The translations under genes and the position numbers were made by a program. 42,404 nt of DNA, taken from a virus. Taxonomy: Duplodnaviria > Caudoviricetes. The stretch spans positions 1 to 42,404 of IMG/VR virus record IMGVR_UViG_3300020045_006171. One strand, written 5' to 3'. Below are positions 1-42,404 of the stretch, in pieces (the stretch's first letter is position 1; each line of letters starts with the position of its first letter). The notes below the pieces were generated by a model that saw only the letters and a program-made list of their open reading frames with translations, was not told the origin of the DNA and did no database searches.

Positions 1-1
1 G

Positions 2-568
2 GGTAAGGGCATCATGCAGTTTATCGCATCGATGACCGGCGTAAAGGCGCTCACCGCGAACGGCCGTCGCCTGACGATTGATGACCTGGCCTCGATGAAG
101 CAGAGTCTCGCCGTGGCGAACGAGCTGAGGGACACGAACACCCTTGGCTGCATCCTACATCCGTCGGCGCTCTGGGGCATGCTCCGGGAAAAGACCGAGA
201 TGTACACCTCTCAGCCCGGCCGCAACGGTCAGCCGAAACTCGGGAACCTGATGCTGGATAAATCCGTGATCGAAGCCGCTCTCAAGGCCAAGATCGAGGA
301 CACGACCCAGATCAGCGCGACGCAGACCAGCGGTACGTCGACAACCAGTTCGACCGCCATTCTCGGCGACTGGTCGAAGTTCGTCTATGCCTCTTTCCGC
401 GACCCGATTTTCAAGGTTTCGGACGTGGCGAGCGACTCCGATGGAAACTCGGCTTTCTTGAACGACGACCTCATGATGGTCATGTTCATGGAATACGACT
501 GCAACTGCCTGCGCCCGTCGGCTTTCACGGCGCGGACCGGGGTAGAGACAGCGGAAGCGAGCTGGTAA
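2..568 (+). CDS. Major capsid protein, C-terminal part (5' truncated by window edge)
   Basis: Frame is open from base 2. HK97-fold-like C-terminal motifs (ILHPS..W, AILGDWSKF, MEYDCNCLRPSAF). First gene of the structural operon. Confidence 0.8.
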   Translation, partial: GKGIMQFIASMTGVKALTANGRRLTIDDLASMKQSLAVANELRDTNTLGCILHPSALWGMLREKTEMYTSQPGRNGQPKLGNLMLDKSVIEAALKAKIEDTTQISATQTSGTSTTSSTAILGDWSKFVYASFRDPIFKVSDVASDSDGNSAFLNDDLMMVMFMEYDCNCLRPSAFTARTGVETAEASW

Positions 569-637
569 GCAGTAACGACCACAACCACACCGATACCGAG
601 GAACGATGAGAAAAACAACGAAAAAGAGAGGTATAGT

Positions 638-1102
638 ATGACAATCGGACTCGGAAGGACCGCGGACGGTGTTGCGATCACTCCCGCAATGAAGGCGGGG
701 CAGATCACGTCCGCAACGATCTACTACAATGGCCAGTCCATCACCACCGGTGCGGGCTGGGGTTTCGACGCGCAGCCGTATGAAGACTGCCTAGTGCAGA
801 TCAACGTCGGCACGATCCAGGGACCGCTCTGCACGCTCCTGAACTCGGTGCTTGAAAGCGACACCGACGATCCCACGCAGGCGACGCACCTCGCGTCGTT
901 CACGACCAAGTCGGGAGCGGCATCCGTCGCTCACCAGCAGGTCGGTTCGATCAAGACGAAGGATGCGAAGCGGTATCTGTTCCTGAAGACTGAAGCGCAG
1001 GGGACCACCATCACGGCGAACTTCTCGGCGAACTTCGTCGGCGGACAGCTTCGTGAACAGCCGCCTGCAGCCAATATGCAGACGCTCGTGTTCGACGTGT
1101 AA
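638..1102 (+). CDS. Putative head decoration / virion structural protein
   Basis: Directly after the capsid gene with a GAGAGG RBS; beta-rich and Thr/Ala-rich; ends with a KRYLFL-type motif; followed by a terminator. Confidence 0.55.
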   Translation: MTIGLGRTADGVAITPAMKAGQITSATIYYNGQSITTGAGWGFDAQPYEDCLVQINVGTIQGPLCTLLNSVLESDTDDPTQATHLASFTTKSGAASVAHQQVGSIKTKDAKRYLFLKTEAQGTTITANFSANFVGGQLREQPPAANMQTLVFDV

Positions 1103-1112
1103 CCGAAAGCAG

Positions 1113-1146
1113 CAAAGGGGCGGGGATAAAACCCCGCCTCATTTTG
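1113..1146 (+). terminator. Rho-independent terminator
   Basis: ggggcgggg-ataaaa-ccccgcctc hairpin followed by atttt. Confidence 0.65.
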
Positions 1147-1156
1147 AAAGGAAATC

Positions 1157-1999
1157 ATGCTCCAACTGACATCATACGAAAGAATGCTGCGGTATATCTG
1201 TTCTTCCGCGGGCGCGTCACTGACCGATACCAAGGCTCAGAAACAGATGATCGTCAACTGGATCATGGCGGCATCGAAGCAGATCGAGAAGTTTCTCGGG
1301 CGCGAACTGAAGATCGCGGCGTACACCGAATACTTCGACGTCTCCGAAAAGCAGGAGCGACACTTCGGGGTCAAAGCGTATCCGATCACCACCCTTACAG
1401 ACGTTTATATCGATGGGGACAGTGAATACACCGGTGGAGAAAGCGAAATCGACGACTGTTTTACCAGTTCGCACGACGACGCCGTCATATTGCCGTCCGA
1501 TCCTGTCCTGAAAGGCCCGAAGATCATCCGAGCGCGGTATACAGGCGGGCTCGCATACAACGGCGTAAAATCGGTTTTTGCCGTGTCCAGCGTCGCCGGG
1601 ACATGGTCCGTCGGTAAATTCGCATACGGCGGCACGTCCGAGGCGGTCGGGATTGTCAGGGCTGCATCTGCCACGGCGATGACTCTTGAGGTGCTGTACG
1701 GCATCTTTGAGGCTGCCGAAGTGATATGGCAGAGTGATACCGAAGCTGCGGTCGCCGCGTCCGGGAGCAACTACGCCACCATTTCTTCGATCACCCAGCA
1801 ATCCCTCTATGAGCAGTATCCAGACATCGTGCGCGCGTGCGAGATCCAGGTCCGGCACTATTGGAAGCACAAGGACGATTTCGAGCTGTCCAGCACCCAG
1901 AAGGACGGGACAAACCAGCGGAACAATTTCGACAACCGGTCGCCGCTCACCCCGGAGGCCCAGGCGCTCCTGCTCCCGTACCGCCGGAGGACCGTTTGA
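1157..1999 (+). CDS. Head-tail connector / adaptor protein
   Basis: AASKQIEKFLGREL, YPITTLTDV, RARYTGG, DIVRAC and terminal LLLPYRR motifs typical of gp6/gp15-like adaptors; GAAAGG RBS. Confidence 0.8.
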   Translation: MLQLTSYERMLRYICSSAGASLTDTKAQKQMIVNWIMAASKQIEKFLGRELKIAAYTEYFDVSEKQERHFGVKAYPITTLTDVYIDGDSEYTGGESEIDDCFTSSHDDAVILPSDPVLKGPKIIRARYTGGLAYNGVKSVFAVSSVAGTWSVGKFAYGGTSEAVGIVRAASATAMTLEVLYGIFEAAEVIWQSDTEAAVAASGSNYATISSITQQSLYEQYPDIVRACEIQVRHYWKHKDDFELSSTQKDGTNQRNNFDNRSPLTPEAQALLLPYRRRTV

Positions 2000-2628
2000 G
2001 CCTGACATCGAACATCGACGAAGTCCTTGCCGCGTGGAAAGAAAAGCCGCGTAAACTCGAGCGTGCTCTCGAGAAAGGCTTCGAGCGTGGGATCCGTGAG
2101 TTCGAAAGCAAGCGCGTTGTTCACGCTCAATTGACCGGACGCCGCGGGAATGATTACGGGTTGAACAGTCAGACCGGAAACGCCAGGTTTTCTACGAATA
2201 CGAAGGTTTACCGCGAAGGGCTGGAAAAGGTCGGGGTTATCACGTTCGGCTCGAGTGCATGGTATCTCAAGGTTCACCAGCACTTTAATTTTGACGGGTA
2301 CATCAGACCGAAAAACGGTATGTACCTGACAATTCCAGTCAACCCGGCCGCCCGCGGGAAGCGTGCGCGTGACATGGACCTCGTTTTTATTAAACTTGCC
2401 GGACGAACACCGATACTCGTGAAGCGGGATATATTTGGGGAGAGCGGAAAAGGGCCGAAGCGTATCCCGAAAAGCGCGATAATGTTTGTTTTAAAAGAAC
2501 AAGTTTTTATCCCAAAAAGGTTGTATCTTTATGAAGAGTTCTCGACCTATGGGAACTCGATGATCAAAAACCGAATTTTGCAGGAACTTCGTCTCGCGGT
2601 CGATGAGAGGGTCGGCTGGGAAACGTAA
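1996..2628 (+). CDS. Neck / tail completion protein (HK97 gp10-like)
   Basis: TTG start with GGAGG RBS overlapping the previous stop; TGNARFS, AWYLKVHQH and IRPKNGMYLTIP motifs; very basic. Confidence 0.6.
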   Translation: MSLTSNIDEVLAAWKEKPRKLERALEKGFERGIREFESKRVVHAQLTGRRGNDYGLNSQTGNARFSTNTKVYREGLEKVGVITFGSSAWYLKVHQHFNFDGYIRPKNGMYLTIPVNPAARGKRARDMDLVFIKLAGRTPILVKRDIFGESGKGPKRIPKSAIMFVLKEQVFIPKRLYLYEEFSTYGNSMIKNRILQELRLAVDERVGWET

Positions 2629-2652
2629 CACACAACACACCGAGGAGGTTTA

Positions 2653-3312
2653 ATGCCGAGTAAGAAAATTATTTCTTTCGCCTTATGGGGAACGAATCCC
2701 CTCTACGTTGACGGCGCGGTTTGGAATGCCGAACACCGCGCAGAGTTTTATCCCGACTGGATCTGCAGATTTTACCACGACGATACCGTTCCGAAACAGG
2801 CACTTGACCGAATCGCAGCGACCGGCGCAGAGATGCGCGTCATGGGGCAGACCACGGACGTACTCGGGATGTACTGGCGCTTTCACCCGATGTTTGACGA
2901 CCAGGATATCGAGCGGTTTATTGTGCGTGACACCGACTCGAAGTTCACCAAGCGCGAGGTCGCGATGGTCGACGAGTGGATTGCGAGCGGGAAACCGTTC
3001 CATATTATCCGCGATTGCGAATCCCACGCGACGCAAATTCTCGGCGGGACATGGGGCTCAATCCCCGGCGTCGTGTTTGACCTCGAACGGAAGATAGGAT
3101 TCTGGTTTACGCGACTCACTCCGGACACGCGCAACCCGCGGGGTCTTTTCCACGGCAGCGACCAGATATTCCTCGGGAAATTCGTCTGGCCGGTGATCCG
3201 ACTTAACCATATCGCCCACGTCCGAGCGAACATGCCGCACCTGAAGTACATGGGCAACGAAATCGAAGTTCCGAACCCGGAAGACGGCCATTACATAGGC
3301 ATGGTGGCGTAG
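2653..3312 (+). CDS. Glycosyltransferase-like protein (GT-A-like)
   Basis: KIISFALWG, YPDWICRFY, RDTDS (DxD), ILGGTWG and DQIFL motifs; GAGGAGG RBS. Confidence 0.6.
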   Translation: MPSKKIISFALWGTNPLYVDGAVWNAEHRAEFYPDWICRFYHDDTVPKQALDRIAATGAEMRVMGQTTDVLGMYWRFHPMFDDQDIERFIVRDTDSKFTKREVAMVDEWIASGKPFHIIRDCESHATQILGGTWGSIPGVVFDLERKIGFWFTRLTPDTRNPRGLFHGSDQIFLGKFVWPVIRLNHIAHVRANMPHLKYMGNEIEVPNPEDGHYIGMVA

Positions 3313-3342
3313 GGAGAACTTTAACCGAGAAAGTGTTATAAA

Positions 3343-4074
3343 ATGAACTACGAAAATATCGCCATGATGATTCCGTCATACCGACGGCCGGACCGCCTGA
3401 AAAAGGTAATCGACAGCGCAATTGAAACGGCCGAAAAACCGGAGCGATTGCTATTCGTTATTTGCGTCAATGTCAATGACGCGGAGACGCGGAACTATCT
3501 TTTAGAGCGGAAGGATATAAAATATCAGATCGTTGATGAAACAACGCTCCAGCCGAATCTCGCGCTCTACTTTAACAATATGTACGAAGAACTCCCCGAC
3601 TACATCGACGTAGCTTCGGAACTCGGTGACGACATGGTGTTCGTCTCTAAAGGGTGGGATTCCAGGATCACCGAAGAGCTGAAGGCGTCGGAAGGTCTCG
3701 GCATTGTTTACTTCGACGACGACTACGTGGCTCACGACAAGTGCTGCGTGAACCTGTTCGCGTCACGGAAGTTGATCGATGCGACCAGGAAGCCGTTTAT
3801 GTGCACTTTCTTTCACGCCGACATGATCGACATGGTCTGGACGATGGTGGGTGCAATGACCGGGCTCCTGCGGTATCAGGCCGACATGATCATCCGGCAT
3901 GAGCACAACTCAAAGAAGGGTCAAGACGAATGGGACGAGACGTTTAAACGTCTTGTCCCGGTCCAGCGCGTGGCGAACTCGAAGGCGAACTATCGGCTCG
4001 CGATTGCGTATTCGACGCTCGTGGCGAAGAACCTCATTGACGGGGGAATAGGCGTATGGAACACCCTCAACTGA
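3343..4074 (+). CDS. GT2-like glycosyltransferase
   Basis: IPSYRRPDRL N-terminus, GDDMVF..GWD motif, C-terminal HEH. Confidence 0.7.
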   Translation: MNYENIAMMIPSYRRPDRLKKVIDSAIETAEKPERLLFVICVNVNDAETRNYLLERKDIKYQIVDETTLQPNLALYFNNMYEELPDYIDVASELGDDMVFVSKGWDSRITEELKASEGLGIVYFDDDYVAHDKCCVNLFASRKLIDATRKPFMCTFFHADMIDMVWTMVGAMTGLLRYQADMIIRHEHNSKKGQDEWDETFKRLVPVQRVANSKANYRLAIAYSTLVAKNLIDGGIGVWNTLN

Positions 4075-4604
4075 GTATTCTGATATGCCATCTGATTTCG
4101 CGCGCGGAGCAGCTTGCGGCGCTTCGTGCAAAACTTGACTCGCAGAACGACGGCCGTGTCGAAATCCTTGTCGCCGGGGACAATGGCGAGATCACCGTCG
4201 GAGCAAAGCGGAATGATCTTCTATTCCGTGCGGCCGGGGATTATGTAGCCTTCGTTGACGACGACGACGATGTTTCCGACGACTACATTCCAGCGATCCT
4301 GAAGGCCGTCGAGACGAAGCCGGATTGTGCCGGGATTGAAGGCATTCTCAAGAGCAATCTCGGCAACGCGATCTTCCGGCACTCGATCCAGTTCCAGGGC
4401 TGGTACACCGGGGAGGATGGTTTTTACCGGACTCCGAACCACCTCAACCCTGTGAGGCGCGCAATCGCTCAAAGCATCGGGTTCCCGGCGCAATCATTCG
4501 GGGAAGACCAGCTCTACTCCGATGCTCTGCGGCGAAGGCTGCGGACCGAAGTATACATCGATCATCCCATCTATTTTTACAACAAGGAGTATCCGACAAA
4601 ATGA
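4056..4604 (+). CDS. GT2 glycosyltransferase
   Basis: LSILIC, GAKRNDLL..AAGDYVAFVDDDD, GED and IYFY motifs. Confidence 0.85.
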   Translation: MEHPQLSILICHLISRAEQLAALRAKLDSQNDGRVEILVAGDNGEITVGAKRNDLLFRAAGDYVAFVDDDDDVSDDYIPAILKAVETKPDCAGIEGILKSNLGNAIFRHSIQFQGWYTGEDGFYRTPNHLNPVRRAIAQSIGFPAQSFGEDQLYSDALRRRLRTEVYIDHPIYFYNKEYPTK

Positions 4605-5671
4605 ACTTCTTATCCATAGATCAACATATTTCAGTCATTGCCGATATCCGCCACATCTTTAACCGGCTCGGCCACACCGTGCGCGAGGTGTCGTTATCCG
4701 GACACGCAACGGTAATCGGTCGCCCGCAGGGGCGCGTTCCCATGCTCGACGGCGACGGGTGGTGCTCAGTAATTAACGGCCGAAAGTTCGAAGAGTTCTA
4801 TCTTGAGAACAAGGAAGACCTCGACAAGTACGATGGGTTTATCTGCTGTTACCCTCCGATATTCTCCATGCTTTACAAGTACACAAACAAGCCGATCATT
4901 ATGCAGATCCCGATCCGGTACGAGTGTGGGGCCGACAATAACCCTGAGTTGTGGCAGGAGTTTAATGCGTATCTTCGGGAAGGCGTCGATGCTGGGAAAA
5001 TAATCCTTTGCGCAAACAGCCGATATGATCAGCATTATGCTGCCGGATTCCTCGAAAGGCCGGTTCAGTACATCCCGTCGCTCTGTGAATACACCGGCAT
5101 GACATACAACCCGACATACGGACAGTTCCTGTATTTCTCCTCGTTCAATGTCAACGATCCGAGCGGGCGCATGATTAAAAAGCATTCGGCGCTCCAGGCC
5201 GGGCACGCATGGCAGACGGTCGCGGATTACAAGGGGTGCATCCATTACCCATATCAGGTTTCAACCATGTCAACTTTCGAGCAGTACATGGCCGGGATAC
5301 CGCTTTTCTTCCCGACGAAGCGTTACCTGCTTGAGATGCTCATCGCCGGGGTTCCGGTGCTCCATCAAATAAGCTGGCAGCAGTGCATACAGAACGGCCA
5401 GACGAAAAGCCTGATTCCGCATCCGTTCGAATACGACCCGAACAATTTTGCCGATTACAATTGCGTAAAGCATTGGCTCGACTTCGCCGATTTCTACGGC
5501 GAGGACATGAAGGAAATTCGGCACTTCGATTCTGTGGAAGAACGGGACAAAATACTTTCTATGAGCACCAAAGAACTGATCGATATCAGCGGCCGCATGC
5601 ATATACACAACGAAGACCGGATAGATTCGGTCTATACAAAATGGATTCGCATCCTCGACAGGATAATATGA
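4601..5671 (+). CDS. Putative glycosyltransferase-like protein (GT-B-like)
   Basis: ATGA-coupled within the GT cluster; HYPYQVSTMSTFEQYMAGIPLFFP resembles the GT-B donor-binding E..A.G.P motif. Confidence 0.5.
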   Translation: MNFLSIDQHISVIADIRHIFNRLGHTVREVSLSGHATVIGRPQGRVPMLDGDGWCSVINGRKFEEFYLENKEDLDKYDGFICCYPPIFSMLYKYTNKPIIMQIPIRYECGADNNPELWQEFNAYLREGVDAGKIILCANSRYDQHYAAGFLERPVQYIPSLCEYTGMTYNPTYGQFLYFSSFNVNDPSGRMIKKHSALQAGHAWQTVADYKGCIHYPYQVSTMSTFEQYMAGIPLFFPTKRYLLEMLIAGVPVLHQISWQQCIQNGQTKSLIPHPFEYDPNNFADYNCVKHWLDFADFYGEDMKEIRHFDSVEERDKILSMSTKELIDISGRMHIHNEDRIDSVYTKWIRILDRII

Positions 5672-6546
5672 AACTCAACCTTCTTATCGACGTGAACGAA
5701 TCCCTGCGGAAGGGTCCAGGGCGAAGGGCTCTTAACCTGCAGCGCGGGCTTGAGCGGATCGGCATACCGTTTGAAATATGCTCCGAAGATTACGAATGGG
5801 CGGTGGGGATCCAATGCGGGAAGGTATTCAACAGGGTCGACAAAATGCCACCGTACACGCTCATCGGTCCGAACGTGATGCACTGTGCCGACGACCACAC
5901 AATCATTGCGGCGAAGTTTATAAACTATCTGGTTCAGTCAGAATGGGTCGCCGATTATTGGCGCTGGCATGCAAAGGAGCATGGCAATGGCAATGCTGCC
6001 GAGTTCAATTTCTATGTTTACCCGGCTTCGGTTGATCTTGAAGACGGGTATGCAGAAGTAGCTCGGACTCGCAAGCCGGAGAAGAAGCGGTGCATGTTTT
6101 ATACGAAATACCAAAGCTCTGAAAACCTAAACGCCGGAGAATCTATCTGTCGCTCGCGCGGGCATGCGATGACTCGCATTGTGTACGGGGAATATTCTCA
6201 CGAAGATTTATTGAAGGCGTGCGCGGAATCCGAATACGCTATTTACAATTCATGCTGTGAAAAGTCTAGCAATGCCATGATGGAAATACTGGCATGTGGA
6301 ATACCTGTTTATGTGATTGATTCAAAACGGTGGATCGGAGACGACAGGTTCGACCGCTGCACGTCGGCCCCGCACTTTTCCGACGCGTGCGGAATGAAGG
6401 GAAATTTTGAGGGGCAGGACTTCGATATGTTTTACCGCGGCGTCCAGCAGGGGCAGTACGATCCGCACAAGTTCGTCGCTGAGAATTACACTGTCGAAAA
6501 AGTCGCGGCCGATCTTGTAGAGGTGGTAAAAAAATGTCACGGATAG
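5668..6546 (+). CDS. GT-B (GT4-like) glycosyltransferase
   Basis: Start at MKLNLL with ATGA overlap; EKSSNAMMEILACGIPVYV (EX7E motif). Confidence 0.7.
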   Translation: MKLNLLIDVNESLRKGPGRRALNLQRGLERIGIPFEICSEDYEWAVGIQCGKVFNRVDKMPPYTLIGPNVMHCADDHTIIAAKFINYLVQSEWVADYWRWHAKEHGNGNAAEFNFYVYPASVDLEDGYAEVARTRKPEKKRCMFYTKYQSSENLNAGESICRSRGHAMTRIVYGEYSHEDLLKACAESEYAIYNSCCEKSSNAMMEILACGIPVYVIDSKRWIGDDRFDRCTSAPHFSDACGMKGNFEGQDFDMFYRGVQQGQYDPHKFVAENYTVEKVAADLVEVVKKCHG

Positions 6547-7553
6547 AAAACGAATTGGTATCGGCCCCGGAGGGAGTCGCCCGTGTACTCGGCGCGGGTG
6601 GTTGCGTCGGTGTGGCGCCATTGCCTGAAGGGGTTGATACCTTTAAAAAACTGCGAGTGCTCGTGAATGCGTATGGGGATATGACCTCGGCGTCCGCCCG
6701 CATACGAACATGGAATCGACTCGCTTCGATCAGTGACAAGGTCGATGTTGATATTTATTCCGGCAACGCTGGAGAGGTGGAGAATGCCGACGTAGTATAT
6801 CTCCAGAAGCGCGCGAATCCAGTTACGTTCGATCTGGTCAATACCGCGCACGCAGCCGGAAAAAAAGTCGTATTCGATATCGACGATCACATCGGGTGTT
6901 CTGCCTCGGAACACCTGAATAAGGAAATGCTATGCAAGGCCGACGCGATCGTGGTCGATACCAGGTTCAAGCGGGATGAGTTTTCGCAGTACACTTCGCG
7001 GCCGATCGAGATCATTCCGGACGGGATCGATTACTTCACGGAATGGTTTGATGTGAAGGTAGAAAACAAGGTTGAAAGCGTTTGCACGTTCGGCTGGGAC
7101 CATAACGTCAAGGCGGCAATTCCGGCGATGCTCGAACTGTCAAAGAAGTACAAAACTGCGTGCATCAGCAATAAGCCGATTCCCGAATGCGAGTTTATTC
7201 CGTGGGAACTTCCGTCGTTTATCGACAACCTGAAACGGTTTGACTGCGCGTACCTGGCCCACGGAGATCATCCGAACGATCGGCTTCGCTGCTGCAATCG
7301 TCTTTTGACTGCGCTGTTCTGCGGGCTCGTGACAGTGGTTCGCGATACGCCGGAGTACCGTGAAACGCTGGCCGAGCTTGACGCGACGAGCCTCATTTCC
7401 AGCGGCCCGCATTCGGTTGCGTACCAAGTGAGCCGACTCGCCGAGGTACGGGTTCCTATGCTCGCCACAATTCGACCGATGATCTGGGAACGGTATCGGC
7501 CGGAAGTGGGTGGGGAAAAGCTGTTCAAAATACTGGAGGCGCACCGTGCATGA
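6534..7553 (+). CDS. GT-B glycosyltransferase-like protein
   Basis: ASARIR, ADVVYLQK, KVVFDIDD, IIPDGID and NRL...LFCGLVTV motifs. Confidence 0.7.
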   Translation: MSRIENELVSAPEGVARVLGAGGCVGVAPLPEGVDTFKKLRVLVNAYGDMTSASARIRTWNRLASISDKVDVDIYSGNAGEVENADVVYLQKRANPVTFDLVNTAHAAGKKVVFDIDDHIGCSASEHLNKEMLCKADAIVVDTRFKRDEFSQYTSRPIEIIPDGIDYFTEWFDVKVENKVESVCTFGWDHNVKAAIPAMLELSKKYKTACISNKPIPECEFIPWELPSFIDNLKRFDCAYLAHGDHPNDRLRCCNRLLTALFCGLVTVVRDTPEYRETLAELDATSLISSGPHSVAYQVSRLAEVRVPMLATIRPMIWERYRPEVGGEKLFKILEAHRA

Positions 7554-8049
7554 ATCCAGTATAAAAAATATCGTACTGTGGTACGCCGTCCACTTCGAGG
7601 AACTTTCTCTCAATAAATCACGGCTCGTTGAAATAGGTTCATATGACATCAATGGGTCAATAAAGAGCATTCTTCCGGAAGAAATTCTCGGCGTGGATAT
7701 CTGTGAAGGCCCATGCGTTGATCTGGTTATCGCTCCAGGAGATTGCCCGCGCAGTCTTGAAGGTGCGTTCGGTGCGGCGATATCCGCCAATGCCTTTCAC
7801 CTTTGCGGCGACCCCGGCAAATATAAGCAGGAGGTGGTAAAGTTCCTGAAATCCGGGGGATTGTTCGTTTTGACGATGTGCCGCCCGGATTGCAGCCAGA
7901 GCCATAACACATCTCCAAATAAATACGGGTACCGCGATGGTATTCGGATGCAGCCGGAAGAACTGCGCGCTTTCTGGGAACCGCAATTTGAATGCGAAAA
8001 GGTTTTTATCCAAGGGCATGATCTGGTATATTGGGGAAGAAAAAAATGA
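7546..8049 (+). CDS. Class I SAM-dependent methyltransferase
   Basis: GTG start with GGAGG RBS; VEIGSYDINGS, LGVDI..GP.VD and LKSGGLFVLT motifs. Confidence 0.8.
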   Translation: MHESSIKNIVLWYAVHFEELSLNKSRLVEIGSYDINGSIKSILPEEILGVDICEGPCVDLVIAPGDCPRSLEGAFGAAISANAFHLCGDPGKYKQEVVKFLKSGGLFVLTMCRPDCSQSHNTSPNKYGYRDGIRMQPEELRAFWEPQFECEKVFIQGHDLVYWGRKK

Positions 8050-9161
8050 TCAACATCTTTTCAAACAGCCTTGGTGCCGTGGAGCTTGACGCCGTTCGCC
8101 AGGTATTTGACAGCAAATGGCTCGGGCGCGGGAAAGAGTGTGATGGCTTCGAGAAGGAACTTGCCGGTCACTTCGGGGTAGAAAAAATACACCTGTTCAA
8201 CTGCTGCACGTCGGCCCTGTATGCCGCAGTAAGAGCGCTCAAGATAGGACATAACCACGAGGTGATCATCCCAACAATCAGCTTTCCTGCGTGCGTATCT
8301 GCCGTCCTGGAGGCCGGTGGGGTGCCTGTATTCGCCGACGTTGACCCGGTGACGCTGAACGTGCTCCCGAGCGAGATAAAGCGCCTGAAAAACTACCGAA
8401 CGAAGGCAGTGTTCGTTCTGCACTACGGCGGGCATCCAGCCGATATTGACGCCATTAAAAGCGCCTGTGATGGGATACCGATAATCGAGGATAGTGCCTG
8501 CTCGGTTGCATCGACCTATCACGGGCGCGCGTGCGGGACACTGGGGGATTTTGGGGCGTGGTCATTCGACGCAATGAAAACGCTCGTGACCGGGGACGGC
8601 GGGGCGCTATATTGCAAACCGGAGTATGAAGGCGATGTCAAGAAAATTCGATACTTGGGGCTCGATGAAAGCGGGTCGACAGGTATGGATCGGGCAAGCG
8701 CCGGGGAGTCCCGATGGTGGGAATTTAAACTCGCGCGCGCTTCAGGGCGGTTCATCATGAACGACATCGCCGCGGCAATCGGTCGGGTACAGCTCAAAAA
8801 AGTGAACTGGTTCATCGAGGTCAGAAAGGCTGTATGGAAGGCGTATCAAACCGGACTCGCCGGGGTTGATGAAATAACACTTCCGCCGGAACCGCTTCCG
8901 AATACGAAGTCGTCGTATTACCTCTTCTGGATCAAGGCAAAGCGCCGGGATGAACTGGCGGTATTTTTGAAGGAGCGCGGGATTTATACCACGTTCAGGT
9001 ATTACCCGCTGCACATGGCATGCAATACCGGTGTCGGGCTGCCGAACGCAGAAGAAATAAGCGACACCATGCTGAACCTTCCGCTGCACCAGAACCTTTC
9101 GACGAACGACATCGGATTGATAATTTCTTCGATAAAGGAGTTTTATTGTGGGCATGCGTGA
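8046..9161 (+). CDS. DegT/DnrJ/EryC1/StrS family PLP-dependent sugar aminotransferase
   Basis: NCCTSAL, PVFADVD, VLHYGG, IIEDSAC, SFDAMKTLVTGDGGA (PLP lysine) and LNLPLH motifs. Confidence 0.93.
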   Translation: MINIFSNSLGAVELDAVRQVFDSKWLGRGKECDGFEKELAGHFGVEKIHLFNCCTSALYAAVRALKIGHNHEVIIPTISFPACVSAVLEAGGVPVFADVDPVTLNVLPSEIKRLKNYRTKAVFVLHYGGHPADIDAIKSACDGIPIIEDSACSVASTYHGRACGTLGDFGAWSFDAMKTLVTGDGGALYCKPEYEGDVKKIRYLGLDESGSTGMDRASAGESRWWEFKLARASGRFIMNDIAAAIGRVQLKKVNWFIEVRKAVWKAYQTGLAGVDEITLPPEPLPNTKSSYYLFWIKAKRRDELAVFLKERGIYTTFRYYPLHMACNTGVGLPNAEEISDTMLNLPLHQNLSTNDIGLIISSIKEFYCGHA

Positions 9162-9426
9162 TGCAAATAATCGATTGACAATATGCGAAGTGCTCCGGCA
9201 CATCAATGACCGCGTGCAGGGGGAAGAGCACTCAGACGTGCGGGACATGCTGGCGCTGGCCGAGCAGATGGCGAAACGCATGTCGAAAAAACTGCTTGAA
9301 TATAATCACGAACTCGACGACTCGTGGTGGAAGGAAAACGCAGACTTTGACAGAACGATGATCCGCATGATGAAAACCCATCTTGTCGGAGACGCGGATC
9401 GCGCACGCGCAATGCTGGAGAAATAA
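9148..9426 (+). CDS. Hypothetical protein in glycan cluster
   Basis: Overlap-coupled between neighbours; AAGGAG upstream; no recognisable motif. Confidence 0.55.
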   Translation: MGMRDANNRLTICEVLRHINDRVQGEEHSDVRDMLALAEQMAKRMSKKLLEYNHELDDSWWKENADFDRTMIRMMKTHLVGDADRARAMLEK

Positions 9427-9427
9427 A

Positions 9428-10084
9428 ATGGAACAGATTGATTTTTTAGTGGTCGTACTTGCTGTCGGTTATGACGAAACACCGGAGCGTGCGGAATACA
9501 AAGACGTCGCTCTTCGGTCGATTAAAAAATATTATGACCACTTCGGAATCCCGATGGTTGCAATGACCGAGAACCACCCTGATGCCATGAAAACATCACC
9601 GTCAATGGCGCGGCTCCTCGTCCACGAATTGTACGATGCGAAGTTCATTCTCGTACAGGGTCTCGACATGATCCCGTGCAATTTCAAATACGATATCCGC
9701 GACTTCCTGGAATTAAAATATGTGAATATGGCAATCGACAGCACGCGCGTCGGGGAATGGCCGAAAGAGCTGCGGTTCAAGCACTTCAAATACAATGCCG
9801 ACATGATCGGGTATCCGAAGGAACTGGCGCCGTTCATGCGGTCGGTATTTGAAGCCAGCCTGAGCGATGAAAAAGGGTATTCAAATTATGAGCAGTATTA
9901 TTTGAACGACATGCTCTGGGAAGCAGGAATTTACGTTCACGATCTGCCGCTTATTTTTAACCGGTTTTTCCACGACAATTTCGACTACGCCAGAAACGCG
10001 TTCTGCCACTATACAAATTATATGGCGAACCGCGACAAGTGGAAATTCATCAAAGCATATCACCCGAGGGAGATGCTTCAATGA
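9428..10084 (+). CDS. Putative nucleotide-sugar transferase-like protein
   Basis: GGAG RBS; GLDMIP, YNADMI, YEQYYLN and FCHY resemble a GT-A pattern. Confidence 0.5.
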   Translation: MEQIDFLVVVLAVGYDETPERAEYKDVALRSIKKYYDHFGIPMVAMTENHPDAMKTSPSMARLLVHELYDAKFILVQGLDMIPCNFKYDIRDFLELKYVNMAIDSTRVGEWPKELRFKHFKYNADMIGYPKELAPFMRSVFEASLSDEKGYSNYEQYYLNDMLWEAGIYVHDLPLIFNRFFHDNFDYARNAFCHYTNYMANRDKWKFIKAYHPREMLQ

Positions 10085-10899
10085 GTATTCTTATTTTTCA
10101 ATCACAACATGCTGACCCGGAGATCAATAAATATCGGGAATCGCAGAACTTTCGCCGGGCATTCCTTCGCCGTGGTATTCATGCCGAGGTATGGACAAAG
10201 GAAACGAAGATCGATGACTTCGAGTCATTCCTCGTGCTTGAAAACTACGAGTTCAATCAACTTCCTGACCTGTCGGGGTTCAAGCAGCGGAAATTCATTT
10301 GGGTGATCGACAGTCACAAAAACGCGCCGGAACTGAATAAATACATCGCACTAAATCATATCGACAAAACTCTTGTCGCGTTTAAAAATCACCTCGATCT
10401 TTTCCCTAACTCGACATGGTTCCCTCCGGCGGCACCGGCTGACCTCTGTATGCCGCTGAAGAATTGGGATAAAAAATACACAGTAGGATTCTGCGGGAGC
10501 CGTGGGAATCGCGGCGGAGAGCTTGATTCGCTCACGCATACCGCCGGACTTCATCAAGATATTTTCGTTCTCGGCGACGCAATGGTTCGGGCAATAAACT
10601 CGTACGCGATGCACTTCAATAAAAACGAGACGCCGGATGTGTTGGCTTTCCGCACGATGGAAACAATGGCATGCGGGACCATGCTTATCACCGACAAGTC
10701 GGGGAACGTCGAAGAGTTATTCGACAACGGGACGCACTTGGCTCTTTATGATACCATTAACGAAGCACAAGAATTGATTGAATACTACTCAACGCATGAA
10801 ACGGAGATGGAAGAAATAGCCGCAGCCGGTCGCGAAGAGTTTTTAGAAAAACACACATATGACAATCGGGCGAACACAATAGAGGAGCTGTTGAAATGA
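10081..10899 (+). CDS. Glycosyltransferase (CgeB / Glyco_trans_1_2-like)
   Basis: VGFCGS, FRTMETMACGTMLITD and EEIAAAGREEFLEKHTYDNRA motifs. Confidence 0.8.
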   Translation: MSILIFQSQHADPEINKYRESQNFRRAFLRRGIHAEVWTKETKIDDFESFLVLENYEFNQLPDLSGFKQRKFIWVIDSHKNAPELNKYIALNHIDKTLVAFKNHLDLFPNSTWFPPAAPADLCMPLKNWDKKYTVGFCGSRGNRGGELDSLTHTAGLHQDIFVLGDAMVRAINSYAMHFNKNETPDVLAFRTMETMACGTMLITDKSGNVEELFDNGTHLALYDTINEAQELIEYYSTHETEMEEIAAAGREEFLEKHTYDNRANTIEELLK

Positions 10900-11804
10900 G
10901 CCGATTTTCGGTAATATCAAAACTCGTTCGGCACTCCGCGTTCTCCGCGTTCATCAGCAAGAACTTCCCGGTGATTCCGGTCAATGTGGAGATTTCACCG
11001 AGTGCCGCGTGCAATGCCGCATGTCCTGAATGCTTATATATCAAGAAAGGGTATTCCAGAAGCGGATTTATGGATACCGCCCTATTGATTAAAATACTTG
11101 AGGAACTGGATTTTCTCGGAGTCAAAGCCGTGACATGGTCCGGCGGCGGGGAACCGACACTGCATCCTGATTTTGCAAAGGTGATATTAAAATGTGGGAA
11201 GATGAGTCAGGGGCTTTTCACGAACGCGAAGGCGGCGCCGGAATATAACCCGCTTTGGTTCGACTGGATCCGTGTCACGCTCACCGAAAACGGGGAGAAC
11301 GCTCCGATAGAGAACATAAAGAAACTGCGTTCGTGCCCGACGCTCGGAATCTGCATCAACGTGAAAAACGATGACCGAGAGGCGATAGAGCGCGCACTGA
11401 AAATCGGTGAGGATGTCGGTGCTGATTACGTCCAGGCTCGCCCAGTGCTCAATGTTGACGGGAAAACAACCGATATCAGCATTCCGAAGATCGACCACCC
11501 GCTTTTCGTGATGGCCGATTATAAGTTCAAAGACTGTGGCAAGCGGCACGAGTATTCGAGGTGCTATGGGTATCATTTTGTTCCGTTCATCTGGGAGAAC
11601 GGGCAGGTCGATGCGTGCGGGTATATGCGGCATAACAGCGACTATGCGCTCGGCGACCTGCAGACAGAATCGTTTATGGACATCCTTCACAAGGTTCCGC
11701 GGTGTCTACCCGTTTCTTCAGATTGTCAGGTTTGCTGCAAAAATCACGAGATAAACAAGTTCATTAATGGTATTTTAGAATCAGAGGACGTGAACTTCGT
11801 ATGA
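10896..11804 (+). CDS. Radical SAM protein with SPASM/twitch-like domain
   Basis: CNAACPEC (CX3CX2C), SGGGEPTLHP, and C-terminal C...G.V.AC...LGDL...CQVCC. Confidence 0.9.
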   Translation: MSRFSVISKLVRHSAFSAFISKNFPVIPVNVEISPSAACNAACPECLYIKKGYSRSGFMDTALLIKILEELDFLGVKAVTWSGGGEPTLHPDFAKVILKCGKMSQGLFTNAKAAPEYNPLWFDWIRVTLTENGENAPIENIKKLRSCPTLGICINVKNDDREAIERALKIGEDVGADYVQARPVLNVDGKTTDISIPKIDHPLFVMADYKFKDCGKRHEYSRCYGYHFVPFIWENGQVDACGYMRHNSDYALGDLQTESFMDILHKVPRCLPVSSDCQVCCKNHEINKFINGILESEDVNFV

Positions 11805-12541
11805 ACACTTTCAAGCCGAATCGCGGAATAGTTGAACTTTGCCTAACGTACCGGTGCAACGTGCGATGTGACAATTGTTCGAACCTTTGCACCCAAGCGC
11901 CGTTCGGCGGCGACCTTACCCCGACTGACGTTCTGTATTTCATTGATGATATCCACAACAACGGCGACCACGTCGGGCAGGTCACACTTCATGGCGGCGA
12001 GCCGGTTATGAATCCCCATATCGAAGACATTGTAAAAATGCTCGCCGAGTATAGGCACGACACCGGGTGCAAACTGTGGCTTCTCACGAACAATTCAAGC
12101 GACGCGGTTCGACGGAAAACAACATACCTGTCGTGCGAGTATGACATCCCGCTCGGGATTAGCACAAAGCGCGATCGGAACATGGACCGGTCGGGGAGTC
12201 CAATAAAATACGCCCAGGTGAATAACAGCCCGGCAGACCAGGGGATCGAACACGATCACGGATGTTTCCAGACATCGACGTGCGGGGTATGCTTCAACTA
12301 TCTCGGTTGGTTCCCGTGCTCTCCGGTTGCCGCAGCCGCGCGCGTGTTCGGGTACAAGGGCGTGAAGAGCATTTCACAACTGACCGACGAACAGAGCGAT
12401 CTTTATTTCCATGAACACTGCGGGTATTGCGGTTTTTCAGCGCCCGACATGATCCGAGTTTCCGAGCAGGTCACGTCAGAAACATGGCGCGACGCATTTG
12501 ATAAATACGCCTCAACCACACCGGGAGGAGTCCGAGTATGA
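11801..12541 (+). CDS. Radical SAM protein
   Basis: CNVRCDNC, GGEPVMNP, LLTN and additional C-terminal cysteines. Confidence 0.88.
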   Translation: MNTFKPNRGIVELCLTYRCNVRCDNCSNLCTQAPFGGDLTPTDVLYFIDDIHNNGDHVGQVTLHGGEPVMNPHIEDIVKMLAEYRHDTGCKLWLLTNNSSDAVRRKTTYLSCEYDIPLGISTKRDRNMDRSGSPIKYAQVNNSPADQGIEHDHGCFQTSTCGVCFNYLGWFPCSPVAAAARVFGYKGVKSISQLTDEQSDLYFHEHCGYCGFSAPDMIRVSEQVTSETWRDAFDKYASTTPGGVRV

Positions 12542-13725
12542 CCACGCTGGGATTGAACATGATTGTCGGTCCGGGAGAAGCCGGAATATTGGAACGCTGC
12601 CTTAAATCGTTCAACGCTAAAAAGATATTCGACGAGATCGTGCTCGTGAACACATCTCTCGATGCTAAGGTTGACGAGGTCATCGAACGGTACACCGGGA
12701 GAAAATTGTACTTCCCGTGGGAGACTGAACGGTATCCTCACGGCAATTTCGGCGGCGCCCGCGATTTCGCGCGGCAGAATTCCACCACCGACAAAATCAT
12801 GTGGCTCGACACCGACGACGTTCTCCTGGAGCAGTATGCCGAAAAGTGGGAGAAAACCATCGAGCTGGTCAAAAAGGACGACCACAAAGACGTGATGATG
12901 TGGTCGATGCCGTATGCGATAATCGTTGACGATAACGGAGACCCGATCACATGGTTCCGGCGCGAGCGGATATTCGACCGTGAAAAAATCCAGTGGAGGC
13001 GTCCGATCCACGAGCTGATGTTCCCTGAATGGGACATGGTTAAAAACGCGGTATTGAACGGGATTTATATTACACATATGCCGTCGAAGCCGACATACGC
13101 CAGCGCGATCCGGAACGTGAAGATACTGGAAAACGAGTTCTATAATCACGACGACGGCGATGTGCAGACGAAGTATTTCCTCGGGCGCGACTACATCTTC
13201 ACCGGCCAGGCTGAAAAAGGTATCGGGCTTCTCGAAGAAATCACGCAGGATATGGCCGTCAGCTATGAAATGCTCTACGCGATTGCAATGGAGTTGGTCT
13301 GGTTCTATTCCTATGGGTGCAGCAACCCACGGCCGCAAATCGACTTTTTCAAGAAGGACAGCATCACGAAAACCGAAGGCTGGGCGCGTCTCGCTATTGC
13401 CTTCGCCCCAGAGTATGCCGAACCGTGCGTCGTTCTCGGGGACGTGTACTGGCACCGCGGGGATGTGAATGCCGCGAAAAGGATGTACACGGTCGCCATG
13501 AAAAAGCATCTCGGCGTAGGGAAATTTCAGAGCCCGCCGATGTACGCCGAGATTCCTGCCGAGCGGCTGACGCGGGTGAACTGTTACCATAAGAGTTTCG
13601 GTATGGCGCTGCATTATAACCGTGTGGCGCTGAGTCTGAACAGGCTGCCGGAGTATATCCAGGCCCGGCGTGAGCTGGTGAAATTCGTCAACGAGGAGCT
13701 GCAAAATGAGTTCAGCGAGAACTAA
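12538..13725 (+). CDS. GT2 glycosyltransferase with TPR-like C-terminus (SunS-like architecture)
   Basis: LNMIV..E...LERCLKS, NFGGARDFA, WLDTDD, RERIF, PIHE, RNVKILE and YFLGRDY motifs, then helical repeats. Confidence 0.85.
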   Translation: MTTLGLNMIVGPGEAGILERCLKSFNAKKIFDEIVLVNTSLDAKVDEVIERYTGRKLYFPWETERYPHGNFGGARDFARQNSTTDKIMWLDTDDVLLEQYAEKWEKTIELVKKDDHKDVMMWSMPYAIIVDDNGDPITWFRRERIFDREKIQWRRPIHELMFPEWDMVKNAVLNGIYITHMPSKPTYASAIRNVKILENEFYNHDDGDVQTKYFLGRDYIFTGQAEKGIGLLEEITQDMAVSYEMLYAIAMELVWFYSYGCSNPRPQIDFFKKDSITKTEGWARLAIAFAPEYAEPCVVLGDVYWHRGDVNAAKRMYTVAMKKHLGVGKFQSPPMYAEIPAERLTRVNCYHKSFGMALHYNRVALSLNRLPEYIQARRELVKFVNEELQNEFSEN

Positions 13726-14182
13726 TCTCCGGACGGCCCTGCGTTCGTGCATTCTCGAAATGACCGAGGCTGCCGGGTATAATCACACATACCTCGACGC
13801 GTTCGACCCGCCGAAAAACATGGAGCAGATGACCAGGTATCCGACGGTCAACATCATGCTCGGGCAGGAGCGGAGGCAGAACACGCATCTTGCCGGGAAT
13901 AACCCGCTGCTCGACATCCTTATCCCGGTACAGTTCGACGTTTTCCTGCACGATATAAACGACACGTCACTCGCGCAGGACAAGGCAATCGCCGATTTCC
14001 AGAAGTATTTCGGTGCGAACTATTACATCCGGCCGCCAGCCGGGAACCGTACTGCGTTCAACTGTATCTGGCTTGCGAGCATGATATGGGGGACTGAGCG
14101 GGAGGTTCCTAACTGCGGGGTATCAATCGACTTTGAGGTGTTCTATTCGATACGGTTAAACGATCCGAGCTTGATGATCTAA
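13706..14182 (+). CDS. Tail terminator / tail completion protein
   Basis: Position before the tail tube gene; AGYN, YPTVNIM and FEVFY.IR..DP pattern. Confidence 0.65.
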   Translation: MSSARTNLRTALRSCILEMTEAAGYNHTYLDAFDPPKNMEQMTRYPTVNIMLGQERRQNTHLAGNNPLLDILIPVQFDVFLHDINDTSLAQDKAIADFQKYFGANYYIRPPAGNRTAFNCIWLASMIWGTEREVPNCGVSIDFEVFYSIRLNDPSLMI

Positions 14183-14201
14183 CTTACACGAAGGAGGCAG
14201 T

Positions 14202-15179
14202 ATGTTGAGGCTGATGGCAAACAAAGTAACAATGGGGTTCAAGATCGAAGCGAACCCATACACCGTGGAGACGCTGACGGCCGCCGAGTACAATCAGCGC
14301 ATCTACGATGTGAAGGTGTCTCCGGACATCGAGAGTTATGCACGAAAACTCGCGCGCGGGGATTACTCGCGGGACACGTCTATTTCCGGAAAACGGAAAT
14401 GCACGGTGACGTGCTCGATTGACCTGTACCCCGGCGCGACAGTTTCCACCGCCCCGCAGTATTTTGCGATGATTCGCGCGTGCGGGTACAAGCAGACGGC
14501 GCACGGTTCGACCGGGATCAGCCTGGTCCCCCACGCCGATTACAACCGTGTTCCGGGGACCATCGAGGTCGCGTACCCGGAAGAGGGGACCGTACCAAAG
14601 CATATCGTTATCCGCACCCGTGGTGCAATGGGTAAGCTCAAGATCGAAAGCGCGCAGGTCGGCCAGCCCATCAAGATCAACTTCGAGTTCACCGGCGTGC
14701 TCGACGCGGTAACGACACGGGCCTATGCGTCACTTCTGACCCCGACGAACTGGGATACGGCGCTTCCCCCGGCGGTCCTGGCGGCGACGTTCTCGCTGTT
14801 CGGCACCTGGCAGTTCCCCTCGAAGTGGTCTATCGACGGCGGTGAGGATGTCCAGTGCTTCCTCGATTCCAGCAAGGCAGCCGGATACGAGGGCTCGCGC
14901 GTGGTTGACCGGAATGTCACCGGCGACGCCGATCCTGACATGGTAGTGCCGTCAGACGTGGACTATTACACGAACCAGATCAACAATTCAACCGGCGCCC
15001 TGTCCGTGACTATCGGAGGCGCGGTTCCGTTCTACATCACCGCCCCGGCCGTCCAGATCGTTGGAGCGAACAATCCGGAGACACGCGAGGGACATCTTGC
15101 GAACCCGCTGAAGCTGGAGTATAAGCGCGGGACGTATGGCAACGACGAATATGAACTCTTGCAAGGGTCCAAAACGTAA
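14202..15179 (+). CDS. Major tail (tube) protein
   Basis: AAGGAGG RBS; KIE..Y..E, MIRACG, GAM.K and FEFTG motifs; precedes the chaperone and tape measure genes. Confidence 0.8.
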   Translation: MLRLMANKVTMGFKIEANPYTVETLTAAEYNQRIYDVKVSPDIESYARKLARGDYSRDTSISGKRKCTVTCSIDLYPGATVSTAPQYFAMIRACGYKQTAHGSTGISLVPHADYNRVPGTIEVAYPEEGTVPKHIVIRTRGAMGKLKIESAQVGQPIKINFEFTGVLDAVTTRAYASLLTPTNWDTALPPAVLAATFSLFGTWQFPSKWSIDGGEDVQCFLDSSKAAGYEGSRVVDRNVTGDADPDMVVPSDVDYYTNQINNSTGALSVTIGGAVPFYITAPAVQIVGANNPETREGHLANPLKLEYKRGTYGNDEYELLQGSKT

Positions 15180-15214
15180 TCACACACCTTAACAAAGTGG
15201 AGCCGAGTACCATC

Positions 15215-15646
15215 ATGGAAACGAAAAAAGTAATCATCAGCAAGGAATATCTTGAACGGATTCGCGGGTTTACTGCCATCAGGCCCGACGAGACGTTCGT
15301 GTACATTCCCCTCGCATTTCGTGACCTTCCCGAAGAGATGCGACCGCGGTTCACGCTGCGGCCCATCTCCGGGGAGGCGGCATTGAGGTATTCTGACTCA
15401 ATGCGCGGGGAAGTCACTGTCGAGGGCGGGCGCGCGCAGGTAACCGTAAAACGCGGGGAGTACACGATAAACGTGGTCCGTGGCGGGCTTCTCGGGTGGG
15501 AAGGGTATTACGACACCAATGGAAACGTCATGCCGTTCCGTTCGGCGTCCATCGAGAACCTTCCGGTCAAGCTGCTCGAAGAGCTGTCACAGGCGATCAC
15601 CTCGCGGGCGAATCTGACCGAGGAGGAAGTGCTGGGTTTAAAATAG
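15215..15646 (+). CDS. Tail assembly chaperone (gpG-like)
   Basis: Between tail tube and tape measure; ends LTEEEVLGLK at a slippery site. Confidence 0.75.
   Translation: METKKVIISKEYLERIRGFTAIRPDETFVYIPLAFRDLPEEMRPRFTLRPISGEAALRYSDSMRGEVTVEGGRAQVTVKRGEYTINVVRGGLLGWEGYYDTNGNVMPFRSASIENLPVKLLEELSQAITSRANLTEEEVLGLK
15634..15643 (+). other. Programmed -1 ribosomal frameshift site
   Basis: In-frame overlapping heptamers G GGT TTA and T TTA AAA just before TAG; the -1 frame is open to 15978. Confidence 0.75.
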
Positions 15647-15978
15647 CCGCCCTGCTCAAAAGCGGCAGAAGCGGGCGGAACTTTCTTTGCAGTACATGCC
15701 GCGAAGACCCGGAGCGTAAAAAGGTCTGGGGATGCGAAGGGAAGACGATCATGGCGACGCCGACAATGGTTGACGACGAAGCTGGGGTGGTGACTGAATA
15801 CTGGTCCTGCCCGGTCCGGTTTATCCCTTCATCGATATGGAAGTTTTTGGAGTACCTGCATTTTTATCAGAAGCACCCTTCCGCGCCGTTCCCGAAACTG
15901 GAAGACGTGAGCGAGAGGTTCATGCAAGCCGAGCGTTTATTCGATCTTGAAATGATGAAAAATTTACAGGAGGCATAA
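15640..15978 (+). CDS. Frameshift extension of tail assembly chaperone (gpT-like)
   Basis: -1 frame open from the slippery site to just before the tape measure start; CSTC..WGC..CP motif. Confidence 0.7.
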   Translation, partial: KIAALLKSGRSGRNFLCSTCREDPERKKVWGCEGKTIMATPTMVDDEAGVVTEYWSCPVRFIPSSIWKFLEYLHFYQKHPSAPFPKLEDVSERFMQAERLFDLEMMKNLQEA

Positions 15979-17970
15979 ATGGGCGGCGACGTACTTGAAC
16001 TCGAAGCCAGGTTAAAAGACTACATCTCTGGAAACATGACATCGATCACCGACGCGCTCGAAAGGTACGGCAAGAAATTCGAGGAGGCCGGTGAGCGACA
16101 GCGTAAATCCGAAGGGCTGATGTCCACCGCTTCCAAAGACCTTGCCGATTCGTGGAACGTGGCGCGGATCGCGGTCACCGGTATGGTCGGAGCGATGGGC
16201 GCGATGGAGGTGTTCAACCGCGTGACCGGCTTTGTCAAGATGGGGCGTGAAGAGGCAAAGGAGTACATCGAGGTTGCCGCCAGAATGAAGGCGTCGCTCG
16301 GGTTTGTGTCGGCCGAGCTGAATAGTCAGGCGACGATCATCGGGAACAAACTCGTTATTGACGACGAAGAGATCAAGAAGATTCAGACGCAGATTTCGTA
16401 CTTCACGAAAAACGAAGACCAGATAAAGCGGCTGACAAAAGCGTCTCTTGATTTTTCTGCGGCAACCGGCGGAAGCGGTCTTTCTGTTGCCCGCGCGATT
16501 GAGATGAACTCCCGTGAACTGCAGCGGTATGGTATTCGAATTAACAGTGCCGAGGGAAGCCTTGAAAGAGTAGAAGAAATAATTCAGAAGGTCAATCAGC
16601 GTTTCGGTGGTCAGGCCGAGGCGGTTGCCGAGTCGAAGGATTGGTGGGATAGGTTTTCTCTTTCTGTTTCAAACGCCGGAGAAAAACTAGGTCTATTGCT
16701 TCGTGGAAAAGGCGGCGATTTAACAAAAGAATATTTCCGCAAGGTTTTGACAGAAGGAACCGTTGAAAATATCCAGGCATCATACGAGACCATTAAAAAA
16801 GCCGAAGAGGTGCTGGCATCGGAAATAGCAGAAAAACGAAAGGCGAAATATAACGAAACCATTGACGCTAATTTTAGGTCTGCCGAAGAAGCAATGCAAA
16901 GAACCGCCAGCCTTGAAGAGGCCATGTTGTCGCAGACCACCGATGGGAAAATCATCCTGCTCCAAAAACAAAAGGCCGCTGAAATTGCAATAACCGGAAC
17001 GACGGCAGAACAAAAATATTTAATCGAGCAACGATATAATATTCAAATAGACGCGCTTCGTCAACAGCAATCGAGCTTGATAGAAACACAGGAAAAGAAG
17101 AGAACGGAAGACTATAAAAAGTTCGCCCAAGACCGACTCGAAATAGAGCGCAATCTTCAGGATGCTATGCTCGCCATCCAAGACGAAAACGACGACGCGG
17201 CGAGATCGCTGCGGGAAGCGCGCATTGAATCGCTCATACGTGACGAAGATAAAGAACTCGCAAAAGAACAAATGCGGTGGGAAGACGATTTGAAAAAAGC
17301 AGGGGAAAATAAAACCGCCAAAGAATTGTTGACGAAAGCACACGACCAGCGAGTTAAAAACATCGAACTTAAAAGTAATAACGAGAAAAAGGATGCCGAT
17401 AAGGACCTCACCAAGCAGAAAATAGAAAACGCGGAAACAATCACGAGCATGACGCTCGGGACGATAAGCACCCTCGCGCGCGCTACGAAGGCCAGTGCCG
17501 GAGTGCAAAAGACAATCGATGTTGCCCAGGCTTCGGCGAACACGGCCATTGCCGTCACAAAGGCGCTCGCGGCCGGGCAACCGTGGCTTGTTCCGTTCTA
17601 CATAGCAATGGGAACTGCACAGGTCGCGCTTATCGCCTCGCAGAAATACGGTGGTGGTGGTATCGTCGGTGGCGGTTCATCGTCTCAAGGCGATGTGGTC
17701 CCGGCCATGCTGACCCCCGGCGAGATGGTGCTGAACGACCGGCAACAGGCGGCGCTTTTCAATATGCTTCAGCCGACTACGAACAACATCACGAACCGGT
17801 CGTTGTCGAATAACCAGAACATCAGTCTAAACATCTCGGTCGCGGCTGGTGGAAATTACGATATGTCGGCGGCACGACTCACGGTGGACAGTCTTGTCCC
17901 GGTTCTCGGGGACGCGCTGGTGCGGGCGAAGAATGACGGGCGGTTAAGGGATTATGAGGCTGCGAGATGA
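15979..17970 (+). CDS. Tape measure protein (663 aa)
   Basis: LELEARLKD N-terminus, RFGGQAEA, long coiled coil, and C-terminal YGGGGIV..GDVVPAMLTPGEMVL. Confidence 0.85.
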   Translation: MGGDVLELEARLKDYISGNMTSITDALERYGKKFEEAGERQRKSEGLMSTASKDLADSWNVARIAVTGMVGAMGAMEVFNRVTGFVKMGREEAKEYIEVAARMKASLGFVSAELNSQATIIGNKLVIDDEEIKKIQTQISYFTKNEDQIKRLTKASLDFSAATGGSGLSVARAIEMNSRELQRYGIRINSAEGSLERVEEIIQKVNQRFGGQAEAVAESKDWWDRFSLSVSNAGEKLGLLLRGKGGDLTKEYFRKVLTEGTVENIQASYETIKKAEEVLASEIAEKRKAKYNETIDANFRSAEEAMQRTASLEEAMLSQTTDGKIILLQKQKAAEIAITGTTAEQKYLIEQRYNIQIDALRQQQSSLIETQEKKRTEDYKKFAQDRLEIERNLQDAMLAIQDENDDAARSLREARIESLIRDEDKELAKEQMRWEDDLKKAGENKTAKELLTKAHDQRVKNIELKSNNEKKDADKDLTKQKIENAETITSMTLGTISTLARATKASAGVQKTIDVAQASANTAIAVTKALAAGQPWLVPFYIAMGTAQVALIASQKYGGGGIVGGGSSSQGDVVPAMLTPGEMVLNDRQQAALFNMLQPTTNNITNRSLSNNQNISLNISVAAGGNYDMSAARLTVDSLVPVLGDALVRAKNDGRLRDYEAAR

Positions 17971-19781
17971 GCCAGTTGGTTGCGCATTGGAAGGGTGAAA
18001 ATAACGCCGTCGATTCTATTAACGGGTTGAATGGAACATGGGTTGGAACCCCTGCGTATGTTACCGGCGTCGTTGGAAACGCTTTCAGCTTTGACGGAAA
18101 TCCTTATATACTTGTTGATCCAAGCGCGTTAATAAACTTTGATAGTACCAGCAATTTCACGCTCGATTTTTACACCAAGTTCACAAATCTTTCAAGCCTC
18201 CGTTTTCTGATAGGGAATGAATCTCTTGTTGACAATCCAAACAAGGGGTTTGCTGTTTACTTTAATTTTAATACAGGCAGCCTCGCGATAGTTAGCAACG
18301 GAACAAGCGCAAGCTCCACAAGTGTTATTCTTTTTCCTGATGTTTTTTATCATTTTGTAGTAAAGTATTCTGCAGGTGTTTGGACTGCTAAAATCAACGA
18401 CGATTTATTACTGACCGTTTCAAAGCCCATTGTCACAGCACCGCTACACAAGTGGCATTTCGGCGCAGCTTATTGGCAAACAGGAAACTTACCATTTTTC
18501 AAGTTGTCTGGCGCAATTGACGAAATAAAAATATACGACGATTCTTTGCCTGATCCGGTCGTCACACCACAGAACATCAAAGGTCTTTCCGTAATAGACC
18601 AAAAGACGACCATCGGATTTAAAAAAGAGACCGTTCCATATTCCGGCGAAACGCTCGCCGCATCAGACTACAACCAGCTCGCCTATGATGTGAAGGTCAT
18701 CCCCGACATTGAATCCTACGGCCAGCACCTTGCGACTGGTGACTTCTCGCGCTCCGTGTCCATTGCCGGGAGACGACTTTGCGCGATCAATTTCAAGATC
18801 GACCTGTACACGCTTTCGACCGTTGCGGCCCCGGCTTATTTCAACGTGCTGGAGTGCTGCGGGTGGCGCCGGATTGTCCACGGATCGACCGGGGTGTCCA
18901 TCCGGCCAGATTCGAACGCAAACCGGGTTCCTGCCACGATAGAGGTATCGCTCGAACAGGAAGGTGCTACCCCCATTCAGACAGTCTACAAGGCCGTTGG
19001 TGCGATGGGTATGGTCAAGATGGTCACCGTGATAGGTCAGCCGATTGCCTTCGAGTTTTCGTTTTTGGGTGCGCTGGACGGCATACGAGCGCGACCGTAT
19101 GCGAGCAGGATAGTTCAGACCGGAGCAGATACCGCGGTCGTCCCGGCCTTTCTTGAGGTCAAAAACACGGTGTTCGCCGGACGTCCCGCGACGCTCGATT
19201 CGTTTGAAATAAACTTCAGCGAGATGGTGAACCTGTTCACGAATATTTTCACCGCTTCCGGGTATGACGGCGCCCGCGTGGTAGACCGAAACATTATCGG
19301 GAAATTTCAGATCGGAGATATTATGTCGCTTCAGATTTTTCATATCGGTGGAGTGGTCGCAATCGGGCATGATGACACGACTGGAGAGCGCGGGTTTTTA
19401 ACGAAGATAAAAAATGCGACCGGAACGGCAACGGTAAAGGGAACATTGGTTTGCTGCTCCGATACGGTAGACAACGCCTTTAAATTACAAGCAGACGAAT
19501 TTGATACGGTTGGCGTCATTGCCGAAGCCGGAGTCGCCGATGGTGCCGAGGCATGGGTATGGAAAAACGGGTCCAGATGTCAGGTACTTTTTAAGGACGG
19601 CGAGTCATCGACAAGAGAGTACATATTGCTCGCAGCCGATACCGACGGGCGCGGAAGAAACATTGCTGTGCCTTCGAGCAATCCCGTCGTTGCCGAACAC
19701 TTCAAAGAATGCGGGCATGTGGCAGAAAGCAAAAGCGCCGGGACAAGCATATTGGTACTTTGTGATCTTCATTTCAATTGA
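17967..19781 (+). CDS. Modular tail protein: LamG/ConA-like domain + tail-tube paralog + C-terminal cement-like domain
   Basis: VAHW..E....D, GNAFSFDG and GAIDEIKIY (LamG); central part aligns by eye with the 14202-15179 protein; internal RBS plus ATG at 19323. Confidence 0.75.
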   Translation: MSQLVAHWKGENNAVDSINGLNGTWVGTPAYVTGVVGNAFSFDGNPYILVDPSALINFDSTSNFTLDFYTKFTNLSSLRFLIGNESLVDNPNKGFAVYFNFNTGSLAIVSNGTSASSTSVILFPDVFYHFVVKYSAGVWTAKINDDLLLTVSKPIVTAPLHKWHFGAAYWQTGNLPFFKLSGAIDEIKIYDDSLPDPVVTPQNIKGLSVIDQKTTIGFKKETVPYSGETLAASDYNQLAYDVKVIPDIESYGQHLATGDFSRSVSIAGRRLCAINFKIDLYTLSTVAAPAYFNVLECCGWRRIVHGSTGVSIRPDSNANRVPATIEVSLEQEGATPIQTVYKAVGAMGMVKMVTVIGQPIAFEFSFLGALDGIRARPYASRIVQTGADTAVVPAFLEVKNTVFAGRPATLDSFEINFSEMVNLFTNIFTASGYDGARVVDRNIIGKFQIGDIMSLQIFHIGGVVAIGHDDTTGERGFLTKIKNATGTATVKGTLVCCSDTVDNAFKLQADEFDTVGVIAEAGVADGAEAWVWKNGSRCQVLFKDGESSTREYILLAADTDGRGRNIAVPSSNPVVAEHFKECGHVAESKSAGTSILVLCDLHFN

Positions 19782-19787
19782 GGAATT

Positions 19788-19982
19788 ATGTCTACCGAAA
19801 CACGCGACGATATCGTATCAAACGACCAGATTGGAAATGTGACCGGTCAACTGTTTTTACAATACGGCACGCCGACTGTCACGCTTTCCAGTTCACGCAT
19901 GCAGATAACCGGCGACGATCTCGGCGCCGTCGATATCGAAATTCTTGACGACGACTTTGAACTTCTGATCGGAGCAAAATAA
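19788..19982 (+). CDS. Small acidic hypothetical protein
   Basis: GAGGA RBS; fills the gap in the tail operon. Confidence 0.55.
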   Translation: MSTETRDDIVSNDQIGNVTGQLFLQYGTPTVTLSSSRMQITGDDLGAVDIEILDDDFELLIGAK

Positions 19983-19983
19983 A

Positions 19984-21060
19984 ATGGCACCTTCCAGCGG
20001 ACAGATATCGTTTTCATACGGAGCGACCGAGGTTGTTATATCAGCCCCGGATGCCGGGTATGAAACTGAAATTGCAATGCCGTTCGACTTCTCGGAACTT
20101 GATACCGGGCAACATGCGGTTCGTGACTATGGGACGAAGTACGATAAGCGGTCGTGCAAGTGCTCGTTCATTCTCACGGCCGCAATGACCGCGGCTTTGA
20201 ATACGCTTCTGAATACTACTGCGCGCGGGCAGAATCTGATCCTCGCTGTTCCGACCGGGAGCGGGTTCCATCCGTTCGGCCCGGACAAGGGCGACGATGG
20301 ACCGTGGACCGTATCGGTGCGACACGAAGGAACACCGCAGATTCAATCGTCGCCATTCAATTATTTCAAGGTGTCGCTGATGATCCGAAACGTCGGGGCA
20401 TATCCGGCGTATGCGCTGCCGGCCGAGGTCGCAGAAGGGGTGCTCACAATCGGAACAGTATCTAATCTCCGGATGCCGCCGAACCTGTTCAACCCGGAGC
20501 AGGTTTATAATATTTCCGTGGATTTCACGGAGAACAGTTCGGCGCGATACGTTGACCGTGGGGCGCTCGGGGATTACGCCGGGACTAAATTCGAGTTGGC
20601 ATGCAACGAGGGGAAGGCTGCAGCGCTTCTGGCGTACCTGACCGGGGCGGCGCGGTCATCGGCATTCAACATAACGACGGCTGCCAATTTCTACGCATAC
20701 GGAATCAATCACGGCTCAAACGACACGTATTCGTCGAAGCTCGCTGACAAAACGATCAGGGTAAAGCATAACACATACAACAGTTTTTCAATCGGGCTTC
20801 AATTGAAAAAGATGCCTGGATATACATTGACATATGATGGAAATGGGAATGATTCCGGCACCCCGCCGGTAGATTCAAATAGTTATTCTCCCGGATCTTC
20901 AGCCATTGCAGCGAGCCCAGGTGACCTTGCAAAATCTGGGGGTTATTATTTTGTACACTGGAACGAACAAGCTGATGGTGGTGGGGCATACTATAATGAG
21001 GGCGCCTCGGTAACAATGAGCAGTGACAAGGTTCTTTACGCAATCTGGGGATTACCATAA
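19984..21060 (+). CDS. Putative distal tail protein with C-terminal Listeria-Bacteroides (InlB B-repeat / Flg_new-like) repeat
   Basis: C-terminus YTLTYDGNG...GYYFVHWNEQADGGG.YY..G.......LYAIW; N-terminal part has two similar halves. Confidence 0.65.
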   Translation: MAPSSGQISFSYGATEVVISAPDAGYETEIAMPFDFSELDTGQHAVRDYGTKYDKRSCKCSFILTAAMTAALNTLLNTTARGQNLILAVPTGSGFHPFGPDKGDDGPWTVSVRHEGTPQIQSSPFNYFKVSLMIRNVGAYPAYALPAEVAEGVLTIGTVSNLRMPPNLFNPEQVYNISVDFTENSSARYVDRGALGDYAGTKFELACNEGKAAALLAYLTGAARSSAFNITTAANFYAYGINHGSNDTYSSKLADKTIRVKHNTYNSFSIGLQLKKMPGYTLTYDGNGNDSGTPPVDSNSYSPGSSAIAASPGDLAKSGGYYFVHWNEQADGGGAYYNEGASVTMSSDKVLYAIWGLP

Positions 21061-21069
21061 GGAGCAGCT

Positions 21070-23922
21070 ATGAGTTCTACCGTTTTCGGTGTAAAAATAG
21101 TCCTGCAAGATAAGCTGTCCCCGGTGACTCAGAATACCGGAATCGGACTTTACAACGTCGCGTCCGACAACAGCGAGATTCGCTTGGTGCAAAACGCAAT
21201 CTCCGGGGTATCAACCTGGAAAGAAGGCGTGATGGCTAAAAACGGGTTGAAGTCGTTTTCAAACGAGATCGACCTGACGAAGGGCGGGGCAATCGCATAT
21301 CCGGGAAAGGGTGCCATCGTAATCGACGACACGGCCGGAACGTGGAAAGCGCTTGTTGATGCCGGGTTCAAGTTCGACGGGCTCATCGCGGAGGTTCACG
21401 TTTTTTATGGAGTGACACCGGTGCGGCTGCGGACGTACTGTTGCAAAGAACCATCGTTCGACGGGGCGAATATGACGGTTCAGTTTGAAGGTGCGAAGCG
21501 AACGGCGAATATTTTGAATGTTGTAACAAGCGCCCAATTCCCTTATGCGACCTCTGACACAATGGGGAAAGTAATACCCGCCGTTTTTGGAAAGCATATT
21601 CAACCGAAAATAAAATGTACTTTAATTGAAAACACAGTTATTGATAGTGAATTTACAATGGCAAAGTTTAATCCTAGCAATGCCCCGTTATCAATAAAAG
21701 CGTATCCGGTTACAGGAGGGCAAACCCCTGCCGGTTATATTAACGACCCTGATGATCGATCACAGACAATAGTTACAGACATTAAGGTTAATGGTGTAGT
21801 ATCAAATAGCTTTCCTACAGGGCATACTGTGCATACGATAGCAAACTCTTCAACGTGTATTAGGATTATAGAAGGTAATTGTGGAGGACAGGTCCGAAAA
21901 CTAATAAATTATCAAACGTATCAAGGCGATCCAATAGCAGAAGAAAATGTTAGATTTTGTACTGAAAATTATTTTGATGGCTTACTATCAATGGTTAATA
22001 CAACGAGATCGTGGTTATCAGTTGAAAGGCTAGAACAACAATACGGTATTGACAATTGGCCTATAAAGGGCTATCTTGATGAGCTTGGAAATGATACTGC
22101 TAATACTTCTGAAATTTATTTATATAACGGAGACGAAGAATTAGTATTGCAGCAGAACGCGGCAATTATAAATAGCACAAAAAATTTATTTGCATTGAAT
22201 AAATCAAATTATTCTAGCGATTATAAAAACATAAAATCATTTAATACCCTTCCGGCATCTTCAATAGAATTATATAACGCATCTGATATGTCAAATTTTG
22301 CTATCACGACCGGAGAAAGCATCGCGCAATTTTCCTATGCTGGTGGTGCATTAGGCGGCGGGATGTATCGACGTACTACTGATCCGTATGTATTATCGGT
22401 CGATACTGGCTCCGCCGTTGAGAACTTAAGCAATTGCGTTGATAAAAATAAAGATTCCTTTGGTTGTATTACAATTAACGTATTAGGATCATCGGGAGAC
22501 CCTATACCATATTTAAAGGTTATTAAAGTGATCCCGCCAACACTGCCCGATAATTTTTCATTTGACAAATGCTACATTGGTTTAAAACTATATTCAAAAA
22601 GTGATTATGCATCGGCTATTGATGTGGGTGGATCGTCGTTTCAGATTAGATGGCGCAGATTCCGGTACAACATCAATACTATTTTGGGGGATATAATAGC
22701 CAATGAAACGACGGCTGGTGGCGGAATGCATGTTGATGATATCCCTGAAAAATATTTTGCGTCTGGAGGATTACAAGGAGATAAAGCATTTTATTATGAA
22801 AGCAGTGGTGGAGAACCAAATTTCCGACACATTACCGGGTATCAAAGATTTGAATTAACAGACATAACAAATGCTGATACTTATAACGCAATCGCTGAAT
22901 TGATATTATTGTTTAAACGAATGTATCCTGGGAGCGGATCGGCTATTTCTGATTCTACCTTGTTATATGAAGCCTGTTTTATTTTTGAAAAAGATTCATC
23001 TATCACAGAATTGTATACGAATGCATCGGGTCGGATATTCAACAGCACCTTCGATGGCAGAAAAACAGCTTCTGACATGATTTCAAAACCTCAAGACCTT
23101 TTCGAACACCTCTGCCGCCTGCAGGATTACCGTGACAAATATCCAACTCCGGCCAGCGGGTGGGGACTGCAGTACGCTTCCGGTGCGTTGATCCACACCG
23201 CGTCATTCGACCAGATTTCTGACTCGCGGGAACCGGCGACGCAGATATTTGATCTTGATGATGGATACACCGACAAGGCAAAACAGACCATCGCTCGTGA
23301 GATGGCGTTTGCAAACTGGCAGGACGCTGACGGCCGGGAACGAATACTAGCACTTCCGACATATCGCCTGAACCCGGTGCACACGGTGACGCTCGACGAC
23401 GTGATGGACCGCTCAAAAATAAAGATCGTTGACACGTCACGGGATTCGATCTATTCCGAACCGTTCGTCAGATACCAGAAGAACCCAGCAACCGGAGACC
23501 ATGAAAGGCTGATCAGCGTCAAAAACGCCAGCGCGACCACGTACATGCCCGCGTATATCGACGGAGTAGAAAACGCTCTGGAAGCCGAAGACCTCTGGCG
23601 GACGTGCCATTCCCTCGCTTTAAAAAGCCACCGGGTGAACAAACCGCCGACGGACATGACCGACCTGCAATGGGCGAACGGTCCCGGCGGGTACACAATC
23701 GCTCTCCGGCATATTCAGAACTGGGCCCGGTGGCAGGCGCTTCAGGAAATCGAGTTACCGGTACATTTTAACCTGGCGGCGAGCTGGCAGGAATGTACCC
23801 CGATCAACGTCCTTTTCAGCCATCAGACCGGGAACGTCAGCCGGTCGGCGCTGGTGGAGCGGACCGAGGTAAACCCGGCGCATCCGTATGATGTGCTGAT
23901 TCGGGCGGTAATCTACGCTTGA
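21070..23922 (+). CDS. Large tail tip / baseplate hub protein
   Basis: Last gene of the tail operon; GKVIPAVFG motif; AT-rich variable centre; AAGGAG RBS. Confidence 0.65.
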   Translation: MSSTVFGVKIVLQDKLSPVTQNTGIGLYNVASDNSEIRLVQNAISGVSTWKEGVMAKNGLKSFSNEIDLTKGGAIAYPGKGAIVIDDTAGTWKALVDAGFKFDGLIAEVHVFYGVTPVRLRTYCCKEPSFDGANMTVQFEGAKRTANILNVVTSAQFPYATSDTMGKVIPAVFGKHIQPKIKCTLIENTVIDSEFTMAKFNPSNAPLSIKAYPVTGGQTPAGYINDPDDRSQTIVTDIKVNGVVSNSFPTGHTVHTIANSSTCIRIIEGNCGGQVRKLINYQTYQGDPIAEENVRFCTENYFDGLLSMVNTTRSWLSVERLEQQYGIDNWPIKGYLDELGNDTANTSEIYLYNGDEELVLQQNAAIINSTKNLFALNKSNYSSDYKNIKSFNTLPASSIELYNASDMSNFAITTGESIAQFSYAGGALGGGMYRRTTDPYVLSVDTGSAVENLSNCVDKNKDSFGCITINVLGSSGDPIPYLKVIKVIPPTLPDNFSFDKCYIGLKLYSKSDYASAIDVGGSSFQIRWRRFRYNINTILGDIIANETTAGGGMHVDDIPEKYFASGGLQGDKAFYYESSGGEPNFRHITGYQRFELTDITNADTYNAIAELILLFKRMYPGSGSAISDSTLLYEACFIFEKDSSITELYTNASGRIFNSTFDGRKTASDMISKPQDLFEHLCRLQDYRDKYPTPASGWGLQYASGALIHTASFDQISDSREPATQIFDLDDGYTDKAKQTIAREMAFANWQDADGRERILALPTYRLNPVHTVTLDDVMDRSKIKIVDTSRDSIYSEPFVRYQKNPATGDHERLISVKNASATTYMPAYIDGVENALEAEDLWRTCHSLALKSHRVNKPPTDMTDLQWANGPGGYTIALRHIQNWARWQALQEIELPVHFNLAASWQECTPINVLFSHQTGNVSRSALVERTEVNPAHPYDVLIRAVIYA

Positions 23923-24048
23923 GAAACGCGGTTTTCTTCAATCTGAACGCGTGGGAGCTGGTTTATAATCGGTTAAACGATTCCCGACGTATCTGTGGTG
24001 TCCCATTCGATTTTGACCGTCAAGCCGGGGTTCCCTATGGTTTCGAGT

Positions 24049-24927
24049 TTATTCCTTTTGGGATTCCCAATCAGAAATTAATCCAACTATATTTTTTCTT
24101 GCGCTTTTAAACCATTTCCCGTCAATAACTATTAATTTTATTTCAGGATAATAAATTTTCATTCTTCTAAAAATTGTAATACTTCTTTTATCCAACCATC
24201 CCTTAACTTCATGATAAACGACCTCGCCATTGTTTTCGGTTATTTTAAAATCTGGCAAATAAGAACGCACGCCTCGCTTTATTTGATTAAACCAAAACGT
24301 CTGCGACTCGTGTTCCCATTCTTTTATGTTCCCATGTTCTTTTAAAAACTGTAAATAACGGGCATAGTTTGCTTCCCATCTGCTGCGATAAAAAATGTGT
24401 TTACCACCAATATCCCTCCAACCGCATTTCCAAGACGAATTAAATCTTGGTCTTGCTCCTTTAATATTGTTTTTTTTTCGGTATTCAATTTGCATTAAAG
24501 ATATTTTATCTTTTGTCTTTTCTGTATGGTGGCCACCCAAAAAACCTCTAGGGTGACCGTTTTTCTTAAGGTATTCTTTTGTTCTTTCTGAAATATTTTT
24601 CTTTAATAAATCATTGCACGGTCTGTTTTGATTTGTTAGCCCGATACTTTTGGCATATCTGCATATAAAATTTTTTGTTCTATTAATTTCGAGTGATAGT
24701 TTATTTAAATATCCATCCCCGTTAATAAAATTGGTTGAATATAAATTAATTATTTTTTGTTTTTCTTCTTCGGAAAGAAACCTCATCTTATTAATGACTT
24801 TTAATTTTACAAGCCTTTCATGAACCGATTGGCCACACATACCTAATGATTCAGCAGTTTTCCAGATAGAACCGTATTGACGATACAGAGAAATTAATTC
24901 GTCATTACTTGCTTTTTGACCAGGCAT
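24049..24927 (-). CDS. PD-(D/E)XK endonuclease with HTH and NUMOD3-like motif (homing endonuclease-like)
   Basis: GGHHTEKTKDKIS (NUMOD3-like); RSRWEANYARYL, YLPDF and HEVKGW motifs; AT-rich. Confidence 0.75.
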   Translation of the reverse strand: MPGQKASNDELISLYRQYGSIWKTAESLGMCGQSVHERLVKLKVINKMRFLSEEEKQKIINLYSTNFINGDGYLNKLSLEINRTKNFICRYAKSIGLTNQNRPCNDLLKKNISERTKEYLKKNGHPRGFLGGHHTEKTKDKISLMQIEYRKKNNIKGARPRFNSSWKCGWRDIGGKHIFYRSRWEANYARYLQFLKEHGNIKEWEHESQTFWFNQIKRGVRSYLPDFKITENNGEVVYHEVKGWLDKRSITIFRRMKIYYPEIKLIVIDGKWFKSARKNIVGLISDWESQKE

Positions 24928-24942
24928 GGTTGTTCCAATATA

Positions 24943-25043
24943 TAAAATACCCCTGTCTATTGCCGAGGCCGCGAAGCATGACAATAGCAATCTCTTGGGA
25001 GAGAAATTTTACAGGGGATGTTTTACAATGGTTCGCGGCCATG
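24943..25043 (-). promoter_or_regulatory. Structured leader: hairpin with loop complementary to an upstream 9-mer
   Basis: Minus strand: GGCCGCGAA upstream; stem AAAACATCCCCTGT/ACAGGGGTATTTT; loop TTCGCGGCC. Confidence 0.5.
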
Positions 25044-25048
25044 ATTTA

Positions 25049-25077
25049 AATATACATTATTTACCGGTGACGGTAAA
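25049..25077 (-). promoter_or_regulatory. Putative promoter with palindromic operator
   Basis: TTTACC-N17-TATATT; perfect inverted repeat tttaccg-gtga-cggtaaa (25060-25077) over the -35. Confidence 0.45.
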
Positions 25078-25084
25078 GGTTATT

Positions 25085-25369
25085 TCAGGCATGATTGACC
25101 ATTCTTATTTGCTTTATTTGCTTTTGGATGTCTTTTACTACTTTTAACACAGACTCATCAACCTTTCTTGCTGACTGATTTGTTTTTGCAGAAACAAGTT
25201 TCCCCGCTGTACTTTTTTCAAATATTTCAGGAATATATTTTTTGTTCATTTCGACAGTCATGGTACAGCGTATTTTGTTGCTGTTAAACGACGGTTCAGA
25301 ATTGAATTGCAATACATCAAATTCAATCATTTTATCTCTCCAATCTTGGTGGTATAGTTTAATAGCCAT
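25085..25369 (-). CDS. Hypothetical protein
   Basis: ORF in the co-directional early gene run. Confidence 0.5.
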   Translation of the reverse strand: MAIKLYHQDWRDKMIEFDVLQFNSEPSFNSNKIRCTMTVEMNKKYIPEIFEKSTAGKLVSAKTNQSARKVDESVLKVVKDIQKQIKQIRMVNHA

Positions 25370-25374
25370 ATTTA

Positions 25375-25590
25375 TTATTCCCAAAAACCTTGTGTAATAA
25401 ACTTACCGTCTTTATTAAATTCTATTCTTGAATAAAAACAACTATACCCGCTAAACTTATCGCTTGAAGTTGCGGTGTCAATAAATGCAGATTCGCTCAA
25501 AAGCACATGGTAATCAGTTTGATTTTTAATTACATTAACATTAATTCCGAATCTTTTATAAAGGGCGACGAACGCTTCAAGATCGGTCAT
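25375..25590 (-). CDS. Hypothetical phage protein
   Basis: MTDLE...GFWE; AAGGA RBS. Confidence 0.6.
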   Translation of the reverse strand: MTDLEAFVALYKRFGINVNVIKNQTDYHVLLSESAFIDTATSSDKFSGYSCFYSRIEFNKDGKFITQGFWE

Positions 25591-25951
25591 TTGAATATCC
25601 TTCATTAAGGCGCTTAGTACACCATTCAACAAAATCAACATCTATTTCTGGACACTCGCTTTTATCAAACTCTTTCCACACGCGAATAGCGGTCTCGTAA
25701 TCTTTATCGATGTACCGAGAAAACCAGACATAAACATCATAAGCGAGACCAGGCGGGATGCTGTTTGAGAATGCAAAGTGATACCATTCGTTTTCAAATT
25801 TAGTCGGAGTCTCCGGCGGTCCCGGCCACACAACCCCAGGATTACTACGTTTCCCGCAAGGACACCGGGACGGACCAGCCACATTGCCGCCATCAAAATA
25901 TTCGATGTGGATACCGATTTTGCAGAGCCATGAGTTTTTCATATTTTCCAT
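25577..25951 (-). CDS. Hypothetical protein
   Basis: Starts right after the last attC-like core of array A. Confidence 0.5.
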   Translation of the reverse strand: MENMKNSWLCKIGIHIEYFDGGNVAGPSRCPCGKRSNPGVVWPGPPETPTKFENEWYHFAFSNSIPPGLAYDVYVWFSRYIDKDYETAIRVWKEFDKSECPEIDVDFVEWCTKRLNEGYSNDRS

Positions 25952-25958
25952 TTTTAGA

Positions 25959-26087
25959 TTACAACGTGCTCAGTGTTATGCTCGTTCCGGTATAAAGCCA
26001 ATAGGTTGACAATTCGCACAGTGTTCGCTATTTTCACGACTGCACTTGACCATACCGTACTGGCATGGCATAACGCTGATGTTGTGC
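25959..26087. repeat. attC-like site A8
   Basis: acaac-gtgct-cagtgttatgc ... gcataacgctg-at-gttgt. Confidence 0.75.
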
Positions 26088-26206
26088 GCTGTAGGCCGCG
26101 CTTCCTTAATGTTCGCCGCGAACTCCTCACAGCCAAGACAAGGGTCGGTCAGCGAACATTTTGTATGCTCATCGTAAGGACATTGATATAGCTTTGTTCT
26201 CGGCAT
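25976..26206 (-). CDS. Cassette gene, Cys-rich hypothetical protein
   Basis: GAAAGGA RBS; reads into attC A8. Confidence 0.6.
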   Translation of the reverse strand: MPRTKLYQCPYDEHTKCSLTDPCLGCEEFAANIKEARPTAHNISVMPCQYGMVKCSRENSEHCANCQPIGFIPERA

Positions 26207-26238
26207 ATTATAAATCCTTTCAAGCGGCCTATTGCAGC

Positions 26239-26349
26239 CAACGTTTACGCAACGTGTGATAGGTGAGCAGCCCACCAACGGCGACATTTGACTGATAAGA
26301 ACCGCAGCTTACAAGGCTGCACATTGCCACAGTTACAGCACTGCGGCTC
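26239..26349. repeat. Truncated attC-like site A7; 111 bp direct repeat of 35822-35932
   Basis: About 5 mismatches versus the 35.8 kb copy; lacks the outer right arm and GTT core. Confidence 0.8.
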
Positions 26350-26469
26350 GGCCGAATACCACTCATTCCATTCATGATTACATTGATCACATTCGATTAT
26401 TTTATGACAATGACCATCTACGGTACTGTGGTGTTTTCTACAATAAATGTCGAACTTAGATTCAGCCAT
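26245..26469 (-). CDS. Cassette gene, Zn-finger-like hypothetical protein
   Basis: CDQC and CCNC motifs; C-terminus nearly identical to that of the 35828-36118 product. Confidence 0.55.
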   Translation of the reverse strand: MAESKFDIYCRKHHSTVDGHCHKIIECDQCNHEWNEWYSAEPQCCNCGNVQPCKLRFLSVKCRRWWAAHLSHVA

Positions 26470-26499
26470 ATTAAAATGCCTTTCGTGTGGCGTTATTGC

Positions 26500-26585
26500 C
26501 TGCAACGGTTGCCGCTTTGTGAAGTGCGGCTATCAAATTCAAAAATCAATAATGTACTCCGCATTTTATAAAGCGGCTGTTGTGC
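26500..26585. repeat. attC-like site A6
   Basis: gcaac-ggtt-gccgctttgtgaagtgcgg ... ccgcattttataaagcggc-t-gttgt; 19 bp stem whose only mismatches are G.T pairs on the + strand. Confidence 0.85.
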
Positions 26586-26601
26586 GAAGTTTGAGCGTGC
26601 T

Positions 26602-26847
26602 TCAACTTTCTTCTGCCGAGCGCTTCCCAAGGCCATTTTTCAACGATTCCAGCCCGTTGCGGGGAAGGAGCTTGAGCGTAACAATGCCTGTGAATGCGTC
26701 AAGATTTAGAATGCGAAACGAACTCCCGCGAACGACCACGGTTTCGCCCATTGTAAATATAGGCACATTCTCTTTTCCAGCGACACCGGTAACTTGATCC
26801 GCTACCTCTTGTGATATGGGGGCGAAACGCCCACGGCCATCGTCCAT
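26602..26847 (-). CDS. Cassette gene, hypothetical protein
   Basis: MDDGRGRF...; GAAGGG RBS; single ORF between two hairpins. Confidence 0.6.
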   Translation of the reverse strand: MDDGRGRFAPISQEVADQVTGVAGKENVPIFTMGETVVVRGSSFRILNLDAFTGIVTLKLLPRNGLESLKNGLGKRSAEES

Positions 26848-26901
26848 TTTAAACCGCCCTTCTTGCGCTCGGACTATCAAACCCAAGCGCGGTTAAATTT
26901 T

Positions 26902-26979
26902 GTACAACGTTTCCGCTGTTATGCTGCCGGTACGCCCACGTGCTGCTTTGCGCCCGGTTGCATAACGGCGGTGTTGTAC
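26902..26979. repeat. attC-like site A5 (near-identical to A2)
   Basis: gtacaac-gttt-ccgctgttatgc ... gcataacggcgg-t-gttgtac. Confidence 0.85.
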
Positions 26980-27001
26980 GAAGTAAAGCCGGGCCTCCAC
27001 A

Positions 27002-27265
27002 TTATTCTTCCGGCGCAAACACAGCCAGTTCGAGGTCGAGGCATTCAATTCCGCTCGATTTATCTTCGAGGCAAATTAACGTGGCGAGACAATTCCTGAG
27101 ATCATCCATTTGATCCCTGATATCACCAGTGCATAATGAATCGCCATGCTTCCGAGAATCGCAAATTGTCTCGCCGTCAGCCTGAATACGACCGTTAAGC
27201 TCATTGACAAGTGAATTGAATGCCTCGACACCCCGCTTGCGAAACGCATCAAAGTCAACTTTCAT
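27002..27265 (-). CDS. Cassette gene, hypothetical protein
   Basis: GGAGG RBS; single ORF between hairpins. Confidence 0.65.
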   Translation of the reverse strand: MKVDFDAFRKRGVEAFNSLVNELNGRIQADGETICDSRKHGDSLCTGDIRDQMDDLRNCLATLICLEDKSSGIECLDLELAVFAPEE

Positions 27266-27322
27266 ACGCTACCCTCCGATTTGTTGCGCCGGACTATCAA
27301 ACCAAAAGCCCGGCTTTATTTT

Positions 27323-27411
27323 GTACAACGGTGCCAAACGGTTGCAGTGCCAACTATCAAATTAAATAATCCTTAATGTAAATTGGCATTGCATACCTTT
27401 GGCTGTTGCCT
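27323..27411. repeat. attC-like site A4
   Basis: acaac-ggt-gccaaa(c)ggttgcagtgccaa ... ttggcattgca(t)acctttggc-t-gttgc. Confidence 0.85.
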
Positions 27412-27476
27412 GTTAGTGCTTGCCGCTTCCTATGTAGTTCTGCGGCTGCGTTACTTCTGCGCCATGGATGGCGCTC

Positions 27477-27860
27477 TTATTCAAGATCAATATTCGGAAC
27501 GATAACGCTTGGTTTAAAAATAACCCGATAGTGTTTGTCACTTACCTTCTTCGGCTCAATTTGCTCACAAAAGTATGTTACATTGTCAGATAGCCCGAGA
27601 TAGTGCTTAAGGTACTCCCCGTTTTCTGTTTTAATTATGACTTCTATTCTTCCATCTTCCAGCGGGGTGACGCTGCAATACGCCCGAACTTCCAATATAT
27701 AATCATTCGTTATCCCGTTATAAAAAACCACACGACGAAAAATTTCAAACTGATGGGCCGCTTGAGAAATGTTGTATGACGCTGTTTCTGTATCTGAACA
27801 CCCATAAAGCCCGAACAACGCAACACAAGCGACAAATGAAAGTAAAATCTTTTTGAACAT
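27477..27860 (-). CDS. Cassette gene, conserved phage lipoprotein
   Basis: Lipobox LYGC after a hydrophobic signal peptide; RRVVFYNGIT and KHYLGLSDNVTYF motifs of a widespread phage lipoprotein family. Confidence 0.75.
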   Translation of the reverse strand: MFKKILLSFVACVALFGLYGCSDTETASYNISQAAHQFEIFRRVVFYNGITNDYILEVRAYCSVTPLEDGRIEVIIKTENGEYLKHYLGLSDNVTYFCEQIEPKKVSDKHYRVIFKPSVIVPNIDLE

Positions 27861-27958
27861 GATACGGCCCCTTCTGTTAAGGTTTTTCTTCCTCGCGCAC
27901 GATGCGCGATTGTTTTGTTTTGCAGCCGCCTATAATACGCTTTTTAGGCAAGCATTAC

Positions 27959-28104
27959 AGGCAACGTCTCGCAAAGGTTGATGCGGTCAAGCCGGAACAA
28001 AGCACTTATTATTTGGATCGCACATCGTTTCGCCTTTACAACTACCATGCGGCATTCCTTCGCATAGGGCAGGCTTGACCGTTTCAACTTTTGGCGTGTT
28101 GGCT
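27959..28104. repeat. attC-like site A3
   Basis: gcaac-gtct-cgcaaaggttgatgcggtcaagcc ... ggcttgaccgtttcaactttt(g)gcg-t-gttgg. Confidence 0.8.
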
Positions 28105-28277
28105 GTCTGTACCGGCACACCCTCAATAGTGTCCTGTCGCGCCAAGTTAAATCCAGCCTCAAACGCGTATCTCGCAGCACATTCAGGAGCACAAAGTACA
28201 TAGCCATAACCATCCTTTATTCTCTGCAACCATTTCTGGAACTCCGTTTCGATAATGCACTGATCTTTGATATCCAT
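27987..28277 (-). CDS. Cassette gene, hypothetical protein
   Basis: GAAAGG RBS; reads about 39 codons into attC A3. Confidence 0.6.
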   Translation of the reverse strand: MDIKDQCIIETEFQKWLQRIKDGYGYVLCAPECAARYAFEAGFNLARQDTIEGVPVQTANTPKVETVKPALCEGMPHGSCKGETMCDPNNKCFVPA

Positions 28278-28319
28278 GAGCGCGACCTTTCAATAATGGT
28301 TTACGTGTGCCGGTATTGC

Positions 28320-28397
28320 AGCCAACGTTTCCGCTGTTATGCTGCCGGTACGCCCACGTACTGATTTGCGCCCGGTTGCATAACGGCGGTGTTGTAT
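28320..28397. repeat. attC-like site A2
   Basis: 28323-28396 matches 26905-26978 with 2 mismatches. Confidence 0.85.
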
Positions 28398-28436
28398 GAT
28401 GAATTGCAAACTTCCATAATGTTCTTTTCGGCCAGC

Positions 28437-28709
28437 CTACTCTATAGTAGCGGCGTTATTTATCGAATCCTTCAAGGCTACAAAATCTGCAACGAACCGA
28501 TCGACACCGGAACAAAGGTTGGTAAATTCCCACGCGCCCTTCAACGACTTCAGCCGAGTAATGCTACCGGCGTAATCTATCGCCGGGATTTTTTGACCGA
28601 TAGAAAGCTCTTTGGGCGCGACCCCGCTTGTTGAACACAAAATGGATTTGACTTCATCGTTCGTTGCAGAAATCAAAACGCCGCCGACTGTTACAGCTAT
28701 AACCTGCAT
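28437..28709 (-). CDS. Cassette gene, hypothetical protein
   Basis: GAAAGGTG RBS; single ORF between hairpins. Confidence 0.65.
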   Translation of the reverse strand: MQVIAVTVGGVLISATNDEVKSILCSTSGVAPKELSIGQKIPAIDYAGSITRLKSLKGAWEFTNLCSGVDRFVADFVALKDSINNAATIE

Positions 28710-28772
28710 AAGAGCACCTTTCGTTTGAGTTAAGAGGCCGAAAAACTATTAAATAAGAGTTTGCAATTTTTC

Positions 28773-28835
28773 ATACAACGTGTGCTCAATGCGTGCTGGC
28801 CGGTTCCTCCGGCCTGCATGCTTGAGCTGTTGTTT
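28773..28835. repeat. attC-like site A1
   Basis: acaac-gtgt-gctcaa(t)gcgtgctggccgg-ttcct-ccggcctgcatgcttgagc-t-gttgt. Confidence 0.85.
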
Positions 28836-29073
28836 GGCTGTAGGTCACGCGCTCCTTGATTTCCAGCGGCGCATGTGCCCACTCGATCTGCTCCCACCCA
28901 AGCCTCGCCGCGTCAGCTAACAACGCAATAAGACTGTTGTCGGGATTAACTTTTGATAATTCACTTTCGATATGTACCCGGATGCGGCGACCAAAATTTA
29001 TAAGAGAACAGTCCATTGTACAGGGTAACGCCACGACTCCCGCCAGTTCATCGATATATGGTTGACCTTGCAT
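28786..29073 (-). CDS. Cassette gene, hypothetical protein
   Basis: GAAAGG upstream; reads into attC A1. Confidence 0.6.
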   Translation of the reverse strand: MQGQPYIDELAGVVALPCTMDCSLINFGRRIRVHIESELSKVNPDNSLIALLADAARLGWEQIEWAHAPLEIKERVTYSQTTAQACRPEEPASTH

Positions 29074-29116
29074 AACTGTTGCGCCGCCTTTCAATGGTCG
29101 CGTGACCTATTGCAAA

Positions 29117-29152
29117 CAACTATCTGTTAACCTTCCCGTTTGTTCGCTTAAT
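29117..29152 (-). other. Second attI-like site heading array A
   Basis: 32/36 identity to 36467-36502; non-palindromic; ends at the GTT of the first cassette. Confidence 0.75.
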
Positions 29153-29411
29153 TTCCATTATCTCTGTCCGTTCCCCGATTTCCTTGAACACTCGGCAACG
29201 ATACGCGAACCGCAGCTTCCCGCGCCCTTCTCCCGACCTCGGGAAGCGTCTGCTGAATCCGCTCATCTTTCTGGTCTTCTCTGATCGTTTTGCAGCTCGG
29301 GCACTCATCGCGCCTGTCGCGTGCGCATGAGAAAAGACGGGTGTGCAGCTTTCGACATGGACAGCCCTTGAACGGGCAGCCAATGGACTTGGGGCAAATT
29401 GATTTACTCAT
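29148..29411 (-). CDS. Cys-rich hypothetical protein
   Basis: Overlap-coupled to the ASCH-like gene; stop codon lies inside the attI-like site. Confidence 0.45.
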   Translation of the reverse strand: MSKSICPKSIGCPFKGCPCRKLHTRLFSCARDRRDECPSCKTIREDQKDERIQQTLPEVGRRAREAAVRVSLPSVQGNRGTDRDNGN

Positions 29412-29949
29412 TCGGCATTCTCCTGAATTGAATGACCCAGACGTAGGGGTTCGCAGCCCACGACCCGACCCTGTTGATGGATTCCCAAAGAGTCATATAA
29501 CTTATTTTTGGTGATGTACTCCATGCGCACACAGACCGGTAATCCCGGTAGCAGCCATTTAACATTTCAATCCCCTCTGCAATACAATCTTCCTCCGAAA
29601 TATCCTGCAGACTCTCCACCCTGACCGCGACCACCTCAAGCGTGATACGGGACGCCCAGCGCGGCATGAAGATCGACGGCGTTTTCCGGGGCGTGAGAGG
29701 CATGTCGGTAGCGCAATAGTGGACATGATCCGTTACCCCATCAATCCAGCATGACTCCCGGACCCATAGACGATCACCTACTTTACCATACGGGCAGACA
29801 GCATCGGTCACACAAGCATCTGCTCCGCTTTCCATTCTCACAAGATGTATAACGGATTCTCTTTTGTATATCCTGCGGGTCTGCGTCTTTCTGCCTTCCA
29901 GGATGGCGCGCACCATCGGAGCACTCATTAGTATTGGTTTTTCACGCAC
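29404..29949 (-). CDS. ASCH/PUA-like phage protein
   Basis: PMVRAILEGRKTQTRR, GDRLWVRE, PSIFMPRWASRITLEV and W.ANPYVWVI.F motifs. Confidence 0.85.
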   Translation of the reverse strand: MREKPILMSAPMVRAILEGRKTQTRRIYKRESVIHLVRMESGADACVTDAVCPYGKVGDRLWVRESCWIDGVTDHVHYCATDMPLTPRKTPSIFMPRWASRITLEVVAVRVESLQDISEEDCIAEGIEMLNGCYRDYRSVCAWSTSPKISYMTLWESINRVGSWAANPYVWVIQFRRMPNE

Positions 29950-29981
29950 AGGAATCCCCCATAATAGGACGCTCTTTAATT

Positions 29982-30194
29982 TTACCCGTTGCCATGCTCC
30001 CTCGAATCTGTAACAAGTTGGTATAGTTCAAACGCCTCGTTGTCAAGCGTAAAACCGAGCTTATTTATCAGCCAGTCAACATATGCGGAGTCCTCGTTGA
30101 TCACCGTTCTAAGCGTCGCGTTCTTGTATCGCCCGAAAGAGAATATTTCATTGAGACCGATCTCGCGAATGTTGTCTGAATAAATTACTGACAT
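29982..30194 (-). CDS. Small protein, exonuclease X C-terminal / DUF3820-like
   Basis: FGRYKN...D..YVDWL motif. Confidence 0.6.
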   Translation of the reverse strand: MSVIYSDNIREIGLNEIFSFGRYKNATLRTVINEDSAYVDWLINKLGFTLDNEAFELYQLVTDSREHGNG

Positions 30195-30206
30195 AATGTG
30201 CCTTTC

Positions 30207-30374
30207 TTATTCCCCGTGATAATCCGATCCGCTCCAAGGAGGGAACTCTTCGTCCTTCCGTTTCGCCCTGCGCGCCATCATGTCGGCGGCGACAAAGCAC
30301 ACGATGAAAAAGATTGCTATTGCCGCTGTTCCGATGGCCGGGTGGGATTGGTAAAGATCGATGATGTATTTCAT
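30207..30374 (-). CDS. Small membrane protein
   Basis: 55 aa (MKYIIDLY...) with one hydrophobic helix; ATGA overlap with the upstream gene. Confidence 0.5.
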   Translation of the reverse strand: MKYIIDLYQSHPAIGTAAIAIFFIVCFVAADMMARRAKRKDEEFPPWSGSDYHGE

Positions 30375-30622
30375 GCTGCCACTGCCTCAGGTTCAATTTT
30401 GAGATAATACCTTTTGTGCGTTCCTTCGCCGAACTTGTTTTTCTCAACGTCCTCGCCGAAAATATATCCTTCCCGGCGAAGTTCTGAAAGACGTTTTCTA
30501 AGTTCCGTGCCCATTCCCATGTCGCAACATTCGCCCACCGACAACCCAGCGCGCGGGTAATTCCGCAGATATGCAAGTATCGCCTGGTTCTGCGGCTTGT
30601 GAGACAACGGTGTTTTGTTCAT
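30371..30622 (-). CDS. Winged-helix DNA-binding protein
   Basis: QNQAILAYL, LRKRLSELRREGY and KRYYL motifs; GGAGG RBS. Confidence 0.7.
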   Translation of the reverse strand: MNKTPLSHKPQNQAILAYLRNYPRAGLSVGECCDMGMGTELRKRLSELRREGYIFGEDVEKNKFGEGTHKRYYLKIEPEAVAA

Positions 30623-30815
30623 GTGCCTCCAGTGCCTTTCGATGATTTTCAATCGCCTTGATATTGTCGCGGATTAAATTCATGGTCTTCCGGTAACATC
30701 CGGCGCCCATTGTTCCGCGCTTTATCGGACGGTGACAGACGCAGCACCGGCCACTCTTCGACGGTTTCGTCGGGACGTGCCCGAACAGGTCGGTCTGCTC
30801 AACCTTGACCTTCAC
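30498..30815 (-). CDS. Hypothetical Zn-finger protein
   Basis: GTG start overlapping the ATPase stop; CCVC...GMGAGC-type motif. Confidence 0.45.
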   Translation of the reverse strand: MKVKVEQTDLFGHVPTKPSKSGRCCVCHRPIKRGTMGAGCYRKTMNLIRDNIKAIENHRKALEAHEQNTVVSQAAEPGDTCISAELPARWVVGGRMLRHGNGHGT

Positions 30816-32083
30816 AGGAGCACCACCTTGTCGTCGTATGATTCGACCTTCTGGCATTCCCGGAGCAGGACCACGTTTTCCTTATCCGATTTCTTTCCCA
30901 CTTCCGCACAAATTACTTGGAACCCGGCGGCGAGAAGTTCGTCAACAATCTTCGCCTGGTTGTCGTCATCGAGCGCCTCGAAATCGTCGATGAACCGAAC
31001 CTTGAGGTCAGGGTTGATCGAAGCGTGAAGCCGTGCGACAATCAACTCCTGCTCGCCTTTGGAGAAGTACGGTTCTTTTATCGGCCGGCCGTTGAGAAGG
31101 AGACCGCCGGATTCGTCAACCGAAAGACCGTCGAACCCGAACTTGTGCTCGGCTATGCGGTCGATACGGTTCTGCGCCACCGTCTCAAGCTGGTCGCGAT
31201 TCTTTTTGATCTCGTCTGCCTTCGCTTCGGCACGCGCCTTTTTGTCGATGTACTGGCGGTACGCTTCGGCTTTGCGGTTCGTCTCCTCGGTCCCGTGTAT
31301 GGCGTCGATGATCTCCGTAGTAGATTTCAGCGGCTCAGGCCGCGGCAATCCTTCAAGCGCATCATTCGCCTTCCCGATCTGGTCTTCGACCGCCGCAGCC
31401 TGTTGTAAAATCCTGAAGTGTTCCTCGGTCTTGTCAGCGATGTATTTCTCATGCCGGGTAATTTCTGCCGCCCGATCGTTCTGCTCGACATTGAACCGGT
31501 CGATGTCTTCTTTCTGGTGCATCAGATCCGATATGTTGGCTTTCTCGACCGGGGCAACCTCGACCACCGGGCCGATGGTCTTCAATTCCCTGTTCAAAAG
31601 CGTGAACTCCTGCTTGATCTTCTGGATCTCGGCGTCGATATCGGAAACGTCGATCCCGAGAAGAACAGCCTGGTCCTTGCTGCTCATGGCGCAGAAATTT
31701 TTCGCGGACATGAACGCCACCGAAAGAAGCCCGTTCAACCACTCCTGATTTACCAGGTATCCGGCAGGGGGATGGAATACAATCTCGTTCGACGCCGCGG
31801 TGATGTGGTTCGTAACCTTGACTTCAACATTCTTCGCCTCGTCGAGCAAGGTAAGTTCAATATCCGCGCTCTTGCGGTTCGGGCCAATGAACCGGAACCG
31901 CTCGCCGATTACTCCGTTCCCGCGCTCAGCAATGCCCTTTAAAGCCGCCCATATCCCGGTCAGGCCGACCGACGTTTTCCCGCTTCCGTTGACCCCTACG
32001 AGTCGGGTTACTGATCCGGCGAACTCGCACTCGAAGTCAGTGAAGCGGCCGAAGTTTTTGAGCTTGAGAGATTTGATTTTCAT
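30812..32083 (-). CDS. SMC/SbcC-like AAA ATPase
   Basis: MKIKSLKLKNF, Walker A GVNGSGKT, coiled coil, FSKGE signature and Walker B FIDDFEALD. Confidence 0.85.
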   Translation of the reverse strand: MKIKSLKLKNFGRFTDFECEFAGSVTRLVGVNGSGKTSVGLTGIWAALKGIAERGNGVIGERFRFIGPNRKSADIELTLLDEAKNVEVKVTNHITAASNEIVFHPPAGYLVNQEWLNGLLSVAFMSAKNFCAMSSKDQAVLLGIDVSDIDAEIQKIKQEFTLLNRELKTIGPVVEVAPVEKANISDLMHQKEDIDRFNVEQNDRAAEITRHEKYIADKTEEHFRILQQAAAVEDQIGKANDALEGLPRPEPLKSTTEIIDAIHGTEETNRKAEAYRQYIDKKARAEAKADEIKKNRDQLETVAQNRIDRIAEHKFGFDGLSVDESGGLLLNGRPIKEPYFSKGEQELIVARLHASINPDLKVRFIDDFEALDDDNQAKIVDELLAAGFQVICAEVGKKSDKENVVLLRECQKVESYDDKVVLL

Positions 32084-32340
32084 TGTATTGATTCCTTTTT
32101 ATGTGTTTGATTATCGAAAAAAGTTATGTTCGTTTCCGGGTCACAAAATGCCTTTGAATCCTCATAGGCAATTTCGACCGATTTAATTGAATTTTCATCA
32201 ATAGACAGTTGTTTCATTGTTTACCAAAGAAAAAGAGAGAATAAACAAGTAACCAGAAAAAAGAAGAGGGAAAAAGAAAAGTCCCCTGACGGAAAATAAA
32301 CCGCTCTAACGCCTTTAACATCGGGGTTTGCCGGGAAAAG

Positions 32341-32436
32341 AAAAAGGGCCGTCCCTTGATCTGTCCTCTGACTCCGTGGTGCTAGACACAGAGAAGAGGT
32401 GAAGGAACAGCCCTTTTTCTCCCATGCTAGCACACA
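32341..32436 (-). promoter_or_regulatory. Structured non-coding element (hairpin with loop complementary to an upstream 7-mer)
   Basis: Minus strand: GTGCTAG upstream; stem AAAAAGGGCTGTTCCTT/AAGGGACGGCCCTTTTT; loop TCTAGCAC. Confidence 0.5.
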
Positions 32437-32493
32437 TGGAATAAACTTATCTTGTAAAAGAACGCGGTTGCCTTGGAGAGCCCGCACGATTAA

Positions 32494-32522
32494 AATATAA
32501 AGTGATTTCATAAAAAAGTCAA
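32494..32522 (-). promoter_or_regulatory. Sigma70-like promoter
   Basis: TTGACT-N17-TATATT. Confidence 0.65.
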
Positions 32523-32534
32523 TACCTTTGTTTA

Positions 32535-32581
32535 AAAACCCCCGCCACCGTTACCCCATCGTCACCAGGCAGCGGGGTTCA
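32535..32581 (-). terminator. Rho-independent terminator after the SSAP gene
   Basis: AACCCCGCTGCC...GGTGGCGGGGGTT stem followed by a T run on the minus strand. Confidence 0.55.
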
Positions 32582-32592
32582 TGCTTCGATCT

Positions 32593-33555
32593 TCAGTACG
32601 CGAGCGGAGGCTTTCCGTCTTTGTCGAGCTGCGGTTCATCATCATGGCCCGGTTCACGCGGTGGCTTGTTCGCGTCGAGCTTGGCCTTTGCCCCGGCAAC
32701 ACCTTTTTTCTGATCGCCGGGCTTCGTCTCGTCCTGGACCTGGCCCTTGTCGATCACGTCGCGCCAGGACAGTTCGCCGTCTTTGATTGCCTGGAATATC
32801 CCGCGAAGGTCGGCCAGTTCCTTCGGTGTCAGAACGTCGGCAGGGTGCGCCAGATAAACCGCGATGTCGGCCGCGCTCACCCCGATACCGGCGAAGGCGT
32901 CGAGCATCTTCCGTTTTGCCGCGTCGGGGTCAACCGCGTCCTGCTTGTTCTGCGTTTCGATCACGATCTCCATACATTCGTCGATGATGTCGGCCGGGAT
33001 CAGCCGAAGCCCGAGCGTGCGGATCGCCTTCGATACGAGCGCGTTCTGCTTGTTCAGGATGTCGTCATCGGTCGCCGGGAGAATGTACAACATAGCATTC
33101 TGCGAATTGAGACGTGTCTTCAACGGCTGCTCACCGGGCTTCAGCGACTTCCGCTCGACCGTTTTCGTCACGGTCACATCCTGGTTGTAGGATACGTTTT
33201 CCTCAACATCCATACACTTGACATTGATAATCCGGCGCTCTTCGTCGTCGAAAACCGTCTGCGTCATCACCACCACATTGCGGTAAAGCCTGATGCACGC
33301 CTCGGCGAACCGGATCGACGGACCGGTGATACCTTTGCCGATGGGTTTATTGTACCGCGCAATGGCGGCAAACGACGGCCGGCGGCACTCTTTCAGAAGG
33401 CTCTGGCGGGTCTGCTCAATGTCACGCGGGCGACGCAGAGCCAGCTCGTAATGCGAGAAGACCAGCGCCTTCGCCTGTTCCGCGACGGCAATCGCCGCGG
33501 TCTGCGTCGGGTTGATCTGCAATGCGTTTTTGTTGGTATCGTTTTCGAGGTTCAT
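32593..33555 (-). CDS. Putative single-strand annealing protein (recombinase partner of YqaJ)
   Basis: Directly downstream of the YqaJ gene; RPRD, ITGPSIRFAE, SKAIR and AIKDGE motifs; charged low-complexity tail. Confidence 0.6.
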   Translation of the reverse strand: MNLENDTNKNALQINPTQTAAIAVAEQAKALVFSHYELALRRPRDIEQTRQSLLKECRRPSFAAIARYNKPIGKGITGPSIRFAEACIRLYRNVVVMTQTVFDDEERRIINVKCMDVEENVSYNQDVTVTKTVERKSLKPGEQPLKTRLNSQNAMLYILPATDDDILNKQNALVSKAIRTLGLRLIPADIIDECMEIVIETQNKQDAVDPDAAKRKMLDAFAGIGVSAADIAVYLAHPADVLTPKELADLRGIFQAIKDGELSWRDVIDKGQVQDETKPGDQKKGVAGAKAKLDANKPPREPGHDDEPQLDKDGKPPLAY

Positions 33556-33557
33556 GG

Positions 33558-34523
33558 CTATTCCTTTTCGGGGTAACACCGTAATGAGGAGGTCGGTTCG
33601 CCGATCTTCGTGTTCGCCGCGATGATTGAATTTATAATATCTGCGGGAACTTGCGATTTCAGCGACTCGACAACCCCCTTATAACTCGTGCTCTCGCGCC
33701 CGGCCGAACGTGTGATTGTCAGCTTTCCAAGCCCGTCAATCTTCACGCCGCCGAACTCGCCGACTTCTGAAATGATGATATTGGTCAACTCTTCCTTTTT
33801 CGCCTCGATGAACTTTGCCGCTTTTTGGAGTTTAAAGTATCTCACCGCGTTGCTGCAAAGTACCTCGGACGGATTCGGAACAATCGCCTTTGATCCTTTC
33901 TTGTAGAGGGTTGAAAAATATTCCCGGCACGCGACCGAACCGTCAGTCTGCGGAGGGGTTTTATCGGTGACCAGTTTCCAGAACTCGCGCGCCCGGTCAA
34001 AAAGCTGTTTAAAAAACGACTCGTCGAACGCGATGTTGTAAATTCTGAAGTCAGACGCGGCAATCAAAACCGCAAGGTGTGTCATCCGCTGCCCGGCGAC
34101 ACCCATCTGCCAGGTCACCTGCGTGAGGTAGTAATCCGGGATCTGATCGGTGCCAGGATCGCCCCACGCATGGCCGGAACGCGCCGTTTTGATCTCGACG
34201 TTGATCTGGCCGTCTTCGGAGACGTAATCCTGGGTACAGCCAGCCGGGACACCTTCAAAGTCTTTGCGGATGAACTCGGCCTTTACGACCTTGATGCCGT
34301 ACTGCTCGGTGTACGCCGCGGCAATCACCGGTTCAAGCCTGTTTCCCCACGACATGGCATCGTTGACCGCATCGGGCGGGATCGTGTCGCGCGTCTTATC
34401 CATCCAGCAGTCAAACGCCGACCGGTACGGGGACAGCCCGCAAATGGCAGCGATATCCGTGGCCGTCACCACCTGTTTCCGTTTCAAAAACCATTCGCCG
34501 CGGTCGCTCAATTTATACCTCAT
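33558..34523 (-). CDS. YqaJ-like viral recombinase / lambda exonuclease family
   Basis: W...RK..VTATDIAAICGLSPY, WGNRLEP, EIKT and YYLTQV.WQM.V motifs. Confidence 0.9.
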   Translation of the reverse strand: MRYKLSDRGEWFLKRKQVVTATDIAAICGLSPYRSAFDCWMDKTRDTIPPDAVNDAMSWGNRLEPVIAAAYTEQYGIKVVKAEFIRKDFEGVPAGCTQDYVSEDGQINVEIKTARSGHAWGDPGTDQIPDYYLTQVTWQMGVAGQRMTHLAVLIAASDFRIYNIAFDESFFKQLFDRAREFWKLVTDKTPPQTDGSVACREYFSTLYKKGSKAIVPNPSEVLCSNAVRYFKLQKAAKFIEAKKEELTNIIISEVGEFGGVKIDGLGKLTITRSAGRESTSYKGVVESLKSQVPADIINSIIAANTKIGEPTSSLRCYPEKE

Positions 34524-34540
34524 TTTTAGTGGTCAATTTA

Positions 34541-34570
34541 AATATAACAATATTTTTGTATAAATGCAAG
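34541..34570 (-). promoter_or_regulatory. Early promoter
   Basis: CTTGCAT-N17-TATATT. Confidence 0.7.
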
Positions 34571-34596
34571 AAAATTGTTTTTATTGAGGTATTATT

Positions 34597-34851
34597 TTAA
34601 AAAAACTTCCTGTACCAGGGGGTGGACGACATTGTCTCCATGACCTCATCGGGAATGCCCTTGAAATACTTGTTGTGCGGGCAAGCGGTGAAAAATGTGG
34701 TGCGGGTTGCTGCGAGTTCATTGTTCAGTTTTTTAATCTGATCCCGGTACGCTTCCCCAGCCGTGAGCGAAAACTCCAGGGCGTTGAGCGCCCGTTCTTT
34801 TGCGATGTACTCCGGCCCTTTGACGCCGAAAAATTCAAGGATTCTTTTCAT
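34597..34851 (-). CDS. Hypothetical protein
   Basis: AAGGAGAG RBS. Confidence 0.6.
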   Translation of the reverse strand: MKRILEFFGVKGPEYIAKERALNALEFSLTAGEAYRDQIKKLNNELAATRTTFFTACPHNKYFKGIPDEVMETMSSTPWYRKFF

Positions 34852-34895
34852 TGACTCTCCTTATAAAAGTTAGCGACCGTGCAAGACCCAAACCT

Positions 34896-35150
34896 CTAAC
34901 CCACTCGGTCGCTTGCCGGTGTTTCCGGCGATTGTTTCGGTTGTAAACAGTTCTGTTTATCATAAACCACTATGTCAGCACAAGATTCCAATTTAAATAA
35001 AATTATAATTATTGGAATAGCAGGACCGAACAATCCGGCGACAGCAGAGATAATTAAATCACCAACCGTTATCCTTTGAACACAGGAATATCCGTGCAAA
35101 AGAAAGGATATCGAGCCAATTAAAAACCATGCGATTATTGCGATTGTCAT
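34896..35150 (-). CDS. Small membrane protein
   Basis: Two hydrophobic helices; ATGA overlap. Confidence 0.6.
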   Translation of the reverse strand: MTIAIIAWFLIGSISFLLHGYSCVQRITVGDLIISAVAGLFGPAIPIIIILFKLESCADIVVYDKQNCLQPKQSPETPASDRVG

Positions 35151-35419
35151 TTTACCATCTCCTTCAACAGGCAGCGAACCCGAGCCGCGGTCATTAGTTT
35201 TCCAGCATCGTTGCAGTGTATTGAGACTTCTTGTGCGTGCCGAAAAGAATCTGCAACATATGCGGGTGCTGCCAGTGTGAATTTAGCGGCATGAATTGCA
35301 GAAACGGACGCAGCTCCCATCGCAGCGACCGCCGCGCATTTTGCATCTCCAATCGCCATTCCCAGGCGGAAAGCCTTGCGAGCGCTTATCAGTTTTCTAC
35401 GGCGTTTTTCTTTTCCCAT
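35147..35419 (-). CDS. Hypothetical protein
   Basis: Start MGKEK just after the core of attC B3. Confidence 0.5.
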   Translation of the reverse strand: MGKEKRRRKLISARKAFRLGMAIGDAKCAAVAAMGAASVSAIHAAKFTLAAPAYVADSFRHAQEVSIHCNDAGKLMTAARVRCLLKEMVK

Positions 35420-35777
35420 TTTTACCTTTTGTATAACGTTCGCCAAATGTTTGTATGTCAAGCCGAAAATAATCCTTACAGCCAGTTTTACAACGAGATT
35501 TAACACACCGATTACTACGGAAATGCTTGCAATCCAGCCACGGCTTGATTACAAACTTTGGCTGTTGTTTGTCAGTTGGCTCGGCTGATACCTTAATGTG
35601 ATCGGCGCTCTTTTGATCTACCACTGAGGCTATTTCGCGCAATGCTTCGGCGGTAAAGTTCTGCCGTGGAAAAATCTCTGGCTCAAAGCGCCATTCCCCA
35701 TTTTCAAGGCGTACTATGCCTATTTCACCGCCATTACCGCCGATAAGCCTGAACCAAGTTTCCCGTGTGATTACCAT
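35397..35777 (-). CDS. Cassette gene, hypothetical protein
   Basis: AGGA RBS; reads entirely through attC B3. Confidence 0.55.
   Translation of the reverse strand: MVITRETWFRLIGGNGGEIGIVRLENGEWRFEPEIFPRQNFTAEALREIASVVDQKSADHIKVSAEPTDKQQPKFVIKPWLDCKHFRSNRCVKSRCKTGCKDYFRLDIQTFGERYTKGKNGKRKTP
35431..35570. repeat. attC-like site B3
   Basis: ataac-gttc-gccaaa(t)gtttgta(t)gtcaagccg ... cggcttgattacaaactttggc-t-gttgt. Confidence 0.8.
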
Positions 35778-35818
35778 AGCGCCGATCCTATAAAATGTTT
35801 TTCAGCCGAGACTATTGC

Positions 35819-35957
35819 CTGCAACGTTTACGCAACTGGTGATAGGTGAGCCGCCCACCAACGGCGACATTTGACTGATAAGAACCGAAGTTTACAAGGC
35901 TGCACATTGCCACAGTTACAGCACTGCGGCTCACTTTCATACCTTGCGTTGTTGCCT
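35819..35957. repeat. attC-like site B2
   Basis: gcaac-gttt-acgcaa..ggtgataggtgagccgc ... gcggctcactttcataccttgcgt-t-gttgc. Confidence 0.8.
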
Positions 35958-36118
35958 GTCTGTACTGCGGGCGCTCCTCGCGTTTTCGCGGCGCGGCGAA
36001 AATGCACAGTTATGTGGCGTCCGCACGAACAAACACTTTTACCGTTGGCGTTATTGTTACCGACCATTAAAACCGTTGATCTTATTCCGCACATACACTC
36101 AATGTTTATTTCACGCAC
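35828..36118 (-). CDS. Cassette gene, Cys-rich hypothetical protein
   Basis: Likely GTG start with GAAAGG; reads into attC B2. Confidence 0.55.
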   Translation of the reverse strand: MREINIECMCGIRSTVLMVGNNNANGKSVCSCGRHITVHFRRAAKTRGAPAVQTGNNARYESEPQCCNCGNVQPCKLRFLSVKCRRWWAAHLSPVA

Positions 36119-36158
36119 TTTCGCGCAGCCTTTCAAATTCAACCGCCCGCAGTATTGC

Positions 36159-36319
36159 GCCCAACGTCTGGCTATGCCTGAAGTTGCCGCCGAATATATT
36201 CATACGTATCGGTGACTAATTTGTATTCTGAATCCTCTGGATCAAACATGAACCGACCAGAAAAAAGGTGCGAATATACTGCTTCAATCGGCGGCAATTT
36301 TGGGCTAGCCTTGTTGGTG
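36159..36319. repeat. attC-like site B1
   Basis: ccaac-gtct-ggcta(t)gcctgaagttgccgccga ... tcggcggcaattttgggctagcc-tt-gttgg. Confidence 0.8.
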
Positions 36320-36426
36320 GATGTATATTTTTCCACCTTATCTTCAAGAGCGGCCATTCTCTGATCTAAACAGTCACAAATATTGGCAACATAGTATGGA
36401 TCAGAAAAGTCTATTTCTCTCGTCAT
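36172..36426 (-). CDS. Cassette gene, hypothetical protein
   Basis: AGGAG RBS; about half of the ORF lies inside attC B1. Confidence 0.6.
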   Translation of the reverse strand: MTREIDFSDPYYVANICDCLDQRMAALEDKVEKYTSTNKASPKLPPIEAVYSHLFSGRFMFDPEDSEYKLVTDTYEYIRRQLQA

Positions 36427-36466
36427 GGCCGCTCCTATCAAACCGTGTTTAAAAATTTATTTCCAC

Positions 36467-36502
36467 CAACTCTCTGTTAACCTACCCCCTTGTTCGCTTA
36501 AT
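36467..36502 (-). other. Primary attI-like site
   Basis: Minus strand ATTAAGCGAACAAGGGGGTAGGTTAACAGAGAGTTG, between the integrase stop and the first cassette. Confidence 0.75.
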
Positions 36503-36513
36503 CTTCCTCTGTA

Positions 36514-37341
36514 CTACATCATTCCGCTTATCGGACTGACAACCTTACCGATCGTCGCATTCGATACATGGGTATAAATTTCCGTGGTCTTGGTGCTCGA
36601 ATGCCCGAGCAACTTCTGGATAATCCTGATATCGTTTCCGGCCTCGTGCAAGTGCGTCGCATACGAGTGCCGCAACTTGTGAATCGACCGATATTTCACG
36701 CCCGCCCTGTCGCACGCGTGCCAAAGAATCATCTGCGCGGTCCGCTTCGTGATATTCCCGCCGAATTGACCACCGAACAAAAAGTCTTCTGGCTGTTTGC
36801 CTGTCGTTATCATCCTGGCCATATCACCGATACTTTTATCCACCGGAACGATCCGGTCTTTCTGTCCCTTTCCTCGAATCCGCAACATAGTAAAATCGCT
36901 ATAAAAATCACCGGCTTTCAGATTCACGATCTCAGAAACCCGCAAGCCACACCCGTACCCTATGGCGATTAAAAGACGGTGCTTTATATTTTCCGTGCCT
37001 TTTAGAATCGCCGAAACTTCTTCCCTGTCGAAAATCTGAGGAAGTGCTTTCGGCTCCTTCTGACGCGGGACTATATCGGTCTGAACCGAAACCCCGAGGA
37101 CCGCCGAACAGAAAAAACGGATCGCCGCCAGTTCAAGATTCACACCCTTCGGTGAACGCTTCCGGAACTTCAGCGCAATCGAATAATCCTTGATGTGATC
37201 CACGATATCTCGGTGTTCACGGTCATGCAGGAAAGAGAAAAATGAGCGCAAGGCAATAGAATAGTTTTTCACCGTCGCTGGTGAATAATTCCGCAACTGC
37301 AGCTCCTTGACCAGGAGTTCCATTGCTTCTGCCGATTTCAT
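36514..37341 (-). CDS. Tyrosine recombinase, integron-integrase-like (SAM-like N-terminus) but lacking the IntI-specific insertion
   Basis: LRNYSPATVKNY N-terminus, K.LPQI; catalytic GLRVSE, GKGQKDR, HKLRHSYATHL and LLGH...TTEIYTHVS; TAATG-coupled start. Confidence 0.9.
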   Translation of the reverse strand: MKSAEAMELLVKELQLRNYSPATVKNYSIALRSFFSFLHDREHRDIVDHIKDYSIALKFRKRSPKGVNLELAAIRFFCSAVLGVSVQTDIVPRQKEPKALPQIFDREEVSAILKGTENIKHRLLIAIGYGCGLRVSEIVNLKAGDFYSDFTMLRIRGKGQKDRIVPVDKSIGDMARMITTGKQPEDFLFGGQFGGNITKRTAQMILWHACDRAGVKYRSIHKLRHSYATHLHEAGNDIRIIQKLLGHSSTKTTEIYTHVSNATIGKVVSPISGMM

Positions 37342-37595
37342 TACTTCTTTCTCCACACCAGCAGAGCCCCGTCCTTGTACTGCGTGACGATCTTAACCTT
37401 GTACAGCGACGCCGACGAAAACAAACCGCCGCGCAGGTTGTAAACCGTGTCTTCGTTTACCGGGACAATGGCCCCGTCCATTTCAAACTCCGTGTACTCA
37501 CGGCATTCCCCGACCTTCATTTCGTGGAGATAGTATTTCTCGGGTCTCCCCTTGGTGGTATTTTTCGGAATAGGTTTTTTTGATATTTTGTACAT
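37341..37595 (-). CDS. Small basic protein (DNA-binding-like), translationally coupled to the integrase
   Basis: GGAGG RBS; KPIP..GRPEKY.L.EM.VGE...VWR motif. Confidence 0.65.
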   Translation of the reverse strand: MYKISKKPIPKNTTKGRPEKYYLHEMKVGECREYTEFEMDGAIVPVNEDTVYNLRGGLFSSASLYKVKIVTQYKDGALLVWRKK

Positions 37596-37614
37596 TGATT
37601 TTCCTCCTTGCATT

Positions 37615-37644
37615 AATATAGCAATATTTTTATAAAAGTGCAAG
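37615..37644 (-). promoter_or_regulatory. Early promoter upstream of the integrase operon
   Basis: CTTGCAC-N17-TATATT. Confidence 0.7.
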
Positions 37645-37646
37645 GT

Positions 37647-37913
37647 TTATTTTCCGTATCGCGCTTCCCCGAAAAGAATCTTCGGCATGCCGTGGCTGAG
37701 TTTCTTGGAAATCCTGGGCCGCTCGAATATTTTACCAGCCCATTCGTCGCGCTTGATTTCGGCGTCTCCTATCCGTTTCCCGCGGGAGTTGTGCAACGGG
37801 AACGTAAACTTCGGGTGCCCGGTGATTGTGAAAGAGTTGCCGCGCGCCTTGCCCGTAATCAGATCGAAGCATTCCGGTATTTCATCGTCCTTCAAAAACT
37901 TTTTAAGCGTCAT
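37647..37913 (-). CDS. Hypothetical protein
   Basis: GGTGGTG upstream; co-directional with neighbours. Confidence 0.55.
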   Translation of the reverse strand: MTLKKFLKDDEIPECFDLITGKARGNSFTITGHPKFTFPLHNSRGKRIGDAEIKRDEWAGKIFERPRISKKLSHGMPKILFGEARYGK

Positions 37914-38058
37914 CGTATCACCACCGCTGAGACAAGGTAAACGGCCAGGGCGACCACCAGCAGGACCACGATCCCGATCACAACGTGTTCAGCGTACGCC
38001 TGTGGGGATCGACGCCGATAAAATTTCTTATCCTCGTTGAAAAGATATGTTGGCATAA

Positions 38059-38304
38059 TCACACCCCTATACATCTTTTTATTTTTAACTGGTTTTTTAT
38101 CGCTTCATACCGTTCCCGGTGTCTAGCGCGGATCGTCACGTCGTTTTTGTTATACCAATCGGCGGAGCAGCACGCATCGGAACAGTACCGCTTATCAGGG
38201 CGGGTTGCCGTAAAAATTCGCTTGCACCTGTAGTAATCGCACGCTCTGACGATTTCTATACCGCCATGCCAAGCGCCAGTGGGATAGTATTTATAGGCCA
38301 TCAT
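38059..38304 (-). CDS. Zn-finger protein
   Basis: CDYYRC...F.......YCSDAC motif. Confidence 0.6.
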   Translation of the reverse strand: MMAYKYYPTGAWHGGIEIVRACDYYRCKRIFTATRPDKRYCSDACCSADWYNKNDVTIRARHRERYEAIKNQLKIKRCIGV

Positions 38305-38591
38305 TCCCCGTTCGGTCCGTTGTCGGCCAGGTGATTAAAAATTTTGTCGATTAATTTTTCTTTGGCTTCACCTGATAGATAGTTTGAAATTTCTATTTTG
38401 ACATTTTTACCAGCAATGTCAACGGTTGATAAAATTGCGCTTTCAATTTCGATTTCAGGGTCATCGTCGGGCTCTATGGGGGCCCCTGTGCTGTCGCGAG
38501 CCCCACGGCACGCGGGATATGAGCGATACTCTACCATGATCTCCACGTCGCTCAGATCGACCGTGGTGGTGGTTTTACGACGCACTGACAT
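38301..38591 (-). CDS. Hypothetical phage protein
   Basis: GGAGG RBS; GARD..G.P.EPD..PEIEI motif. Confidence 0.6.
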   Translation of the reverse strand: MSVRRKTTTTVDLSDVEIMVEYRSYPACRGARDSTGAPIEPDDDPEIEIESAILSTVDIAGKNVKIEISNYLSGEAKEKLIDKIFNHLADNGPNGE

Positions 38592-38820
38592 CAGCGGCCT
38601 CCTGTTTTTCCATCCGCTCCATGCGGGAGATAGTGCCGTCAATGCAGTGGTCAATTGTTTCGAGCGACACCAATCCTGCCAATAATGTTTTGAGGGTCGC
38701 GCTGCAAAAACCGGCAAATCCGGAGTAACTGTTGCCGTCTCGTTTGTAAAACAGCGCGGCGAGGCGGTCAATTTTAGCGTCAATCTCCACGGTGCCGATG
38801 GCGAGGCTATTTTTTGTCAT
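38575..38820 (-). CDS. Hypothetical protein
   Basis: ATGA overlap with the upstream gene. Confidence 0.55.
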   Translation of the reverse strand: MTKNSLAIGTVEIDAKIDRLAALFYKRDGNSYSGFAGFCSATLKTLLAGLVSLETIDHCIDGTISRMERMEKQEAADVSAS

Positions 38821-39044
38821 ATGATCCCCGCTTGCTGCATAAACCAAAATTGATTGTACCGGGTCAGAGTGCGCTCTGTGATATGAGTGAGCATGGTTCG
38901 CAACTCATCGGCGCTGCGGTCGTCGTTGGTCACATTGACGATCTCCGGCAGGTTCTGGCCGATCTGCATCCCGGCCATGAGTTCACGGATGCGGGCGGAC
39001 TTCTGCTCAAGTGTCGCGCGGACTGATTGGGGAAGATGGTTCAT
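38817..39044 (-). CDS. Hypothetical protein
   Basis: GAGGAG RBS. Confidence 0.55.
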   Translation of the reverse strand: MNHLPQSVRATLEQKSARIRELMAGMQIGQNLPEIVNVTNDDRSADELRTMLTHITERTLTRYNQFWFMQQAGII

Positions 39045-39122
39045 AACGCTCCTCGGTGGTTTGGTGGTTAAGTGGCGGGATAAAACCGGCCCCACAGGCG
39101 GGCCGGAACCCCACCACAGGGA

Positions 39123-39338
39123 TTATGAGTACATCCAAGCACTTATTGTTCCGTCCTGTGCGCTATACCCCTCCCGAGCCTCATTGCGGTACTCGGGTGT
39201 GCGTAGCATGTGCCATGCGTCGATAGTCTGCATCGTGTCATGTAGATGCTTTTTTACTTGACCCCGTGTAACAATTTTGGTTGCGCCTGACCATGGATTT
39301 GTAATTGTTATCTGGTCGCTGTTTTTTGTCTTGCTCAT
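39123..39338 (-). CDS. Hypothetical protein
   Basis: GAGGAGG RBS downstream of a promoter. Confidence 0.6.
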   Translation of the reverse strand: MSKTKNSDQITITNPWSGATKIVTRGQVKKHLHDTMQTIDAWHMLRTPEYRNEAREGYSAQDGTISAWMYS

Positions 39339-39378
39339 AACTGCCTCCTCTGTGGTGGTGGTTTTGCTTGCCTTTAAT

Positions 39379-39408
39379 AATATACTACTTTTTTTACAAT
39401 AATGCAAG
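39379..39408 (-). promoter_or_regulatory. Early promoter
   Basis: CTTGCAT-N17-TATATT. Confidence 0.7.
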
Positions 39409-39476
39409 AAAAATATAATAATAATTAAAATATTTGTATGTAGTTTAAAATTATGGCGTTATAAAAACATAATTTT

Positions 39477-40457
39477 CTATAAAACGCCGTTTGTTTCGTC
39501 AAATGTCATTGAAAGCTGATCTGATTCCGGATTGTCACGCGCAATTTCAATGTTTTTTACAGCCTGCCGATAATATGATTGCTTCAGTTCAACACCTATC
39601 CCGATCCGGTCTGTTTTCACTGCGCAATAGACCTCTGACCCCACTCCCATAAACGGGGTGAAAACTATTTCGCCGGGGTTGGAGCGGAGAGTTATAGCGC
39701 GATAAATAATATCAAGCTGAAGCGGGTGAACGTGCTTTTCATCTTCGGGGTCTTTGCAATCCATGAACGGCAGAACATTGCTCATGCGAATATCGTCCCA
39801 AATTGATGAAGCATACCGCCTCCAAATAATATGCGAGTACTTATTCAATTTCTGGTCGCCTGTCCATCCGCGATACTGAAGAAGATCCGGGGGTATCGGG
39901 GCTTCTCCATAGTAAATATCAAGACCGGTCGGATGCTGAATCGGTATTTTGTTTTCGCCTTTTTTGCGAAACACCAAAAGCTGATCCATCGTAGCGACAC
40001 CGCCATAGGCGGCATCATCAATAATGGTTCGATGAGAGAGGTTATGGGTCATGGTCCTTCGACGAACCCAGAGCGGCTCTTTCCATATCGCATGCCTTGC
40101 AATCAAGTCAAAGCCGCATTTTTTATGCAGCCGAACAATGTCGCCTGGAAAATCAGTCAGGTAATCTTTCCCGTTGTTGCTCGATGGAATGTCACAGCAG
40201 TGAACCGCTGAAATACGACCGGGCAAAGTAATTCTGTTTAATTCCTTCACACAATATTCATAATGCTCAAAAAAATCTGCGTAGTTGTCGTTGTTGGAAA
40301 GATCGCGGTCATCACTCGAATAGTGATAGAGCCCACCGAACGGCGGTGAATAAATTGACATGTGTATTTTATCTGCCGGAAGCGATTGCATAACTTCGAT
40401 GCAGTCAGAATTGTAAAGCGCGTACTTGTTTGTAATTACCTGGTCTATTACAGCCAT
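39477..40457 (-). CDS. DNA methyltransferase (N4-C/N6-A, beta class)
   Basis: YSPPF motif IV before FTPFMGVGSE motif I; HVHPLQLD and GVELK motifs. Confidence 0.9.
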   Translation of the reverse strand: MAVIDQVITNKYALYNSDCIEVMQSLPADKIHMSIYSPPFGGLYHYSSDDRDLSNNDNYADFFEHYEYCVKELNRITLPGRISAVHCCDIPSSNNGKDYLTDFPGDIVRLHKKCGFDLIARHAIWKEPLWVRRRTMTHNLSHRTIIDDAAYGGVATMDQLLVFRKKGENKIPIQHPTGLDIYYGEAPIPPDLLQYRGWTGDQKLNKYSHIIWRRYASSIWDDIRMSNVLPFMDCKDPEDEKHVHPLQLDIIYRAITLRSNPGEIVFTPFMGVGSEVYCAVKTDRIGIGVELKQSYYRQAVKNIEIARDNPESDQLSMTFDETNGVL

Positions 40458-41812
40458 GAAGGGACCTCCAAAGGATTTATGAATTTATTAATTTTTTTGA
40501 TTGCTGTCGCGTTGTTCATTTCTGAAATAAGATTATTAAACATTGTTGTCGCCTGTTCTGATTTTCTCTGAAGATTATTCATCACCTTTTCTTCACCTTC
40601 GGTCATGATTATATCTACTGTAACCTCTTTCTTTTGGCCGAACCGCCAGCATCGGCGAACCGCTTGGTAATACTGCTCGTATGAGTGCGATGGAAAATAT
40701 GTCTCATGACAACAGTGCTGGAAATTCAACCCCCACGCGCCTATTTTTGGCTTTGTGATGAGCCGTTTATATTGCCCCTTGATAAACCCGTAGAACTTTT
40801 CTTCTTTCCTGTCGTCTGAATCGCTGCCAGATATTTGAACACTGTCAGGTATAATCTCTTCCAAAAGGTCGCCTTCGGCGTTCGCATGACACCATATCAA
40901 AGATGCGTCGGTGCGATTCTGAACTAGCTGGAGAACTTTTTCGCACCGCTCTTTTACCGTGCGATTCCGTTCTTCGCGCTGCTCCGGCAACGTGGCTGCC
41001 GGGAAATTGAACAGGCACCCATCGGGCGGACTAATTTCGGTAATCAGGTGCTTTGTCTCTGTCAATTTCGGGAGAATAAATTTATCGTCGTTGAATCCGA
41101 GGTCTGACGGTTTCCGGCAAGCCTTCGCCCAGGAAGTGACGAAGCGCCAGAACGGGATTTCGGCATGACCCTTAAAACGCCACTTCGGCACCTCGCCATA
41201 ATGCCGCTTTAGACCGATGTTGTTGTTATCGTTCTTGAAAAATTTCCCGAGGATATCGGTAAACCCGAGATACCCGAGGGCCTCGCTTGATGTGCCAAGT
41301 TCGATATAATCGTTCGGTGCCGCCGTAGCCGTTGTCAATAGCCGGTACTTCTGTTTCTTCATGAAGTTAGTTATTTCCTGTTTGCGCGTTCCATCAAATG
41401 ATTTTAAGATTGAGGATTCATCGCAAACCGTACCAGCGAAATCGTCGGGATTGAATTTATGAAGCTGCTCGTAATTGGTGATCGTGGTGCACTTGTAGGG
41501 CTTGCCGTCATTCGACCGCTTGCACTCAATGCCGAACTTTTCACCCTCTCCAACGGTCTGAATAGAAACGGCGAGCGGTGTTAAAATTAGAACCGGCTTG
41601 TTTTCTCTGCGCAGAATATTTTCAGCCCACACCAACTGCATCGGGGTTTTGCCTAAACCGCAATCCGCGAAATTAGCAGATCGGCCTTTTCGGATTGACC
41701 AATCGACAATGTACTTTTGAAAGTCGAAAAGGAAATCCGGAATAAAATTCGGCTCAAACCCGAAGTTCCCGGAGAGTTGTGATTTGCTTTCGAGGAAAGA
41801 ATTATAGTCCAT
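40448..41812 (-). CDS. SNF2-like superfamily 2 helicase
   Basis: DCGLGKT, DESS, TATAAPND, GLNFQ and QAVRRCWRFGQ motifs. Confidence 0.9.
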   Translation of the reverse strand: MDYNSFLESKSQLSGNFGFEPNFIPDFLFDFQKYIVDWSIRKGRSANFADCGLGKTPMQLVWAENILRRENKPVLILTPLAVSIQTVGEGEKFGIECKRSNDGKPYKCTTITNYEQLHKFNPDDFAGTVCDESSILKSFDGTRKQEITNFMKKQKYRLLTTATAAPNDYIELGTSSEALGYLGFTDILGKFFKNDNNNIGLKRHYGEVPKWRFKGHAEIPFWRFVTSWAKACRKPSDLGFNDDKFILPKLTETKHLITEISPPDGCLFNFPAATLPEQREERNRTVKERCEKVLQLVQNRTDASLIWCHANAEGDLLEEIIPDSVQISGSDSDDRKEEKFYGFIKGQYKRLITKPKIGAWGLNFQHCCHETYFPSHSYEQYYQAVRRCWRFGQKKEVTVDIIMTEGEEKVMNNLQRKSEQATTMFNNLISEMNNATAIKKINKFINPLEVPSWL

Positions 41813-41822
41813 TTACTCCTCA

Positions 41823-41972
41823 TTATTTGATGAAGAAGGTAGTCAAGGTCAACCCGGACGCCAATCCCCAGTACCATGCCCGCGGCCAGTCGCCGGTGAT
41901 GATAAAGGCGACAACAGAAAGCATGTTCAAAGCAATGGAAAGGACCGGTGTATATTTTAGATATTCGATCAT
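41823..41972 (-). CDS. Small membrane protein (49 aa)
   Basis: MIEYLKYTPVLSIALNMLSVVAFIITGDWPRAWYWGLASGLTLTTFFIK; directly behind a promoter. Confidence 0.6.
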   Translation of the reverse strand: MIEYLKYTPVLSIALNMLSVVAFIITGDWPRAWYWGLASGLTLTTFFIK

Positions 41973-41979
41973 GGTTTTA

Positions 41980-42009
41980 AATATAACAAAAATTTATTAT
42001 AATTGCAAG
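41980..42009 (-). promoter_or_regulatory. Leftward promoter of a divergent pair
   Basis: CTTGCAA-N17-TATATT. Confidence 0.7.
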
Positions 42010-42043
42010 ATAAATAAGTTATCACGGTCATTTATTTTAATCA

Positions 42044-42072
42044 TTGACTTTTATTATATATCGCGGTATATT
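42044..42072 (+). promoter_or_regulatory. Rightward promoter of a divergent pair
   Basis: TTGACT-N17-TATATT. Confidence 0.7.
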
Positions 42073-42081
42073 ACTATTATC

Positions 42082-42267
42082 ATGGTAACGACCGAAACGA
42101 GGAAAATAAATGTTTGCAAGTGCGAGCGCGAGAAGTGCGGGCATCTATGGGACGCAAAAAACGGGATTATTCCTCTCGTGTGCCCCAGTTGTCATTCTCC
42201 GTACTGGAATCGTAAAAGCAAGGCAAGGAAGGAATCAAGTGGAACCTCGCATAGAAACCCTGCTTAA
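42082..42267 (+). CDS. Small Zn-ribbon protein (probably leaderless)
   Basis: C..EKCGHLW...P.VCPSCHSPYWN motif. Confidence 0.7.
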   Translation: MVTTETRKINVCKCEREKCGHLWDAKNGIIPLVCPSCHSPYWNRKSKARKESSGTSHRNPA

Positions 42268-42404
42268 CGACCTGGAAGCCCGACGCAAGGACATGGAGGC
42301 GCTTCAGCACGAGCTGCGAGCAACGGGACTCCCGTGCTATGACGAAGCGCTGAACGGAACCTTCGACGCCATCAACCGGGCCAGCGCCGAGATTGCGCGC
42401 ATCC
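42239..42404 (+). CDS. Hypothetical protein (3' truncated)
   Basis: GTG start with AAGGA RBS; open to the window end. Confidence 0.5.
   Translation, partial: MEPRIETLLNDLEARRKDMEALQHELRATGLPCYDEALNGTFDAINRASAEIARI

Follow-up and report, generated by a model that had tools for sequence, protein, structure and literature searches.

A candidate integron-like gene-cassette platform in a phage genome, headed by a tyrosine recombinase without the I2 insertion

Introduction

Integrons, including class 1 elements and those of Vibrio cholerae (integrase VchIntIA) and Treponema denticola, share several traits with the phage locus described here: a simple, non-palindromic site next to a recombinase, cassettes that hold one gene each and all face the same way, AAC/GTT cores and hairpins that fold on the bottom strand. 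The reverse integron of T. denticola resembles it further in having an integrase that points into the array (excerpts of PMC4909258), and the same excerpts use complementarity between the start of a cassette and its own end as a test for cassettes. Integron integrases carry an I2 insertion, held to be necessary for cassette capture; the I2 helix is also held to have enabled single-strand cassette recombination, with intermediates said to be lacking (excerpts of PMC7790495). The I2-region insertion is not fully conserved in an 'integron-like subgroup' of recombinases, and the available text describes no cassette function for insertion-less members (excerpts of PMC8138268). Our literature search for an I2-less integron type found no paper.

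Phage genomes are known to hold complete integrons and 17 CALINs (excerpts of PMC9892861), so the statement in the original prediction that phages seldom or never carry integrons should be toned down. The complete phage integrons of Qi et al. 2023 differ from our locus in having a bona fide bacterial-type IntI, and the excerpts of that study describe neither a non-IntI phage recombinase nor an alternative site geometry. Shewanella prophage M16-3 combines an integron with a second array that has its own attI, a layout resembling that of the locus studied here, and IntI1 failed on one of six phage sites, P12002L_attC1 (excerpts of PMC9892861). Phage integrons and CALINs are already known, and what would be new here is an I2-less enzyme type with its own site geometry.

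Results

The window, a stretch of 42,404 nucleotides from a linear viral record that is 71% complete, encodes a tyrosine recombinase whose stop codon is followed 12 bp later by a non-palindromic site ending in GTT, as had been predicted (Table 1). The catalytic residues R134, K158, H221, R224, H247 and Y256 are all intact and at least 90% conserved across the clade alignment. The I2 region is about 43 aa shorter than that of VchIntIA, with residues 172-203 spanning 174-248 of PDB 2a3v in a structure alignment, and no insertion fills this gap in the 21 aligned clade members. TIGR02249 gave two separate partial matches (157 bits; cut-off 265), NF040815 scored 193.7 against a cut-off of 220, and the best match in a structure search was the archaeal Xer 4a8e. 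Xer-type simple recombinases (XerA 4a8e/5hxy, NF040815) share its size, two-domain build and fold, but the window differs from them in the 7-bp spacer of its site and in the link between recombinase and hairpin-bounded cassettes. As judged from the protein sequence, this is an I2-less enzyme, and because the insertion is missing the label IntI in the strict sense is unsupported.

Table 1. Recombinase gene, array heads and cassettes in the window.
Feature	Coordinates	Strand	Details
Tyrosine recombinase, 275 aa	36514..37341	-	PF00589 and PF13495 matches; without IntI I2 insertion
attI-like site 1, head of array 1	36458..36502	-	TAA-C-N5-G-TT with 7-bp spacer; upstream box conserved; predicted crossover after G 36470
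attI-like site 2, head of array 2	29108..29152	-	Inferred crossover after G 29120; no adjoining recombinase gene
Cassette A1c1	36165..36469	-	ORF 36172-36426 (84 aa), enters hairpin 36163-36315
Cassette A1c2	35825..36164	-	ORF about 35828-36118, enters hairpin 35823-35953
Cassette A1c3, last of array 1	35437..35824	-	ORF 35397-35777 spans entire hairpin 35435-35566
Cassette A2c1	28779..29119	-	ORF 28786-29073, enters hairpin 28777-28831
Cassette A2c2	28326..28778	-	ORF 28437-28709; hairpin 28324-28393
Cassette A2c3	27965..28325	-	ORF 27987-28277, enters hairpin 27963-28100
Cassette A2c4	27329..27964	-	ORF 27477-27860 (PF25682 / phrog_478); hairpin 27327-27407, 2-nt bulge
Cassette A2c5	26908..27328	-	ORF 27002-27265; hairpin 26906-26975
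Cassette A2c6	26506..26907	-	ORF 26602-26847; hairpin 26504-26581
Unit A2c7	26242..26505	-	ORF 26245-26466; without left arm
Cassette A2c8, last of array 2	25965..26241	-	ORF 25976-26206, enters hairpin 25963-26083

Array 1 comprises three cassettes and array 2 eight, one of them with a half hairpin, and all are in the same orientation. The site beside the enzyme is of the simple attI type and its GTT opens cassette 1, with a flank of which 9 nt match the left arm of this same cassette. Because a recombinase heads array 1, the locus is not a CALIN, that is, an attC cluster with no integrase near. Array 2 lies 7.35 kb away under a head of its own, whose attI-like site, an addition to the earlier description, shares 84% identity over 45 nt with site 1. 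Both heads stand among core phage genes, and a YqaJ/RecE-like exonuclease is encoded between the arrays. We presume that the two-arm layout of the attI-like site recalls dif. An inverted reading, with the plus strand as top strand, was rejected, as both heads share the conserved upstream box and have no hairpin. A search for sigma-70-like sites in 36300-38000 gave none against a chance expectation of 1.9, using a pattern that may not be the host's; early-operon read-through into the array is a possible alternative to a Pc-type promoter.

Scanning and folding recovered the two predicted co-oriented arrays. Ten of their AAC...GTT hairpins are complete and measure 55-153 nt, or 63-161 nt once 4-nt flanks are counted; one more is a half hairpin. 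A strict motif-plus-stem scan of the window returned seven sites, every one inside the arrays and on a single strand, compared with a mean of 0.02 and a maximum of one in 100 Markov-shuffled windows; a first, loose scan, which served only for listing sites, had given 97 minus-strand candidates, mostly due to chance. Folding of the bottom strand reached z <= -2.4 in eight of the ten hairpins, the other two being weak (-1.6 and -1.2), and the bottom strand folded more stably than the top in nine. All ten complete sites read AACA...CGTT. As in integrons, R'' (..AAC) and R' (GTT..) bound sites whose bottom strand folds. In eight of them a G-T wobble lies next to the core together with a 3-nt bulge, the bulges being on the R' arm.

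The hairpins depart from the classical attC geometry (canonical features from excerpts of PMC3053210 and general knowledge): the wobble and bulge take the place of the spacer and extrahelical bases found in classical attC sites. The arrays also differ from integrons in their long outer stem (15-25 nt), in having one enzyme but two heads, and in reading CAAC in place of TAAC, as a consequence of which ORFs read into the hairpin. Six of the ten ORFs run into or through it, so the hairpins had been predicted correctly but their simple succession after each ORF had not. In-frame openness of the hairpins (0.79 vs 0.61) is biased by the longest-ORF choice and was not counted as evidence. An Rfam search gave nothing meaningful (one match, at E 0.8). 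From the proposed integron layout we retain a cassette system with G^TT crossover and a co-oriented head enzyme, but not strict IntI and attC labels, given the missing I2 and the different fold.

Start and end of the same cassette can pair over about 15-25 nt. With the core excluded, a cassette's own end was the best partner of its start in all ten cases, nine of them strictly (0/200,000 permutations, p<5e-6), and circle junctions folded more stably than array junctions in 10/10 (mean -11.1 kcal/mol). In the 4 nt after GTT, the start matches the cassette's own left arm in six of ten (p 1.5e-5) and mismatches it in four, one of these a wobble. Across adjacent pairs, own-start/own-end complementarity occurred in 57 of 117, compared with 15.9 after permutation. 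We read these self-complementary ends, from their base pairing, as a signature left by circles that were inserted at G^TT.

Two sediment runs, holding 8% (X1) and 5% (X2) of words and neither of them the whole phage, yielded contigs in which some cassettes or hairpins adjoin different partners: A2c6 sits behind another hairpin in X1, and A2c8 is followed by a different cassette in X2. Breaks in related contigs had been predicted at G^TT, and five lie within 0-6 nt of a crossover G, at 36470 (0 nt), 26910 (2), 25962 (3), 27333 (4) and 26512 (6); most listed loose ends fall elsewhere, as 4/12 listed in one comparison and 1/12 in the other were within 6 nt. Hairpin families are reused, and left arms or hairpin interiors account for several of the loose contig ends. 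The A2c5 and A2c2 hairpins are 96% identical, and the last ~110 nt of A2c7 are 93% identical to the interior of the A1c2 hairpin, with a fusion point that is not at GTT. As for cargo, Pfam and PHROG assigned no family to 10 of the 11 ORFs, and PADLOC and NCBIfam gave no match for any; Atlas look-ups of two returned hypothetical clusters only.

An unrelated provirus (G016, locus L001) has a recombinase, an attI-like site and cassettes that are self-complementary in 7/7 cases. Its enzyme is 37% identical to the window recombinase and groups with it (quick tree, SH-aLRT 100, long branch); the gene ends a few bp from the array head and lies mid-genome, at 36.5 of 47.6 kb. This recombinase is the sole PF00589 match in the record, PF00239 has none, and no other integrase was found there. 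In a bacterial chromosome (G218), the gene of an I2-less relative precedes an attI-like site and a cassette that matches itself; the chromosome also carries a broken IntI fragment. A same-strand hairpin occurs within 1.5 kb downstream in 10 of 46 close relatives (at least 170 bits, including the window and L001) versus 0 of 109 weaker matches, while 36 of the 46 have no hairpin within that distance and neither set has one on the opposite strand there. Within the clade, the link between gene and array rests on two phages. The 20 closest enzymes are 47-81% identical; no close enzyme was found among cultured phages (best 34%).

Sixteen viral records hold such arrays, and 15 of them, including four complete genomes, have no PF00589 match and fit the CALIN description. 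The cultured Polaribacter phage P12002L shares sites of the 3-nt-bulge type with the window and has no family-profile match; its P12002L_attC1 scores as this type (n=1). Because these records and P12002L have no recombinase match, an enzyme in trans appears to suffice elsewhere. Three-nucleotide bulges occur at 104/134 sites in other arrays, a predominance that stems in part from the search pattern and the scoring, and a chromosomal toxin-antitoxin cassette array (L310) has the same site family. In the phylum of genome G017, 38 of 121 genomes have a family member at E<=1e-55; the hairpin pattern gave 16 matches in 14 of 301 genomes of that phylum against 12 control matches, near chance, and of four followed up only that in G218 was real. 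A protein-based search for loci related to the recombinase found none, and an alignment-based search with generic motifs found only relatives up to 38% identical over full length. Clade-specific patterns gave 35 viral matches, none confirmed among the tblastn matches listed; further such patterns gave zero matches and one genome match covering just an 11-aa motif.

Discussion

We propose that the window probably carries a phage-borne integron-like cassette platform, with two docking-like sites and eleven units, worked by the adjoining I2-less recombinase; that the phage's own enzyme works the cassettes is likely from the gene arrangement. Each unit runs from G^TT to G^TT with terminal inverted repeats, and a circle made from it would take the shape of a rod, the AAC/GTT core lying between the hairpin as inner stem and the start:end pairing as outer stem. 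The recombinase would bind the double-stranded attI-like site, which would recombine at G^TT with the circle's bottom strand in its folded form. The fixed G-T wobble and core-side 3-nt bulge may select the strand, replacing the I2/extrahelical-base contact, and an outer stem that exists only on the circle would favour insertion over excision. One recombinase gene would serve both arrays, whose cargo may be small early accessory genes. More tentatively, as an idea that could well prove wrong, a phage-specialised I2-less clade may recombine folded single-stranded cassette circles without the I2 helix, bulge and wobble picking the strand and the circle-only outer stem setting direction, while enzyme-bearing phages and host relatives keep in motion a common pool of cassettes in which many enzyme-less phages share in trans. 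This idea, if true, would give integrons a second chemistry and the pre-I2 ancestor a living model.

Alternatively, the cassettes might be real but depend on a host enzyme acting in trans (IntI, Xer or an I2-less relative on the chromosome), leaving the phage recombinase another job, such as phage insertion at a dif-like host site or dimer resolution at the attI-like site. The many array-bearing records without a tyrosine recombinase match, the absence of an enzyme beside array 2, the family members in G017's phylum and the structural likeness to Xer 4a8e all fit this, as does G016, a provirus with neither another PF00589 match nor PF00239. We nevertheless consider it unlikely: the gene ends at the array head in both phages, the enzyme lies mid-genome in G016, the strand-specific order of gene, site and cassette recurs in bacteria, and the site that IntI1 did not recombine is of the 3-nt-bulge type (n=1; excerpts of PMC9892861).

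In another reading the hairpins are regulatory, and the units either exchange at short shared repeats through homologous or micro-homology recombination, carried out by the phage RecE-like exonuclease and the neighbour of that exonuclease, or are mobile as non-autonomous elements bounded by terminal inverted repeats; we regard this as very improbable. Adjacent sites have few bases in common, no target duplication was seen, and homologous exchange leaves the own-start/own-end complementarity, the attI-like heads and the fixed wobble and bulge unexplained, even though the exonuclease gene between the arrays, the A2c7 fusion inside a hairpin, the reused hairpin families and the loose ends at left arms or within hairpins would suit such exchange. 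A piece of host integron-like array, captured once and now decaying, could account for the site family shared with L310 and for one damaged unit; it is hardly credible in view of two distinct heads set amid core phage genes, intact catalytic residues in an enzyme whose clade includes another phage enzyme, phage-like cargo (phrog_478) and single cassettes found in different orders elsewhere.

If the platform works as we propose, it would suggest that integrons come in two kinds, and would give phages a dedicated route for loading and reordering early accessory genes. The claim that the I2 helix enabled single-strand cassette recombination becomes directly testable with an insertion-less 275-aa protein and sites of ~60 nt that have their own hairpin grammar. 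Screens based on IntI and attC may under-detect such arrays.

Array layout and site geometry

The recombinase gene is followed by a site ending in GTT, as originally predicted, and this site is one of only two copies of the head site (an attI-like site opening an array) in the window. The two heads are direct repeats flanking core genes, differ at one base of their spacer, and may resemble dif. The predicted eleven hairpin-bearing units in two arrays were recovered as ten complete units, each closed by a hairpin with AAC and GTT at its borders, and one half unit, A2c7, a fusion inside a hairpin that keeps only its right half. The picture of a hairpin lying beyond each ORF needed revision, however: the left core is CAAC rather than TAAC, so there is no stop codon at that point, and the ORFs read into the hairpin in 6/10 units. 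A strict site scan returned seven sites, all inside the arrays and on a single strand (0.02 per shuffled window), and the motif GTT-R-N3-[GTA][CA]-AA-[TA] occurred ten times on the - strand, always at a unit start, and four times, scattered, on the + strand.

Features of the window and their positions
Feature	Position	Remark
Recombinase gene	36514-37341	12 bp before the 45-nt head site
Head 1	G of its GTT at 36470	45 nt; opens array 1 (three units)
Head 2	7,350 bp downstream of head 1	84% identical to head 1; opens array 2 (eight units)
121-nt segment	26229-26349 and 35812-35932	93% identical
A2c4 cargo	27477-27860	matches PF25682 and phrog_478
AT-rich 38-nt repeat	34537-34574, 37611-37648, 39375-39412, 41976-42013	four copies
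ORF run	2653-13725	between head and tail genes
325-aa tail-tube-like ORF and 604-aa ORF	14202-15179 and 17967-19781	

All ten complete sites begin with AACA and end with CGTT, so that G pairs with T on the bottom strand, whereas the top strand has an A-C mismatch; the bottom strand is the more stable in nine. Next to the wobble, the R' arm of 8/10 sites bulges by 3 nt before the stem begins; one of the others has a 2-nt bulge and the last an internal loop. Canonical attC sites, as described in PMC3053210, instead carry two bases that are extrahelical, and the I2 helix, the insertion typical of IntI, contacts one of these. Judged by their predicted fold, the window sites are not classical attC.

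The repeated 121-nt segment gives two different small ORFs one common hairpin-encoded C-terminus of ~35 aa. The profiles matched by the A2c4 cargo are labelled recombination directionality factor, a doubtful label here, as the protein starts with a lipoprotein-like signal.

Complementary cassette ends

A cassette inserted as a circle should have bases after its start GTT that are complementary to those before the AAC of its own end. Such complementarity over 4 nt was present in 6/10 cassettes (p = 1.5e-5). With the first 10 nt excluded, the own end was the best match of each start in 10/10 (strictly so in nine), and the own-start/own-end score was reached by 0 of 200,000 permutations. Modelling gave the circle junction an average advantage of 11.1 kcal/mol over the array junction, and the circle form was the more stable for all ten. 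The bases directly after GTTG are unmatched in A1c2, A1c3 and A2c8, although the outer stem (cassette start paired with its own end) matches there.

We extended the comparison to 15 arrays at viral loci, 14 from a pattern search plus L001, the locus of a provirus (G016) with a related recombinase, after removing duplicates. Here 57/117 adjacent pairs matched over 4 nt, against 15.9 in within-locus permutations (maximum 31 in 5,000); as a control, the two flanks of one hairpin matched in 10/134. ORFs read into the hairpin in 47/65 self-matched units. Judged by this terminal complementarity, the window units look like circles that were inserted at G^TT, and we are nearly certain that they are real cassettes. 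In each circle the inner and the outer stem would flank the core, giving a rod-shaped fold.

A recombinase distinct from IntI

The window recombinase has the full set of catalytic residues, but its residues 172-203 align over 174-248 of the Vibrio cholerae integrase VchIntIA, making it ~43 aa shorter: IntI carries I2 and the window enzyme does not. It scores below the cut-offs of TIGR02249 (157 bits against 265) and NF040815 (193.7 against 220), and the top structure matches of its AlphaFold model (pLDDT 86) are archaeal Xer (4a8e) and VchIntIA (2a3v). About 20 relatives share 47-81% identity with it, and contigs of 43.8-48.6 kb carry three of these. On this comparison the enzyme is not IntI. 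The proposed IntI/attI/attC reading stands for the layout and the heads, and gives way on I2, which is absent, and on the attC fold. The system is integron-like by all sequence tests available and falls short on two defining integron tests.

The same proposal held integrons to be rare or absent in phages. They are few but not absent: in 10,705 phage genomes, PMC9892861 counted 3 complete integrons, 1 In0 and 17 CALINs (attC clusters without a nearby integrase), using IntI/attC models. In the literature searched, where subscription journals were thinly covered, no paper turned up that describes cassette systems of the I2-less type, from phages or from bacteria.

Which enzyme works the arrays

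Several loci tie such enzymes to such sites. G016 encodes a 37%-identical enzyme; an attI-like site lies at the stop of the gene, and 7/7 cassettes are self-complementary (leaving out an eighth motif match inside a gene). This enzyme clusters with the window clade (quick tree, 77 rows, SH-aLRT 100, long branch), and the replication module of G016 differs from that of the window in having a family A polymerase. In the bacterial genome G218, an attI-like site and then a cassette of the same fold come after an I2-less relative, and a toxin-antitoxin-like array with such sites lies elsewhere. For fetched loci that reach 800 bp or more downstream, grouped by bits against the recombinase family profile, a same-strand hairpin within 1.5 kb followed 8/35 strong matches (at least 205 bits, window included), 2/11 intermediate matches (L001 included) and 0/109 weak matches; no other-strand hairpin was found downstream in any of the three groups. 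In Qi et al. 2023 (PMC9892861), five of the six phage sites assayed were recombined by IntI1; the exception, P12002L_attC1, is classed by our scan with the 3-nt-bulge sites, a single case.

Other observations speak against this tie. Neither PF00589 nor the family profile matched in 15 of 16 array-bearing viral records, four of them complete (48-254 kb), although several of these carry attI-like heads, and the cultured Polaribacter phage P12002L has no family match; such arrays are thus often served in trans. G218 carries a broken IntI fragment. Taking both sides together, the adjacent enzyme probably works the window arrays; that a host enzyme does so instead is unlikely, and the remaining readings together are less likely still. 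A plain resolvase role is argued against by the heads themselves, as efficient head x head recombination would delete the core genes between them.

If the adjacent enzyme acts, its substrate would be single-stranded and cleaved at the AAC/GTT core, with wobble and bulge selecting the strand, the outer stem setting direction and replication resolving the product; one enzyme would serve both heads.

Three large phage records (L199, L240 and L262, from G001, G009 and G013) have 15-18 such sites each and no tyrosine recombinase match. P12002L (L335, NC_028924) holds several more such sites at 30008-40946 beyond the two that PMC9892861 reports as tested, with annotated genes, several of them methyltransferases, on the opposite strand. 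In L310 (contig C35 of G218, 5200-12000), chromosomal toxin-antitoxin-like cassettes carry the same site family with TAAC replacing CAAC. One G016 cassette (L001, 12220-12912) encodes a product that matches the C5 DNA methylase family weakly (PF00145, below cut-off at E 6.5e-4), and two others have identical starts and ends around different ORFs.

Related cassettes beside other partners

Contigs from two sediment sequencing runs, X1 and X2, contain pieces of related cassettes from other genomes. In X2, the A1c1 start is matched exactly up to 36470 and then continues into a hairpin arm ending C-GTT, so that it sits behind a hairpin rather than a head site; at 25962, another cassette start comes after the last hairpin of array 2. 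In X1, A2c6 is matched over 284 nt with 16 differences; the match stops at 26910, where the G is 2 nt away, and runs into a different hairpin arm (the 35-nt loose end was assigned to this record by its length). Also in X1, the hairpin that ends array 2 adjoins a start resembling that of A1c2, which there matches its own left arm perfectly. Further breaks fall at 27333 and 26512, 4 and 6 nt from a G, and a 196-nt stretch common to L001 and L231 starts 1 nt before the G in both.

The expectation that related contigs would break at G^TT was borne out in part. Several breaks lie 0-6 nt from the G, but loose ends within 6 nt made up 1 of 12 listed (199 in total) in one comparison and 4 of 12 listed (42 in total) in the other, and other ends fell at left arms, in the interior of hairpins or within core genes. 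Because these contigs come from other organisms, they demonstrate modularity and not a reaction. At the level of sequence, then, we demonstrate layout, site grammar, terminal complementarity, missing I2 and other partners in other genomes, and we consider the integron-like cassette system of this phage to be real.

Other features of the phage record

The record (G000) is linear and 71% complete (CheckV). Genes on the + strand read as virion genes, and the - strand early region encodes a helicase, a DNA methylase, a RecE-like exonuclease and an ATPase. The AT-rich repeats each lie upstream of - strand gene groups and look like candidate early promoters. Pedobacter belongs to the phylum named Bacteroidota. 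Translations inspected by eye in the run between head and tail genes resemble glycosyltransferases, a sugar aminotransferase and radical-SAM enzymes, possibly for virion or DNA glycosylation. Also by eye, the 325-aa ORF and the second half of the 604-aa ORF look alike, a possible duplicated tail domain.
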